This document shows positions 1-64,000 of a DNA stretch of 64,000 nt, piece by piece. Numbering within the stretch: position 1 is the first letter of the stretch; each line of letters starts with the position of its first letter. The translations under genes were made by a program, and so were the position numbers. The notes under the pieces are model-generated. The model made no database searches, was not told where the DNA came from, and saw only the letters and a program-made list of their open reading frames with translations. The DNA comes from Macrostomum lignano (lineage: Eukaryota): the NCBI GenBank assembly GCA_002269645.1, contig NIVC01001407.1, forward strand, positions 124,001-188,000, read 5' to 3'.

Positions 1-187
1 AAATTAATAAATATTGATATTTACTAGTGCTACTAAAAGTAATACAGGCGCAGTATTAAGGATACCTCGTAAAACGTCAATTTGTAAAATTTGAAAAAAG
101 CTCTTTCAACACTTTCCATCACCGTTAGTTGTTCATATGATATATTTCTCATTAATCTGCCATAAAGTTGTGCCCAAAAAAATGGAT

Positions 188-3100
188 TCAACCATATTTG
201 ATTTTAGCAACAGCAAACTCCGCAACAAGAAATAGCAAACCCAAAAAGTAGAAACAGCCGGTGACAATGAAGCAGCCAGTCACGGTATCCAGGCTGATTG
301 GCTCGGCGCCAGAGTAGCTGCTGCTCACGCCACTGCACTGAGAACCATCGTCTGGCGCAGCATAGTACTTGTCAATCAGCACCTGGATCTGTCCGCTTTC
401 TCGTAGTCGTTTTAAGCTGTAATAATTTGACCGGAAATTACAACCTGTGTCTAGAGCAACTCTTATTTAAGTCTGCCGCAACGAGTTAGTAACTAAATCT
501 AGTCTTACTAACAGTACATTATAGTCATTATTTTTGCTGCAAAACCATAATTAATAATTCGTTTTTTATAATGGTCTCGTTTTGACACATTGACCCGAAA
601 TAACTGCCGGATTTCGCTAATGAAAGGTCAGGTTTCGTAGATCTCGGCCATTAAGACAAAATTTCAGAACCTGCGAAATTCTGGATGAAATTCTTATGAA
701 GCTCAACGAGGATGTCAATTTATAAAGCCTGCATGATGGAATCGTTAAGCAAGATCGAGGACCAAGCCAACAGGAACTGATACCTAGCTGGTTGGTCGAA
801 TTAACGAGCAGTCCAACCATTATCCATTTCAGTCGGTTTCTGCTCGGTGACCAGCTGTTTCTGGTTAGATCCATTCAATAACCTTAGCTACTCACGGCTG
901 AAAGGTCGGGGGTTCGATTCTCGACCCTCTCGGAACAATTTGTGTCCTTGAGCAAGACACTTTGACTCTGCATTGCTTCAGTTCACCCAGTGACCTCCCC
1001 CCCCCAGTCCTTGGACTGAACAGCCGTACGCAGCCTTCAGATGCGCCGCGCGATAGCTGCAGCTGAGCTCTGTCGGTTGAACATCTGCCCATTAGGGCAG
1101 GTGTAATCAATTATTATTAACATTATTACTGGCGCGAAATTGGCCCGAAAAATCTAGGCCTTATAGGGAAAAGCATCTAATATAGCTAAGCAATGCTCAT
1201 ACATGAATTATTACGTTTTAAAGTCAACTAAAAAGAACACGAAGCAGCTTTCATCGATTTCCAAATCGAATAATTCAGGACTAGGCTGAATTAAACTGAC
1301 TAGTAGTATTACACACTTAAGCATGTCTCCATTAGCCGATGGACTCACTAGAAATTAATGGCTTCTCCGTAGATTGCATCCTCGGGATAGATAAATGCTA
1401 CGGTAGCAGCGTTGAATTGCACTTCTGCCAGGTAGACTTTAGTGCAGTTGAGCTTGGCAAAGTACTGCAGCCGAGAGACGTCTCCTAAGCATGCGGTTTC
1501 GCTGTTCTCCAAAGCCTGGGTAAATTTTGGTGAACTTCGATGTTGCCTCTCTCCTCTCCTCTCCTCTCCTCTCCTCTCCTCTCCTCTCCTCTCCTCTCTC
1601 TATTTTCTTTTCACTATTTTCCTTGACCCTCTCTCCCTCTTCTATCTCGCAGTCATGCACTGGATTCTTTCTCTGGACCTTGAGTCAAAAAGCTTGTTAA
1701 CCCCTTGCCCTTAGGGACAGCAATTATTCCTTTTAAGTCCGATAGAAGCGACGTTAGGCACGATTAGGCTGAAGTTTTTACTTATAGATTTATAGGCTGA
1801 CTGCGTCGTTAAGAGATCAAGACTGTCACAGTGATCTATCACTTCCACGAGTTCACCTTACTGTGATAGAGCAGCAGCCAAGGACCACTAGTTAATGCTG
1901 TATAGAGCTTTTAGCAGCCCCGAGCAGTGGTAGAGCTACAGGGGTAAAAGTAGCCACTGTTTAAAGTTGTCAAGGACTACTAGACTACGCATATACCTTA
2001 GCCTGGCGATCGGGATTTTTGTCTAGATCCTCTATAATATATCTCATACATGTGAAATAGTTGAGAATGAAGTAAGCCAAAGCTTACTAAGTAAGACTAA
2101 ACTACAAAGAAGCCTTAGTCCAATGCAGACATTAAAATAGGTTAGAAAAACGTACGCACGTACAAATTGTCTAAACTTGCATTAAACGACGATTCGACGG
2201 ATTTTTACACAAATTGAGAGTGGTCCTTGCATGCTGTACACAGCTCTTGATGTGTTGATGCACAATGGCAGCGTTTAAGTTTTGTGCCGTCGGCTGGCAA
2301 ATTTGTTCACCTTGCGACTGCATTTTGAGATTTTATACTCTTTATTCAAATAAGCATCTGATTAACTCTTTCTGGTACATCAAAAGTGCTTCATAAGATC
2401 GTGAGCCTGGGTCGTATTAATAGATTTCTTTCTGGAATCTCGAGGTTTTCGTGTATTATTGAACGAAATAAAAAAAATCTGGTAATCTGGTAGTTCTAGC
2501 GGTGAAAACTTAGACACACTCCATGCAGGGATGTACGCTTATAGCTACACTCGTGTAAATGTAAAAATCTTGCTCAAAAAACCACAATTGGCTCACCTCA
2601 AACGGACAATTCGGAGCATCAACAAGCAGCTTTCCAATCTGGTCGTAGATACCTACACTGTTTAAGGGTGACTTCATCAGATGGTAAATATTCGTGCCGG
2701 GTATGGCGCCAGGTTTAATTACAGTCTGGGACACCAGGTCTTCCAGCGATTTGATTGTTGGCTGGGTCACGGCAACGGTCAGCATAGAGGTGAGGAAGGC
2801 TGTAAAGTGTAAGAGGTAATGTCTGTACACTGATTTGCTCTTGTAAATTACGTTAGAAGTATCAAGTTAGTTGCTGGACTCCTACTGATTCCGCGACTAG
2901 CAACTCTTTTCGACCATGTTAAATTTCGAGTTTGTAAAACGCCCTTGCGGAATCACCTGTGTAAGAAGCTCCAATGATCACTACAAAGAAGAACCAAAAG
3001 CACAGCGAAATCCTGGGAGAACTAGCAAACGGATAAAAGTCCTGGCCTTGCTGCATCAGACAGCCGGTCACGGTCCACAAATATTCCAAATAGTTGGCCT

Positions 3101-6100
3101 CGTCAGTTATGGCGCACTCCAACTGCAGATTGACGGCTGAGAACGGGGAGTAGTAGGCCATGATCCAGACGCAGAATGCGGCCACAAACAGAGAGGCAGC
3201 CAGACACAGCCACAGCTGCCAGCTGAGCGGGTAGAACACGTTCCACATCTTGGTTGAGGGCTTCGGCTTCGGCACCAGGATACCGTTGTACTCAGCAAAC
3301 AAATCCGCTGAGAAGTCGATCACGGAGTCACGTTGTGTTGTTTTAGTGAAAGTCCCAGCGCCAAGCTGAACGATCTGAGGTTTTTCAATATTGTGCGTCA
3401 TGAATCTTTATTTAAAGTAGCTCTGAGACATTGAAGTCTAAAAAGTTTTATTATACTTTCGTACTTTCGTCATTGTAGATCTTCATTGTAGCAACAGGTA
3501 CGTGACAGATCGCTTGTGGAAGATTGTTTCTTGCTTCCATGGGTTTCAATGAATTCTTGGCAAAATACAGAATAAAAATAGCCTGCTACATGCTACGGGT
3601 CAAAAATGGCAATGCGCTACGTCATTCTACTTAAACAGTCCGTTTTTGCTCAAATCAATTTTAAAACTGGTCAAAACAAACTGTAAATTAAGTTGAGCAA
3701 TCTCAATTATAGCAGCTTATTGCAGCATTCATCAGTTAGAAGAAACGTGCATCTACTCTCCCCGTGGCCAGACTCACCCCACGCTGAACCTCGCCAACAC
3801 AGCCGGAAAAGTAGGGCGATCCGGGCACAGGGCCGCCCCACTGACCATCATCCGGTTTCTTCAGGACGTACCTTAAAAATGTTCCAGTAACAGTAACCAG
3901 TAACGCATACAAAATTTTTAACTACTGACAGATCCCTTGATAGCAAAACACCTTATTGAAAAATCGCACCTGAAGTTCAACTTTTTTGACAGATATTCAA
4001 TAATATCCGGTACGTAGCCGGTGCCGATAAATGACCGATTTCCTAGCTCCGCTTTGACTGTGGTTACAGGATGTAGCTACAAATTGAATGTTTAATTTCT
4101 TAGCTACTAGCTTAGAAACATTTAAGGTCGAAACTCCTAAAGCTAAACGTGATCACGTACTGGAGGTGCGCAGGCCACAATGCTGGCATTATTGAACCCG
4201 GTGAAGGTGTTGGGGAACACGAATTCACCGCCGCTCTTGTGGAACAGTTTCGTCAGAGAGCCGCTGCTGAACCGACCGCTCAGCACGAACCGAGCTGCCG
4301 CTCCCACCTGCTCAGTGAATGACGCAGCGATCTCAACGCCCTGAGCGTTGAAGAATCCTGTTGTCGAGTTGTAGGAAATCTCACCGCGACTCGAGTCGAA
4401 GCTCGATAGCTGAAATGAGACACAGCGGCGACTGCAACTGCTCACATCTGAGATCAGTTAATGAGGGAGCACTGGAGCAGTGAAATGAGCAATAAAGTGA
4501 GCTGTCAAATGCTGCGAGCACGAACTCACGGACATGACGTTGCTGAGCACTTGAGAGCCAGACGACCACGGCTGCAGAGGAAAGCATGACGCGTTGCTCT
4601 CTCGGAATCCCTGCTGAGTCAGCGAGTCTGTGAGAGCGTTCGCCAGAGCCTCGATCGCATCCACGAGACGGATGTCCAGTGTCTTTGCGAGATTTCGGTT
4701 GATGGGAGATCGAGTATTAATGTGAGTACGGTATATTTTTTTCCGAAAATTAGTGCTTAATCTTTGATGCTTTGAGTGAGTTTGTGATTGAGCAATGCAG
4801 GGCAGGGCAGGGCAGGGCAGGGCAGGGCAGGGCAGGGCAGGGCAGGGCAGGGCAGGGCAGGGCAGGGCAGGGCAGGGCAGGGCAGGGCAGGGCAGGGCAG
4901 GGCAGGGCAGGGCAGGGCAGGGCAGGGCAGGGCAGGGCAGGGCAGGGCAGGGCAGGGCAGGGCAGGGCAGGGCAGCTGGCGCTCACCCGAATGCTGTCGG
5001 TGTCGCAGCTCGGAAAGACGTCTCTCACTGCAGGCGGACAGTCCGATGGCCGATTGACGCCAGTTGTGCCTCCTCTGAGCAGAGCCAGGTTGCAGTTGTT
5101 GGGACACACCCGCATCAGGTGGGACTTGCTGAGTCCGCCGCTGTCAATCACGAGCCAGAAGTAGTTCTGCTGCATGACGCTGGCGTTCGCAGCGGCTGCC
5201 GTGATGCTTTGCGCGTTGCGAGGCGTCGCCATGACGATGGCGTTGAACAGGCGCTTCTTCATGAGGCGTCTGAGCCTCTCAGAGAGAAGATCTCCGCTGA
5301 GTGTGGGATCGGCGTTGAAGATGATGGAGCTGATGCCGATGCTTGACAGTCGCGTCTGCAGCAGCTGCAGCATTTCTCCTCCTGTGTGATTACAAGTGAA
5401 AATTCGCTTTGTCAAGTTTAGGACTTTTTTATACGACGTAATCAATAAGATATCTGCTCACCCGAAGCTCTGTCATACAGAATGGCCACCTCTTTGGCTG
5501 CTTTCGACTCCATCACGGCGAAGGCGGCATTCACAAAGAAATCTGTGTCGTGACTTCCTGTGACTCCAAAGGCTGGGCAGCATTGATGGGTGTTGTTGTA
5601 ACTTTAGCTCCAATCCATTTGCTCCAATTTCAGTTTCAACAAAGCAACTCGATGCTCGTTCTCTTACCGAAAACCAAGATTGATAACAGACTATACCCAC
5701 ATACCCATATCGACACTTTAGCTAGTCAAAATAGTATCGATTTTCTGTCTGATACCTGCACTTAGGTGACCAAAGTTATCCGATGAAGTATTTGAGCGCG
5801 GAGCTTTCATATAAAAATCATTCTATTCACAATATTACTTGAAAAGTTTCTTTCGTCTTGTCAAAACCGAAGCAACCCATGTACAAACAGACTCACGGAG
5901 AATTTCATCCGGGCTGCACAGAGCAGTTGGCAGGGCGATGAACGGCAGTTGAAGCGACTTGGCTAGCGAGCTCAGGTCCGAGAGGAGACCGCAGCTGCCG
6001 ACCGCAAGAAGAGCTGACAGATTGGACTGAGAGCACACTGGAACAGAAGAGGAGGTCTGCTCTGCACTTTGATCGAGTGTCACTTAGTGTACTTCTTCTT

Positions 6101-6459
6101 CAGAAGTATCGACGCGCCTGAGCTCTCAAATAATGTGTTTACCTACACGTACTTGACCTCAATTTATAACGGGCTCAATCCTGACATTATTGATTCGTTT
6201 CCCAATGCTGCAGAGTGCAGAGTTACTCACCCCACTTTGCAGCCTGCTGAGCTCCATCCGCGGGCACCTGAACGATCGCATGCGACATCAAGTGGCCTGG
6301 CAACAGTCTCCAGTTTGAGTTCACCCGTCTGCTCACAGCCAGGTCGATGAGGGAGCTGTTCACTGCATTCTGCTCGACCACAACTGCCAGCTTGAAGTCC
6401 AGGCCTGAGGTGATAGTTGTCAAAGAAAGGATGACAACTGCTGATGCAAGCCTCAACAT
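188..6459 (-). CDS. Ionotropic glutamate receptor-like protein (ATD + S1/M1-M3/S2/M4), 12 exons, ~834 aa
   Basis: Hand-spliced exons 6231-6459, 5897-6061, 5462-5557 (alternative acceptor 5572), 4987-5381, 4530-4682, 4161-4409, 3970-4076, 3778-3871, 2957-3374, 2597-2799, 1349-1515, 188-416. All introns are GT-AG with compatible phases; total 2505 nt. Signal peptide MLRLASAVVILSLTTITSG; S1 motifs GYVPDIIEYLSKKLNF, YVLKKPDDGQWG, GCVGEVQRG, TKTTQRDSVIDFS; M1 PLSWQLWLCL; pore LMQQG; S2 IKSLEDL, LKRLRESG; M4 then stop. Confidence 0.92.
886..1125 (+). mobile_element. tRNA-derived SINE with CORE-like central domain, in iGluR intron 11
   Basis: B-box GGTTCGATTC, then GTGTCCTTGAGCAAGACACTT...CATTGCTTCAGTTCACCCAG and an (ATT)-rich tail. 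A related copy is split at 23365-23528 / 33270-33320. Confidence 0.7.
1547..1600. repeat. (CTCCT)n microsatellite
   Basis: Directly visible pentamer array next to the acceptor of iGluR exon 11. Confidence 0.9.
4797..4975. repeat. (GGGCA)n pure pentamer array, ~36 units, in iGluR intron 4
   Basis: Uninterrupted GCAGG repeats. Confidence 0.97.
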
Positions 6460-6884
6460 TTGAATAATTGTTTCTCAAACATTTGATAAAGTTGTATCTT
6501 GTAGATACTCGGTCGTTTTCTGGACAAATTATTATATATTCTCTTTTTTGCAAGCTTATCAACCAATGAAATCCATCTTGCATGACGTCTGTTTGCAGCC
6601 AATGAAAATTAGCAACAATTTCCTGCCACAAATCATTGTGTCTTAAGAAGTAATGACTTTTCTTATAACCTGGACCTGATTTTATTGAATTTCTAATAAA
6701 GTAAAAAAACTGAAAGCGTTTGTATTTTAAAATGTAAATTTATCCTTTTCTGTTTTTATTTAATTCGTAAATTCATAACGCTGGAATGAAACTGCGTTTC
6801 TGAATACGCATTGCAGTGAAGTTAATCAAAGTTAGCTCTGTACTGTTAAAGATTAAGGACACATTCGAATGTACCACAAACATA

Positions 6885-7351
6885 CTCAAATGTGTCAGAA
6901 CACAGTAAAATGTGTTAGGACACACAAATATGTCAGGAGACAGGTCAAATGTGTCAATATACAGACAGATGTGTCAGTATTGCAGTCAAATGTTTCAGGA
7001 TACCCTCAAAAGTGTCAGGATACACTCAAAAGTGTCAGGATACACTCAAAAGTGTCAGGATACACTCAAAAGTGTCAGGATACACTCAAAAGTGTCAGGA
7101 TACACTCAAAAGTGTCAGGACACAGTCAAACGTGTCAAGATACAGTCATTTGTGTCAGGATACAGTCAAATGTGTCAGGATTGCAGTCTAATGTGTCAGG
7201 ATTGCAGTTAAATGTGTCAGAACATATAGTAGAATGTGTCAGAACATATAGTAGAATGTGTCAGAACATATAGTAGAATGTGTCAGAACATATAGTAGAA
7301 TGTGTCAGAACATATAGTAGAATGTGTCAGAACATATAGTAGAATGTGTCA
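6885..7351. repeat. Minisatellite with 20-22 bp units (AAGTGTCAGGATACACTCAA / TGTGTCAGAACATATAGTAGAA)
   Basis: Tandem units sharing a TGTCAG core; two sub-arrays. Confidence 0.9.
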
Positions 7352-7974
7352 GCCTGGTGGTCTACACACAGAAGACTGTTGTGCTCTGCCGGACGACATC
7401 GAGGCTGCTATTGTCTGCCTCGGCAGTCTGGGGCCTGACGTTCGCGAGGACCTTTTATTTTCGTCGTCCTAAAAATAGACAAACTCCTGTATACTACTGT
7501 CCCAGATGGCGTCAGTGGTATATGTATAGCACGGATACCTTTTTCCAATTAAGAAGAATTTTATTGATTCTTCAGAGCTGCCTAACTGTTTAGTCAAATG
7601 ATTTTGAATTCATTGATTAAACAAATGCACCTCTGCACCAATGTTTACCAAGCTAGGAATTCATTGAAATCATGGTGAACTGCGTTCTTAGTGCAACTTT
7701 TAATCAAGATTTCAGATAGGCACAGAGAGGAGAACAGAGGATTGACTCAAGGTTGTAAAAAGATCCCCGCACAAGCCATCAATCATTAGAGAGCTTAGGC
7801 TGAATAATACATATAGTTAATCCATGGGTATCTTTTTTAAAATCCACGTCCTAATTAAGGCAGCACTACAATGCACACATGAGTTTCAGTGACAGTAAGA
7901 AGGCAATGCTACAAAATTTCAACGTCTCACATGAAATCCTGTAAGTCTATTAAGCGCTTTTCTTCTTGCACGCC

Positions 7975-8205
7975 CAGTTTTGTACATCCAGTCTTGTACA
8001 CACGGTATTGTACACACAGTCTTGTACATCCAGTCTTGTACACACGGTATTGTACACAGTCTTGTACATCCAGTCTTGTACACACTGCAGTCTTGTACAT
8101 CCAGTCTTGTACACAGTCTTGTTCATCCAGTCTTGTACAACCAGCCTTGTTCATCCAGTCTTGTACACCCAGTCTTGTACACCCAGTCTTGTATCCCGAT
8201 TGTAC
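7975..8205. repeat. Degenerate tandem repeat built on CAGTCTTGTACA
   Basis: Many consecutive CTTGTACA-containing units. Confidence 0.85.
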
Positions 8206-8634
8206 ACCTCGTAACATTCAAGGAAAATACCTTAGGTATATAAAAGAAAAACGCTTGGACTCAGCAAAGGGACGCTTTTTTATCGTTTTATTTTGAGGCT
8301 ATTTAAGGAATGATATAAGGAGCTACTAATTAAGAGTTTAATTAACCAAGGATGTTTACATGTAACAGCCAAAAACAGTGAGACCGATTTCGAAACAACG
8401 AAATCGCTTCATTGAATTGAAACTTCGCTGTTAAATAAATTGTAGATAGAGATAAGATAAAGATAAGATAGAGATAACGATAACGATAACATAACATAAG
8501 ATCACTATGCTTGCATCAGACAGGGCTTTAATAATGCTGCTGCTGATAAGTCATCGTGAAATTGTTTTAAATTCCAACAAATTAACGTTCCGATTATAAC
8601 AAAAAGGCTCCTTTCTGTGGCGATTAAATGTAGC

Positions 8635-9432
8635 TTAATTATAGCCGATTTCAAATGACTGGCCAATCAGTTTGATGGCCATAGCAACTAGAGCGACTCC
8701 GAGCAGAGAAGCGCCGGGAGACAAGCCGTTGGCGCTGTTGCAGAGAGTCTCTGAGCAGATGTGGCAGGAACCAGTTATGTTCGACAGGGGGCAGGAGCTG
8801 CCGCAGCCCTTAGTGGCCTGGCAAAGTTGACGGAACGTGATGTACATGTACAATTGATTGTTTTATTATGATGATTCATTGCTAGATAACATGTAGCTCT
8901 TTGACAACTTAGCGCCATCCTTTGACACACAAAAGTGACGCCAAGGATGCTACATGTAAGGGCACGTGTCGTCTGAAACCCATTCAGCCAGCCCATTCAA
9001 GTGGCGAACACAGACGGAATCTTGCTGAGTGTACAGCAGGCTCCTGACTTTCTAATCGTCAGGCATGTCACTCTCTGTGCCTTGGGGGCTGGCTTTCATG
9101 GCTGTGAATTACACGACAACCCTCGATCTGCACCCAAGTCCCAAATTAATGCACGAGTAATGGGAATCAAACCAGGGGTCGTGTTTCGAGAGAGGTAGAG
9201 AGTCAGGCGCATTACCACTCAGCCGCTCTACAACCACTAAAGATTTACACAATTCTATATTTTACAATAAATAAAAATGCATAAAAAGCTTTCTGCAATT
9301 CTCTACTCACAAGAGCCGAATAGACAAACTTGTAGCAGGAGGTCACATTCGTGTCGCAGGCGACCTTGTTCTGGCTTAGAGATATGAACGACACCGAGGT
9401 ACTCGTGAAGCACTCAAATGCCAGACAAGGGG
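8635..9432 (-). CDS. Ly6/uPAR three-finger, GPI-anchor-type small protein (5' signal exon not located)
   Basis: Exons 9311-9432 and 8635-8817 splice in phase to ..AFECFTSTSVSFISLSQNKVACDTNVTSCYKFVYSAL|ATKGCGSSCPLSNITGSCHICSETLCNSANGLSPGASLLGVALVAMAIKLI..*. Eight core Cys, terminal C-x4-CN motif, hydrophobic GPI-like tail. Confidence 0.8.
9030..9235 (-). mobile_element. Probable tRNA-headed SINE in the Ly6 intron
   Basis: Minus strand reads ..GGCTGAGTGGTAATGCG.. (A-box-like) and GGTTTGATTCCC (B-box-like); no full cloverleaf; 3' limit approximate. Confidence 0.45.
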
Positions 9433-10227
9433 CTGCGTTAAATATTAACAAAGTTTAGCATTTCTTAAAGATGTGGAACTACTAATTTTTCTATCATCTC
9501 TAATACGTAATGCATCTCACCCTCTAATAATCTCACCAATTCTATTTCACACTCTGTTATATCTCATCCCCTATAGTATACTGTATATCTCTCCTATACT
9601 ATCCCCACGCCTACAACTCGTACCCCTACTATCTCACCTCTATTCTCTTCCCTCTGCTATATCTCACCCCCCCTACTCTGTCACAATCTACTACATATGC
9701 ATGTATCTCAGCCTCTAGTATACGTACTATCTCACTTTTACTATCCCACCATTACTATCACACCTCACTATCTCTCTACCATCTATCACACACACTCAGC
9801 AATACAATACGCAGTTAAACTCACCCAAGATGAAGACAACAAAACAGATAAACACACCACTGGCATTTCTCAAATCCGATTTGCTAACTGATCCAAACAT
9901 GTTTATGAGTATTGATCGGCCAAGTTTTTTGCTTTAAAAAAACTCACAAGCATCCTCAGCGTCGCGTCTTTCACAGTCGGTAATATATAGCCGAAAATGC
10001 AGACAGAGAAACAGTCACATATAAGGATGTACTCACCCTTAACCTATTGTTTGCCCCAAATCTATTCTCCTCTTACCTCTACCCGCTCAATTTTGCTCTC
10101 TCTATTGAAAGCCTACCCTAAATTGCCATGACAACTGCAAACAGCTTGGATTCCTAATGACAATGGGAACAAATAACGATTAATTAGTGATTGATTTTTA
10201 TTGCTAGCTTATTGCAAATAACAAGAG

Positions 10228-10375
10228 CCGTAGCTTAATTAGTGGTCTAGTGCGGCGCTCTAATGTGCTAGCGGTCCAGGCTCGATTCCACGGGGTCTCT
10301 CATGACTCTGACATTAATTTTTATGCTAAATTAAATAAGTCAGGGCAGCTATAAACTCTTGTGTGTGTGTGTGTG
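10228..10375 (+). mobile_element. Possible short tRNA-headed SINE ending in (GT)n
   Basis: GTAGCTTAATTAGTGGTCTAG (A-box-like), GGCTCGATTCC (B-box-like), (GT)n tail. Confidence 0.35.
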
Positions 10376-10786
10376 CCTGTGCGTATGACTGCGTACGTAT
10401 CCGCGCGCTTGTGTGCCTGCTCAGGGGAGTCGGCGGAATGGGGCAGTAATGCCTCTCGCCGGTTGTGTGCCAATGTCACTCAAATTTATAACAAAACTAA
10501 AATGAAAACCAAGCTCATTTTTAATTCAACGAACTGCTTTTACCACGGGACAATCTGTAAAGATTGCGGTCCCCAAATAATTTGCAATCAATTTTATTTA
10601 ACACTAACAAGAACAATATAGTAACAGTCATTTTCGCCGCAGTTCACAAGAAATACATCCATACTACTCGTAGAGCTTATGGTTGCCGAGTAGAGTTTAC
10701 TGATGCAGCTCCGGATGAACGCTCTGAAAAAAATATTTTTAGAAGTGCAGAATAAGGTTAACCAAGTAGGTGACAAATCGATAATA

Positions 10787-11510
10787 TCTCCCCTCCCTTC
10801 TCATCTCTATCCCCTCCCTTCTCATCTCCATCCCCTTCCCTTCTCATCTCCATCCCCTTACCTTCTCATCTCCATCCCCTCCCTTCTCATCTCTATCCTC
10901 TTCCTTCTCATCTCCATCCCCTCCCTTCTCATCTCCCCTCCCTTCTCATCTCTATCCCCTCCCTTCTCATCTCTATCCCCTCCCTTCTCATCTCCCCTCC
11001 CTTCTCATCTCTATCCCCTCCCTTCTCATCTCTATCCCCTCCCTTCTCATCTCTCTCCCCTCCCTTCTCATCTCTCTCCCCTCCCTTCTCATCTCTCACC
11101 CTTCCCTTCTCATCTCTCACCGTTTCCCTTCTCATCTCTCACCGTTTCCCTTCTCATCTCTCACCCTTTCCCTTCTCATCTCTCACCGTTTCCCTTCTCA
11201 TCTCTCCCCCTTCTCATCTCTATCCCCTCCCTTCTCATCTCTATCCCCTCCCTTCTCATCTCTATCCCCTCCCTTCTCATCTCTCCCCCTTCTTATCTCT
11301 ATCCCCTCCCTTCTCATCTCTATCTCCTCCCTTCTCATCTCTATCTCCTCCCTTCTCATCTCTCACCATTTCCTTTCTCATCTCTCACCCTTCCCTTTTC
11401 ATCTCTCACCCTTTCCCTTCTCATTTCTCGCCCTTCCCTTCTCATCTCTCACCCTTACCCTTCTCATCTCTCACCCCTTCCTTCTCATTTCATCTCTCTC
11501 TCCTTTCATC
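10787..11510. repeat. CT-rich degenerate tandem repeat (CCCTCCCTTCTCATCTCTATC-like, ~20-22 bp)
   Basis: Polypyrimidine tract of reiterated CCCTTCTCATCTC units; the overlapping long ORFs are low-complexity artefacts. Confidence 0.9.
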
Positions 11511-11591
11511 TCATAATATTAGTCATTACAATTTTAGTTAGCACATTTCCTTATACACACTGAGAACAGCGGCCCACAGGCATGAAGATTG

Positions 11592-13744
11592 ACTGACATG
11601 TCCGTAGCCGCCTTCCAGCCGCACCGAAATTTTAAATGAGTGCCCCAGGTGTAATTTTTATAAAAATGAATCACATATGCTCTTAATTGATTACCCCAAA
11701 ACATGTTTCGCATGGTTGATGCTGTTTCTATGAAAATCTGGCAGTGAAAGTTGGCTTTAGGGCGGCTGAAGGGCGGCTGGAAGGGGGCTAGAGAATTGCT
11801 CTGTATTGGCGCAGTATAATTGTGCCCCAAATGGAAAAAAAATTAGATGCAAGTCTTATCTTTAATATGCACAATAAACTTTGGTTCATTGGCTTTTATT
11901 TCTTAGAGTAGTGTGACCTTTAGTTTGAAATTCAGCATTCCAATAGGTAAAAGCGTGCCCCAACCATTTTCTTGACTAGCGGCTAATGCCCCAATGCGGT
12001 AAAAAGAAGCAGGGTCAAAATTTTACTGTATAAGTAAATTTCTGTACATGCCCCACAATTTCCAACTGAGTGGCGAAGTGAAATAACTTGATTGTCACTC
12101 AGACACCAGTCATTACGACTTACAGTCGAGATTACGACTTTGCAATCGTAAAAAATTAAATTCTAACTTGTTGCAAAGTGCTTGTCTACTAATAGACTAA
12201 TGGACCAATTCATAAATTACTATCAATGTGACAATGCCCATGTTGATGGATATGTAATTGTATGTGTCCTTTAGAAATATTAAAAACTGGCATGACAATT
12301 GTCACTTTAAGATTGTAATCAAATCACTCAATATATTCTATAATCTATATATATGTCTATGTATATTAACACTCAGTAACACTAATATTTCAAACAATAA
12401 TAGCTAGCTATGGCTATACATACAGAATTCTACATATGCACCTTCTTATGAATTATGTCATGTATGACTCAAATTTATTCAGAATATGATGCATGCAACT
12501 AGAGGAGCTTTATATTAAATCCAACTTTATTGTCACTTTTCTATACAATTAACAAAGTAATAATAATACTAGGCCTAATAGCTAGACTAGCTATTGATAT
12601 TTAAAAATACAAAATTCTAGTAGCTAGGGCCTATTTACAATCTATTTTCTATTTTCTATTTCTGTTTCTATTCTATTTACAAGTTAGGCCTTACAAGCTA
12701 AATATTACCATTAGCTTCAATATAGTTAGAATGCTTCTTTTTTACTCATTCTTAGCTAACTTGAAAAAAAAAGTTCAATAGGCAAAACTTTTAGTCTTTT
12801 TTTAATTAACATACATATAGCTATGGCTCATTTTTAATATAATTGTTTGAGTTACAAGTCTAGAATGTAATGTATTCTTTAAATCAATAACAAAAATAAT
12901 TATATTAATCTCCAAATTATATATTTGATAGATAACTCATATTCACAAAAAAACAAAATCTGTTTCTGTGTATAATATACACTCAACATCAAGTGCTTCC
13001 ATGTTAGTTCCACTTGTGCCTTTTTAAGTTTTATATCTGAGTAAATAATCTCATATAAACATGATAATTCATGTTTTTCATGTTTCTTGTCAATATCTGC
13101 TACTTCCACTCATGTCCTTTCATATCTGAGTAATGTATATCATATAAACATGATAATTCATGTTTTTCATGTTTCTTGTCAATATCTGCTACTTCCACTC
13201 ATGTCCTTTCATATCTGAGTAATGTATATCATATAAACATGATAATTCATGTTTTTCATGTTTCTTGTCAATATCTGCTACTTCCACTCATGTCCTTTCA
13301 TATCTGAGTAATGTATATCATATAAACATGATAATTCATGTTTTTCATGTTTCTTGTCAATATCTGCTACTTCCACTCATGTCCTTTCATATCTGAGTAA
13401 TGTATATCATATAAACATGATAATTCATGTTTTTCATGTTTCTTGTCAATATCTGCTACTTCCACTCATGTCCTTTCATATCTGAGTAATGTATATCATA
13501 TAAACATGATAATTCATGTTTTTCATGTTTCTTGTCAATATCTGCTACTTCCACTCATGTCCTTTCATATCTGAGTAATGTATATCATATAAACATGATA
13601 ATTCATGTTTTTCATGTTTCTTGTCAATATCTGCTACTTCCACTCATGTCCTTTCATATCTGAGTAATGTATATCATATAAACATGATAATTCATGTTTT
13701 TCATGTTTCTTGTCAATATCTGCTACTTCCACTCATGTCCTTTC
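11592..13744. repeat. Left TIR of the MULE (~1.45 kb unique + 8 x 89-bp array)
   Basis: Reverse complement of the right end. Mirrored ORFs 11534-11830/22533-22781 and 12900-13109/21254-21463 are near identical; one C/T difference seen at a CpG. Confidence 0.93.
13050..13744. repeat. 89-bp tandem array, 8 copies (left TIR inner end)
   Basis: CCACTCATGTCC recurs at 13106, 13195, ... 13729 (period 89). Confidence 0.95.
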
Positions 13745-13977
13745 TTATATGAGTAGTAATTCATGGTTTTCCTGTTTTTCTTATCTTCAATGCTAGGATT
13801 CACTTAACCAAGTCCAGTATTTGCTTAGTAGAGTTTGTTTAAGTAAGAAAAAGTGAAGTAAATGTGACTGTACACTTGTCTTTTATGTCACTATGTTTCT
13901 GTCAACGCTTTGAAGTTATTTTCGATGTTATGGAAGCATGTTTTTGCATGTAATAAAAGTTATATAATTCATTTCAG

Positions 13978-14943
13978 GCTTTCATTAACGATCCTTTTTC
14001 GGTCTTTGAGCCAAAAGGAGAACTGCCCTTACCCTTTCCGGACAAGGAAGTGGTCGTCGGCATCAGACTAACAGCGACTTGTGTTCGTGTAGCTGCTCAG
14101 ATCCTAAACATTCCACTGTCCGGTTCTCTGCTTCGAAGGGCTCCTGGAACGAATGTCAATTATATTTCGGAAAATGGTTTAGCTCTGGCCTACCGTGATG
14201 GTGTAGCAATTTTTCGACATAGAAAAAAATCATCGAATTGTCACCAAGACCATTCCAAGCGAGCGAAAGCGGCTGCTGCCGGAAATGAGTGGTTGAAACA
14301 TAATGGTTGGAAGTTGGAAGAAGAGAGTTCGCAGCTTTCAGCTGTGATTGCAAAGCAGCATGTAACAAAGGCACTTGATCATCTGGAGTTGGCTGTATCC
14401 GTAGCTCCTGATGAAATACGTAGTATAATTCAAATATCTGTTGCATGTGTGCATCAGGTAAAAAACGTGATTGATTCTACTCAATTGTCTACTGCGAGGG
14501 GAGCAGAATTTGAGCAGGGAGAGTCAGAAGTGGAAAAGCAGCGAGAACTGGAGAAGCAGCAAGAGCTGGAGAAGCAGCGAGAACTGGAGAAGCAGCGAGA
14601 ACTAGAGAAGCAGCAAGAGCAGGAGAAGCAGCAAGAGCTGGAGAAGCAGCAAGAGCTGGAGAAGCAGCGAGAACTAGAGAAGCAGCAAGAGCAGGAGAAG
14701 CAGCAAGAGCTGGAGAAGCAGCGAGAACTGGAGAAGCAGCAAGAGCTGGAGAAGCAGCGAGAACTGGAGAAGCAGCGAGAACTGGAGAAGCAGCGAGAGC
14801 TGGAGAAGCAGCGAGAGCAATTATCTTTATCGAGAAAGCGATCGGCAAAATTTGTGAACACTGACAAGAAAGACGGAAATACGACAGCCAAAATAAGTCG
14901 CACAAGTAGGCCTTTGCGCCCAAGACATAAGTTTATCAACTAA
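13978..14943 (+). CDS. MULE accessory ORF2 with (ELEKQR/Q)n coiled-coil repeats; 5' exon not found
   Basis: Open frame from the acceptor TTTCAG|GCT (13978) through the tracked ORF 14050-14943; 18-bp repeats at ~14533-14820; convergent with the transposase. Confidence 0.6.
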   Translation, partial: AFINDPFSVFEPKGELPLPFPDKEVVVGIRLTATCVRVAAQILNIPLSGSLLRRAPGTNVNYISENGLALAYRDGVAIFRHRKKSSNCHQDHSKRAKAAAAGNEWLKHNGWKLEEESSQLSAVIAKQHVTKALDHLELAVSVAPDEIRSIIQISVACVHQVKNVIDSTQLSTARGAEFEQGESEVEKQRELEKQQELEKQRELEKQRELEKQQEQEKQQELEKQQELEKQRELEKQQEQEKQQELEKQRELEKQQELEKQRELEKQRELEKQRELEKQREQLSLSRKRSAKFVNTDKKDGNTTAKISRTSRPLRPRHKFIN

Positions 14944-16202
14944 ACTTATGTTGCGAATTGCAGGGACGAGAATAATTTGATGATTTTTGCTCACCATATG
15001 AATGCGCTTTTGTGCAATCGAAACTTGTGAATATAACTCAATAGCTTAAATTGACACCTGTCAATTAAGGGTGTACTCCTTATGCTTCATGTTTATAAGT
15101 ACGAGTTGCCATACGATCATCTTACGCAGGAGATAGCGGACCCCTGATACCAATAGTACTACACTTTTTTATTTAGCTTTCGCTTTGATGTGCTTTTGCA
15201 TTGTCATTACACATAACTTCACTCATATACGAGCCTACGTTTGACAACTTGATCGTAAGGTGAAACGTTTAACCGTGTGAGCTCTCCATTAATATATTCT
15301 ATTCAGCTTCTATTTTACTTATTATCCTGCAAAAAAGTGCTCACTCTTCAGTTCAAAAACTACTTCCCTTCAGCATTTGAAAAGTTAGTAGCATGATCAA
15401 TTCGTAAACTTTTCTTTTCAGTTTTCGCCATATCAGTCAGTTATCAATTATACTAATACAGTACTCGTATACTATGTTTATGACGACTGACAAAACGAAT
15501 AAACAAGTCGGACCGTCAAAATCTGATTGAAAAATATTCAGAACCGGAACTTGAAATTCGTAAACAGTTCTTTATATATTTACTTTGTGGATAAACAAAT
15601 TTAGGCTACGAAAAAAGATGGCTTATGCATTTGAGGCCCGATGGTAAGTTCAATAATAATCAACACCTTGGGCATACAAGGTAAAACAAAACATACAAGG
15701 CGAACGAGCGTACTACGTTGCTATTTAATAAAAAAGATTGTCAAATCAGGCGCTATCAAGCACAATAAAGCCTTCCTACTAGGCCTATCCTAAGAAGTCA
15801 TGCCAACGGATTCATAGTCAGTTAAAATGTTAATCGATTAATGTGCAGAATGTTTCGTGTGCACCCTGACTAATCAATCCTGTTTATAAGAGATTTTAAA
15901 AATCTTGTAGGAACCGATGATCTAGTGGCAACGACAAACTACTTAACAAAACAATAACTGGATTAGTAGGATTAGTAGCAGCAAAAATTATGATACACAT
16001 GTGGGTCATTTATATAGAAAAGAAAGTAAAAGCAGTGATGTGACAAAAAGAATGAAAAAAGGCGCTGAGACAAAGACATTTTGCCATTCAAGCAGGGTGC
16101 GGCGGGAAGACGCCTTCATGTGGGTGCGTGGTATGACATCAGACATGAGTAGGCACTGGTAAAGCGAAAACCCGTAGCTTATCCAAGCACTAGCGAACAT
16201 AG

Positions 16203-19200
16203 TTAAAACAAAGCGTACATCGCCAGGTTTAGGCGACCTACATTTCGTTGCCGTCGCAGCGCACCACTGGTAGTCCCGAGGTCGTCGTAGTTTAGGACGC
16301 TACCGTCGTCAGAATGTATAGTTGCTACCCAGTGCGCACGCTCTGCTTGAAAGTATGTCGAGCAGAACAGTCTGTATCTGAAAAATATTTAGTTGTACAT
16401 AACATAATGATACATTTAATTTAATAAACAAGTTACTTATTGAACAAAAATGAGTGTCTATTTCTAGTAAAGTCAATATCTAGAACTGCAAATGTGTTCT
16501 CCGTCTGACAGCATAAAAATTGTACTCGTAGCTTGTTGATCGATAAGTAAAATAATATTGATCGACAGTGTATATACATACTACTAGTACTTGACACTTC
16601 CTTTTTCGGGTCCAGCACAGCAGCCCTGCATTAGCTAGCTAACACAAGTAATCAGACGATAGTAGAGTACATATATAGAGTGCAAGAACTCACCGAGCAG
16701 GGCTGTTCCGAAAGGGAGTTACCTCTCGTTCTCCCAATGAGACTCGAACAGTTCTATCGACAGAGTCGGGTACAGCAACAACAAGCAGCGGAGGCAATTC
16801 TGAGGAGTACGTCGGTGGCAATACATCTCGCAAACTGTTGCAGTGGCAGCATTCGCGAACGCCAGACTCACGGAAAACAGTGCAGATAAAGCTGTAGGGT
16901 GACTCGATTGGCCCTTCCTCGTGTTGGATTACAAGCCCAGAAAAAAATGATTCCAGTTGTCGATGGCGGCAGGCATCGTTGCGGCAGATGCTTTTTATCA
17001 GGAATAAATGGCTATTTCCAAGTAACTCCAGAACTATGTCCAGTTCGCTGCTTTCGAGATTTCCGTCAACGATGCTGCTACCGTTTCGCCGCCAACGCAG
17101 AAAGCCTTTGCGCCAGAATGACTCTGTTTGTACTATCAGTGTAGCACGGGCATGCATGGCTTCTTGATCGGTGCGGCTAGCGGTAGCTTCTCTGCAGTAC
17201 CGGCCTAGCCGATGAAGCTCTTGAAGTCGAGACGCCAAAATGGCTTCACGGAATGTCTCGCGATCTCTATATGCAAATGCAATACCAGTGAGGAACCCAT
17301 CAACAGTACAAGTGTTGTGCAGCATTACTGTTACGAGTTTCCCATTAAAAGGTACACTGGTCGAGCGGCCACCATTTTTTAGAAGAGTAAATTGTTCCTG
17401 GGCATGATTTGTTAGGTCTCGAAGGAGAACACGCGTCGTAGCTGCAGTGTAGCGTCCTGAAGTGACCCTTCGTTTTTTATTAACTACCTCGGAGCTCAGC
17501 GAAGTTTCTTCAGTCGCTTCGTGGTCATTTAGCATTGATGTTAAAGGGTTCCTGAAAGAACGGGAGCCCTGTAAGTTAGAAATACGAGCATCGCCATCAA
17601 TTTCAGGCTGATCGGGGTGACTGGAACTGGAGTTCTCTAACTGCTCGTCGGCGTGACTGGAAGTCTCTGGCTGCTCAGAGTGACTGGAACTGGAGTTCTC
17701 TAACTGCTCGTCGGCGTGACTGGAAGTCTCTGGCTGCTCAGAGTGACTGGAACTGGAGTTCTCTGACTGCTCGTCGGCGGTGTGACCGGAAGTCTCTGGC
17801 TGCTCAGAGTGACTGGAACTGGAGTTCTCTGACTGCTCGTCGGCGGTGTGACTGGAAGTCTCTGGAAGTTCCATAAAGATCCGATGCAACCCCTGCAGGA
17901 GCCGACTTTGGTTAGCCAAGAAGTTCCTCATGGAGCTGTCCCGACCTCCGTGAAGCAGGTTTTTAACGATATTCATCCAGAGCTCCGTGTGGCCTTCCGT
18001 GAATCCCTGAGCGTCACGAGAAACACTTTTGAATGCACCGCTATTGGACGCAGCATATCTCACGGGATCCAGCATGATACCACACCAAAGTGGCAGGTAT
18101 GGCATCACAACATTGGTAAGTTTACCAGCGAGACTGGGGCAGAAGTAAGGATTCGGATCTGGCGTCAGTTCACTCTCACTTTGAACAACTTGTGCTTCGG
18201 CACTAGCTTTCACCTCATTGTGCAATGCATCCGCTAGATGGAAGAATGGCGAAGCTCTCTTCAATGTCGTATCCGGCATTACGTACATGAAACTTTCGGG
18301 TGGAACGAAAACTCCGTCTCCAAGTTGATCTGCAGCGGCTGCGTGCAGAAGAGCGAGTGACGAGTCGACACTCCTCCGAGATGGGCAAAGCAGAAGCCGT
18401 AGAAAGCTTTTGTACACTTGCTGTACCTGGTGCAAGCTGGTGCATCGTAGCAAGGCACCGAAGAAATGCTTCCAACCATTCCTGGCTTCCGGATTCCTGC
18501 AATTCGCCACATCAGGCCAATCACAAAACTCGCGCATGATATGGCTCCGGCCGAAGCCGATCAACGTAAATTTCTGCAGTTCTTGATAGCTTAATTTAAA
18601 CGATAGAACGGCATAGCAGTGCCGCAGAAAAGGAATGATTTCCATGCCGTGAATGCCCATAAGGAGAGCCCGCAAAGTAGGCAAATTAAAATCAAGGGTG
18701 ACCTGAGCCACGCGAAGATTTTTTACTGATAATCTTGCTGCCGTGATCCAGGAGTCAAATACAAACTTTAAAGTTGTTCCCGTCTGCGAAGACGATAAAA
18801 GTTCCATAACGGCAACGGGTTGCGCTCCAGTTTGAGGATGACGCAGTACCACAGCGTGGTAGTAAACATCCTTCTGCTGACTGTCTTTGGGTTTTGAAAT
18901 AGGCGCTCCGGTTGAATCCATGCCCAGTACGATTGGCTCACCGTTCGCTTGCATCGAACGCAACACTTCAAAAGCACTGTTCAACCAGAGAGGCACGAAT
19001 TGGGGTTCCGATGCGCCAAATTGCACACAGACATTCCTTGCGTAAGCAGGTTGCATGCTTTGTCCTTGAATAATAAGATCCAGCAGAGTATCAGACGACT
19101 GCCGGTCCTGATGTCGTTGCCTACTCGCAGCAATTCGTAGTACATTAGGAGATGGCAACAACCGAATGTCCCCATCTGCTGCGATTTCTGCCCTTACCCG

Positions 19201-19934
19201 CGTGGCACTTGAAGAGCAAACTCTTTTGGCCAATTCAATACGTCGCTCCCCACATAGAGGACGTGCCTTGGTAGCATGCTTAGTAGGATTCGTTTTGACT
19301 TCAAGCGAACAGAGCAACCTGTTTCCAGAGTGGAGCACTTTCAAACGGAATAGGCCAGTGCAACCATCAACATTGCAGTAAACATCTGCAGATATGTAGC
19401 CTGCATTGTGCTTATGCCTGCGCATACACAGGGTGCACTTGAGTGATGAAGAGAACGACAAAAGAACATAGTCATGCCAGCTCTTTTTCAGATTGCCACT
19501 ACCATCGAAAACGTGGTCAATGTCAACGAAGCTTTGGTGTAATTGCGTTTCAGCTGTTGTACTGCTGGAAGACCTGAAATCAAAACGAAGAAGACGAAAT
19601 TATAGATGACTATGTCAAAGTTATAAGAAAAGCCAAAGTAAGAGCGCATCAAGAAAAGCAATACTTACGCTGTATTGCTCGGTATCTCACTCAAAGAATT
19701 TCCGGTGATGACAGCCTGAACTTCAGCGATGATTTTGCTTCTTCTGAATTTGTCATAGAGCCATCTGCGACTTGATTCGTTAGTGCCATCAAGACCAAGT
19801 AAATCAGCAAGTCTCTGAAGTATGCCATTCGCATTACGCCAAGTAGGAATCCCAGCGGAAAACTCAGCAACATCAACCTGACCAGATACAATGACCTTGA
19901 TGTCTTCCAGGGTCACTGAACTAGTGAAATTCAT
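16203..19934 (-). CDS. MULE transposase fused to a C-terminal USP-like (peptidase C19-type) cysteine protease, 3 exons, ~1106 aa
   Basis: Exons 19669-19934 (GC|GTAAGT), 16694-19573 (TTTCAG|G ... CG|GTGAGT) and 16203-16377 (TTTCAG|A); phases 2/2; 3321 nt. WRKY/GCM-like zinc knuckle (CTLC..YCNVDGC..H); MULE triad candidates LGMDSTG, VTLDFN, RSHIMR, TEGHTELW; Cys box LKNG..NTCTVDGFL; zinc fingers CRNDAC and CCHC; His box YRLFCSTYFQAERAHWVATIHSDDGSVLNYDDL..LAMYALF. Confidence 0.85.
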
Positions 19935-20029
19935 GGTTGGTGACAGTATCGACAATCACTTGAAGGGCCTGAAATGGAATAATCATAAAGGCTTTGTATG
20001 CATCCTTGAGTGTCAATATGATACACATC

Positions 20030-21312
20030 ACAGAAACATAAAACATGAATTATCGTTTTTATATGATATACATTACTCAGATATGAAAGGACATGAGTGG
20101 AAGTAGCAGATATTGACAAGAAACATGAAAAACATGAATTATCATGTTTATATGATATACATTACTCAGATATGAAAGGACATGAGTGGAAGTAGCAGAT
20201 ATTGACAAGAAACATGAAAAACATGAATTATCATGTTTATATGATATACATTACTCAGATATGAAAGGACATGAGTGGAAGTAGCAGATATTGACAAGAA
20301 ACATGAAAAACATGAATTATCATGTTTATATGATATACATTACTCAGATATGAAAGGACATGAGTGGAAGTAGCAGATATTGACAAGAAACATGAAAAAC
20401 ATGAATTATCATGTTTATATGATATACATTACTCAGATATGAAAGGACATGAGTGGAAGTAGCAGATATTGACAAGAAACATGAAAAACATGAATTATCA
20501 TGTTTATATGATATACATTACTCAGATATGAAAGGACATGAGTGGAAGTAGCAGATATTGACAAGAAACATGAAAAACATGAATTATCATGTTTATATGA
20601 TATACATTACTCAGATATGAAAGGACATGAGTGGAAGTAGCAGATATTGACAAGAAACATGAAAAACATGAATTATCATGTTTATATGATATACATTACT
20701 CAGATATGAAAGGACATGAGTGGAAGTAGCAGATATTGACAAGAAACATGAAAAACATGAATTATCATGTTTATATGATATACATTACTCAGATATGAAA
20801 GGACATGAGTGGAAGTAGCAGATATTGACAAGAAACATGAAAAACATGAATTATCATGTTTATATGATATACATTACTCAGATATGAAAGGACATGAGTG
20901 GAAGTAGCAGATATTGACAAGAAACATGAAAAACATGAATTATCATGTTTATATGATATACATTACTCAGATATGAAAGGACATGAGTGGAAGTAGCAGA
21001 TATTGACAAGAAACATGAAAAACATGAATTATCATGTTTATATGATATACATTACTCAGATATGAAAGGACATGAGTGGAAGTAGCAGATATTGACAAGA
21101 AACATGAAAAACATGAATTATCATGTTTATATGATATACATTACTCAGATATGAAAGGACATGAGTGGAAGTAGCAGATATTGACAAGAAACATGAAAAA
21201 CATGAATTATCATGTTTATATGATATACATTACTCAGATATGAAAGGACATGAGTGGAAGTAGCAGATATTGACAAGAAACATGAAAAACATGAATTATC
21301 ATGTTTATATGA
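20030..21312. repeat. 89-bp tandem array, 14 copies (right TIR inner end, inverted relative to the left array)
   Basis: GGACATGAGTGG at 20089 + n x 89 up to 21246. Confidence 0.95.
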
Positions 21313-22771
21313 GATTATTTACTCAGATATAAAACTTAAAAAGGCACAAGTGGAACTAACATGGAAGCACTTGATGTTGAGTGTATATTATACACAGAAA
21401 CAGATTTTGTTTTTTTGTGAATATGAGTTATCTATCAAATATATAATTTGGAGATTAATATAATTATTTTTGTTATTGATTTAAAGAATACATTACATTC
21501 TAGACTTGTAACTCAAACAATTATATTAAAAATGAGCCATAGCTATATGTATGTTAATTAAAAAAAGACTAAAAGTTTTGCCTATTGAACTTTTTTTTTC
21601 AAGTTAGCTAAGAATGAGTAAAAAAGAAGCATTCTAACTATATTGAAGCTAATGGTAATATTTAGCTTGTAAGGCCTAACTTGTAAATAGAATAGAAACA
21701 GAAATAGAAAATAGAAAATAGATTGTAAATAGGCCCTAGCTACTAGAATTTTGTATTTTTAAATATCAATAGCTAGTCTAGCTATTAGGCCTAGTATTAT
21801 TATTACTTTGTTAATTGTATAGAAAAGTGACAATAAAGTTGGATTTAATATAAAGCTCCTCTAGTTGCATGCATCATATTCTGAATAAATTTGAGTCATA
21901 CATGACATAATTCATAAGAAGGTGCATATGTAGAATTCTGTATGTATAGCCATAGCTAGCTATTATTGTTTGAAATATTAGTGTTACTGAGTGTTAATAT
22001 ACATAGACATATATATAGATTATAGAATATATTGAGTGATTTGATTACAATCTTAAAGTGACAATTGTCATGCCAGTTTTTAATATTTCTAAAGGACACA
22101 TACAATTACATATCCATCAACATGGGCATTGTCACATTGATAGTAATTTATGAATTGGTCCATTAGTCTATTAGTAGACAAGCACTTTGCAACAAGTTAG
22201 AATTTAATTTTTTACGATTGCAAAGTCGTAATCTCGACTGTAAGTCGTAATGACTGGTGTCTGAGTGACAATCAAGTTATTTCACTTCGCCACTCAGTTG
22301 GAAATTGTGGGGCATGTACAGAAATTTACTTATACAGTAAAATTTTGACCCTGCTTCTTTTTACCGCATTGGGGCATTAGCCGCTAGTCAAGAAAATGGT
22401 TGGGGCACGCTTTTACCTATTGGAATGCTGAATTTCAAACTAAAGGTCACACTACTCTAAGAAATAAAAGCCAATGAACCAAAGTTTATTGTGCATATTA
22501 AAGATAAGACTTGCATCTAATTTTTTTTCCATTTGGGGCACAATTATACTGCGCCAATACAGAGCAATTCTCTAGCCCCCTTCCAGCCGCCCTTCAGCCG
22601 CCCTAAAGCCAACTTTCACTGCCAGATTTTCATAGAAACAGCATCAACCATGCGAAACATGTTTTGGGGTAATCAATTAAGAGCATATGTGATTCGTTTT
22701 TATAAAAATTACACCTGGGGCACTCATTTAAAATTTCGGTGCGGCTGGAAGGCGGCTACGGACATGTCAGT
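20030..22771. repeat. Right TIR of the MULE
   Basis: Reverse complement of 11592-13744 with six extra array units. Confidence 0.93.
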
Positions 22772-22853
22772 TGAAGATTGATGATATCCACCTGGACCGT
22801 ACAGTATAAACGATTTCCAATCCCCCCTCAATCAAGTTAATTTATCAGTCTTA

Positions 22854-23207
22854 CTACTTCCGCTTCTTCTCTTTCTTGTTTCCCTGCCTCTTCTTTTTAT
22901 TCTTGCGCTCTTTTCGCTGCTTTCTGCTGGCATCGCGGACTCGCTTCACCAGGTGGAACTTCTTCATGTAATCAGGACTGTCGTACACTAGCGCATAGCC
23001 TCGCGACTGACCACCGCCAAGGCTGGTCCGAAAGCCGTAGCAGACCACCAGATCGGGGGTGGTGCGAAACTTCTCCGCTAATTTCGTTTTTACATCGCTT
23101 TTGCTGACATTTTTGCCAGAGGCACCGTGAGCAACGCTGACAATCATCTGCTTACGGTAGAGCAGACGATTAGAGAAAACTTTTAGCGTACGTACGCTCA
23201 GAGACAT
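22854..23207 (-). CDS. RPS24: Intronless, divergent 40S ribosomal protein S24 (eS24) copy; retrogene or young pseudogene
   Basis: MSLSVRTLKVFSNRLLYRKQMIV..KTKLAEKFRTTPDLVVCYGFRTSLGGGQSRGYALVYDSPDYMKK..SRKQRKERKNKKK matches eS24 signatures (NRLLxRKQM, GFRTxxGGG, SRKQRKERKN). Open frame, no intron; an upstream in-frame ATG also exists at 23243. Confidence 0.85.
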   Translation of the reverse strand: MSLSVRTLKVFSNRLLYRKQMIVSVAHGASGKNVSKSDVKTKLAEKFRTTPDLVVCYGFRTSLGGGQSRGYALVYDSPDYMKKFHLVKRVRDASRKQRKERKNKKKRQGNKKEKKRK

Positions 23208-23364
23208 TTCTTTGGGTTGTTGTCTGGCTACTGTTTCATGCATATGAATGTCAATTACAATAGCCTTATAATAGTGAAAAAAATCTGGTAGCTGTGGTTG
23301 CTACTTATAAAAATAATACACATTACTTATATTACTACTAGTAGTGTAATAAAGAAGGCATTGG

Positions 23365-23528
23365 CATCATTAAGTTGCTTAAGGCTGCGTACAGCTGTTC
23401 AATCCAAGGACTGGGGGGGGGGGGGTCACCACACACCCTCAATTACCCCAGCTAATGCTGGCACCTATTTTACAGCTGGGTGAACTGAAGCAATGCAGAG
23501 TTAAGTGTCTTGCACAAGGACACAAAAA
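23365..23528 (-). mobile_element. 3' half of the CORE-like SINE, split by a Helitron-like insertion
   Basis: Reverse complement matches the 886-1125 copy (GTGTCCTTGTGCAAGACACTTAACTCTGCATTGCTTCAGTTCACCCAG). Confidence 0.75.
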
Positions 23529-24531
23529 TCTCTAACTATAAAAATCAAAACTCTGTCTGTGTGTCTGTCTGTCTGTCTGTCTGTGTGTCTGTGGACAATT
23601 TTGATCGCTATGGACTCCCAAACCACTCAACTAAATTACACCAAACTTTACACCCACCCTAAACTCACTACGGAGAATGTCTTAGGCTACCTTTTAATTT
23701 CCTAGACTCAAGTCTTCCTACCTAAAAGTACAAAAAACTGCTCAAAATGCGCGATTTTTTCACTAAATCCTCCATAGCGCCGCTCCACTTCTACCGATTC
23801 TCTTCAAATTTGACACAGGCAATTTTCAACTATTTTGACACAATCGTGTAAAATTTCAAATCTCAAAGTTAATCCTGAAAGCCGCTGTGCACTTTTAAAG
23901 TTAGGCTGTTTTTTTCAGCGAGGCAGCCACCCCAACCTCCGCCCGCCTGCCTCTCTTTCCCGATCTGGGCCCAGATGTGTAAAAGGGTTTCAAAATTGAC
24001 TAACTTTCAGCTGCCATAAGTTTGCTCCAAGTAAAGCGATTGACTTCAAACTTGACACAATTCTTCGTTGACTTATTCTCTGTCTAAATGTAAAGTTTCA
24101 ACTCTCTAACTCAATCAGAACAGAAACTGTAAACATGTAAAGTTTGTCTGCTTTTTCTGTTGTTTGTGCCACTCACTCACTCATTCCCCAGAGCCAGACG
24201 AAGGGTCAGGCGATAGGGCTCAATGTACATAGCGAATGTACAGTGTTTTGGAATAACTTTTTAATAGCCTTCTCTGTACCCCGCGAGTGGAGAGGCGTGG
24301 AGAGGAGAGAGTTTAGCGAGAGATTCAATTTCAAACCACTGTCCTCTGAATAGACAAGTCTGCAGCAGTTAAACAAGGATGGTAAATCAAGGCGATGTGG
24401 GATGGTTTGTAAAAATATCGAAAAATTAATGAATAACTGATTACAATGCAATCCTACTAAATTAGTTAGTTAAAGCATGAAGCTTTTAACATTAAGATTC
24501 GCATAAGGTAACTTTAAAATTTAAATGGCTA

Positions 24532-27500
24532 CACGCCTCCCCTGAAGAGAGAGTTTGGTCAATGAAATATACCCTAAAAAATATTGATTTCCCATGAATC
24601 TATGACCCAACAGACGTCCAAAAAAGCAATAGTTGAAATCCTATCGCATTGTCTGCATAGTGTACAGGTATGCTAATTAGTACAGTGATTTTTAGTACCA
24701 GGTAGGTACTACAAGAAGAACAAGAAGGTCTGAGAGGACATGGCAACCATCCTGCAGCAACGAAAATGCTAAAACAAGGTAGAATTTACGTTTCTGTTCA
24801 TTCTCTGTCACTTATGGTTCATTAATAGTGTTTTTATTACCTGTCCATACCTGACTGAGATTAATTTACACATGGAGCTTGTGTTTTCCTAGTAACGTTT
24901 TCAATTTTTTAAAGTTTTTGGAGCAGTGCAGCGATAGACTGGCACTGGGAGTCAAAACAAAGCCAGTAACTATTAACGAGAGAAAAGTTTCACAAAAACA
25001 GAAAGCATAAGCAGAGGTCATTGGGAATTACAAGCTTATTTTGGCGGCAAATGACTACACGGGTAGAATAACTAGAGTAAAATAGCTAGAATAGTTGTTA
25101 AAGCTAGTACAATATTTAGTAAAACAGAAAGTTCTTGCAATTTGCGAAGATAAGCCTACAGAATTTCTGGAAGCCTTGTGTGCTGCAGAATAAAAAAGAC
25201 ATGCATTGACTGATGTAGAGCAAACCCGAATTCAAGTTCCAGCTACTGTGATACAGTACCATTACATGTACTTCAAGCACTTCATTTCATAGAAGGCCTT
25301 AAAACCTGCGACAACTTTCTGCTTTACCCAATACAAACATACGAGTTTAGTGGGTTGTCAAAATACAAGCATTGAATGTAACAGCAAAACCAATGTACTA
25401 ACTACTAACTACTTTTTTCAACAGTTTACTTGTAGTTATCTTGGCAGTAGTAAATTGGAATTTGCAAGTTACAAGTTATGACATATTTGGCTCAGATGTG
25501 AAATGAATTATAGTTTATGATGGATTGCAGTAGACACGTGCTATACTGAGGATGATTTAGGGGGCGCTTATAGCGCTGCCAGGTGGCTTCGAAGTCACTG
25601 TGGGCTGATTCAACAGCCTGTTCACTAAAGCTGCCAAGCCCCTTGCCATACTTGCCGCAGAACGCTGGCACATGGTCAAAAAGCGCGTGCATCTTTGGCG
25701 TAACTGAAAGCTCGAGGTACCTACATGTCGTCTGGAAGCGAGCAATGTAGAGACTGTAATCAGCTGCCAGACTTTGGCCAAAGCAAGCTTCGCGCACAGC
25801 GTTGAAGTCTTGAAGTGCTGTTGCGTAGAGCTTCAGGTGTGGAGGCAGCACGCTCCACAGCTCACTCGCCTTCAGAAGGAGCTTTTTGCACGCTGGGCCC
25901 TCCAGGCAACCTCCATGATACTGCTGCCTGCAGATGCCTGCTTCATAGGCCCACTCGTAGGCCTTGTTGCCACCCCAGCTTGCATTGAGAGCATCAAGCA
26001 ATCGGTTCACAATGCCAAGCATCATGTGCAGCTCTGGCGGTGGTACCACGTCCAGCAGTTCAGCAGAATCGCTCCCAGGTAGCAGTGGAGGCTGGACGCA
26101 ATTGGCAAAGTTTTTGGCTAGAGGCTGGTGTCCACCAGCTGCCTGAAACTCACTTGCCAGGTGTCGAATTGAGCCGAGCGTCCTCCTTTGTGCTGGTACT
26201 TCCCATGGAGGCCTGCCCTCACAGTACAGGCAGGGATGCGATGAAGAATGGCTCTGGATCCCGCTGATTATGTTTGCCAGTTTAAAATCGCAGGCCAACG
26301 TGAAGTAAATGGAGCTGATGTCGATGGTTGACATTAGTACACTAACGTTCTGGTAGCATTCTTTGACATCCTCAACAAGGGCCAGGATGAGGATCTTTTT
26401 CACTCCAGAGTCCATAAATCGGTTAAATTGGGCAGACGAAGTGCATCCTCTGCCATCCACGGTAACGCTGACGCACACCTTTAAGGAATTGCCTCCTCCA
26501 TCAATCGCAAGTTTCACTCTCTGGTGCATCTCAGCAGTGCCTCTCGAGTTACTGACATGCGCCAGAAAAGCGTATACATCCCGGCAGAACACGACAGACC
26601 GTTCAATCACACACTCTTGTCCATTAGGCTGTTTGCGGAAAAACTGCCGCTGCTCAGCTGTAAAAAACTTGGCGACACTCTGACCTTCAGCAAACAGAAA
26701 CTCCTTCAGCCCAGACTGCACGGCCTTTTTGCTGCCGGACGCTTCTCTGATCACTTGAGCCGCACGTAGCGTCTGACTGGTGCTGAGGTTGAGTGCAGTC
26801 TTTACGGCTCGCATAGTGCTATGCTGGACCGACGCAATCTCGGTAGTTGATGTACCAGCCACTTGAACTTGGAGTGGGCGCCCACCTGTGCCAGAAGTCA
26901 GGCTTTCAGTTGCTAAGGAGCCAGAAGAGGTGGCTACACCCAGCTTCTCACGCAGAAGACCGCAGGCTACGTGCTCCCTTGAGTAGGGGCTTAGGGCATC
27001 AAGATAGCGCAGTTTTGCCGCCTGTCCACACTGGTGCCTCAATCCACGTGCCACTGGCGATGAGCACGTCTCACAGCGTTTGACGACACTGTCTCCCATC
27101 GGCCCAGGTGCCTTATTTGGAGGGCGACCAAGTGGCGTCGCAATACCAGCAGCAGACTCATCTGGCATGAAAGGGTGATATACAGCCACATTCTTGTTGG
27201 CTCTGCTGGAGCCCACATGGCACACCCAGCAGTTGCAATCGGGGCGTTCGCGAGTGAGTGGCGGAAGACAGCGCAGATCTGCAATAACTTGCTCGTAGGG
27301 CATTTTTGGCGGCAGAGGTGTTGGTGCAGGGCTGCTTTGTGACATCAGCTTGATTCTGCAGGAGTTGCAGATGCTTAAAGGCAGAAATCCACGATGGTCA
27401 GCGAAGCCTGGCAGCACATGGCATTCAATCAGCGCTTCAAGAGTGGCTGTCAGCGGTCGGTCTCCCTTCCGAAAGCACAAGATGCACACACATCTTCGAT

Positions 27501-28420
27501 TTTCTTCATGTGAGCGCTTGTTGTTTGGCATTGTTCTGGAGCAGCCAGTGTCGCGGTATTTTTTTATTATTATTTCTTGTATTTCTACCTGCACGCTCAA
27601 TTAGTCTAATATATTGCATGCATATTTATGTAGCTCATACGTACATTCCCCCAAATTATTGATCGCCCCACCCCATATCACACTCAATCGTGTATTGTAC
27701 GCTTTCACTCAGCTTATAAATGTCGACCTAGAGTATCTCACTCAAATATACCCTTTTCATTTTCATAGCTAGTTGTCTCACTTACAGTAACTTTAATTTC
27801 AGTAAAAGTTTAGTAAAAGTGTAGCAGCTGCTGCTTGCTATTTCTTTTTGTTCTGAAGAAAACACTGGAATTAACTTGTCTCCTAGTTCTGACTGCCTCA
27901 TCATCTGGAGATGTCTATGGGCTAAATAGCTTATTGAAACAGAAAGAAAAGTCTGCAGCCAGAATATTGAATTCAATTTATTTTGAGCCACGAGCATATA
28001 CATGTAAATACGCTCGTACAATGATAAGTGTGAAGATACACGCCCTGGTGTGAATTCAGCACAATATAGTATGCAAAAACATAATTTTCAGGTGTACACA
28101 GGTATGGACAGGTAATAAAAACACTATTAATGAACCATAAGTGACAGAGAATGAACAGAAACGTAAATTCTACCTTGTTTTAGCATTTTCGTTGCTGCAG
28201 GATGGTTGCCATGTCCTCTCAGACCTTCTTGTTCTTCTTGTAGTACCTACCTGGTACTAAAAATCACTGTACTAATTAGCATACCTGTACACTATGCAGA
28301 CAATGCGATAGGATTTCAACTATTGCTTTTTTGGACGTCTGTTGGGTCATAGATTCATGGGAAATCAATATTTTTTAGGGTATATTTCATTGACCAAACT
28401 CTCTCTTCAGGGGAGGCGTG
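24532..28420. mobile_element. Chapaev DNA transposon 1 (3,889 bp), intact
   Basis: CAC...GTG termini; 322-bp TIRs (24532-24853 / 28099-28420) in which no mismatch was seen; 4-bp TSD GCTA; the homologous site is uninterrupted in Helitron copy 2 (~31390). Confidence 0.92.
25492..27531 (-). CDS. Chapaev transposase, 679 aa, intronless and intact
   Basis: N-terminal H-x7-C-x2-C..P-x3-C-x2-C (SHEENRRCVCILC..LPLSICNSC), CNCWVC, a second C2HC finger; catalytic-type motifs AIDGGG, ACDFKLANI..HPCLYC, PPELH, TPKMH, SEQAVESAH. Confidence 0.9.
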   Translation of the reverse strand: MPNNKRSHEENRRCVCILCFRKGDRPLTATLEALIECHVLPGFADHRGFLPLSICNSCRIKLMSQSSPAPTPLPPKMPYEQVIADLRCLPPLTRERPDCNCWVCHVGSSRANKNVAVYHPFMPDESAAGIATPLGRPPNKAPGPMGDSVVKRCETCSSPVARGLRHQCGQAAKLRYLDALSPYSREHVACGLLREKLGVATSSGSLATESLTSGTGGRPLQVQVAGTSTTEIASVQHSTMRAVKTALNLSTSQTLRAAQVIREASGSKKAVQSGLKEFLFAEGQSVAKFFTAEQRQFFRKQPNGQECVIERSVVFCRDVYAFLAHVSNSRGTAEMHQRVKLAIDGGGNSLKVCVSVTVDGRGCTSSAQFNRFMDSGVKKILILALVEDVKECYQNVSVLMSTIDISSIYFTLACDFKLANIISGIQSHSSSHPCLYCEGRPPWEVPAQRRTLGSIRHLASEFQAAGGHQPLAKNFANCVQPPLLPGSDSAELLDVVPPPELHMMLGIVNRLLDALNASWGGNKAYEWAYEAGICRQQYHGGCLEGPACKKLLLKASELWSVLPPHLKLYATALQDFNAVREACFGQSLAADYSLYIARFQTTCRYLELSVTPKMHALFDHVPAFCGKYGKGLGSFSEQAVESAHSDFEATWQRYKRPLNHPQYSTCLLQSIINYNSFHI

Positions 28421-28617
28421 GCTACGAAGAAATGCGTATTTCCTTGGTTGTTAGACTGCTGCAGACTGGTGGTGGAGCTGGGGAATGGAGATACACAAAT
28501 TCCTCTCAGGGCTGCTAATTGGCCAGAAAGATGACGCGATTAAAGCATGAGAAATGATAACAAATAACAACCATGATAGTATTACTTCCCATCCCATGCA
28601 CAAACTGGCTTTCGAAG

Positions 28618-29049
28618 CAGGGATCGGCAGATTTTTATCTCAAAGGCCAGATAAAGAATCCAGCTCATGGCTGCGGGCCAGATGAGAGTGAAAAGGAAAA
28701 GGAATAGACTATTAGAAAGGGAGGAGGGGCGAGAGGGGGATAAGAGAGCAGATAGAAGATAACAGGAGAGACGAGGGGGTTGAGGAGAGAACAGAGAATA
28801 TGGGACGAAGAAGCGAGAGGGGGGAGAGAGAAGGGAGACGAAATAGTAGAGGTGAGAAGATGGAGAGAGGAGGGGAGAGATGAGACAGAGGATCGATGAG
28901 AGAGGAGAGTGGAGAAGAGTGAGAAGAGATGAGAGATGAGAGAACAGAGAGGCAAATGAGAGAGCATCGAGAGAAGAGATTAGAAAGGATAGAGAAGAGA
29001 GGAGATAAGAGGGGGAGAGAGAGGAGTGAGAAGAGAGGAGATAAGAGAT

Positions 29050-29114
<65 letters not shown>

Positions 29115-30188
29115 GAGAAAGAAGAGAGGACAAAGGAGAGATGATAGAGTAAAGGGAAGAGGAGGAGAGAAAAAAGAGATGAGATTGTAGAGATGAGGGA
29201 GATGAAAGGAAAGATGAGAGAGTAGAGATGAGAGATGAAGGAAGAGAGAGCAGAGTGCAGAGAGACGAGAGAAGAGAATAGAGGGGTGAGAGTATAGAAG
29301 AGGGAAGAGAAGAGAGGAGTAAGGAAAGAGAGGAGTCAGAAGAGGAGAAAGAGAAGAGTACACAGTAGAGAGGAGAGTAGAGATGACAGAAGAGAGAGGG
29401 ATATGAGAGAGCAAAGATGAGAGTGAACAGACGATATAAGAGAGGAGAGAGGAGAGTGGAGAGAGAAGAGAGAAGACAAGAGAGTGAGAGAGTATAGAAG
29501 AGAGAAGAGAAGAGACGAGAAGAAAGAAGAAAGGAAAGAGAGTCCTGAGTCAAAAAAGGGGAAAGAGAGGAGTACAAGAAGAGAGAGGTGAGAGAACATA
29601 TGAGAGTAAAGATGACAGATGAGAGAGGGGAGATGAGAGAGCAGAAACCAGAGTGAATAGACGAGAGATGGGAGAGTAGAGAGAAGAGAGGAGAGATAAG
29701 AAATAAGAGATGAGATGTGGGGACAAGGGAGATGAGAAGTGAGTGAGGAGAGAGGAGGGGAAGGGAGAGAATTGAGAGGACAGGGGAAATTGGTGAAAAG
29801 GACGAGAGAGGAGAGGAAAGAGAGGAGAGATTAGAGAGAAGAGAGATAGGACAGGAGAGAGCAGAGAGAAGAGAGGAGAGAGAGAAGAGAGAAATGAGAA
29901 AAGATAAGAGAGAGAGAGAAGATAAAAGAAGAGAAATGAGATATAAGAGAGCGAAGACGAGAGAGAAGGGAGGTGAGAGAAAAGAATAGAGGGGAGAGGG
30001 AAGAGACGAGAGAAGAGGGGAGAGAGGAGAGAGGACAGAGAAGAGAAGAAAGAAGAGATAAGAGGAGAAAAAGAGGAGACGAGAGACGTGAGAGAAGATA
30101 GGAAACAGAAAAGAAGATGGAAGTTTTAAAGGATGCAAAGTACATAGGGAGAGGCAGAGGCAGAGGCCAGAGTTTGCCTGACATTCTG
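28618..30188. mobile_element. hAT-Charlie-like MITE with a ~1.45-kb GA-rich expansion, inside Helitron copy 1
   Basis: Ends CAGGGATCGGCAGA..GGCCAGATA..GCGGGCCAG and AGTTTGCCTGACATTCTG resemble the 183-bp MITE at 59983-60165; interior is almost purely purine. Confidence 0.65.
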
Positions 30189-30388
30189 CGCAGCACCCCA
30201 GCCAACAATATCAATGTTTGCTTCAAATCCTAATTTTACACGAATCTATACTCTATTTTATGTTTAACTCCATCCTAACTATTAACAAGTTTTTGTTTGA
30301 GTTTGACCTCAGATTTTAGATTACATGCAAAAATAATTCTGGGGAATGGAGTTCCCCGGGCTCAAAATCCGCGGGTTTCAACAGCTTG

Positions 30389-32465
30389 TCTCTACATATA
30401 AAAATCAAAACTCTGTCTGTCTGTCTGTCTGTCTGTCTGTGGACAAATTACTTCGCTATGGACTCCCAAACCGCTCAACCAAATTACACCAAACTTTACA
30501 CCCACCCTAAACTTACTACGGAGAATGTCTTAGGCTACCTTTAAATTTCCTAGACTCAAGTCTTCCTACCTAAAAGTGCAAAAAACTGCTCAAAATGCGC
30601 GATTTTTTCACTTAATCCTCCATAGCGCCGCTCCACTTCTACCGATTCTCTTCAAATTTGACACAGATAATCTTTAACTATTTTGGCACAATCATGTAAA
30701 ATTTCGAGTCTCAAAGTTAATCCTGAGCGGTGCTGTGCACTTTTAAAGTTAGGCTGTTTTTTTCAGCGTAGCAACCACCCCAACCTCCGCCCGCCTGCCT
30801 CTCTTACCCGATCTGGGCCCAGATGTGTAAAAGAGTTTCAAAATTGACTAACTTTCAGCTGCCATAAGTTTGCTTCACGTAAAGCGATTGACTTCAAACT
30901 TGACACAATTCTTCATTGACCCATTCTCTATCTAAATGTAAAGTTTCAACTCTGTAACTCAACCGAAAAAGAAACTGTAAGCATGTGAAGTTTGTCTGCT
31001 TTTTCTGTTGTTTGTGCCACTCACTCACTCATTCCCCCAGAGCCAGACGAAGGATCAGGCGGTAGGACTGAATGTACATAGCAAATGTACAGTGTTTTGG
31101 AATAACTTTATTTATAGCCTTCTCTGCACCCCCGCGCGTGGAGAGGCTACGTTTAGCCATGACAGTTTAGTGAGAAATTCTAACCACTGCCCTCCCCTCT
31201 GTATTGGCAAACTCTGCAGCAGTTTAACAGTGGATGGCAATTGGCAAATCGAGGCAATCCAGCATGGTTTGTAAAAGCGAAAGATTTATGAAAAGGCGAT
31301 GCGATGCAATGAAATACAACCCTACTAAATTAGGCACACCACACACCATGGAAATTTTAAGTTTCTCTTAAAAGTACTCTAAAATTTAAATGGCCTCCTA
31401 AGAAATGCGTATTTCCTTGGTTGTTAGACTGATGCAGACTGCAGTGGAGCTGAAGATACACAAATTCCTTTCAGGGCTGCAAATTGGCAAGAAAGATGAC
31501 GTGATCAAAGCATGAGAACAACCATGAGAGTAGTACGTCCCACAAACTGGCTTTCGAAGCAGGGATCGGCAGACTTTTACTTCAAAAGCCAGATAAAGAA
31601 TCCAGCTTATGTGCGGGCCAGATGAGAGTGGAAAGGAGAAGGAATAGACTAATTAGTATTAGAAGAGAGGCGAGGCGAGAGGGGATAAGAGAAAACATGG
31701 AAGATAAGAGGAGAGACAAGTGGTGAGGAGAGAGCAGAGAAGAAGGGAGGAAGAAGCGAGAGGAGGGGAGAAAGGAGGGAGAGGAAAGAGTAAATGTAAG
31801 AAGAGGGGAGAGATGAGACAGAGGATCGATGAGAGGAAAGTAGAGAAGAGTGAGAAGAGAGTAGAGATGAGAGAGCAGAAAGAAGATAACAGAGGGTCAA
31901 GAGGAGGAGAGGAGAGGAGAGAGTAGAAAGGATAGAGAAGAGAGGAGATAAGAGGGGGAGAGAGGAGTGAGAAGAGAAGAGATAGAGATAAGAGAGGGGT
32001 GTAAGAAGAGGGGAGAAAGGAGAGATGAGATTGTAGAGATGAGACAGATTAAAGGAGAGATGAGAGAGTAAAGATGAGAGATGAAAAAGGTGAGAGGAGA
32101 GTGCAGAGAGACGAGAGAAGACAAGAGAGGGAGACAGTATAGAAGAGGGAAGAGAAGAGAGGAGGAGAGGAGAAAGGAGAAAGGAAAGAGAGGAGTCAGA
32201 AGAGGTGAAAGAGAAGAGTACAGAGGAGATAAGTGAGAGAACGTATAAGAGAGTAAAGATGACAGATGAGAGAGCAGAGATGAGGGTGAACAGACGAGAG
32301 ATGGGAGAGTAGAGAGAACAGAGGAGAGAGAAGAGAGAAGAGATTACAGAGACTAGAGGAGAGAGGAGAGACAGGGAGAGAGAAGAGGAAATAGGAGAAT
32401 GAAGAGGGGAGAGAGTAGAGAGGAGAAGAGAGATGGGGAGGAGAGATAAGAGAGAGAGAGAGAGG

Positions 32466-32512
<47 letters not shown>

Positions 32513-33269
32513 GAGCAGAGAGAAACGAGAAGAGATAAGAGAGAAAAGATAAAAGAATAGAAAGGAGAGATGAGAGAGTAGAGGAGAGAGTTAAGAGATG
32601 AGAGAAAAGAATAGAGAGGAGAAGGAAGAGACGAGAGAGAAGAGGGGGAGAGAGGAGAGAGGAGAGGAGGGTCAACGAGAAACGAAAACGAAAACGAAAA
32701 AGTAGAGAGGAGGGAGGAGAGGAGAGAGAAAAGAAGAGGGAATTGAGATGAGATAAGAGATATGAAAGAGAAGAAAGATGAGGGAGGATACGAAAGAAGA
32801 CGGGAGAGAGGAGAGAGGAGAGCAGAGAGAAAACAAAAAGTAGAAAGGAGAGAGGAGAGGAGAGAGAAAAGAATAGGGAAGAGATGAGGGAAGATATGAG
32901 AGAAAAGAGGAGAGAAGAGAGAGGAGAGACGAGGGACAAGAGAGAAGAAAGGAAACAGAAGAGACGATAGAAATTTTAAAGGATCCAAGGGACATAGGGA
33001 GAGTCAGGGAGAGGCCAGAGTTTGCCAATACATGTTTTAGAGTCAGACAGACATTGCCTGACATTCTGCGCAGTACCCCAGCCGACAATATCAACGTTTG
33101 CCTCAAACCCTAATTTTACACGAATGTGCTCCATTTTATGTCTACCTCTATCCTACTAACTATTAACAAGTTTTTGTTTGTGTATGGCCTTAGATTTCAG
33201 AATACGTGTAAAAGTAGTTCCGGGTATTGGATTTCCCCGGGTTCAAAATCCGCGGGTTTCAACAGCTTG
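30389..33269 (+). mobile_element. Helitron-like element, copy 2, head-to-tail with copy 1
   Basis: Junction CTTG|TC at 30388/30389; same internal order as copy 1; ends CTTG followed by T. Confidence 0.75.
31560..33068. mobile_element. Second GA-expanded hAT-like MITE, inside Helitron copy 2
   Basis: Same ends as 28618-30188; GA-rich interior. Confidence 0.65.
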
Positions 33270-33320
33270 TGTTCCAATAAGTGAAGAATCAAACCCCTGA
33301 CCTTTCATTTGTGAGTCCTT
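33270..33320 (-). mobile_element. 5' (tRNA/B-box) half of the split SINE
   Basis: TGTTCC..GAATCAAACCCCTGACCTTTC..GTGAGT matches the reverse complement of the B-box region of the 886 copy and continues from GGACACAAAAA at 23528. Confidence 0.7.
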
Positions 33321-34567
33321 CTAAGTTTGTTCTAAGTTGTGAGGATTTTCTAGATTTAGCCACCCCATTCTGTCATTATGATATAATGTCATAGTAAATG
33401 TCATACATAAAACCTTGTAATAGATTTGAGAAGAAACAGCACAAATTGATGCCATTTACCAGAAACTTTAGAAAAAAATTATCTTGACAAAAGTATCTTT
33501 TATGACATGACATGGCTAATAAACATGGTTTACTATGCCTAAAATTTCATTTGAAAAGTATGTGGTATGGCTAAAAGTAAAAACTTTAATGTCTCTTATG
33601 TATATATTAGATAAAAATACAGCTGTCTACATTCTGTTATATTTTATTAATTTTACAAATCCTGATTTTAATTAAGTGTAGAAATTATTGTTTTGATCCT
33701 TTGCTAGAAGGTGTTTGTTGAGAAATTAGGAATCTTGATTTGGTTTTTTGTCCTAAGTATATGATTTTTTATTATCAGCCATTTTTTATCAAATAAGTTA
33801 TCTGCTGAAAAGTTTATTAAAATAGTCACCCACGGTGCTACCATAGGCGGAAAATTGCTTAAAAAATTCACCGGAAAAGTTATTTGTCACAATCGACAAT
33901 CAAGTTATTAAGGATTCCATGGAAGAAAAAATTAAAATTGTACTCGTTCGTTTTAGCTCAAAAAAACAATTTTCTGTTTTTACCATAGATTATATTGGAA
34001 ATTTACTACAATGTAATTGAATTCTTTCAAATTGTTATCAATGTGCGTATTAAAGAAGAGTTATTACAATTTAAATCGAAACAAATTAACAAAATTTTTC
34101 AGCAAGTCCATGAATATTGTATTGTATGCACATTTTAAATCTACTCGAAGCTTAGCACACTGTCTTACATGAAGCAAAACAACTCAAAGCAGCATGGTGC
34201 TGCAGCGTTTCACAAACCCCAAATTTTACAACATAAAAATTATTTTTTATATTCTTTCACCTTAATATCTAACCCCAAACCATGTGAATATGTTCTTGAT
34301 GCTATGAAATTTCGGGTTTGTGAAAGCACCCCTATCGTACAAGGTTTTGTATTACCTTACAATTCAAATTAATATCGTTACAATTGCAATTTTAATATAT
34401 AGACTTCAAAGGGGACATTTAGCAGGCTGATTTTCCTGGAGGCTTTGACTACAATAACTGAGTGGATCGAAAAATTGTGCTACTAAATTTTCTGACTTCA
34501 TAACTGTCCAATACTTGCGTTGCAGTTCAACTGTTGCAGTTCCGGATTCGCACTTTCCACAAAACGC

Positions 34568-36591
34568 TCACAAATGGCGACTGTTGTAACACCGCACAGC
34601 TGCCAGGAGCCTTTCAGCGAAGAGAGGATGCGTGCTTGCCACCTTGTATCTCTCCCAATGCAGGAGGAAGTCTCTGTGCATCGACTCCGTGCATTGTTCG
34701 CTCCATGGCCCCAGGCCTGTTTTGTCCTGGGCGCGGCAGAAGTCACCGACGTGGTGGAAAATCGCGTGGATTTTTGGACTGATGGAAATGCCGAGATTGG
34801 CATAACTGGTGCGAAATTCCTGAATCGCCTGCTCGAAATTGGGACGCAGCTCACTCCCGAAGCATGACACCACGACCGAGTTCAACGCTCGAAGGGCGGC
34901 AACAAACGGCAGCGCTGCCATCGGGCACATCGCTTCTAGCAGGTCCACGTTGCGCAGCAACTTGCGGCTCGCATTGCCAGTGAAGCTGCCACCGTGATGC
35001 TTGTCACGTTGGACATTGCAAGCTGTAAGCCAAGCTTCGCTCTCGGCCACACACCATGCAGACCCTTGTACAGCACATGGACCGCACCGGTCAGCAGGTG
35101 CAGCTCCGGCGGAGGGACAATGTGCAACACCGGGACTTCAACTCCAGCGGAAAAGATGCTGGGCTGGACGACGTTATCGAAGTGCTTAGCTAGTTGGCGT
35201 TCACCACCAGCAGCCAGGTAGGCCTGGTATTTCTCACTGAGGCTGCCAAAGGTCCTTGGCTCGCCGCAGCTGTCAAGGCTCCCTTTATTGACGTTGCACC
35301 AGGTGCAGGGATGCGAGCTGCTGTGGGCCATCAAGCCGAGCAGGATGTTGGCAAGCTTCAGGTCGCACGCGATGCTGATGTTCGCCGACAGAAGCTGCAG
35401 GCGGCAGCTCTCCCAGAGACACTCCAGGTTCCTGTGGTTCTCCTGCGTGTTGGGAGCGATGCCAAGTATGACGGCCCGATGCACGCCAGTGTCGAGGAAT
35501 CGGCGATCAGCCCCCTTCTGCTGCTCCTCACCAGCACACACGCACAGGTCAAAAACGGATATCGAGAGCTTCAAGAACCCACCTCCACCATCGATTCCAA
35601 TTCTGACGACTGTGGAAGCAACATCCATCAGCCGGCGGTTTGCAATCATGCGGCCCAGGAGCTCGACCACATCAGTGCAGACAACGGCCCACTGCTCAGC
35701 TGGAGTCTGCCTTCCCCTCTTTTCTCGGATAAACGCCAGCTGCTTTGCTTGGAAGAGGTCATCCAGTTCGTGATCCATCTCCCTCAATGTCTGCCGGATG
35801 TTGCTCTGGACAGCTGAGGCGCCAATCGAAGACCGAAGATTTCGAAGTACAACCTCCGTTTTGCGCGAACTGAGGCCCAGCTCACCTTGCAGATGACGCA
35901 TATTATCCGCCGTGAAGACCGCTGTTGGCTTCGGAGGCGGCGGATTCACGGCCAGCCTCATTGAGGGTCCAGCGTTGGATGCCAGCACGGTGATGCCCGA
36001 GGCTGTGTCCCCGGAGCCTGAAGTAATAAGTTTCTGCCGCACAATTGTTGTGGCGAGCCGCTCTGGGAATTCCGGGGACGCTTCCTGCAACAGGGCATGC
36101 GCATTCTGCAGTCTTGTGGGTCTGTTGCATGTGTGCGGCTTGCCCCTGCCAATAGGACTGATGCAGAAGGAGCAGACCTTGACCATTTCGGGCTTGGGCG
36201 TTGTAGCCTCGTCCGCCGTCAAACTCGGCCGCCCAACAGACCGCTTTGGGACGTTGGCTTCTGGAGGATGGACTCTGCATCTGGCAGTGCTGCAGATCTT
36301 ACAGTCGCATCCATCTTGGCCCACTGATCGGGTCACCGGCAGTGGCTGCACGTCCCTGAAGTCATACATCGGTGGCACATCAGCCCGTTGGCCCTTCTCC
36401 AGCTGCTGCAGAGCGAATCTGCACGTGCCACAAACTGCCTTAGGAACGCGATTATCGTGCAGATCGTAGAGCCAGCCACTGTGCCGATTGATGATGGCCA
36501 GCATCCAGGGCGTAACAGATCGCAACTCTTTTGCCTTCGAAAAGCACAAAATGCAGATCCGATTGAGGCAATCTTCGTGTGACAGTGGCAT
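34568..36591 (-). pseudogene. Chapaev transposase with a single frameshift near 35045
   Basis: ORF 34936-36609 (SHEDCLNRICILC, VPKAVCGTC, GIDGGG, ACDLKLANI, PPELH) continues in another frame as ORF 34568-35050 (HGGSFTG, SPKIH, SEQCTESMH), collinear with Chapaev-1. Confidence 0.88.
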
Positions 36592-36983
36592 GACAAAAAC
36601 TGTGTACACGCAAGCACAATCGTTGCAACTAAATGTTTGGATGAAACACCTTTAGACAGAGTTGGACAACAAAACCTCTTCAAACGGGACCTCCTTACGT
36701 TTGAGGTTTGACGTTTATATTGATGAAAAACATAAATGAGCACGATGGCATTACAAGACTGAGGGTGGTTCGGCGAGTGCTTGGTGCAAAGAGCACACAC
36801 CAATGTACAATATCATACTTTGTATGTACAGCTCAGGAAGAGAGAGAGCAAGCCACAGCGTACGAGTGCTTACCTACGTATGTAGAATGGTGGAGGGATT
36901 GGCTGAGGGTAAAGCTTTGGGTCTGGGCGGGCTGGGTGGATCTGAACCAGTGACTCATCCAAACAGGGTGAGTACGAGTATAA

Positions 36984-37114
36984 AGGCTCATTCACAACGC
37001 CATCAAACAAGCAACCATACTCACATGACTTACGTACAAAGGGATGAAAAACTATGCACATGTCGTGTGATCACTTGAAATTTGGTCTCGTTTGATGGCG
37101 GTGTGAATGGGCCT
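36984..37114. mobile_element. PIF/Harbinger-type MITE (131 bp) inside Chapaev-2
   Basis: TIRs AGGCTCATTCACAACGCCATCAAAC / GTTTGATGGCGGTGTGAATGGGCCT; TAA TSD on both sides. Confidence 0.75.
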
Positions 37115-40100
37115 TAAGACTCTCTTGTGGTAGGCCCATCCAAGTCAAATGTGTAGCTTTTAGGCATCAACCAATCATTGATGAATATATCAGTAACATG
37201 TTTTTTAATGCTTGCCTTTGATCCTGGACTAATCGAATTGATTTCTAAACAGTACGGTGATACTTTGCTTTTTTATTAATTCGTCTATGGTAAAAACTGA
37301 AAATAGCACTTTTTGAGCTAAAACGAACAACTACGATTTTTATTTTTTCTTCAAAGGAATCCTTACTAATTCGAGTATCGATTGTGACAAATAACTTTTC
37401 CGGTGAATTTTTTAAGCAATTTTCCAACTATGGTAGCACCGTGCACCTAAACAATTAGTATTCTAGACCTATAGAACTTAATGTTCTGGTAGTAACTTCA
37501 AGCTTTAACAAAAATTTATCCATTCTAGGATTGATTAATAGACTATTTTGCAAAGGCATTTGAGTCCCTTTACCTTATTAAGGACTTAGACTCAAAATCA
37601 AATTTGGAAGATATTGTTTTGCTGCTGCTATGTCCCGTGGTCAGAAGAAGGAGCAAAGCATAAAGATAAATAGTAGACATGTTGAACTCAATGCTGGACT
37701 TCGCTAATGGAATCTAACCTAGAGCTCAAGTTAATGCCAAGAGGCTACAACAAAGTGCATGACTATTTTTCTAGTTTTAACTTAACTAAAACAAAGGAAA
37801 TAATGTATATGTCAATCATCTCTGTTGCATTGACCTATGGCTTGCCAGAATTGACCATTGATATGCTATTAAAGCTTTTAACTACACTCAATGTGAATGT
37901 TGTCACTATTCCCTTTTTGCTATCTTGCATTAAAACAAATATAGTGCAAACATCTATGAACTAGTTGTTCAGGAACATGGCTGCATTGCTAAAAGAAAGG
38001 CAAACAAAAATTGTGCATTCTAACTTGTTTCTTATTCAATCATTGCATAATGCAGGCTAATAATTTGCTAATCACATTTTTCTTTTATTAGGTATTTAAA
38101 AAATTCAATATTTGATAAAGTTTGAATTTGCTTTAGTCAGGGTACTATTTTGCTAAAGACAAAAACGTATTCTAAATTGGCTCTAGCATTAGCACTCTGG
38201 TAATTTCTATTATTGCATTGGTAACTTGTACAATTACCTCTAGCAAATATTATAACCATTAAATATATGAACATTCATATTCAAAGAACACTGTATATAC
38301 ATTCTACTAATTGCCATAGTTTTTTATGTCTTATATTAGTATAGTCATTTTTGCTACTTTGGTTACAGTAAAGTCCTTAAATTATTAAACAATGAAAATG
38401 CAATTAAGATTAGTACTAGCATTCTGCTAGTAACTTCTTTTTATCCAACAATTAGTAAAATATAATTGTGGTAAGCGAGCTCTCCCCAAGATTCTTGTGG
38501 CAGGCAGGTTGCTATTAAGAAGACTTGATCTGGCATGAATTTTTTTTCAATTTTACTAGGCCATTGCTTGGCAGTTTGACATCAAATTTTCCTATGCTTG
38601 GCCTAATTTCTTGTCCCTACATTGGATCTCCATTTTCCATTCACTGGTCCCTTGTGTCCCTCCTTTGGTTTTTGTTAATTTTTTATTACTTATCTGGTGT
38701 TTTTGTAATTGCCTATATCTGTATAATTTGCACCCACTCTGGTGCCCAACATCTGCCCCTTTGTATGGACCACCTGTTAAAGACTATTTACTCATAACCT
38801 AACAATTTTGCTTGCTCAGAATAAAGCACATGCTTGCTCTCTCACACACATCTCTCTCTTTTCCCTTTAACTTCTCCCTTTAACTTTTTTTCTGTATTTG
38901 GCTTTTCTTTAACTTAGCTAATTTTGTCTTTTGCTTCATAGCACTCTAATAAGAAAACCACTAGTAACTTGCTTTTAAGTTAGTTTACTAGATATTTATG
39001 TAGCCTTGTGCCTCAGTGTTGGCGGATCCATTTTGTTATCAATTTAGTAAAATAATATCTTGCTAACCAATTAATTAATAATAAGAAACCTTGTGCTGAC
39101 AATATTTATTTGTTGATCAATAAAAGCCCATATAGCATTATCTGGAGTCATTTTTTCATGGGGTTTAAAACAACCAAATTGTTCTCATCTCTATGTAAGT
39201 TCTAAGGAAATAATATTATGTAATACATAAATTATGTTAATGGCAGCCTATGCAACTCTACTTTTAGTAAGCAACTAAGCAAATCAATTTAAAACAATTT
39301 AGAATGTCTAAAAACTCTGGTATTTACCAATTTGAATAACCATGCCTATTAATGACCACTTGACTACAATTATAATTACCTTCTAGAACTAAGGACCTGG
39401 CCAATGGAATACCAAGGAGAAAATAATTTGAGATTTGACTGGATGATTTTCTGGCTTATTTTGTACAAACTTGATGCCAATGGCAATTCAAATTCACTAA
39501 ACCACCTAACTAGGCCCTACCAAATAATTTCTTTCTCTACCCCCACCACAGTTCTCACTAAGTAAAAATGTTTCCCACTAACTGTAGAGCTATTTCCCCT
39601 ACTCAGATTGCTCAACAAATGAAATCACTGATGTCATTTCCCTACATAGAAATGCCTTCTTTCCTTCTTGGTGTTTTTTTGGCTTCCACTTCTTATAATA
39701 TTTTTGTCATTGTATTTGAATAGGGTGACACCTGGTATTAGTTGTACCCACCTAGTGCACCTGCTTTTTTACTTTACTTATAACCCTTTCTCTTATCTGG
39801 AAAAAACTTTTTCTTTCTTAGTGGTTCATAAGAGCCTTTTTAAGAGTCTGCATCCCTTTACCTGGCTAGACTCTCATTTTGGACCCCCATCCAAACTTCA
39901 ATTTGAAGCCCAGTCCCAGATTGCAAAAAGATACAAGGGTACCCTAAGTGTAAGCCTAGTTGATCCCCAATCCAACCAGTTCCTCTCTTAACCCACCAAC
40001 TAAATAACTCTCTTTATCAATAATAATTAATCGATGCTTGAAGTTAATCATTTAGTAACAATAATAATATTCAGCATTTTGCTAACTAATCTATAAGCCA

Positions 40101-40300
40101 ATTAATTTGTGTGTTAAATGGTGTCTTAGCCTTTGTGACCTCAGAAGCATTCATTTGACCCTCTGTGGTCTAATTTTTAAAGTTAAAGAAGATTTGAGTA
40201 AATTTAAGCTTTAGTGCTTCTATATCCACATATTATTACGATGGTGTTAGCAAACTACTACTTTTAATACAACACTTAGAAATCTTAGTCTATTTTAAGC

Positions 40301-41554
40301 TAGTGATGGATCCAAATATTTGGATTCAGAATCCGAATCCGAAAAAAAGTCTTACTTTTATAGGAATCTGAATGTTTCAGATTTGTAATTTTTTTTTCCA
40401 AATATTTCCAAATGTGCTTCTAAAATTCAAATCTAAAATAAATATTACAAATCAAGAAACCAAAGCATGCAACCCATTAAATAAAGAAACTAAAAACTAA
40501 AAAGAAAGAAAATTAAAAGGCAAAGAGCAAAATCTATCACGTTATTCTTTTTTTCTACGATTGTCTATTTTTGCAGCAATACATCTTTAAAAAAAGTTAA
40601 ATAAGTAAATTTACTAAACCTAGGGACCTGTAAGACAATAAACCTAAAGTTACGGAAATATTTCAGTAATTATTGTTTAAGTGTAATAACAGGTTTTTCC
40701 AAAATGCAAAATTGCAACTGCATGGACATGGGCTGTACGTACGTATGTACGGTAAAATTATCATAATTGCACTGTATATATATGTCACTCATTAGCTATA
40801 GTCAGTAGTACTAGAATTAGAATTTGAGCTGTAATTAGAATTTGTTTTGAATTTAGATTAGATTAGACCTAGGTCCTAGATATATAAGAGTTAGTTATGG
40901 CTTTTCGACTCTCTCGCACGAAGTCATCCATCCATGTTTTTTACTATCTCCGAGGATCAACTTTCTGCAACATGCAAATCATGTAAAAAAGTAATCTCAA
41001 GAGGCACTATTGTAGCAAAAGCTACAAATAGTGGTATGATAGCTCATATCAAGTCTCAGCATCCAGAGCTTGAAAATGAGCGTCAGAATATGGAAAGTTT
41101 GCAAAACTCTGAAGATGGTTTTCTTTCTAGTTCTAATTCTAATTCTAATAAACCTGCTGCTATTGCTACTATCCAGTGCCAAGAAGTTATAAAAAAAGTT
41201 ATATTTCTAATAAAAACGTAAGCAGAAATCCACAACTGTTGGAACAGGTTTCAACAAAATCACTTTTGTGAAAAAATGGTCCTGAATTCACGATTGTGAT
41301 CATATCCGACCCCTAAGATAAAATTACGAGTACGAATATAAGCCCAGGAGAGATGGAATCTTGTCAGTCAATTTATGTGCGCACTAATTAGATGACGAGA
41401 CATTTTCGTAAATTAAAAGAGTCATAGTTACTCCTGCCGTTTACCTTACACTTTTTGCTTACATTCGGAAACATTTGGATTCAGATTCGGATTTTTTTTG
41501 TACATTTGGATTCAGTTTGGAAACTTGCAAAAATCCACATTCAGTCCATCACTA
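40301..41554. mobile_element. hAT internal-deletion derivative (1,254 bp)
   Basis: TAGTGATGGA...TCCATCACTA termini; 8-bp TSD TTTTAAGC; ATCCGA subterminal repeats. Confidence 0.85.
40897..41221 (+). pseudogene. Truncated hAT transposase N-terminus (BED zinc finger)
   Basis: FFTISEDQLSATCKSCKKVISRG..TNSGMIAHIKSQHP; the upstream ATG (40897) is out of frame; no catalytic domain follows. Confidence 0.75.
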
Positions 41555-42509
41555 TTTTAAGCTTTCCATATTGACATTAGCTATATTTCTGCATTTAGCA
41601 TTTTGAAAGATAGCAATAACTAGATTTCTCAACCACAACCACAGCTACCCTCCCCCTAAGCCTAAAGACCTTAGCAGCTAGAGCTTCCTTTATTTTGCAT
41701 CCTGCAGCTTGATTAAGTTTGTTTGAACTGCTAAGAACAATACTGATTAGAGCTATTAGAAATAAAAATTTGGACTGAGACAAGATTCAAGACAAGAAAA
41801 GTCTAAAGTCAAGAAATTTTGAGACAAGACGAGATAAGATTAAAAAATATATTTGAAAAATGTAATTTATCTCATCATAACAAATACACCATAGGATCAG
41901 CAGATCCTTTAAGTCTGCTGCTGAATCACCTTGTTGTGGGACTGAAACAATAACAAAAATGTATACAAGTTTATGTGTTAGCATTTATAAATTATAGCCA
42001 TGTTTGCATTTATTACAATGATATAAAACTGCTCAACAAACCCAACGCTAACCTATCACAGAACTTATCCATTTCAAAATCTTCTTGCTGAAATATTCAA
42101 ACAAAAATTTCAGTTTTTGCAATCCAAAAAATTCTTCATTTTTTAAATGAAAATCTTGTCTCAAAATTTTCCAAAAGTTGAGATTTCTTGAGATAAGAAA
42201 AAATGTCAAGATCTTGTCTCAAATCTTGTTTTGTTGAGATCTTGCAACATTTCTAGTACCAATTTGAATGGCTTAAAACTCAAAGTTCTTACATAATCAC
42301 TAAGAAGCCACAAGCTCAAACCTCCTATCCTTATAATCTTTTAAAATTAAAATATTCTTAAATTTCCTAATTATTGCTCAACAAAGATTGGAAATTATAT
42401 ATACTATCATTTATAAAGCATCTTGGTGATATAGGGGCCTAGGCCTATATAATATACAATCACAATATAATAACTATCTAGGCCTATTGGATTTGGATAT
42501 ATCATCAAT

Positions 42510-43101
42510 CCCTATTGGAATAAATGTTAAAAACCCGCGGACGCGCGCTTTAGAAAAGAGTCAAACTATTTTACCGCGCTTTAGGATTATTAGAGATGTT
42601 CCAAAAGATCTGCAGTTTCGTCGAAATCAAAATTCGCTAACTTTCCAAAATCAAAATTGAAATTTCCCGAAATCATAATTCAGAAAAACAAAGTTTAGTA
42701 TGATCAACACTCACTTTTTTACTTTCAATTTACTGCTTAAGCAAAAAGTAATACATGTATATGTAGTAGAAAGTAGTTTATTTTTAGCGACTTTTTAGAC
42801 ACTACCAAAATTTTCACTTCTAAATTTTATTTCGAAATTGAAATTCGCTCTAAAAAATTTCAAATTTTGGAAAATTGAAATTGTATTTTCGGAACATCTC
42901 TAAGCTTAATAAATTACGAGTGTATAAGCCCCTTCAACAGAGGTATTATACCCATTTCCATGTATATGTATTTGCTAGAGCAGCAGCCAGTAAGAAAGGG
43001 CAGCGCGCGCAGGCGCTGCGCCTGTGCGCGCGCTGCGCTTTAGAAAAATTTCAAAAGTGCGCCGGACACTGTCCGCGGTTTTACAACTTTTTCCTATAGG
43101 G
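42510..43101. mobile_element. Non-autonomous TIR element (592 bp) with CCCTAT termini and an 8-bp TSD
   Basis: CCCTATTGGAATAAATGTTAAAAACCCGCGGAC versus reverse-complemented right end CCCTATAGGAAAAAGTTGTAAAACCGCGGAC; TSD TCATCAAT. Confidence 0.8.
42591..42902. mobile_element. Nested hAT-like MITE (TAGAGATGTTCC termini)
   Basis: 12-bp perfect TIR; TSD degenerate (AGGATTAT / AGCTTAAT). Confidence 0.55.
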
Positions 43102-43892
43102 TCATCAATCAGTAAGCTAGATCAATTTAGATCTTGATAACTATCACAAATTGCATTTTTACAATTTTAGGCTTAGCAATATATACTGGGCCTAAAGCCT
43201 GTGAATTTTTTCTTTGTTATAGGGCCTACCCCCTTGCCTTGGCTTAGTGTCAGCGGAACAATTTAAAAAAACATTTTAGGCCCCTATACCTTGCCTTTCT
43301 TATATGGGGTATAGCTCAACTACAGTGAGATATTCCAAAAAGATCTCCAAAAAAACTCCTATGCAAATTGTACATCTAATTCTAATATCACTTAAATGCC
43401 TAAAAATCATAAACAATGGCATAACTCAACTCAATCATTTTATGACTAGCTTAAATATTATCATTTGTTATTTGTTTTGCTAGCAATAGGCTAAGTCCTG
43501 GCTTAAACTGCCTAGCCTCAGAAATACTTTGTCTTTCAAGACTAGTATAATACTATACTACAAAATTACAAATATTATACTATGGCAATCTTCTCGAATT
43601 ATTTTGCCCTCTATTCAAGGGGATCCTAGTCATTTCGTCAACTGCCATTTCGTCAACTGGACACATCGTCAACCTGTTCCCCATATTGGTCGTTTCGTCA
43701 ACCAACCAATAGGATACTTTCAAAGCTTGGTTATTTCGTCAACTGTTCAATGGGACGATGTCAACTTTTGGTCACTTCGTCAACTGCCAATAATACACGC
43801 CCCGCATGCAGCCCTGGGGAAAAACTGGGGAACGTGGCCAAGGCGCGAGCACCGGAGCAGGAATGCACGGATTGACAACTCACCAGTGCGGT

Positions 43893-46800
43893 CCCAGTAA
43901 AAAAGGGTAGTCGGAAATCGATTGGAATCTGATCGGAATTTAATCGGCAGTCGGAATTTGCCGGAAAAGGTTTAAACCACAATATTTTGTTTTATATAAC
44001 ACGTTACTATGATAATAAGCATAAAGTAATACAAGAAAATGTTTTTCGAGCTATATTTGCGCAATCGGAAATTAGTCGGAAACCATCTGTTGTTCTTCCG
44101 ATCGGAATTTGTACTCATTTTTCTTCCTACTTTCCGATACAGCCATATTCATAACGCATGTGCTGTACTAAACGTGTTTTCTTGCTTTTATGTATTGCCA
44201 GAATGTGCAGAATATACCTTTATGATACAAAAAATTACTACAATAATTCAGTTTTTGTTTTGATGCCACAAAAAAAATGCTGGCCATCCAATTTATATCG
44301 AAAGTATTTAAAAAGCGATTTATTTTTTACCTTCCCCTCTTTATAACCTTTTCGTTATATTTTTGCTTATAGCGTCTTTCCACTGGCACTGGCAAAAAAT
44401 ATTACTAAATGGTTATTAAAAACCTACTTAATGCCTAACCACTATCTTATTAATTATTGCTAATTGCAATACTCCTATTGCAATTCCTACTTTACTAGGG
44501 CCTAGGCCTAGCCTATTTTGCTACACATTTTTCTCAAGATTGTCTTTAAAGCAGTATTTTCATTTAACTACAACTACAACTTATACCTTGTTTTTCTTAT
44601 ATATGAAATTAATACTACCTAGTTTTAGGCTTTTAGTCATTGAATCTAAAAATATAGGGCCTTGGCCAGGCCCTAGTTAAACTTACTTTAGACATTTAAG
44701 TGTGTCTTATTAGGTTTACTCAATACCTACCTAACAATCAATAGACATTTGTTTAGGCTAAGGCATTTAAGCAAAGTAATTGAATAATGTCTATAGTTTA
44801 CAATTGTATATTATAATTTGCTTTTAGATAAGACTTTCTTTTTAGTATTATAATGAAGAATTATTAACTTATTATTTATAGACTAGGCCTAGTAAGTAAA
44901 TAATATAGGCCACATGTCAATAGCTATTTACACTTGCTTATAAAACATTTCTATGCTTAGAACTCTAGAACTCTAATTAAACTAAGACTCTGGAATGTTA
45001 TGTATGTCAGAAAATTTGGATATGCAAATGTCAAATGACTCATTTTAAAGTTGGCATACAAACTTTGGTATACAAATTCACATCCATTTTTGGCCTACAA
45101 CTTTTGGTGAATAAATTTATGTTGAGCATGAAAATTTCAATGTAAATTAATGCTTTTATGTAAAATAAAGAAATATTTGTATACTCAAGAAATTAATAAT
45201 AAACTTTCTACTTCTTTATAATTAAAATGATTTAGAGTAGTAAAATTATTATTAAAATGTAAATGTTGCATCATTATTTTTATAGGTACAATTAAGTTTG
45301 TCTAAAATGAAAATATTTATAATATTTTAAAGAATACTTTTCATACAAAAACCTTTCTTAGGAAACTCAACTTGTGAAAACCAAATGACCTTTTTAGGAG
45401 GCTTTTTTAGTTTACATTTTAAGGATTTTTTTGTTTTTGGCATACACTGGCATACATTTAGCTAAGATAAGATTCTTGTTATAGCATACACTATTACACA
45501 ATCCAGACCCTAGCTAAGACTTAGAATAATTTGGTCTTTTAATTTTGCCTTTAGAAATATTAAGATTTAGTATATTTAGATAAATAAAGTACTATATATC
45601 TCAATGTCAAATGAAAGTTCAAATAGACAACAGGTCAATAAGATAAAAAATACTCAGGACATTATATCCTTAGAATACATTATTTATAATAGTAAATATG
45701 ATTGTACATTTTGATTATGCTAGTATTAATTTTTTATTGTTTATATTATTTCTCTTAGTTATCATAGGGCACTGTTAGACTAAGACTAGGCCCCTAGTTC
45801 TAGCTTTACTAAGCATGCTATAGCTTGTATTATTATCTTATCAATGGCTTCTACTTCTATTTCAGACACTGCTGGTCTAGATGTGGTGCATTAGTGCAAA
45901 GGTGCCACAGTCTGTTTGCTACATAATGGATGGGATCTCTAGGTTCAGTTCAAGACTGGGGAAAAGGATCCTGGAAGAGCTGACTAGGCCTAGCTAACAA
46001 GGATCAAAGGTCAAATTGTCTTTGAATATGTACAAGCATACTTTGGCGAGATCTTCAAGGGTATGTGTTCTTTGTGTTTTTATTCTTATAGTATATTCCA
46101 ATTGCTTTTATACCAGTTTTAAAGATTGCAAATGTTAAGTTTTTTCTTGCCTTGCCTGAAGACAACTATTCTCCTTATTTTTTATTTCCAAATCTTTCTA
46201 ATGACAGTGAAGGTGCCCAACTGGTCTGCTGATCATGCCATTAACTCTCTAAATTACTCAATGCAGGACCATATCCTCCGAGTTCTCTGGATTGCATCAA
46301 AGGCCATTTAGAGCTTCTGCGATGGCGTCTGAAAGTGCAAGAGCTCCAGACCAACATTTGTGGAGTGTCAGTGGGGAAGCAATTGCGACAATGAAGCGCC
46401 TCTGCCGCCACCTGTGATGACAAACCATTTGCTGACTCTGGCTGTAAGTTCGCTGACTGATAATGCAGCCGTTTGGTTCACAACATTTATCTAGCTAGCT
46501 AGCTTTTTGCATTCATGTGTTGTTCATCAATCATATTATTGTATTATTCTGCATTTGTTTTCTGTATCTTATTATTTGTTTTCGGCACTCATTTTCTGCA
46601 TATATTGCATTATTATTATGCTCTTTCTTGATGTTTCCTTGCATCCACGTGTAATACAGTTACTCTCTTGACGTGTTGTGCAGAAATTGCTTACTGTAAT
46701 CTTTATAATTGCATAATATACAATGCATTGAGTAAATTAAATAGCCAATCATTATTGTGCTTCACTCTTCAAGCAGAATAATATTTTAAATAATGTATTA

Positions 46801-47024
46801 TTTTGCTAAGCACTTTGAAAACCGATTTGTTTATTTTTTACGCAAGCTAGCCGATGCAAAAGCAAATTCTGAAAAATACAACCTAATCGTAATTTAGTCG
46901 GATATTAGCGTCACATTCCGATCGGAAAACTCCGACTAGAAAACGACCGGATTGCACGAGCCACTTTGCTGACAAATTCCGACCGGACATTCCGATCGGA
47001 TTCCGACTACCCTTTTTTACTGGG
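43893..47024. mobile_element. CACTA/EnSpm-like (CCCAG-type) non-autonomous element, 3,132 bp
   Basis: TIR CCCAGTAAAAAAGGGTAGTCGGA / TCCGACTACCCTTTTTTACTGGG; 2-bp TSD GT; ATCGGA subterminal repeats. Superfamily inferred from termini and TSD only. Confidence 0.7.
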
Positions 47025-47258
47025 GTACTGCGGTGCTGGTCTTGTCTGACAAGTGGCACACGACCATTCAAACACATCCTGCCGCATAAGCTGCCTGTAC
47101 TCTGCTTGTGAGATTCTAGTCCTGCCTATACCTACAAGAACTGCCTACCTGCCTACCCCTCCCCTCCGACACCACCCACGTTTTGATTGAAACCAAGACC
47201 AAGATAGGGCGCACAAGCTAGGGCGCACATTGATAGCTTGGGGGGGGGGGGGGGGAGT

Positions 47259-47460
47259 GGGTGCGAAGATGGATTGAGAGAACAGGTGTCAACGCAAGGG
47301 GCGCTGGTTCAAGTTACAGAGACAGGGCACGTTGTCAGTTTGGGGGATGGGTGCGAATATGGATTGAGAGAACAGGTGTCAGCGCAAGGGGCCCTGGTTC
47401 AAGTTACAGAGATAGGGCACGTTGTCAGTTGGGGGTGGGTGCGAAGATAGATTGAGAGAA
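47259..47460. repeat. ~90-bp tandem repeat, ~2.3 copies
   Basis: GGGTGCGAA..GATTGAGAGAA recurs at ~47259, ~47349, ~47438. Confidence 0.8.
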
Positions 47461-48937
47461 GTCAGAATTGGTTCATCGGTGGTTCTTTTTGTGGTGAATT
47501 CAGAAGTAGTCGAAGAAGAAGGTGGAAACTGGAAAGCATAAAAGATCGATCTTGCCTTTGTAGCGGCATGCTTGCTGCATATGTATACAAATTAATAGAG
47601 AACGTTCCGGAAAATCTGGGAGTTTCTGGAATAATACCCGATAATAACAAAGGTAATAAGCGGATATGATATGCGTTAGTTGATGTACATGTTATGACAT
47701 TTGCAAACTGTAGAAGAAATAACTAACATTCTCAGGTCATTTCGTCAACTGACTAATGAACCAATCTAAAACCTTGGTCATTTCGTCAACTGCAAGTGAG
47801 ACCACCTTAAAATGTTAGTCAATTCGTCAACCCAGTTGACGAACTAGCAGTTGACGAAATGACCAGCACCCATTCAAGGGTGGTGGGGGTTGGAATTAAA
47901 CGAACGATTCGAGAAGATAGCCTATAATATCATATTCTGATAGGCCTATTCATACTATATTATAGTCTATATAGTATAATGATATTTTGTGCATTAAAAT
48001 TTATCAGTTACAATAATCTTTCCATTACTCAATGCTAAGGTACATAAGTATCTAATACTCGATGAAGAACGCCACACCACACCACATGGATGGGCGTGGG
48101 CGTGGGCGTACGTACCATGACCGGATTTTCAGTTAGTAGTAAGAGTAAGAGAATTTGGCTCAGGCAATTAGCCTGTTTGGCCAATATATTATAGAGCTAT
48201 GTATTTGGAAAAATTTTCGAAATAGAAGTTTATAAAGACGATTTGCCGAGTTATTGTAAAAGATAAAGTATTTGAAAGCGCGCCAGAATTTTTACGGTAT
48301 TTTTGGACGAAAAGTGACGACTAACAACTAACAACGAGTATAAATATGTCTATCTATCTATCTATGTGATCGATTAGAGAAAAAATGGCTGGACCGATTT
48401 TGTTCAAACTTGCACTGTTCGATCAGAAATTTTCCCGTGACTGTACATGCATCGCGGCTAAGAAATTGCTCGATGCTAAAGGCATTAAATATTCGAAAAA
48501 CATGCTTTTTTGCAAAGGTCAAGCAAACTTTTCGACTTGAAATGCATTGTAAGAATGCTAGAGAAAAAACTGACTGGTTGGTTCTGATTCTGAAATAGAT
48601 TGTGTCATAACTGAATTGTAACTCCGACTTGAATTGAAAATGCAGTGTGGAAGCGTAGCACCAGACTTGATTTAAATTGCGTAACCATATTGTTAACTGA
48701 TACTGACTGACTGAGAAACTGATTATGTCATAACTGCCTCGTGTGATTTACTCTATGCTTGGATTTTAAAGTGTTGAATTATTTAAGTGCAAAATTTGAT
48801 GTTATCAAAAGATGAGAGCTAGCCTAGAGGAAAACAGACTGAACTGCTAAAGCAGCGACGATGGTTCGAATTTTCATAGAGTATAATTTTTTTAATTAAA
48901 GCTTTTCAACGTCAGGAAAACTAAAAGACTTTTTAAA

Positions 48938-50830
48938 AAGAAGCGTCATGTAAAAATCATAGAAGCGTCATGTAAAAAATCATAGAAGCGTCATATAAAC
49001 AATCATAGAAGCGTCATGTAAAAAATCATAGAAGCGTCATGTAAACAATCATGGAAGCGTCATGTAAACAATCATAGAAGCGTCATGTAAACAATCATAG
49101 AAGCGTCATGTAAAAAATCATAGAAGCGTCATGTAAACAATCAAAGAAGCGTCATGTAAACAATCATAGAAGCGTCATGTAATCAATCATAGAAGCGTCA
49201 TGTAAACAATCATAGAAGCGTCATGTAAACAATCATAGAAGCGTCATGTAAACAATCATAGAAGCGTCATGTAAACAATCATAGAAGCGTCATGTAAACA
49301 ATCATAGAAGCGTCATGTAAACAATCATAGAAGCGTCATGTAAACAATCATAGAAGCGTCATGTAAAAAATCGTAGAAGCGTCATATAAAAATCATAGAA
49401 GCGTCATTTTAAAAATCATAGAAGCGTCTTGTAAAAAATCATAAAAGCGTCAAATAAAAATCATAGAAGCGTCATTTAAAAAATCATAGAAGCGTCAATA
49501 TGTAAACAATCATAGAAGCGTCATGTAAAAAATCGTAGAAGCGTCATATAAAAATAATAGAAGCGCCATTAAAAAATCATAGAAGCGTCATGTAAAAAAT
49601 CATAAGAAGCGTCATGTAAACAATCATAGAAGCGTCATATAAAAATCATAGAAGCGTCATATAAAATATCATAGAAGCGTCATGTAAACAATCATAGAAG
49701 CGTCATGTAAAAAATCATAAAAGCGTCAAATAAAAATCATAGAAGCGTCATTTAAAAAATCATAGAAGCGTCAATATGTAAACAATCATAGAAGCGTCAT
49801 GTAAAAAATCGTAGAAGCGTCATATAAAAATAATAGAAGCGCCATTAAAAAAATCATAGAAGCGTCATGTAAAAAATCATAGAAGCGTCATATAAAAATC
49901 ATATAAGCGTCATATAAAATATCATAGAAGCGTCATGTAAACAATCATAGAAGCGTCATGTAAACAATCATAGAAGCGTCATGTAAACAATCATAGAAGC
50001 GTCATGTAAAAAATCATAGAAGCGTCATGTAAAAAATCATAGAAGCGTCATGTAAACAGTCATAGAAGCGTCATGTAAAAAATCGTAGAAGCGTCATATA
50101 AAAATCATAGAAGCGTCATTTAAAAAAATCATAGAAGCGTCATGTAAACAATCATAGAAGCGTCATGTAAAAAATCGTAGAAGCGTCATATTAAAATCAT
50201 AGAAGCGTCATTTAAAAAGTCATAGAAGCGTCATGTAAACAATCATAGAAACGTCATGTAAACAATCATAGAAGCGTCATGTAAACAATCATAGAAGCGT
50301 CATGTAAACAATCATAGAAGCGTCATATTAAAATCATAGAAGCGTCATTTAAAAAGTCATAGAAGCGTCATATAAAAATCATAGAAGCGTCATATAAAAT
50401 ATCATAGAAGCGTCATGTAAAAATCATAGAAGCGTCATGTAAACAATCATAGAAGCGTCATATTAAAATCATAGAAGCGTCATATAAAAATCATTGAAGC
50501 GTCATATAAAATATCATAGAAGCGTCATGTAAAAATCATAGAAGCGTCATGTAAACAATCATAGAAGCGTCATGTAAACAATCATAGAAGCGTCATGTAA
50601 AAAATTATAGAAGCGTCATGTAAACAATCATAGAAACGTCATGTAAACAATCATAGAAGCGTCATGTAAACAATCATAGAAGCGTCATGTAAACAATCAT
50701 AGAAGCGTCATATTAAAATCATAGAAGCGTCATTTAAAAAGTCATAGAAGCGTCATATAAAAATCATAGAAGCGTCATATAAAATATCATAGAAGCGTCA
50801 TGTAAAAATCATAGAAGCCTCATTTAAAAC
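48938..50830. repeat. 23-bp minisatellite (TAGAAGCGTCATGTAAACAATCA)n, ~1.9 kb
   Basis: Directly visible array with variant units and higher-order blocks. Confidence 0.97.
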
Positions 50831-51720
50831 TAATGAAAGTGTCATTTAAAAATTAAGAAGCATCATGGTAGAATAAAAGAAGCGTCGTGTCAGACATGAA
50901 GGGTGTCATGTAAAAATTAAATGCAGCTATAATGCTGTGCTGGGGAGAAAAACTGAGACGTAAAGGCTCTCAGAGAATAACTGAGATTACGGGGGGGTTT
51001 CTGAGATGTCAAAGCAAAAGTCAGAAGCTAATTCAAAGTTCATGTACTTTACTCAATTTTTTTTATTGCATTCTTTGTTGGCTCGCCACGGGGGGGGCGC
51101 TGATAGAAGAAGAGTCATGTAAAAAATAAAAGTAGCACTACGTATACATAAAAGAAAAGTCATGTCGAAGTTAAAAGATTCATTTGGGAATCGCTACGAT
51201 GTCAAAGCTTGGTGGAAATCGTTATAGTGCTGTGATTCTTAAAGAAGGAATCACTAAAATGTCAAGGCTTAGGGGAGAAGAATTGCTGAGATTTCAAGGC
51301 TTTAGGTTGGGTTAAAGTTAGGTTTAGGTCAGGTTTGGGTTGAGGGTTATATTTTATCGGGTTTCAAGGTTAACAGGGGATTTTTTAGATTTCAAGGTTT
51401 ATGGGGGCCATCGCTGACATGTCAAGGCTTACGGGGGAATAGCTGAGATGTCAAGGCTCACGGGGTATAAATGAGATTTCAAGGCTAAAGTCAGAAGCTA
51501 CATGTAGTTTATTGAAAACTTTTTATTACATTATTTGATGCCTCCTCAGGGGAGGGATCGCTGATAAAAAAAGCGTAATGTAAAAAATAAAAGAAGCTTC
51601 ATGTCGAAGTTAAGAGATTCATTTGGGAATCCCTACGATGTCGAGGCTTGCAGGGAATCGCTATAATGCTGTAGTAGTGCTATTATGACTCTTAGAGAGA
51701 ATTACTGGAATTTCAATGCT

Positions 51721-51794
51721 TTAGGGTTAGGTTAGGGTTAGGGTTAGGGTTAGGGTTAGGGTTAGGGTTAGGGTTAGGCTAGGGTTAGGGTTAG
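51721..51794 (+). repeat. Interstitial telomeric-type repeat (TTAGGG)n, ~12 units
   Basis: Directly visible; a degenerate counterpart lies at ~51301-51348. Confidence 0.9.
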
Positions 51795-52639
51795 AAGGTT
51801 GACAGATATTTTTAGATTTCCAAGGCTTATTGGGGGCATTGCTGAGATGTCAAGGGGGAAGTTGATATGTTAAAGCTTGTGGGGGGGGAATTACTGACAT
51901 GTCAAGGCTTACAAGGTTTGACAGGAGATTTTTTAAGATTTCAAGGATACATGTAGCTTATTAAAAAAACGTGTATTGCATTTCCTTGGCTCCCCAACGG
52001 GGGGCGTAGATTGCTAGTATTAATACAAAAATGAGTACAAATTACGAGGTATAGCTTTAATTGCGATATTCCTACTCTTATAGGCGCGGAGACCCAAAAA
52101 ATCAAAGAATCAAAGGGGGACCAAGCGAATTTTCGCCAAAACAGAGCCACCCCGTCCGCCCCACCTCCCAGGACTTTACCCTCCAGAATCCGCCCCCCTC
52201 ATAAAATTTCTGGTTGCACTACTGAACGAAAGTTTCCTTACACACCCTCTCTTCAATATAAATTTATAATTATATTATATTTCAATATAAAATTATAATA
52301 TTAATTACATATTATAATTATAATTATAATTATAAAAAAGATATTTAATTTATCTGCACTTTCTTTGAAAATTTAACCTCATAAAAATAAAATATAAGCA
52401 TTAAAAGTGATGCTCACATGTCTTTTGCTGAGCAAAACTGTCACTCTATAATGATGGTATTAAATATTTACGCGTAGATGAACTTTGTTTTAGTTTTTAG
52501 TTACAAGACTAGAAAAAAAATTACCTGGGACTATATGAAGTATAACTTGTTTCAACTAATTGTTTTACTTAAATGAATAAAAAATATATACACTGTAAAA
52601 GTTAGCTCATAAAAGCAACAACAACAACAAATTATGCAG

Positions 52640-53650
52640 CTAGCAATCAAAGTCACAGAGCAGGGTGCTTCAGATGGCGCGCCGCAGAGCCTGAGAGCGG
52701 ACGAAGTCCGCCCCGTTGGCAGTGTCGGGCGCCCTGGCGTCGCGTACGTAGGAGGCAGTCCACGTATCGACGGGTTTGGGCCTGACCCCGCCTGAGCGGA
52801 CCCTGCAGAGTGAGCAACAGGACGTCCTGAACAGGTTGGGGGCAGTAGCCCTCGGCCCGGATCACGTACGTGGCCCGCCAGTTGAAGTCGCCGCCGGCGC
52901 AGGATGGTGGACGGGCGCTGCAGCTTGGCCCGATCGTACAGGGCCTCAGTCCCGACGCTCTCATCAGCTCGAAAGGTCGCACGGAGCAGCCCTGAATGCG
53001 CCGAGTCCAGCTGCCGCTCTTAAGCGTAGCCGTCAGTGTCCACGTCTTGGCGTTGTAGAGCACACCGCCTGCCACAGCCGACGAGCCCTCTAGCGGTCGG
53101 GCAGCGCTTCGGACTGGACGTCGGCCCGGATCGAACGGAAGGCCGCCCAGGCAAGTCCTCGGCGCCGCCGGATCGAGGTCTTCGTCCACGTGAGGCACCA
53201 GACCGCCGAGTAGGTGATCCCGCTGGTAGCGTGCGCGCGAGCGTGGTCATCTGCCCGTCTGCGAGGCGAAATGTCAGGTCCGCTAGCGCTGGGATGTCGG
53301 CCGGCACAGTCAGCACCTAGGTCTTTAGCGTGTTGACAACCAGTCCGACGCTCAATGCCACCTTGACCAACCTGTCGATCTGGCGGGATGCCACCTTGAA
53401 CGGACGAGGACAGGAGGGCGAGTTCGTCGGCGTAGCCAAGCAAATAATAATAAAGCGCTTTTCGCCGTGGCGGCGACCGATGCGTCTGCGCAGCGCAGGA
53501 AGCCGTCGTTAGCCGAGGAGACTGCGGTCCGAAGCACCCAGTGGCAGCAGCACGAAGAGAAACGGCGCCAAAGTGTCGCCATGCAGAACTCCTGATGAAG
53601 TGTCGAACTGATGATGATTTACATGTATGTAATCGCCCTATAGTGAACCG
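52640..53650 (-). mobile_element. 5'-truncated RTE-clade LINE (RT C-terminal half, frameshifted)
   Basis: Minus-strand motifs SGVLHGDTLAPFLFVL, LGYADELALLSS, VGLVVNTLKT, RRRGLAWAAFR. Confidence 0.85.
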
Positions 53651-54179
53651 TCTTCTCATGGGGGAAGGATCAGATCGTATGACTATATGGATGGCTGCCA
53701 GCCGTCTATGACCAGACTATGACCGACAGATCGCCCTTCAGGTTGTCCCGCCCATGCATATTGATAACTTTTTGGTAGTGCTATATTAGAGACGCGGTAA
53801 GGACCCAAATGTGCCCCATCGATAGCTAAGGTGCAAATATTGATCATTGGGTTATTGCATGACCCACTGGCTGCCACCACTCTGTGACCTGGCAAACCTG
53901 GATCTACGGTATGACCAGACCTGGCGAGGCCGGAGCCCCGCCTGGGATGGGTATCAAAGGGTTGGAGCTAGCGGCGAGCAGCATGCAGCCGAATAGCTAA
54001 TAGGAATCTGCTTGGGCACAAATCGAGAACTCCGGGATCATACAGACGGATTTTTATCAGGGGATCTTTTAAGGCTGTGATGACATACGGTTCAGATTGC
54101 AAAAAGTACATGTAGTGTATAGAGAACACGTAGAACAGCTATACGTGTACATCTAGTTTGGATTGATCAATGGGTTCGG

Positions 54180-54460
54180 GCCTGGCTCTTCATATGAAAG
54201 GTTTTTTCTCCACGGAGCACCAGACCGCTGATGTGATGAACCACTGCTGGCAGCGTGCGTCTGCGTCGTGGCATGTCAGGTCCGCTGATACGTCAGCAGA
54301 CACAGTCAGCATCTCGGTCTTCAATATGCTGTCAACGCTTGAACCCACCTCTTTCTGTGCTTTCAACAGACGAGAAAAAGAGGCTGAGGTCGCCAGCGTT
54401 GCCAAACAAGCTCAGGTGTTTTTTGCCGCTGTGGCGAACGATGCGTCTCCACAACAGATA
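54180..54460 (-). mobile_element. More degraded RTE fragment
   Basis: Aligns by eye to 53270-53500 (CACAGTCAGCA..GGTCTT; KHLSLFGNAGDLSL around the YADD position). Confidence 0.6.
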
Positions 54461-54478
54461 AAAAAGCAGGAAGAAATC

Positions 54479-54832
54479 TCTCCATTTCAGCATTCGAGGT
54501 GTGCCACGAAGCTCACAGATGTTCAATTGAAAAGAAATTTTTGGTGTAAAGTCTACTCAGATGTTATATTGCAAAAATTCTTTTAGTTTAATTTTAAAAA
54601 GATTTTCCTTGCTGAAGTATGCATTTGATTTTTTTGTACAGTCACCATCTACGTCGTAAATTCTAAAGAAAATTCACTCCATTTCAGCATTCGAGGTGTG
54701 CCACGAAGCTCACAGATGTTCAATTGAAAAGATATTTTTTGTGTAAGGTCTACTCAGATGTTATATTGCAAAAATGCTTTTAGTTTAATTTTGAAAAGAT
54801 TTTCCTTACTGTAGTATGCATTTGATTTTTTG
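54479..54832. repeat. Direct duplication of a ~155-bp unit (period 199 bp)
   Basis: CTCCATTTCAGCATTCGAGGTGTGCC...GTATGCATTTGATTTTT at 54479 and 54678. Confidence 0.85.
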
Positions 54833-55304
54833 TTTATTTATTTTCGTGGAACTGAACGTGGAACTGAAAATCCGGTCATGTACGTACCTTGATGCGTCCG
54901 TACGCATTTAAAGATAGATAGATAGATGCGCGCATTTAAAACGAGCGTTTTCGTAGAAATCAAGTACGCGTCAATAGCAAACGCCCTGTATTCAAGGAAG
55001 ACGAGACACGTTTGTTTTATTGTGTGTTTTACAGCTTTTACTCTTTGTACGCTTATGCCTTATTGACTACATGCTGCCATATCCTTACCCAAAGCTAACG
55101 TTTGTTTGACTCCCCTCCTTGTCCCACAGTTTACTACCGCATATCTCTCACTATACCTTTAGCTTTACATTTTTATCTACATGCCTATAGTCTCACTATT
55201 TTGCTTGCCTCAAGGACAACTAAAGCAATATATACAGAACGCGGCTCTCACGCGTGCGTTTCAGTGAAAAAGTTTTGAAAGGCCACTTAGATAAATATAT
55301 AGAT

Positions 55305-56377
<1,073 letters not shown>

Positions 56378-56829
56378 GGCAATGGCCGAGGTTGAATCTA
56401 ATTAGAAATCATGGAAAAGGCACTGAATGTCATCCTGATTCTATATCTAGAAAGTTCTGAGTTTATTCCCAAGTAATAATTCATTTCAATATTTACGAGA
56501 CAATTCCCATAAAATTTAGTTCCATATTGGTTTGCCCAGGCAAATCCGTGGAATTTCCGCGGATTTTCGTTCCACTACTTGCGGTACTACCTAGTTCATT
56601 TGCGAGCAAGGACGTATTGTTATAATAATATCATAGAATTTTTTAACTCGTGTATTTTTTAACTCTAGCAAAATTAATATCACATTTCTCCAGCCAGCTG
56701 CAAACATCTCAGCCACGCGTGGAAATCAAATTGGAGCAAACATGGGTGTTTTTGTTATTTAAATATCCAGCTTATTTTTATTTGCAACAACAACAAAAAC
56801 AAAATACGCGGCCCCGCATGTACTTTGTA

Positions 56830-57205
56830 AGGTACCAGTTAGAGCAGGGCGCGTCAGATGGCGCGCCACAAAGCCTGCATGGGAGCGGACAAAGTCCGCT
56901 CCGTTGGCAGTGTCGGCCGCACCCCAGCGTCGCACAGCAGGCAGTCCACGCATCGACGGGTTCGGGCCTGACCACGCCTGAACGGGCCCTGCAAGGTGAG
57001 CAGCAGGACGTCCTGAACAGGTTGGGGCAGTAGCCCTCGGCCCGGATCACGTGGCCCGCCAGTTGAAGTCGCCGCCGGCGCAGGATGATGGACGGATGCT
57101 GCAGCTTGGCTCGATCGTACAGGGCCTCGGTCCCGACGCTCTCGTCAGCTCGAAAGGCTGCATTGAGCAGCCTGAGTGCGCCGAGTCCAGCTGCCGAGTC
57201 GCTGC
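56830..57205 (-). mobile_element. 3'-end RTE LINE fragment
   Basis: Highly similar to 52650-53020 (LQLAGHVIRAEGYCP..). Confidence 0.85.
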
Positions 57206-58300
57206 TAAAAATCACTTATCATGGTATCGACGATATAGCGTGCAATGTGGATGCAACCACATATTACGATAATAATCATTTGAAGTGAGCAGTACATGTA
57301 AGTACAATGTACAGTACCCATGCATAGCCTACACGATCTTAGAGATTTGTTTCAAGAGCTGCATGTACATGTATGACACATGTAAAAACCATATAGCGGT
57401 ACAGCTGCAGTAATAGAGAAAAGTATTTATTTGCCCTCGTAGGTCCAGGGTTGGCTAAAAATGATCGCGACCTGATGGTACCAGTACATGTAGTTGCAGT
57501 GTTGTTTACGTCGTATTGACTGCAAGGTAAAGTACTCTATACTACAGGCCTAGGTACCGCTATCTTGTCATCTCACTCGAAAAAAATTTTAACCATGTAT
57601 GTAAATGTTCATTTTTTATACTAAGCAATGTACAGAGTACACGATCAGCACAGACCAGCAGCTATACTTTAAGAGGACTCGATTTCGTAGTTTTATGCTC
57701 TTATCTGAAAGGTCCAGACTGTCAGTAATCAAAGTAATAAAAACTAGGGACTCACAAACAAAAACGTAAACCCATGATCGTAAGTATACTCCGACTCAAA
57801 AAACGGCGTTTGTATCTCACACCATTCACTGCGTGATGGCACATACTCCATATATTTTGCCAAGAAAAAAATAATTGCTCATTCTAAAAATCTTGACATC
57901 GTACACTTGAAAATCTTAGCGCTACTCTAAACCATATTTTTCATTAATTAGTATATGCCACTAAACCTATCCGTTTTAGCAAGCCAAAAAGAATTAAATT
58001 TTCAACACCGAAGGAAAATTATATTGATTGGAACCCCATGCATTAACTCAACAAAACGTGCAAAAGCACAATTGGAACCGGCAAATTAGCTGGTAATTAA
58101 CAAAAACAGAAAACGTAATTTATATAGCCGCTCACACAGACCAGTTTGAGCTTTGCCACCTACGAGCTACCATTCTTTTCTGCAACTCTGCCTTTTGTAA
58201 GCCATATGGTCTAACCACGAAAATATCTACTTACAAAATCAAGGCCCTCAGCATTTTGCATGTACCTAACACCTGCATATAAACAAATGAACTCGGGAGG

Positions 58301-58755
58301 GAGGGTTGCTTTCACAAGCTCGAAATTTCATAAGCTCGAAAACCATTTTAGCAGCCACTTTCACAAACCCGAAACTTCATAAGCTCGAAATTTCATATCC
58401 TCGAAAATTTTAGCAAGCGACTTCACTAGCTCGAAATTTCACAAGCTCGAAATTTCACAACCTCGAAAACCGTTTGTGAAAGTGGGCTGCTAGAATGGTT
58501 ATCGAGGTTGTGAAATTTCGAGCTTGTGAAGCCAGCTGCCAGCCAGTTTCGGGTTTGTGAAAGGAAGTGCTTTTCGAGGTTGTGAAGCGACCCCTCGGGG
58601 GATCGGGGGGGGGGCATCACAAACCCAAAAAAGCACAACCTGCGAAAATGCTAGCAATGTCCAACACTATGTTGGTTTTCAGAGTTGTGGTATTTCGGAT
58701 TTATGATGGGAAGTGCTTTTGGAGTTGCTATCTTTCAGGTTTATTATGGTGACCC
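58301..58755. mobile_element. Composite foldback MITE with TTCACAAGCTCGAAA subterminal repeats, inserted into the 3' end of the NYN gene
   Basis: Inverted ends GGGTTGCTTTCACAAGCTCG / CGAGGTTGTGAAGCGACCCC plus a second related unit; degenerate 9-bp TSD CTCGGGAGG / CCTGGGAGG. Confidence 0.6.
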
Positions 58756-59768
58756 CCTGGGAGGAACTCGGAGGGAACTCGGGGTGGAATAAGAAAAGCT
58801 TTGTCTTCATAAACCAGGTACTCATAAATGTAATTCTTTACGGTATCTTTAATCTGTTTATATTTCTTCTGAGAAAATTTATCATTGGAAATAAAGGCAG
58901 CATCAAACTGTCTGGTCAAGCGGAGGGCTTCCATGTCGTCATCATCATCTCCAGATTCAGATAAGTTTTGATGTTCAAAAATCGGGAAAAAGCCTTTGGA
59001 TTTAATAATTTTTAAGTTACCATATGGATTGATTTGGGAATATTTAAACACCGTTAAAATGTGAGAATTCGGTAACTCTGTGCGAATTTGATCCACAACA
59101 GTTGAAAAAGCATTGCTAGCGCAAAGGTTGGGCCCATCAACAATGACAAGTGGACCTACATGTACATCGCCAGTACTACTGTTTGAAAAGTAATAAGCAT
59201 AGCGATCTACTTGCAAGCACTTAACAATATCCTCTTTAGCCAATGGCTTTCTACCATCACAAATTGTGGACAAAACACTGGGGGAATGTGGGTTTGATTC
59301 AAACCGATAAGCTACTTTGGATTGTGTAAAAATGTCATTATTAAACCTGTCCTTCAAATTGAAGAAAAGCTGGTCCTCCTTTCGTTGGTCACTGGGCCTT
59401 CCCAACGACCGCAGGTGCAGCCAGTGTTGCAGAACATCTCGAACTGTTGGATGATCCTCGTTGAAGTCCTGGCTCGTTGCTGTGATTTTAATTATCCTTT
59501 TATGCGTTTGATTCTTAGATTCATTGGCAATATTCTGGGAATTTGTTATGATCAGGGGATAAAAACTGTCAGAGTCAATGGCTTTCAATTTATGCCACAC
59601 TGCTTTGTTTGAGACGAGAATAACACAGTTTGACACTGATCTACAATCGCCATTTGTGTTAAAGTGGAATTCTTTAGGCTGATAGCACGAGTAGTTGGAG
59701 GAGTCGTTTTGCATGTAAGTGAGTGGATTAGCTTCCCGAAGCGTCAATATATTAAATAAGCTGTCCAT
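58728..59768 (-). CDS. Intronless protein with a C-terminal Zc3h12a/Regnase-type NYN (PIN-fold) RNase domain, ~346 aa
   Basis: LVIVDGPNL, SGDDDDMEALRLTRQFDAAFISNDKF and YEYLVYEDKAFLIPP match the Regnase/N4BP1 pattern VIDGSN..YDDRFIVKLA..VSND..MYSFVNDKFMPP; N-terminal ~190 aa unrecognised. Confidence 0.78.
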   Translation of the reverse strand: MDSLFNILTLREANPLTYMQNDSSNYSCYQPKEFHFNTNGDCRSVSNCVILVSNKAVWHKLKAIDSDSFYPLIITNSQNIANESKNQTHKRIIKITATSQDFNEDHPTVRDVLQHWLHLRSLGRPSDQRKEDQLFFNLKDRFNNDIFTQSKVAYRFESNPHSPSVLSTICDGRKPLAKEDIVKCLQVDRYAYYFSNSSTGDVHVGPLVIVDGPNLCASNAFSTVVDQIRTELPNSHILTVFKYSQINPYGNLKIIKSKGFFPIFEHQNLSESGDDDDDMEALRLTRQFDAAFISNDKFSQKKYKQIKDTVKNYIYEYLVYEDKAFLIPPRVPSEFLPGGHHNKPER

Positions 59769-59876
59769 AGCAAACGGACAACCAATGAGGATAGACTCTC
59801 TCAACTACACTACCCAATCTTGAACGCAGCCGCTTGCCTGCAAAGCAACGCAGGACAGGCTATAGGACAGCAGGCG

Positions 59877-60335
59877 CAGCTCACAGTACTCTGAGCTCAC
59901 TCTCGGCTCCACCCCATTGCCAACTGCGAGCTAGGATGGGATAGAAGGTAGTAATTATGCCTATCTGCTTGTGGGTGTAGAGCAGGGGTCGGCAAAACTT
60001 TTACCTCCAAGGGCCAGATAGAGAACCCAACGCATGACTGCGGGCCAGAGAAGGAGTGAGAGGAGAGAAGAGAGCTGAGAAGAGGCACTGAGAAGAACTG
60101 AGAAGTTTCAAAAGACCCGAGGGCCGGATAGAGAGGCTTTGCGGGCCGGAGTTTGCCGACCCTTGGTGTAAAGCGTATTGTAAAGCGGATTCAGCCGTTC
60201 AGAGTGTTGGATCGATTCATGACTATGTGCTTAATATAGTTTCAGGCTCATTAGAATGCACAAACCGAACTTGAATGTACTCGTACAACAATGTTGGCAA
60301 TGGGGTGGAACGTGAGCTCAGAGTACTGTGAGCTG
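59877..60335. mobile_element. TIR element (~45-bp inverted ends) upstream of the NYN ORF
   Basis: CAGCTCACAGTACTCTGAGCTCAC..CCACCCCATTGCCAAC is mirrored at 60290-60335; no clear TSD. Confidence 0.6.
59983..60165. mobile_element. hAT-Charlie-type MITE (183 bp)
   Basis: CAGGGGTCGGCAAAACT...AGTTTGCCGACCCTTG; 8-bp TSD GTGTAGAG / GTGTAAAG. Confidence 0.8.
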
Positions 60336-60495
60336 GACCTATTTCTGAGCGTCTATCTCTCTCCCTCTCGATCTGCCTTCCTCGTATTCCTTCTGAACGT
60401 AGGAATCTTTACCGGACTGAATCAGACCAGACTTTGGGCTTTTTATGATCGTGACTTTACATTCCCCTGATCGATTGTTCTCTTTCCTGACTTAC

Positions 60496-63400
60496 TCTCG
60501 TATTGGCATAGGCTCGGAGAACACATTGCGCCTGAAATTGTAGTTTTTGCGCGTGTTTTTACTTTTAGTAGTGCATTAGGAAAGGCAGCTGTGCATTCAT
60601 TCATGTTTCATTTTCTTTATTGAGTAGGTTGTTTTTAGAGCTCATGTACGCTCGTAGTTATTTCCGTGTTGAAACAGCATCAAACCGATTCATGGAAAAT
60701 GATTCCGATAAAGTCATATTAGTTTATGTCCAAATATTATTTTAATGGGCATTCTTAGACAAGCGATATATTTTATCTGTACATAATATCGGAAGACTAT
60801 TTGACAATGCAATAACATTAATTTTACAGCGTAGATAAAAAATAAATAAAACTCTTTACAAGTTACGCAAAAGTTAACTTTTAATGTGAAGTCCACTTCG
60901 TTAGTTAATACGATAAAAATGAAAACGTATGGAAAGAGTTTTATACGTCAACTTACCTTAGCTTACCTTTTACACATTGTTACTTCCTTTTAAACACTTT
61001 TGTCCCATCATTGTCCCCGGTGGTTTGAAAGGGTGTTACCGGTTTGGAAAATGTGTTAACCGGTTTGGAGTGTTTACCGGTTTGGAAAGAGTGTTTACCG
61101 GTTTGGAAAGAGTGTTTGCAGGTTTGGAAATAGTGTTTACTGATTTGGAAAGTTTTTACCGATTTGGAAAGAGTGTTTACTGATTTGGAAAGAGTGTTTA
61201 CTGATTTGGAAAGAGTGTTTACCGGTTTGGAAAGAGTGTTTACCGGTTTGGAAAGGGTGTTTACTGATTTTGAAAGGGTGTTTACCGGTTTGGAAAGAGT
61301 GTTTGCCGGTTTGGAAAGAGTGTTTACTGATTTGGAAAGAGTGTTTACTGGTTTGGAAAGAGTCTTTACCGGTTTCGAGAGGTAATAGGAACCGCATAAA
61401 TCATGAAAATTACTAACAACACCTGACAATTGCCAGTGACAAAAGTGACTCACCCGGTTCGCACACGAAATTGATGTCGGTAACATTGTGAAATCCGTCG
61501 CATTTGCACCGCATCGTACCGGTGTGGTTCTGGTACTTGTCGTGCACACACTTGTAGTCAATGCTTTGTCCCAGCTGTACCACCGAATTCAAGCTGACAT
61601 TCTCAAACGTGAACTTGCCGCACTGAATGCACACTGGCGGAGTCACCTGTGAGATGCTACTGTCGTAATTGTGATTGTCTCTTAGCTGACAGGTGCTTGG
61701 ATTGGCGCACGACTCTCTAATGCTGACGATTTTCCAATCGCTGGGACCCGAGTTGCATTTCTTAATGATGTACACCGAGTCGCTGCATTGAAACGTTGGC
61801 GAGCATTTGAACTGCAGTTTATCGCCGTCTTCATACAGTTCGGAGTAGTTCCGACCAACAAGTTCGGCACCTTCGGGCACCGTCAGGCTGGAGTTGGTGC
61901 AGGGCTTTTTCTCGCACACAGTTTGCGGATTGAACCCGGACGGGATGCCAACCAGGGTTCGGTTTGTCAAGCAGTCCAAGACGATGTCGCGCGTTTCATT
62001 GCCCGCCATTAGGACCTGCTGGTGAAGATTTTCGGCTGCTAACTGCCTGTTCAGCATCCAATGTGGATGGCAGGTGATGTTGCACTGGCCCACGGGCTGG
62101 TACTTCTTCTCCGTGCTGTTCTCAGATGAGTAGTACTTGCCGGAGTGGCAGCTGTTTGAGCCCAAACCGGTGTGGGTGGTGGGACAATGTTCTGGAAGGA
62201 GATTAAAACTAATTAGGTATATTAGTTGCTTGTTACTAGGTGTCATTATTAGTGAGTTAGCTACTAGTTCACAGGGGGCTCTCTGAGCACAGACGCAAAT
62301 CAGGACGACAGTCGACCCCAGGCGAGCGAAGAGGCCCTCCGTAGGGCCCTGCTTGGACTCAACCTCAAAAAGATCAGGGTGCATGGTGACCACGGCCATC
62401 TCGGGTGTTTTCTGTGTGGCCAGGCATCGGTCATGCCTCTCCAGAGAAAAATCTAAAGTGAGGACTACTCTTTCTGCCTCTCTGGTGTCGAGAATGCAGA
62501 GCACTACTTCATCTGTGAATGCCCCGCCTTTACTCAGGACAGGCTCACCTACCTCGACTTAACCTCGGACCTCTCCAACGTTTTCAGGCCCGAGAATCTC
62601 TGCCAGCTCGTCCCGCTACCTAAGGGTTACGGTCGAGCGACCATCCACTTCCAGGACTCTCCGGAGGGGGACCGCGCTACGGACACTGCAGCACCAACTG
62701 CCCGTGGTCGCCAGGGGTCAGCAGAATGAGCGCCAACGCCTCCCTGCTGCATCCGGATGCAGCTAATTCTAAGACCACGCAACACGCATACGGATAGCTA
62801 CGCAGGCACGCGCTCATGCAGGGTGTACAGCGGCCCTAACTACTCATGCAGGGTGTACAGCGGCCCTAACTACTCATGCAGGGTGTACAGCGGCCCTAAC
62901 TACTCATGCAGGGTGTACAGCGGCCCTAACTACTCATGCAGGGTGTACAGCGGCCCTAACTATCTCATCCCCAGGTAGTGTACACCCTCGGGCATTTTAA
63001 GAGGCTATCTATTTCGATTTATCCGGTTTGTATCTACGCTTGTAATTATAAAATCGATGCAAATCACCATCGCAGCTGAACTCCCAGGCGTTGATATCCC
63101 AGCCCGCGCAGGTGCACACGGCTCTGTCCTTGCCAGCGGTGGAGTTGCGAAAGTAAGGCGGCTTACAACTGAAGGTCACGTTGCCACCGGCTGGAAATCG
63201 GACGTCTGAAAAATCGATATTTATGTATCATGAACGGGTTTTATATTACACTATCAAACTGAAAAGTCCCACGACTTTCTTACTTGAGACGTTGGATAAC
63301 TCCGGATGCAGGGTAACCAATTGGCTGCAATAAAATATACATTTTCAACTGTATTTGATGCTGTAGTGACTTTGACTGTAGTGACCACTAAAACTAATTC

Positions 63401-63540
63401 ACTTACAGAAACTGGGCATCAAAACTAGCATTATGCATGTTGTAGCCAAGAGTTATCGAAGCATTTCGAGTGTTTCTAAGCTGGTCTATCAAGGATTGAA
63501 TGTCGCTGCCATAACAGGAAGGCTTGAAGCACATCAAACT
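60496..63540 (-). CDS. Internal exons of a Sushi/CCP-domain, Cys-rich extracellular protein (both ends unresolved)
   Basis: Phase-compatible exons 63407-63540, 63284-63324, 63068-63205 (RFPAGGNVTFSCKPPY..AVCTCAGW..SC), 61454-62191 (YEDGDKLQFKC; LGQSIDYKC..GTMRC) and a possible 36-nt exon 60496-60531; phase 1-1 modules. The 5' third of tracked ORF 61413-62504 is intronic. Confidence 0.75.
61030..61378. repeat. 21-bp minisatellite (GGTTTGGAAAGAGTGTTTACC)n
   Basis: Directly visible; intronic. Confidence 0.92.
62275..62845 (+). mobile_element. 3' fragment of an I/R1-group LINE (C-terminal zinc knuckle), intronic and antisense
   Basis: RRALLGLNL..ISGVFCVARH.. and CLSGVENAEHYFICECPAFTQDRLTYL (ETxEHxLCxCPA-type motif), frameshifted. 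Confidence 0.6.
62813..62963. repeat. 30-bp tandem repeat x5 (CATGCAGGGTGTACAGCGGCCCTAACTACT)
   Basis: Directly visible; a monomer-like copy lies at ~63865-63893. Confidence 0.93.
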
Positions 63541-64000
63541 CTGAAACAGTTAAGGACAAATGACTGGTGATAGATTGCAGCAATTAAACCCCACAGCACC
63601 CACACCCACAGCCCCAACTCAACCCGCACCCCTCACAGCACCCAGCACCCTAAATCAACGCTCGTCTTTTACACTCGCAATTAATATAAATGTTTTTGGA
63701 GCTGACATGGGGAAACCTTTTTTTTATTAGAGGCAGGTGGGTTGTGTGCACCGTGGCGCACTTTAAGCGACATTGGCACACAACCGGCGAGAGGCATTGC
63801 TGCCCATTCCGCCGACTCCCCTGAGCAGGCATACAAGCGCGCGGATACGTACGCAGGCACACACTCACACAGGAGTGTACAGCGGCCCTAACTTTATATT
63901 ATCGTTAGGCATGTACACTTCACTGCGCCTTGAGGGGTTGGCTCTCAAGGCCGTTAACTGCACGAGCAGAGCCAAGCCGGGATTCCAATTCAGCCCCAAA

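Follow-up and report, generated by a model that had tools for sequence, protein, structure and literature searches.

A long open reading frame on the minus strand of a 64,000-nt stretch of the Macrostomum lignano genome (contig NIVC01001407.1, positions 124,001 to 188,000; hereafter the window) raises the question of which protein it encodes, and whether that protein belongs to a mobile element. The first-pass annotation had read the frame as the middle exon of a three-exon gene, joining a Mutator transposase with a WRKY/GCM-like zinc finger to a USP-like deubiquitinase. Our preferred reading, to which we assign a probability of about 0.7, is that 11592-22771 is an intact, recently transposed element of Mutator-like layout, whose gene fuses a divergent DDE-type transposase with a USP-fold protease.

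The three-exon structure with phase-2 junctions holds at every coordinate. Exon 1 (19934-19669, on the minus strand like the whole gene) starts with the ATG at 19934, ends in GC|GTAAGT and comprises 266 nt, or 88 codons plus 2 nt; it is therefore of phase 2 and joins the TTTCAG acceptor before 19573, across a phase-2 intron of 95 nt (19668-19574, GTAAGT...TTTCAG). Exon 2 (19573-16694) encodes the putative transposase, a linker and the N-terminal portion of the USP-like domain. The 923-aa frame (16690-19461) terminates in CG|GTGAGT, with the exon end at 16694 and the donor at 16693-16692, and retention of intron 2 leads to an immediate TGA. This second intron, of 316 nt and again phase 2 (16693-16378, GTGAGT...TTTTTCAG), has its acceptor ending at 16378, from where exon 3 (16377-16203, stop at 16205-16203) adds R-YRLFCSTYFQAERAHWVATIHSDDGSVLNYDDL...LAMYALF* with the USP His box. 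Spliced together (19934-19669 + 19573-16694 + 16377-16203), the coding sequence of 3321 nt translates into 1106 aa without an internal stop. Because the His box is confined to exon 3, the complete protease is encoded only once the mRNA is spliced.

Relatives of the protein agree with both junctions. The first is used in the NCBI protein BOX15_Mlig001973g1 (P0001, 97% identical), which reads ...SEIPSNTA|SSSSTTAETQ... exactly as predicted; NCBI lists this protein as an ordinary hypothetical protein. The second is identical in position and phase in four distant loci (L001, L003, L004 and L005; 24-34% identity), where the apparent stop of the reading frame is likewise a phase-2 donor, CA|GTAAGT, followed by an intron of 70-795 nt and a (T)nCAG acceptor. 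Exon 3 of these loci starts with H-Y-x-L-x-G-[VI]-[ST]...GHY, with YD(D/G) further on in all but L003, whose contig stops earlier. Such agreement between predicted junctions of four distant relatives lies far beyond chance.

The family is small. Among 1.8-5.8 billion proteins, the searches found a single close relative and a few distant ones. It was an exhaustive HMMER search that brought the family to light, its distant members coming from short environmental/SRA contigs (SRR26456187, ERZ23498364, ERZ25069326, JGI 3300040801, 3300055003 and GCA_041447055.1). Word-index homologue searches with the full-length protein, the transposase half or the family alignment yielded nothing beyond the near-identical M. 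lignano protein and a single JGI fragment, and of 95 pattern matches in a metagenome contig scan for further relatives none was confirmed. In three relatives (P0005, P0006 and P0007), a single open reading frame spans the end of the transposase and the beginning of the protease, which shows the fusion to be ancestral to a small, old family.

The gene lies within an element of 11,180 bp (11592-22771), whose ends provide support beyond the evidence used in the first-pass annotation. An identical 9-bp TSD, TGAAGATTG, is found directly outside both ends, at 11583-11591 on the left and 22772-22780 on the right. The left TIR (2164 bp, 11592-13755, plus strand) begins with ACTGACATGTCC... and consists of a unique part (11592-13028) and an 89-bp array of 8.2 copies (13029-13755; TRF); the right TIR (2740 bp, 20032-22771, minus strand) consists of a longer 89-bp array of 14.7 copies (20032-21334; TRF) and a unique part (21335-22771). 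Aligned as 11592-13755 against the reverse complement of 22771-20608, the two are 99.86% identical over 2164 bp. A second gene (13960-14943, plus strand), seen as an open reading frame without ATG and with a possible acceptor at FQ|AFINDP, is transcribed convergently with the transposase gene, and both genes start just inside a TIR. The genome holds another copy of the element on contig NIVC01000212.1 (L006, 4760-18403). It is 98.7-99.1% identical, lies in different flanking sequence and is bordered by a separate 9-bp TSD, CCTAGTCAG. This is a real cut-and-paste transposon that was mobile recently, and the window copy looks intact and young, with near-identical TIRs, an open reading frame and a complete triad. 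Its 9-bp TSDs and kilobase TIRs are hallmarks of Mutator, MULEs being characterized by TSDs of 8-11 bp, typically 9, and long TIRs (PMC6446971).

The protein itself offers less guidance on the superfamily. Neither the MULE/MURA DDE homology proposed for the N-terminal 650 residues nor the WRKY/GCM1-like zinc finger was recovered. In Pfam, the 558-aa transposase region and its L001 homologue gave no match to MULE (PF10551), Transposase_mut (PF00872), DBD_Tnp_Mut, FAR1, SWIM, hAT, KDZ or any other family (E<=10); the NCBIfam families (IS256 and others) gave none for the window or L001 transposase at the same threshold, and a PDB search with the transposase family profile also returned no match. 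Comparison by hhalign with four MULE DDE domains, copied manually from the PMC6446971 supplement with small errors possible, yielded a probability of 0.2%; with so thin a query profile (Neff 1.6), this negative is weak and leaves room for remote homology. The AlphaFold model of this half, based on a four-row alignment, has a pLDDT of 38 and is unusable. Because the transposase half is without detectable similarity, we infer its DDE chemistry and Mutator affiliation from the TSDs, the TIRs and motifs recognized by eye.

These motifs lie in the putative transposase part of exon 2 (17866-19573, minus strand), which is conserved between the window protein, L001, P0005, P0006 and P0007. Of the proposed zinc finger, a Cys/His pattern alone is seen: C..C...GYI.AD..C....C.G.FRL...H...C at residues 135-196 (19437-19240), conserved and modelled at low confidence as four strands. 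Candidate DDE residues, assigned by eye, are D308 in LGMDST (18918-18916), D383 in TLDFN (18693-18691) and E615/E619 in the invariant TEGHTE(L/R)W..VK (17997-17983), and their order and spacing resemble, again by eye, an RNase-H-like DDE core. A Merlin/IS1016-like DD(36-38)E arrangement, considered for its 8-9-bp TSD, was rejected, as the Glu 37 residues after D383 is unconserved in L001. The GRSHI motif of the putative transposase contains H433. Toward the protease follows a Ser/Glu-rich acidic linker (17602-17865, minus strand), in which TRF reports a 63-bp tandem repeat, present as 4 units in the window copy.

With so little similarity, the element might stand outside the Mutator superfamily, as a separate, undescribed or unrecognizably divergent cut-and-paste lineage that shares the 9-bp TSD and long TIRs. 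We regard this as possible, though not the likelier case. It would fit the missing transposase matches in Pfam, NCBIfam and PDB, the hhalign value of 0.2%, the scarcity of relatives among billions of proteins and a D2-to-E spacing of ~232-236 aa, compared with ~150 in the MULEs inspected. On the other hand, the 9-bp TSD at two independent insertions, the kilobase TIRs and the two convergent genes make up the classical MuDR layout, the order hhhhD-x-T...hhhD...(S/T)-E-G-aromatic...K resembles early-branching MULEs by eye, and the hhalign negative carries little weight at Neff 1.6. In maize MuDR, two genes start just inside the TIRs and are transcribed toward each other. The M. lignano element resembles MuDR in its long TIRs, 9-bp TSD and gene arrangement, whereas neither product has detectable sequence similarity to those of MuDR, and its TIRs are ten times longer and contain the 89-bp arrays.

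The USP-like region occupies the C-terminal ~290 residues of the 1106-aa protein. Its exon-2 portion (16694-17385, minus strand), recognized from family alignments, profile matches, Foldseek and the AlphaFold model, contains the thumb helices and, by alignment, the invariant LLxNGG (17385-17368), the Cys box HNTCTVDG with Cys844 (17310-17308), the fingers cysteines C952/C957 (16986-16969) and C997/C1000 (16848-16840), and LPPLLVV (16797-16777). Exon 3 supplies the His box, YRLFCSTYFQAERAH1064W...NYD1080DL, with His1064 at 16334-16332 and Asp1080 at 16286-16284. The catalytic Cys of NTC is kept in all nine relatives of the family alignment, as is C952-x4-C957; in the relatives that can be scored, the triad His is conserved in 5/5 and the Asp in 4/4, and C997-x2-C1000 is invariant in 5/5. 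The oxyanion Asn usually found at -5 from the catalytic Cys is absent from the alignment.

Scanned as single sequences, the full protein and its C-terminal domain gave no informative Pfam match, and none of five spliced family members reached the Pfam threshold for UCH (PF00443/PF13423) or Peptidase_C19; Peptidase_C98 occurred once below its gathering score (E 0.25, 11.4 bits against a cut-off of 27), and a PDB sequence search with the full protein alone gave no match. In contrast, all 18 PDB matches of a five-sequence family profile are USPs (best E 1.2e-4), as are all 23 of a nine-sequence profile, with USP15 the best (E 3.5e-5). These matches include USP15/8/9X/2/21/12, in alignments spanning the fingers, LPPVLVV, Y.L..V..GHY and FDD. 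The fingers region aligns to the fingers of USP15, USP9X and USP8, the His-box exon to Y.L..V..GHY...FDD of USP15 and USP8, and the Cys box, weakly, to GNTCYMNSILQCL of USP8.

The predicted structure points in the same direction. The AlphaFold model is confident across domain residues 40-240 (thumb and fingers) and places the catalytic Cys, Cys65 of the domain, where the first thumb helix (65-80) begins. With this partial model, USP folds account for 48 of the top 50 Foldseek matches in PDB, at probabilities up to 1.0 (USP14, USP30, USP18, USP2, USPL1, Ubp8 and PAN2); TM-scores are 0.25-0.36 for a model whose palm/His-box third has a pLDDT <50, the homologue rows having entered without the last exon. 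The best BFVD matches are giant-virus ubiquitin hydrolases (E 8.6e-5). Together, the profiles and the predicted model point to a USP fold in the C-terminal domain, whose triad is conserved. The first-pass proposals of such a domain that keeps the NTC, AHW and YDD motifs (with C844, H1064 and D1080 as Cys, His and Asp), and of a zinc-finger fingers subdomain, here a four-cysteine ribbon conserved in relatives, are thus borne out; the expected match to USPs came from profiles and Foldseek and did not come from single-sequence Pfam scans.

The domain shares with cellular USPs (USP15, USP8, USP2, USP21, USP12, USP14, USP30) and USPL1 the Cys box N-T-C-x-x-[DN]-[NS]-x-L, the thumb and fingers fold, the fingers pattern CxxxxC...CxxC, the LPP(V/L)LVV strand and the His box Y-x-L-x-x-[VI]...(G/A)H(Y/W)...(Y/F)DD. 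It differs in having LLxNGG and a hairpin of ~20 residues instead of 'GLxNxG' directly before the Cys box, in its identity of ~12% to solved structures, and in falling, as a single sequence, below every Pfam threshold.

We hypothesize that the polypeptide runs from a Cys/His DNA-binding-like cluster through an RNase-H-like DDE core and a disordered acidic linker to a USP-fold protease. The latter would be a C19-like cysteine protease in the MEROPS scheme, its triad formed by Cys844, His1064 and Asp1080 and its fingers holding a zinc ribbon of four cysteines. Travelling with the transposase, it may be active as an isopeptidase on ubiquitin or a ubiquitin-like modifier, possibly SUMO. Its substrate could be the transposase itself, or else chromatin or repair factors at donor and target sites, from which it would strip such marks. 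The transposase could thereby be stabilized, or Ub/SUMO-dependent silencing countered. Other transposons have independently acquired Ulp1, OTU and VTD domains, for which this role has also been proposed.

The protease might instead work in cis, cleaving itself after the Gly-Gly of L-[LI]-x-[NT]-G-G (residues 819-824) and thereby freeing the transposase. USP-fold coronavirus PLpro cleaves at LXGG sites, and USP1 cleaves at an internal GG. Although the nine relatives have an overall identity of 24-34%, L40, G44 and G45 of the domain alignment never vary among them; the motif, ~20 residues ahead of Cys844, falls on the domain's linker side, just before the model's first strand, and the catalytic triad is conserved. 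We nevertheless consider self-cleavage unlikely: the GG perhaps forms a tight turn, or corresponds at a shifted position to the 'GLxNxGN' that precedes the Cys box in canonical USPs, P4 differs from the Leu of Ub or PLpro sites, and cleavage so near the catalytic Cys has no direct precedent.

Similarly improbable is that the C-terminal domain serves as a non-catalytic Ub/UBL-binding or scaffold module, as PAN2 does, or that intron 2 acts as a regulated tissue switch for the complete protease. Pseudo-USP structures of PAN2 are among the Foldseek matches and the canonical oxyanion Asn is missing; nevertheless, no relative that can be scored has lost the Cys, the His or the Asp, a conservation unexpected for a pseudo-enzyme. 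A switch would recall the testis-specific Ulp1 isoform of Zisupton and the P-element IVS3. Retention of the intron leads to an immediate in-frame stop in 5/5 loci and its position is kept across very distant copies, although any phase-2 GTAAGT or GTGAGT donor automatically gives an immediate stop upon retention. A bolder combination, in which a new superfamily-level lineage, its transposase lacking detectable relatives in any described family, ancestrally carries a USP-fold protease that self-cleaves after L-[LI]-x-[NT]-G-G, ~20 residues ahead of the catalytic Cys, with the last intron deciding whether active protease is made, seems to us doubtful. If true, it would be the first case of a transposon processing a polyprotein in the manner of viral USP-fold proteases.

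Returning to a USP-fold protease that travels with its transposase, the arrangement has partial parallels in other transposons. MULEs with Ulp1 (C48) are known from plants, as KI-MULEs, and from hydra and lancelet, as MuDR elements (cited in PMC2836005). They share the Mutator-type layout and a transposase-side protein with a papain-like ubiquitin/SUMO-deconjugating cysteine protease; here, in contrast, the protease has the USP (C19-like) fold of thumb, palm and zinc fingers, and the transposase is not recognizably MURA-like. Zisupton, a fish DNA transposon with many exons and an 8-bp TSD, includes a C-terminal Ulp1 by alternative splicing. It likewise encodes a large transposase of several domains, which combines a zinc-finger region at the N-terminus with a Ub/UBL protease at the C-terminus whose inclusion depends on splicing, whereas its protease is Ulp1 and the M. 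lignano protein has no Pfam KDZ/Zisupton match. Ginger1 transposases carry a C-terminal OTU or Ulp1, and Helitrons and Helentrons carry OTU and VTD deubiquitinases, the zebrafish Helentron VTD domains being demonstrated active DUBs (PMC2836005, PMC9741609). These too are deubiquitinase-type domains acquired independently by DNA transposons, although their transposition enzymes (integrase-like DDE; RepHel) and protease folds differ.

The literature on DDE transposases joined to C19/USP yielded only Trichomonas vaginalis XP_001314237.1, a transposase_11 (IS4/IS5-like) with Peptidase C19, noted in 2010 in a single sentence (PMC2836005) and left uncharacterized; no TIR/TSD or family analysis of it was found. 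It belongs to another transposase superfamily and a protist host, and its C19 domain is recognizable by CDD. The novelty suspected at first is hence reduced by this case and by the well-known transposase fusions to Ulp1, OTU and VTD; what this family adds is the USP fold as a class. It would be the fourth among the ubiquitin/SUMO proteases carried by transposons, after repeated independent gains of Ulp1 (MULEs, CACTA, Zisupton, Ginger), OTU (Ginger, Helitrons) and VTD (Helentrons), and brings the largest cellular deubiquitinase class onto the transposon-borne list. This addition strengthens the case that Ub/UBL removal generally aids transposition or escape from silencing. Since both protein halves escape standard domain annotation, elements of this kind are invisible to routine transposon or DUB surveys.

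Comparison of the two genomic copies reveals four synonymous and five non-synonymous codon differences; with nine differing codons only, a dN/dS test between them is uninformative. A domesticated host gene outside any active transposon, as the long intact reading frame and the NCBI annotation as an ordinary hypothetical protein might suggest, is very improbable, given that the two copies occupy unrelated sites and each has precise TIR ends and a TSD of its own, that the TIRs are 99.86% identical, and that one copy bears a nonsense mutation, as expected of neutrally decaying transposon copies. The sole annotated copy is the one truncated by the nonsense codon. M. lignano is a flatworm with transgenesis and germline tools, which together with the intact young copy make experiments directly feasible. 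The linker of the second copy is longer by one 66-nt (22-codon) unit. The second gene, whose product has no NCBIfam match, is annotated in that copy as a 405-aa gene (L006 15072-16289); in the window, an 18-bp tandem array (14531-14818) gives its product an (EKQ[RQ]EL)n repeat.

The large gene of the element, on the minus strand, is composed of three exons. Exon 1 runs from the ATG at 19934 to 19669, where the donor GC|GTAAGT is joined to TTTCAG|19573. The 923-aa open reading frame at 16690-19461 (minus strand) terminates in CG|GTGAGT, and the acceptor TTTTTCAG directly precedes 16377, the start of exon 3 (minus strand). The first-pass annotation had proposed this structure, and its coordinates all proved correct when checked on the minus strand: the spliced sequence of 3321 nt stays open over 1106 codons, with 0 internal stops. 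The sole close database relative, the 943-aa M. lignano protein BOX15_Mlig001973g1 (P0001, 97% identical), reads ...SEIPSNTA|SSSSTTAETQ..., matching the predicted exon 1/exon 2 junction exactly. The junction proposed between exons 2 and 3 recurs in four distant relatives (loci L001, L003, L004 and L005), where the called ORF ends at CA|GTAAGT, a phase-2 donor like that in the window. Past last introns of 795, ~75, 84 and 70 nt, respectively, these loci display a (T)nCAG acceptor and an exon opening with H-Y-x-L-x-G-[VI]-[ST]-...-G-H-Y; Y-D-(D/G) comes after GHY wherever the contig extends that far. That copies so divergent share intron position, phase and encoded motif argues strongly, on comparative grounds, for a genuine exon 3 maintained by selection.

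Retention of the last intron places an in-frame stop inside the donor site itself at 5/5 loci (window 16693-16690; L001 3384-3386; L003 ~1730; L004 1112-1115; L005 1201-1203), so that the unspliced message would encode a protease without the His box. This stop is a consequence of the phase-2 GT[AG]AGT donor, and retention could act as a regulatory device.

Exhaustive HMMER searching, with residues 780-1106 as the query, recovered eight distant relatives at 24-34% identity. Single sequences gave no Pfam match except a one-off Peptidase_C98 (E 0.25). When a profile of five spliced domains was compared with all PDB sequences, all 18 matches at E<=10 were USP catalytic domains (USP15 at 1.2e-4, also USP9X, USP8, USP2, USP21 and USP12). 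With a nine-sequence profile, 23 of 23 were USPs, USP15 reaching 3.5e-5, and the PDB profile alignments span the fingers cysteines, the LPPVLVV strand, Y.L..V..GHY and FDD. The AlphaFold model, built from a 9-row alignment, has a mean pLDDT of 61; domain residues 40-240 are confident, while pLDDT drops below 50 after domain residue 243 because the homologue rows do not contain the last exons. USP-fold proteins nevertheless account for 48 of its top 50 Foldseek matches in the PDB (USP14, USP30, USP18, USP2, USP12, Ubp8 and USP4, and further USP8, USPL1, USP21, USP34 and PAN2), at probabilities up to 1.0 and TM-scores of only 0.25-0.36. The best matches in the viral library are giant-virus ubiquitin hydrolases (E 8.6e-5). 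Within the family, the N-T-C motif (C844) and C952/C957 are kept in 9/9 members, C997/C1000 and H1064 in 5/5, and the Asp of YD(D/G) in 4/4. From the profile matches, the Foldseek result and this conservation, we conclude that the C-terminal domain has a USP fold with a complete Cys-His-Asp triad, as had been suggested from the window alone; its protease activity and substrate we infer.

We favor, at a probability of roughly 0.7, a transposase-tethered ubiquitin/UBL isopeptidase that would act in trans; its targets would be either the transposase or nearby chromatin and repair factors. Where canonical USPs have GLxNxG leading directly into the Cys box, this domain has L-[LI]-x-[NT]-G-G (17385-17368, residues 819-824) followed by a ~20-residue hairpin. 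This motif is invariant: it appears at the corresponding alignment position in each of the nine relatives, ~20 residues before the catalytic Cys. It may represent a shifted version of the USP lead-in, form a tight turn or serve as a Gly-Gly site for self-cleavage. Less likely than action in trans are self-processing at this GG pair and a pseudo-enzyme or an isoform regulated through splicing.

The relatives' proteins P0005, P0006 and P0007 each hold the TEGHTERW transposase end and the NTC protease start in one ORF, so that the fusion, judged from these sequences, is ancestral and characterizes the family instead of reflecting a single gene capture. Members are few: in 1.84 billion representatives, HMMER finds ten proteins with E<=1e-3, and these still include P0001 from M. 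lignano and a spurious repeat protein. It is established that transposases can carry C-terminal Ulp1 or OTU domains and that Helitrons/Helentrons can carry OTU and VTD deubiquitinases (PMC2836005, PMC9741609), and one sentence in PMC2836005 mentions a T. vaginalis protein with transposase_11 and Peptidase C19. The domain table of a MULE survey (PMC6446971) contains OTU and SET, with USP absent, and our searches of the literature turned up no description of a USP domain in any Mutator-like element or in any element from a flatworm.

Conservation between the window protein and L001, P0005, P0006 and P0007 covers residues ~100-657 of the transposase half and includes a Cys/His cluster (135-196), LGMD308ST, TLD383FN, GRSH433I and the invariant TE615GHTE619(L/R)W..VK. 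By eye, order and spacing suit an RNase-H-like core (beta1(D)-beta2-beta3-alpha1-beta4(D)-alpha2-beta5, helical insertion, Glu helix), and the (S/T)-E-G-aromatic...K motif resembles that of early-branching MULEs (supplement of PMC6446971). The homology to MULE transposases claimed in the first-pass annotation found no formal support: Pfam, NCBIfam and PDB searches of this half gave no match, hhalign against four MULE DDE domains yielded a probability of 0.2%, and its AlphaFold model has a pLDDT of 38. Mutator membership hence rests on the 9-bp TSD and long TIRs, both Mutator criteria (PMC6446971), and a MuDR-like two-gene layout, which tip the balance modestly in its favor; the main rival is a divergent or new transposon lineage.

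Compared with its own reverse complement, the window pairs 11592-13755 with 22771-20608 (99.86% identity over 2164 bp). Each terminus (ACTGACATGTCC...) is directly bordered on its outer side by the identical 9-mer TGAAGATTG. A second copy of 13,644 bp, 98.7-99.1% identical, occupies 4760-18403 of NIVC01000212.1 (L006), the contig encoding P0001; similarity ends at the same termini, flanked by its own 9-bp duplication, CCTAGTCAG. Near-identical TIRs, a second copy and separate duplications identify the element as a recently moved cut-and-paste transposon. Domestication as a host gene is excluded by the two copies, each TSD-flanked. The L006 copy has a CGA->TGA nonsense change in the protease domain (codon 918), which accounts for the shorter length of P0001 and its end at ...FLRWR, and carries one extra 66-nt (22-codon) linker repeat relative to the window copy, whose transposase-protease gene is intact.

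The inner part of both TIRs consists of 89-bp tandem arrays (13029-13755, 8.2 copies; 20032-21334, 14.7 copies). Both element genes begin 100-200 bp inside them, so promoters or transposase binding sites may reside there. The second gene (about 13960-14943, plus strand) is convergent with the transposase gene, its position recalling mudrB of maize MuDR; the L006 counterpart (15072-16289, minus strand) is annotated. Its product contains a long, coiled-coil-like (EKQ[RQ]EL)n repeat, encoded by an 18-bp tandem array (14531-14818) and more numerous in the L006 copy, and has no NCBIfam match. The ORF has no start codon, making an upstream exon or trans-splicing likely.

Elsewhere in the window, five ORFs of 358-702 aa (25492-27600, 34936-36609, 58728-59804 and 61413-62504 on the minus strand, 55254-56378 on the plus strand) have no Pfam match save a weak zf-AD for 34936-36609, and may represent additional genes that lack annotation, or transposon proteins. 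An ORF at 2919-3401 (minus strand) clearly matches Pfam Lig_chan (ionotropic glutamate receptor channel, E 3.8e-17) and probably belongs to a host receptor gene as one of its exons. About 25 copies of a 21-bp tandem repeat (CCTTCTCATCTCTATCCCCTC) at 11000-11512 lie just to the left of the insertion site and overlap the ORF 10703-11563. GC skew is -0.41 at 10-12 kb (10001-12000), and +0.60 and +0.49 at 28-30 kb and 32-34 kb, with AT skews of +0.46 and +0.31; the skewed stretches (28001-34000, 10001-12000) are probably purine/pyrimidine-rich repeats, and the long ORFs 28582-30138 and 32196-32939 may be repeat artefacts.
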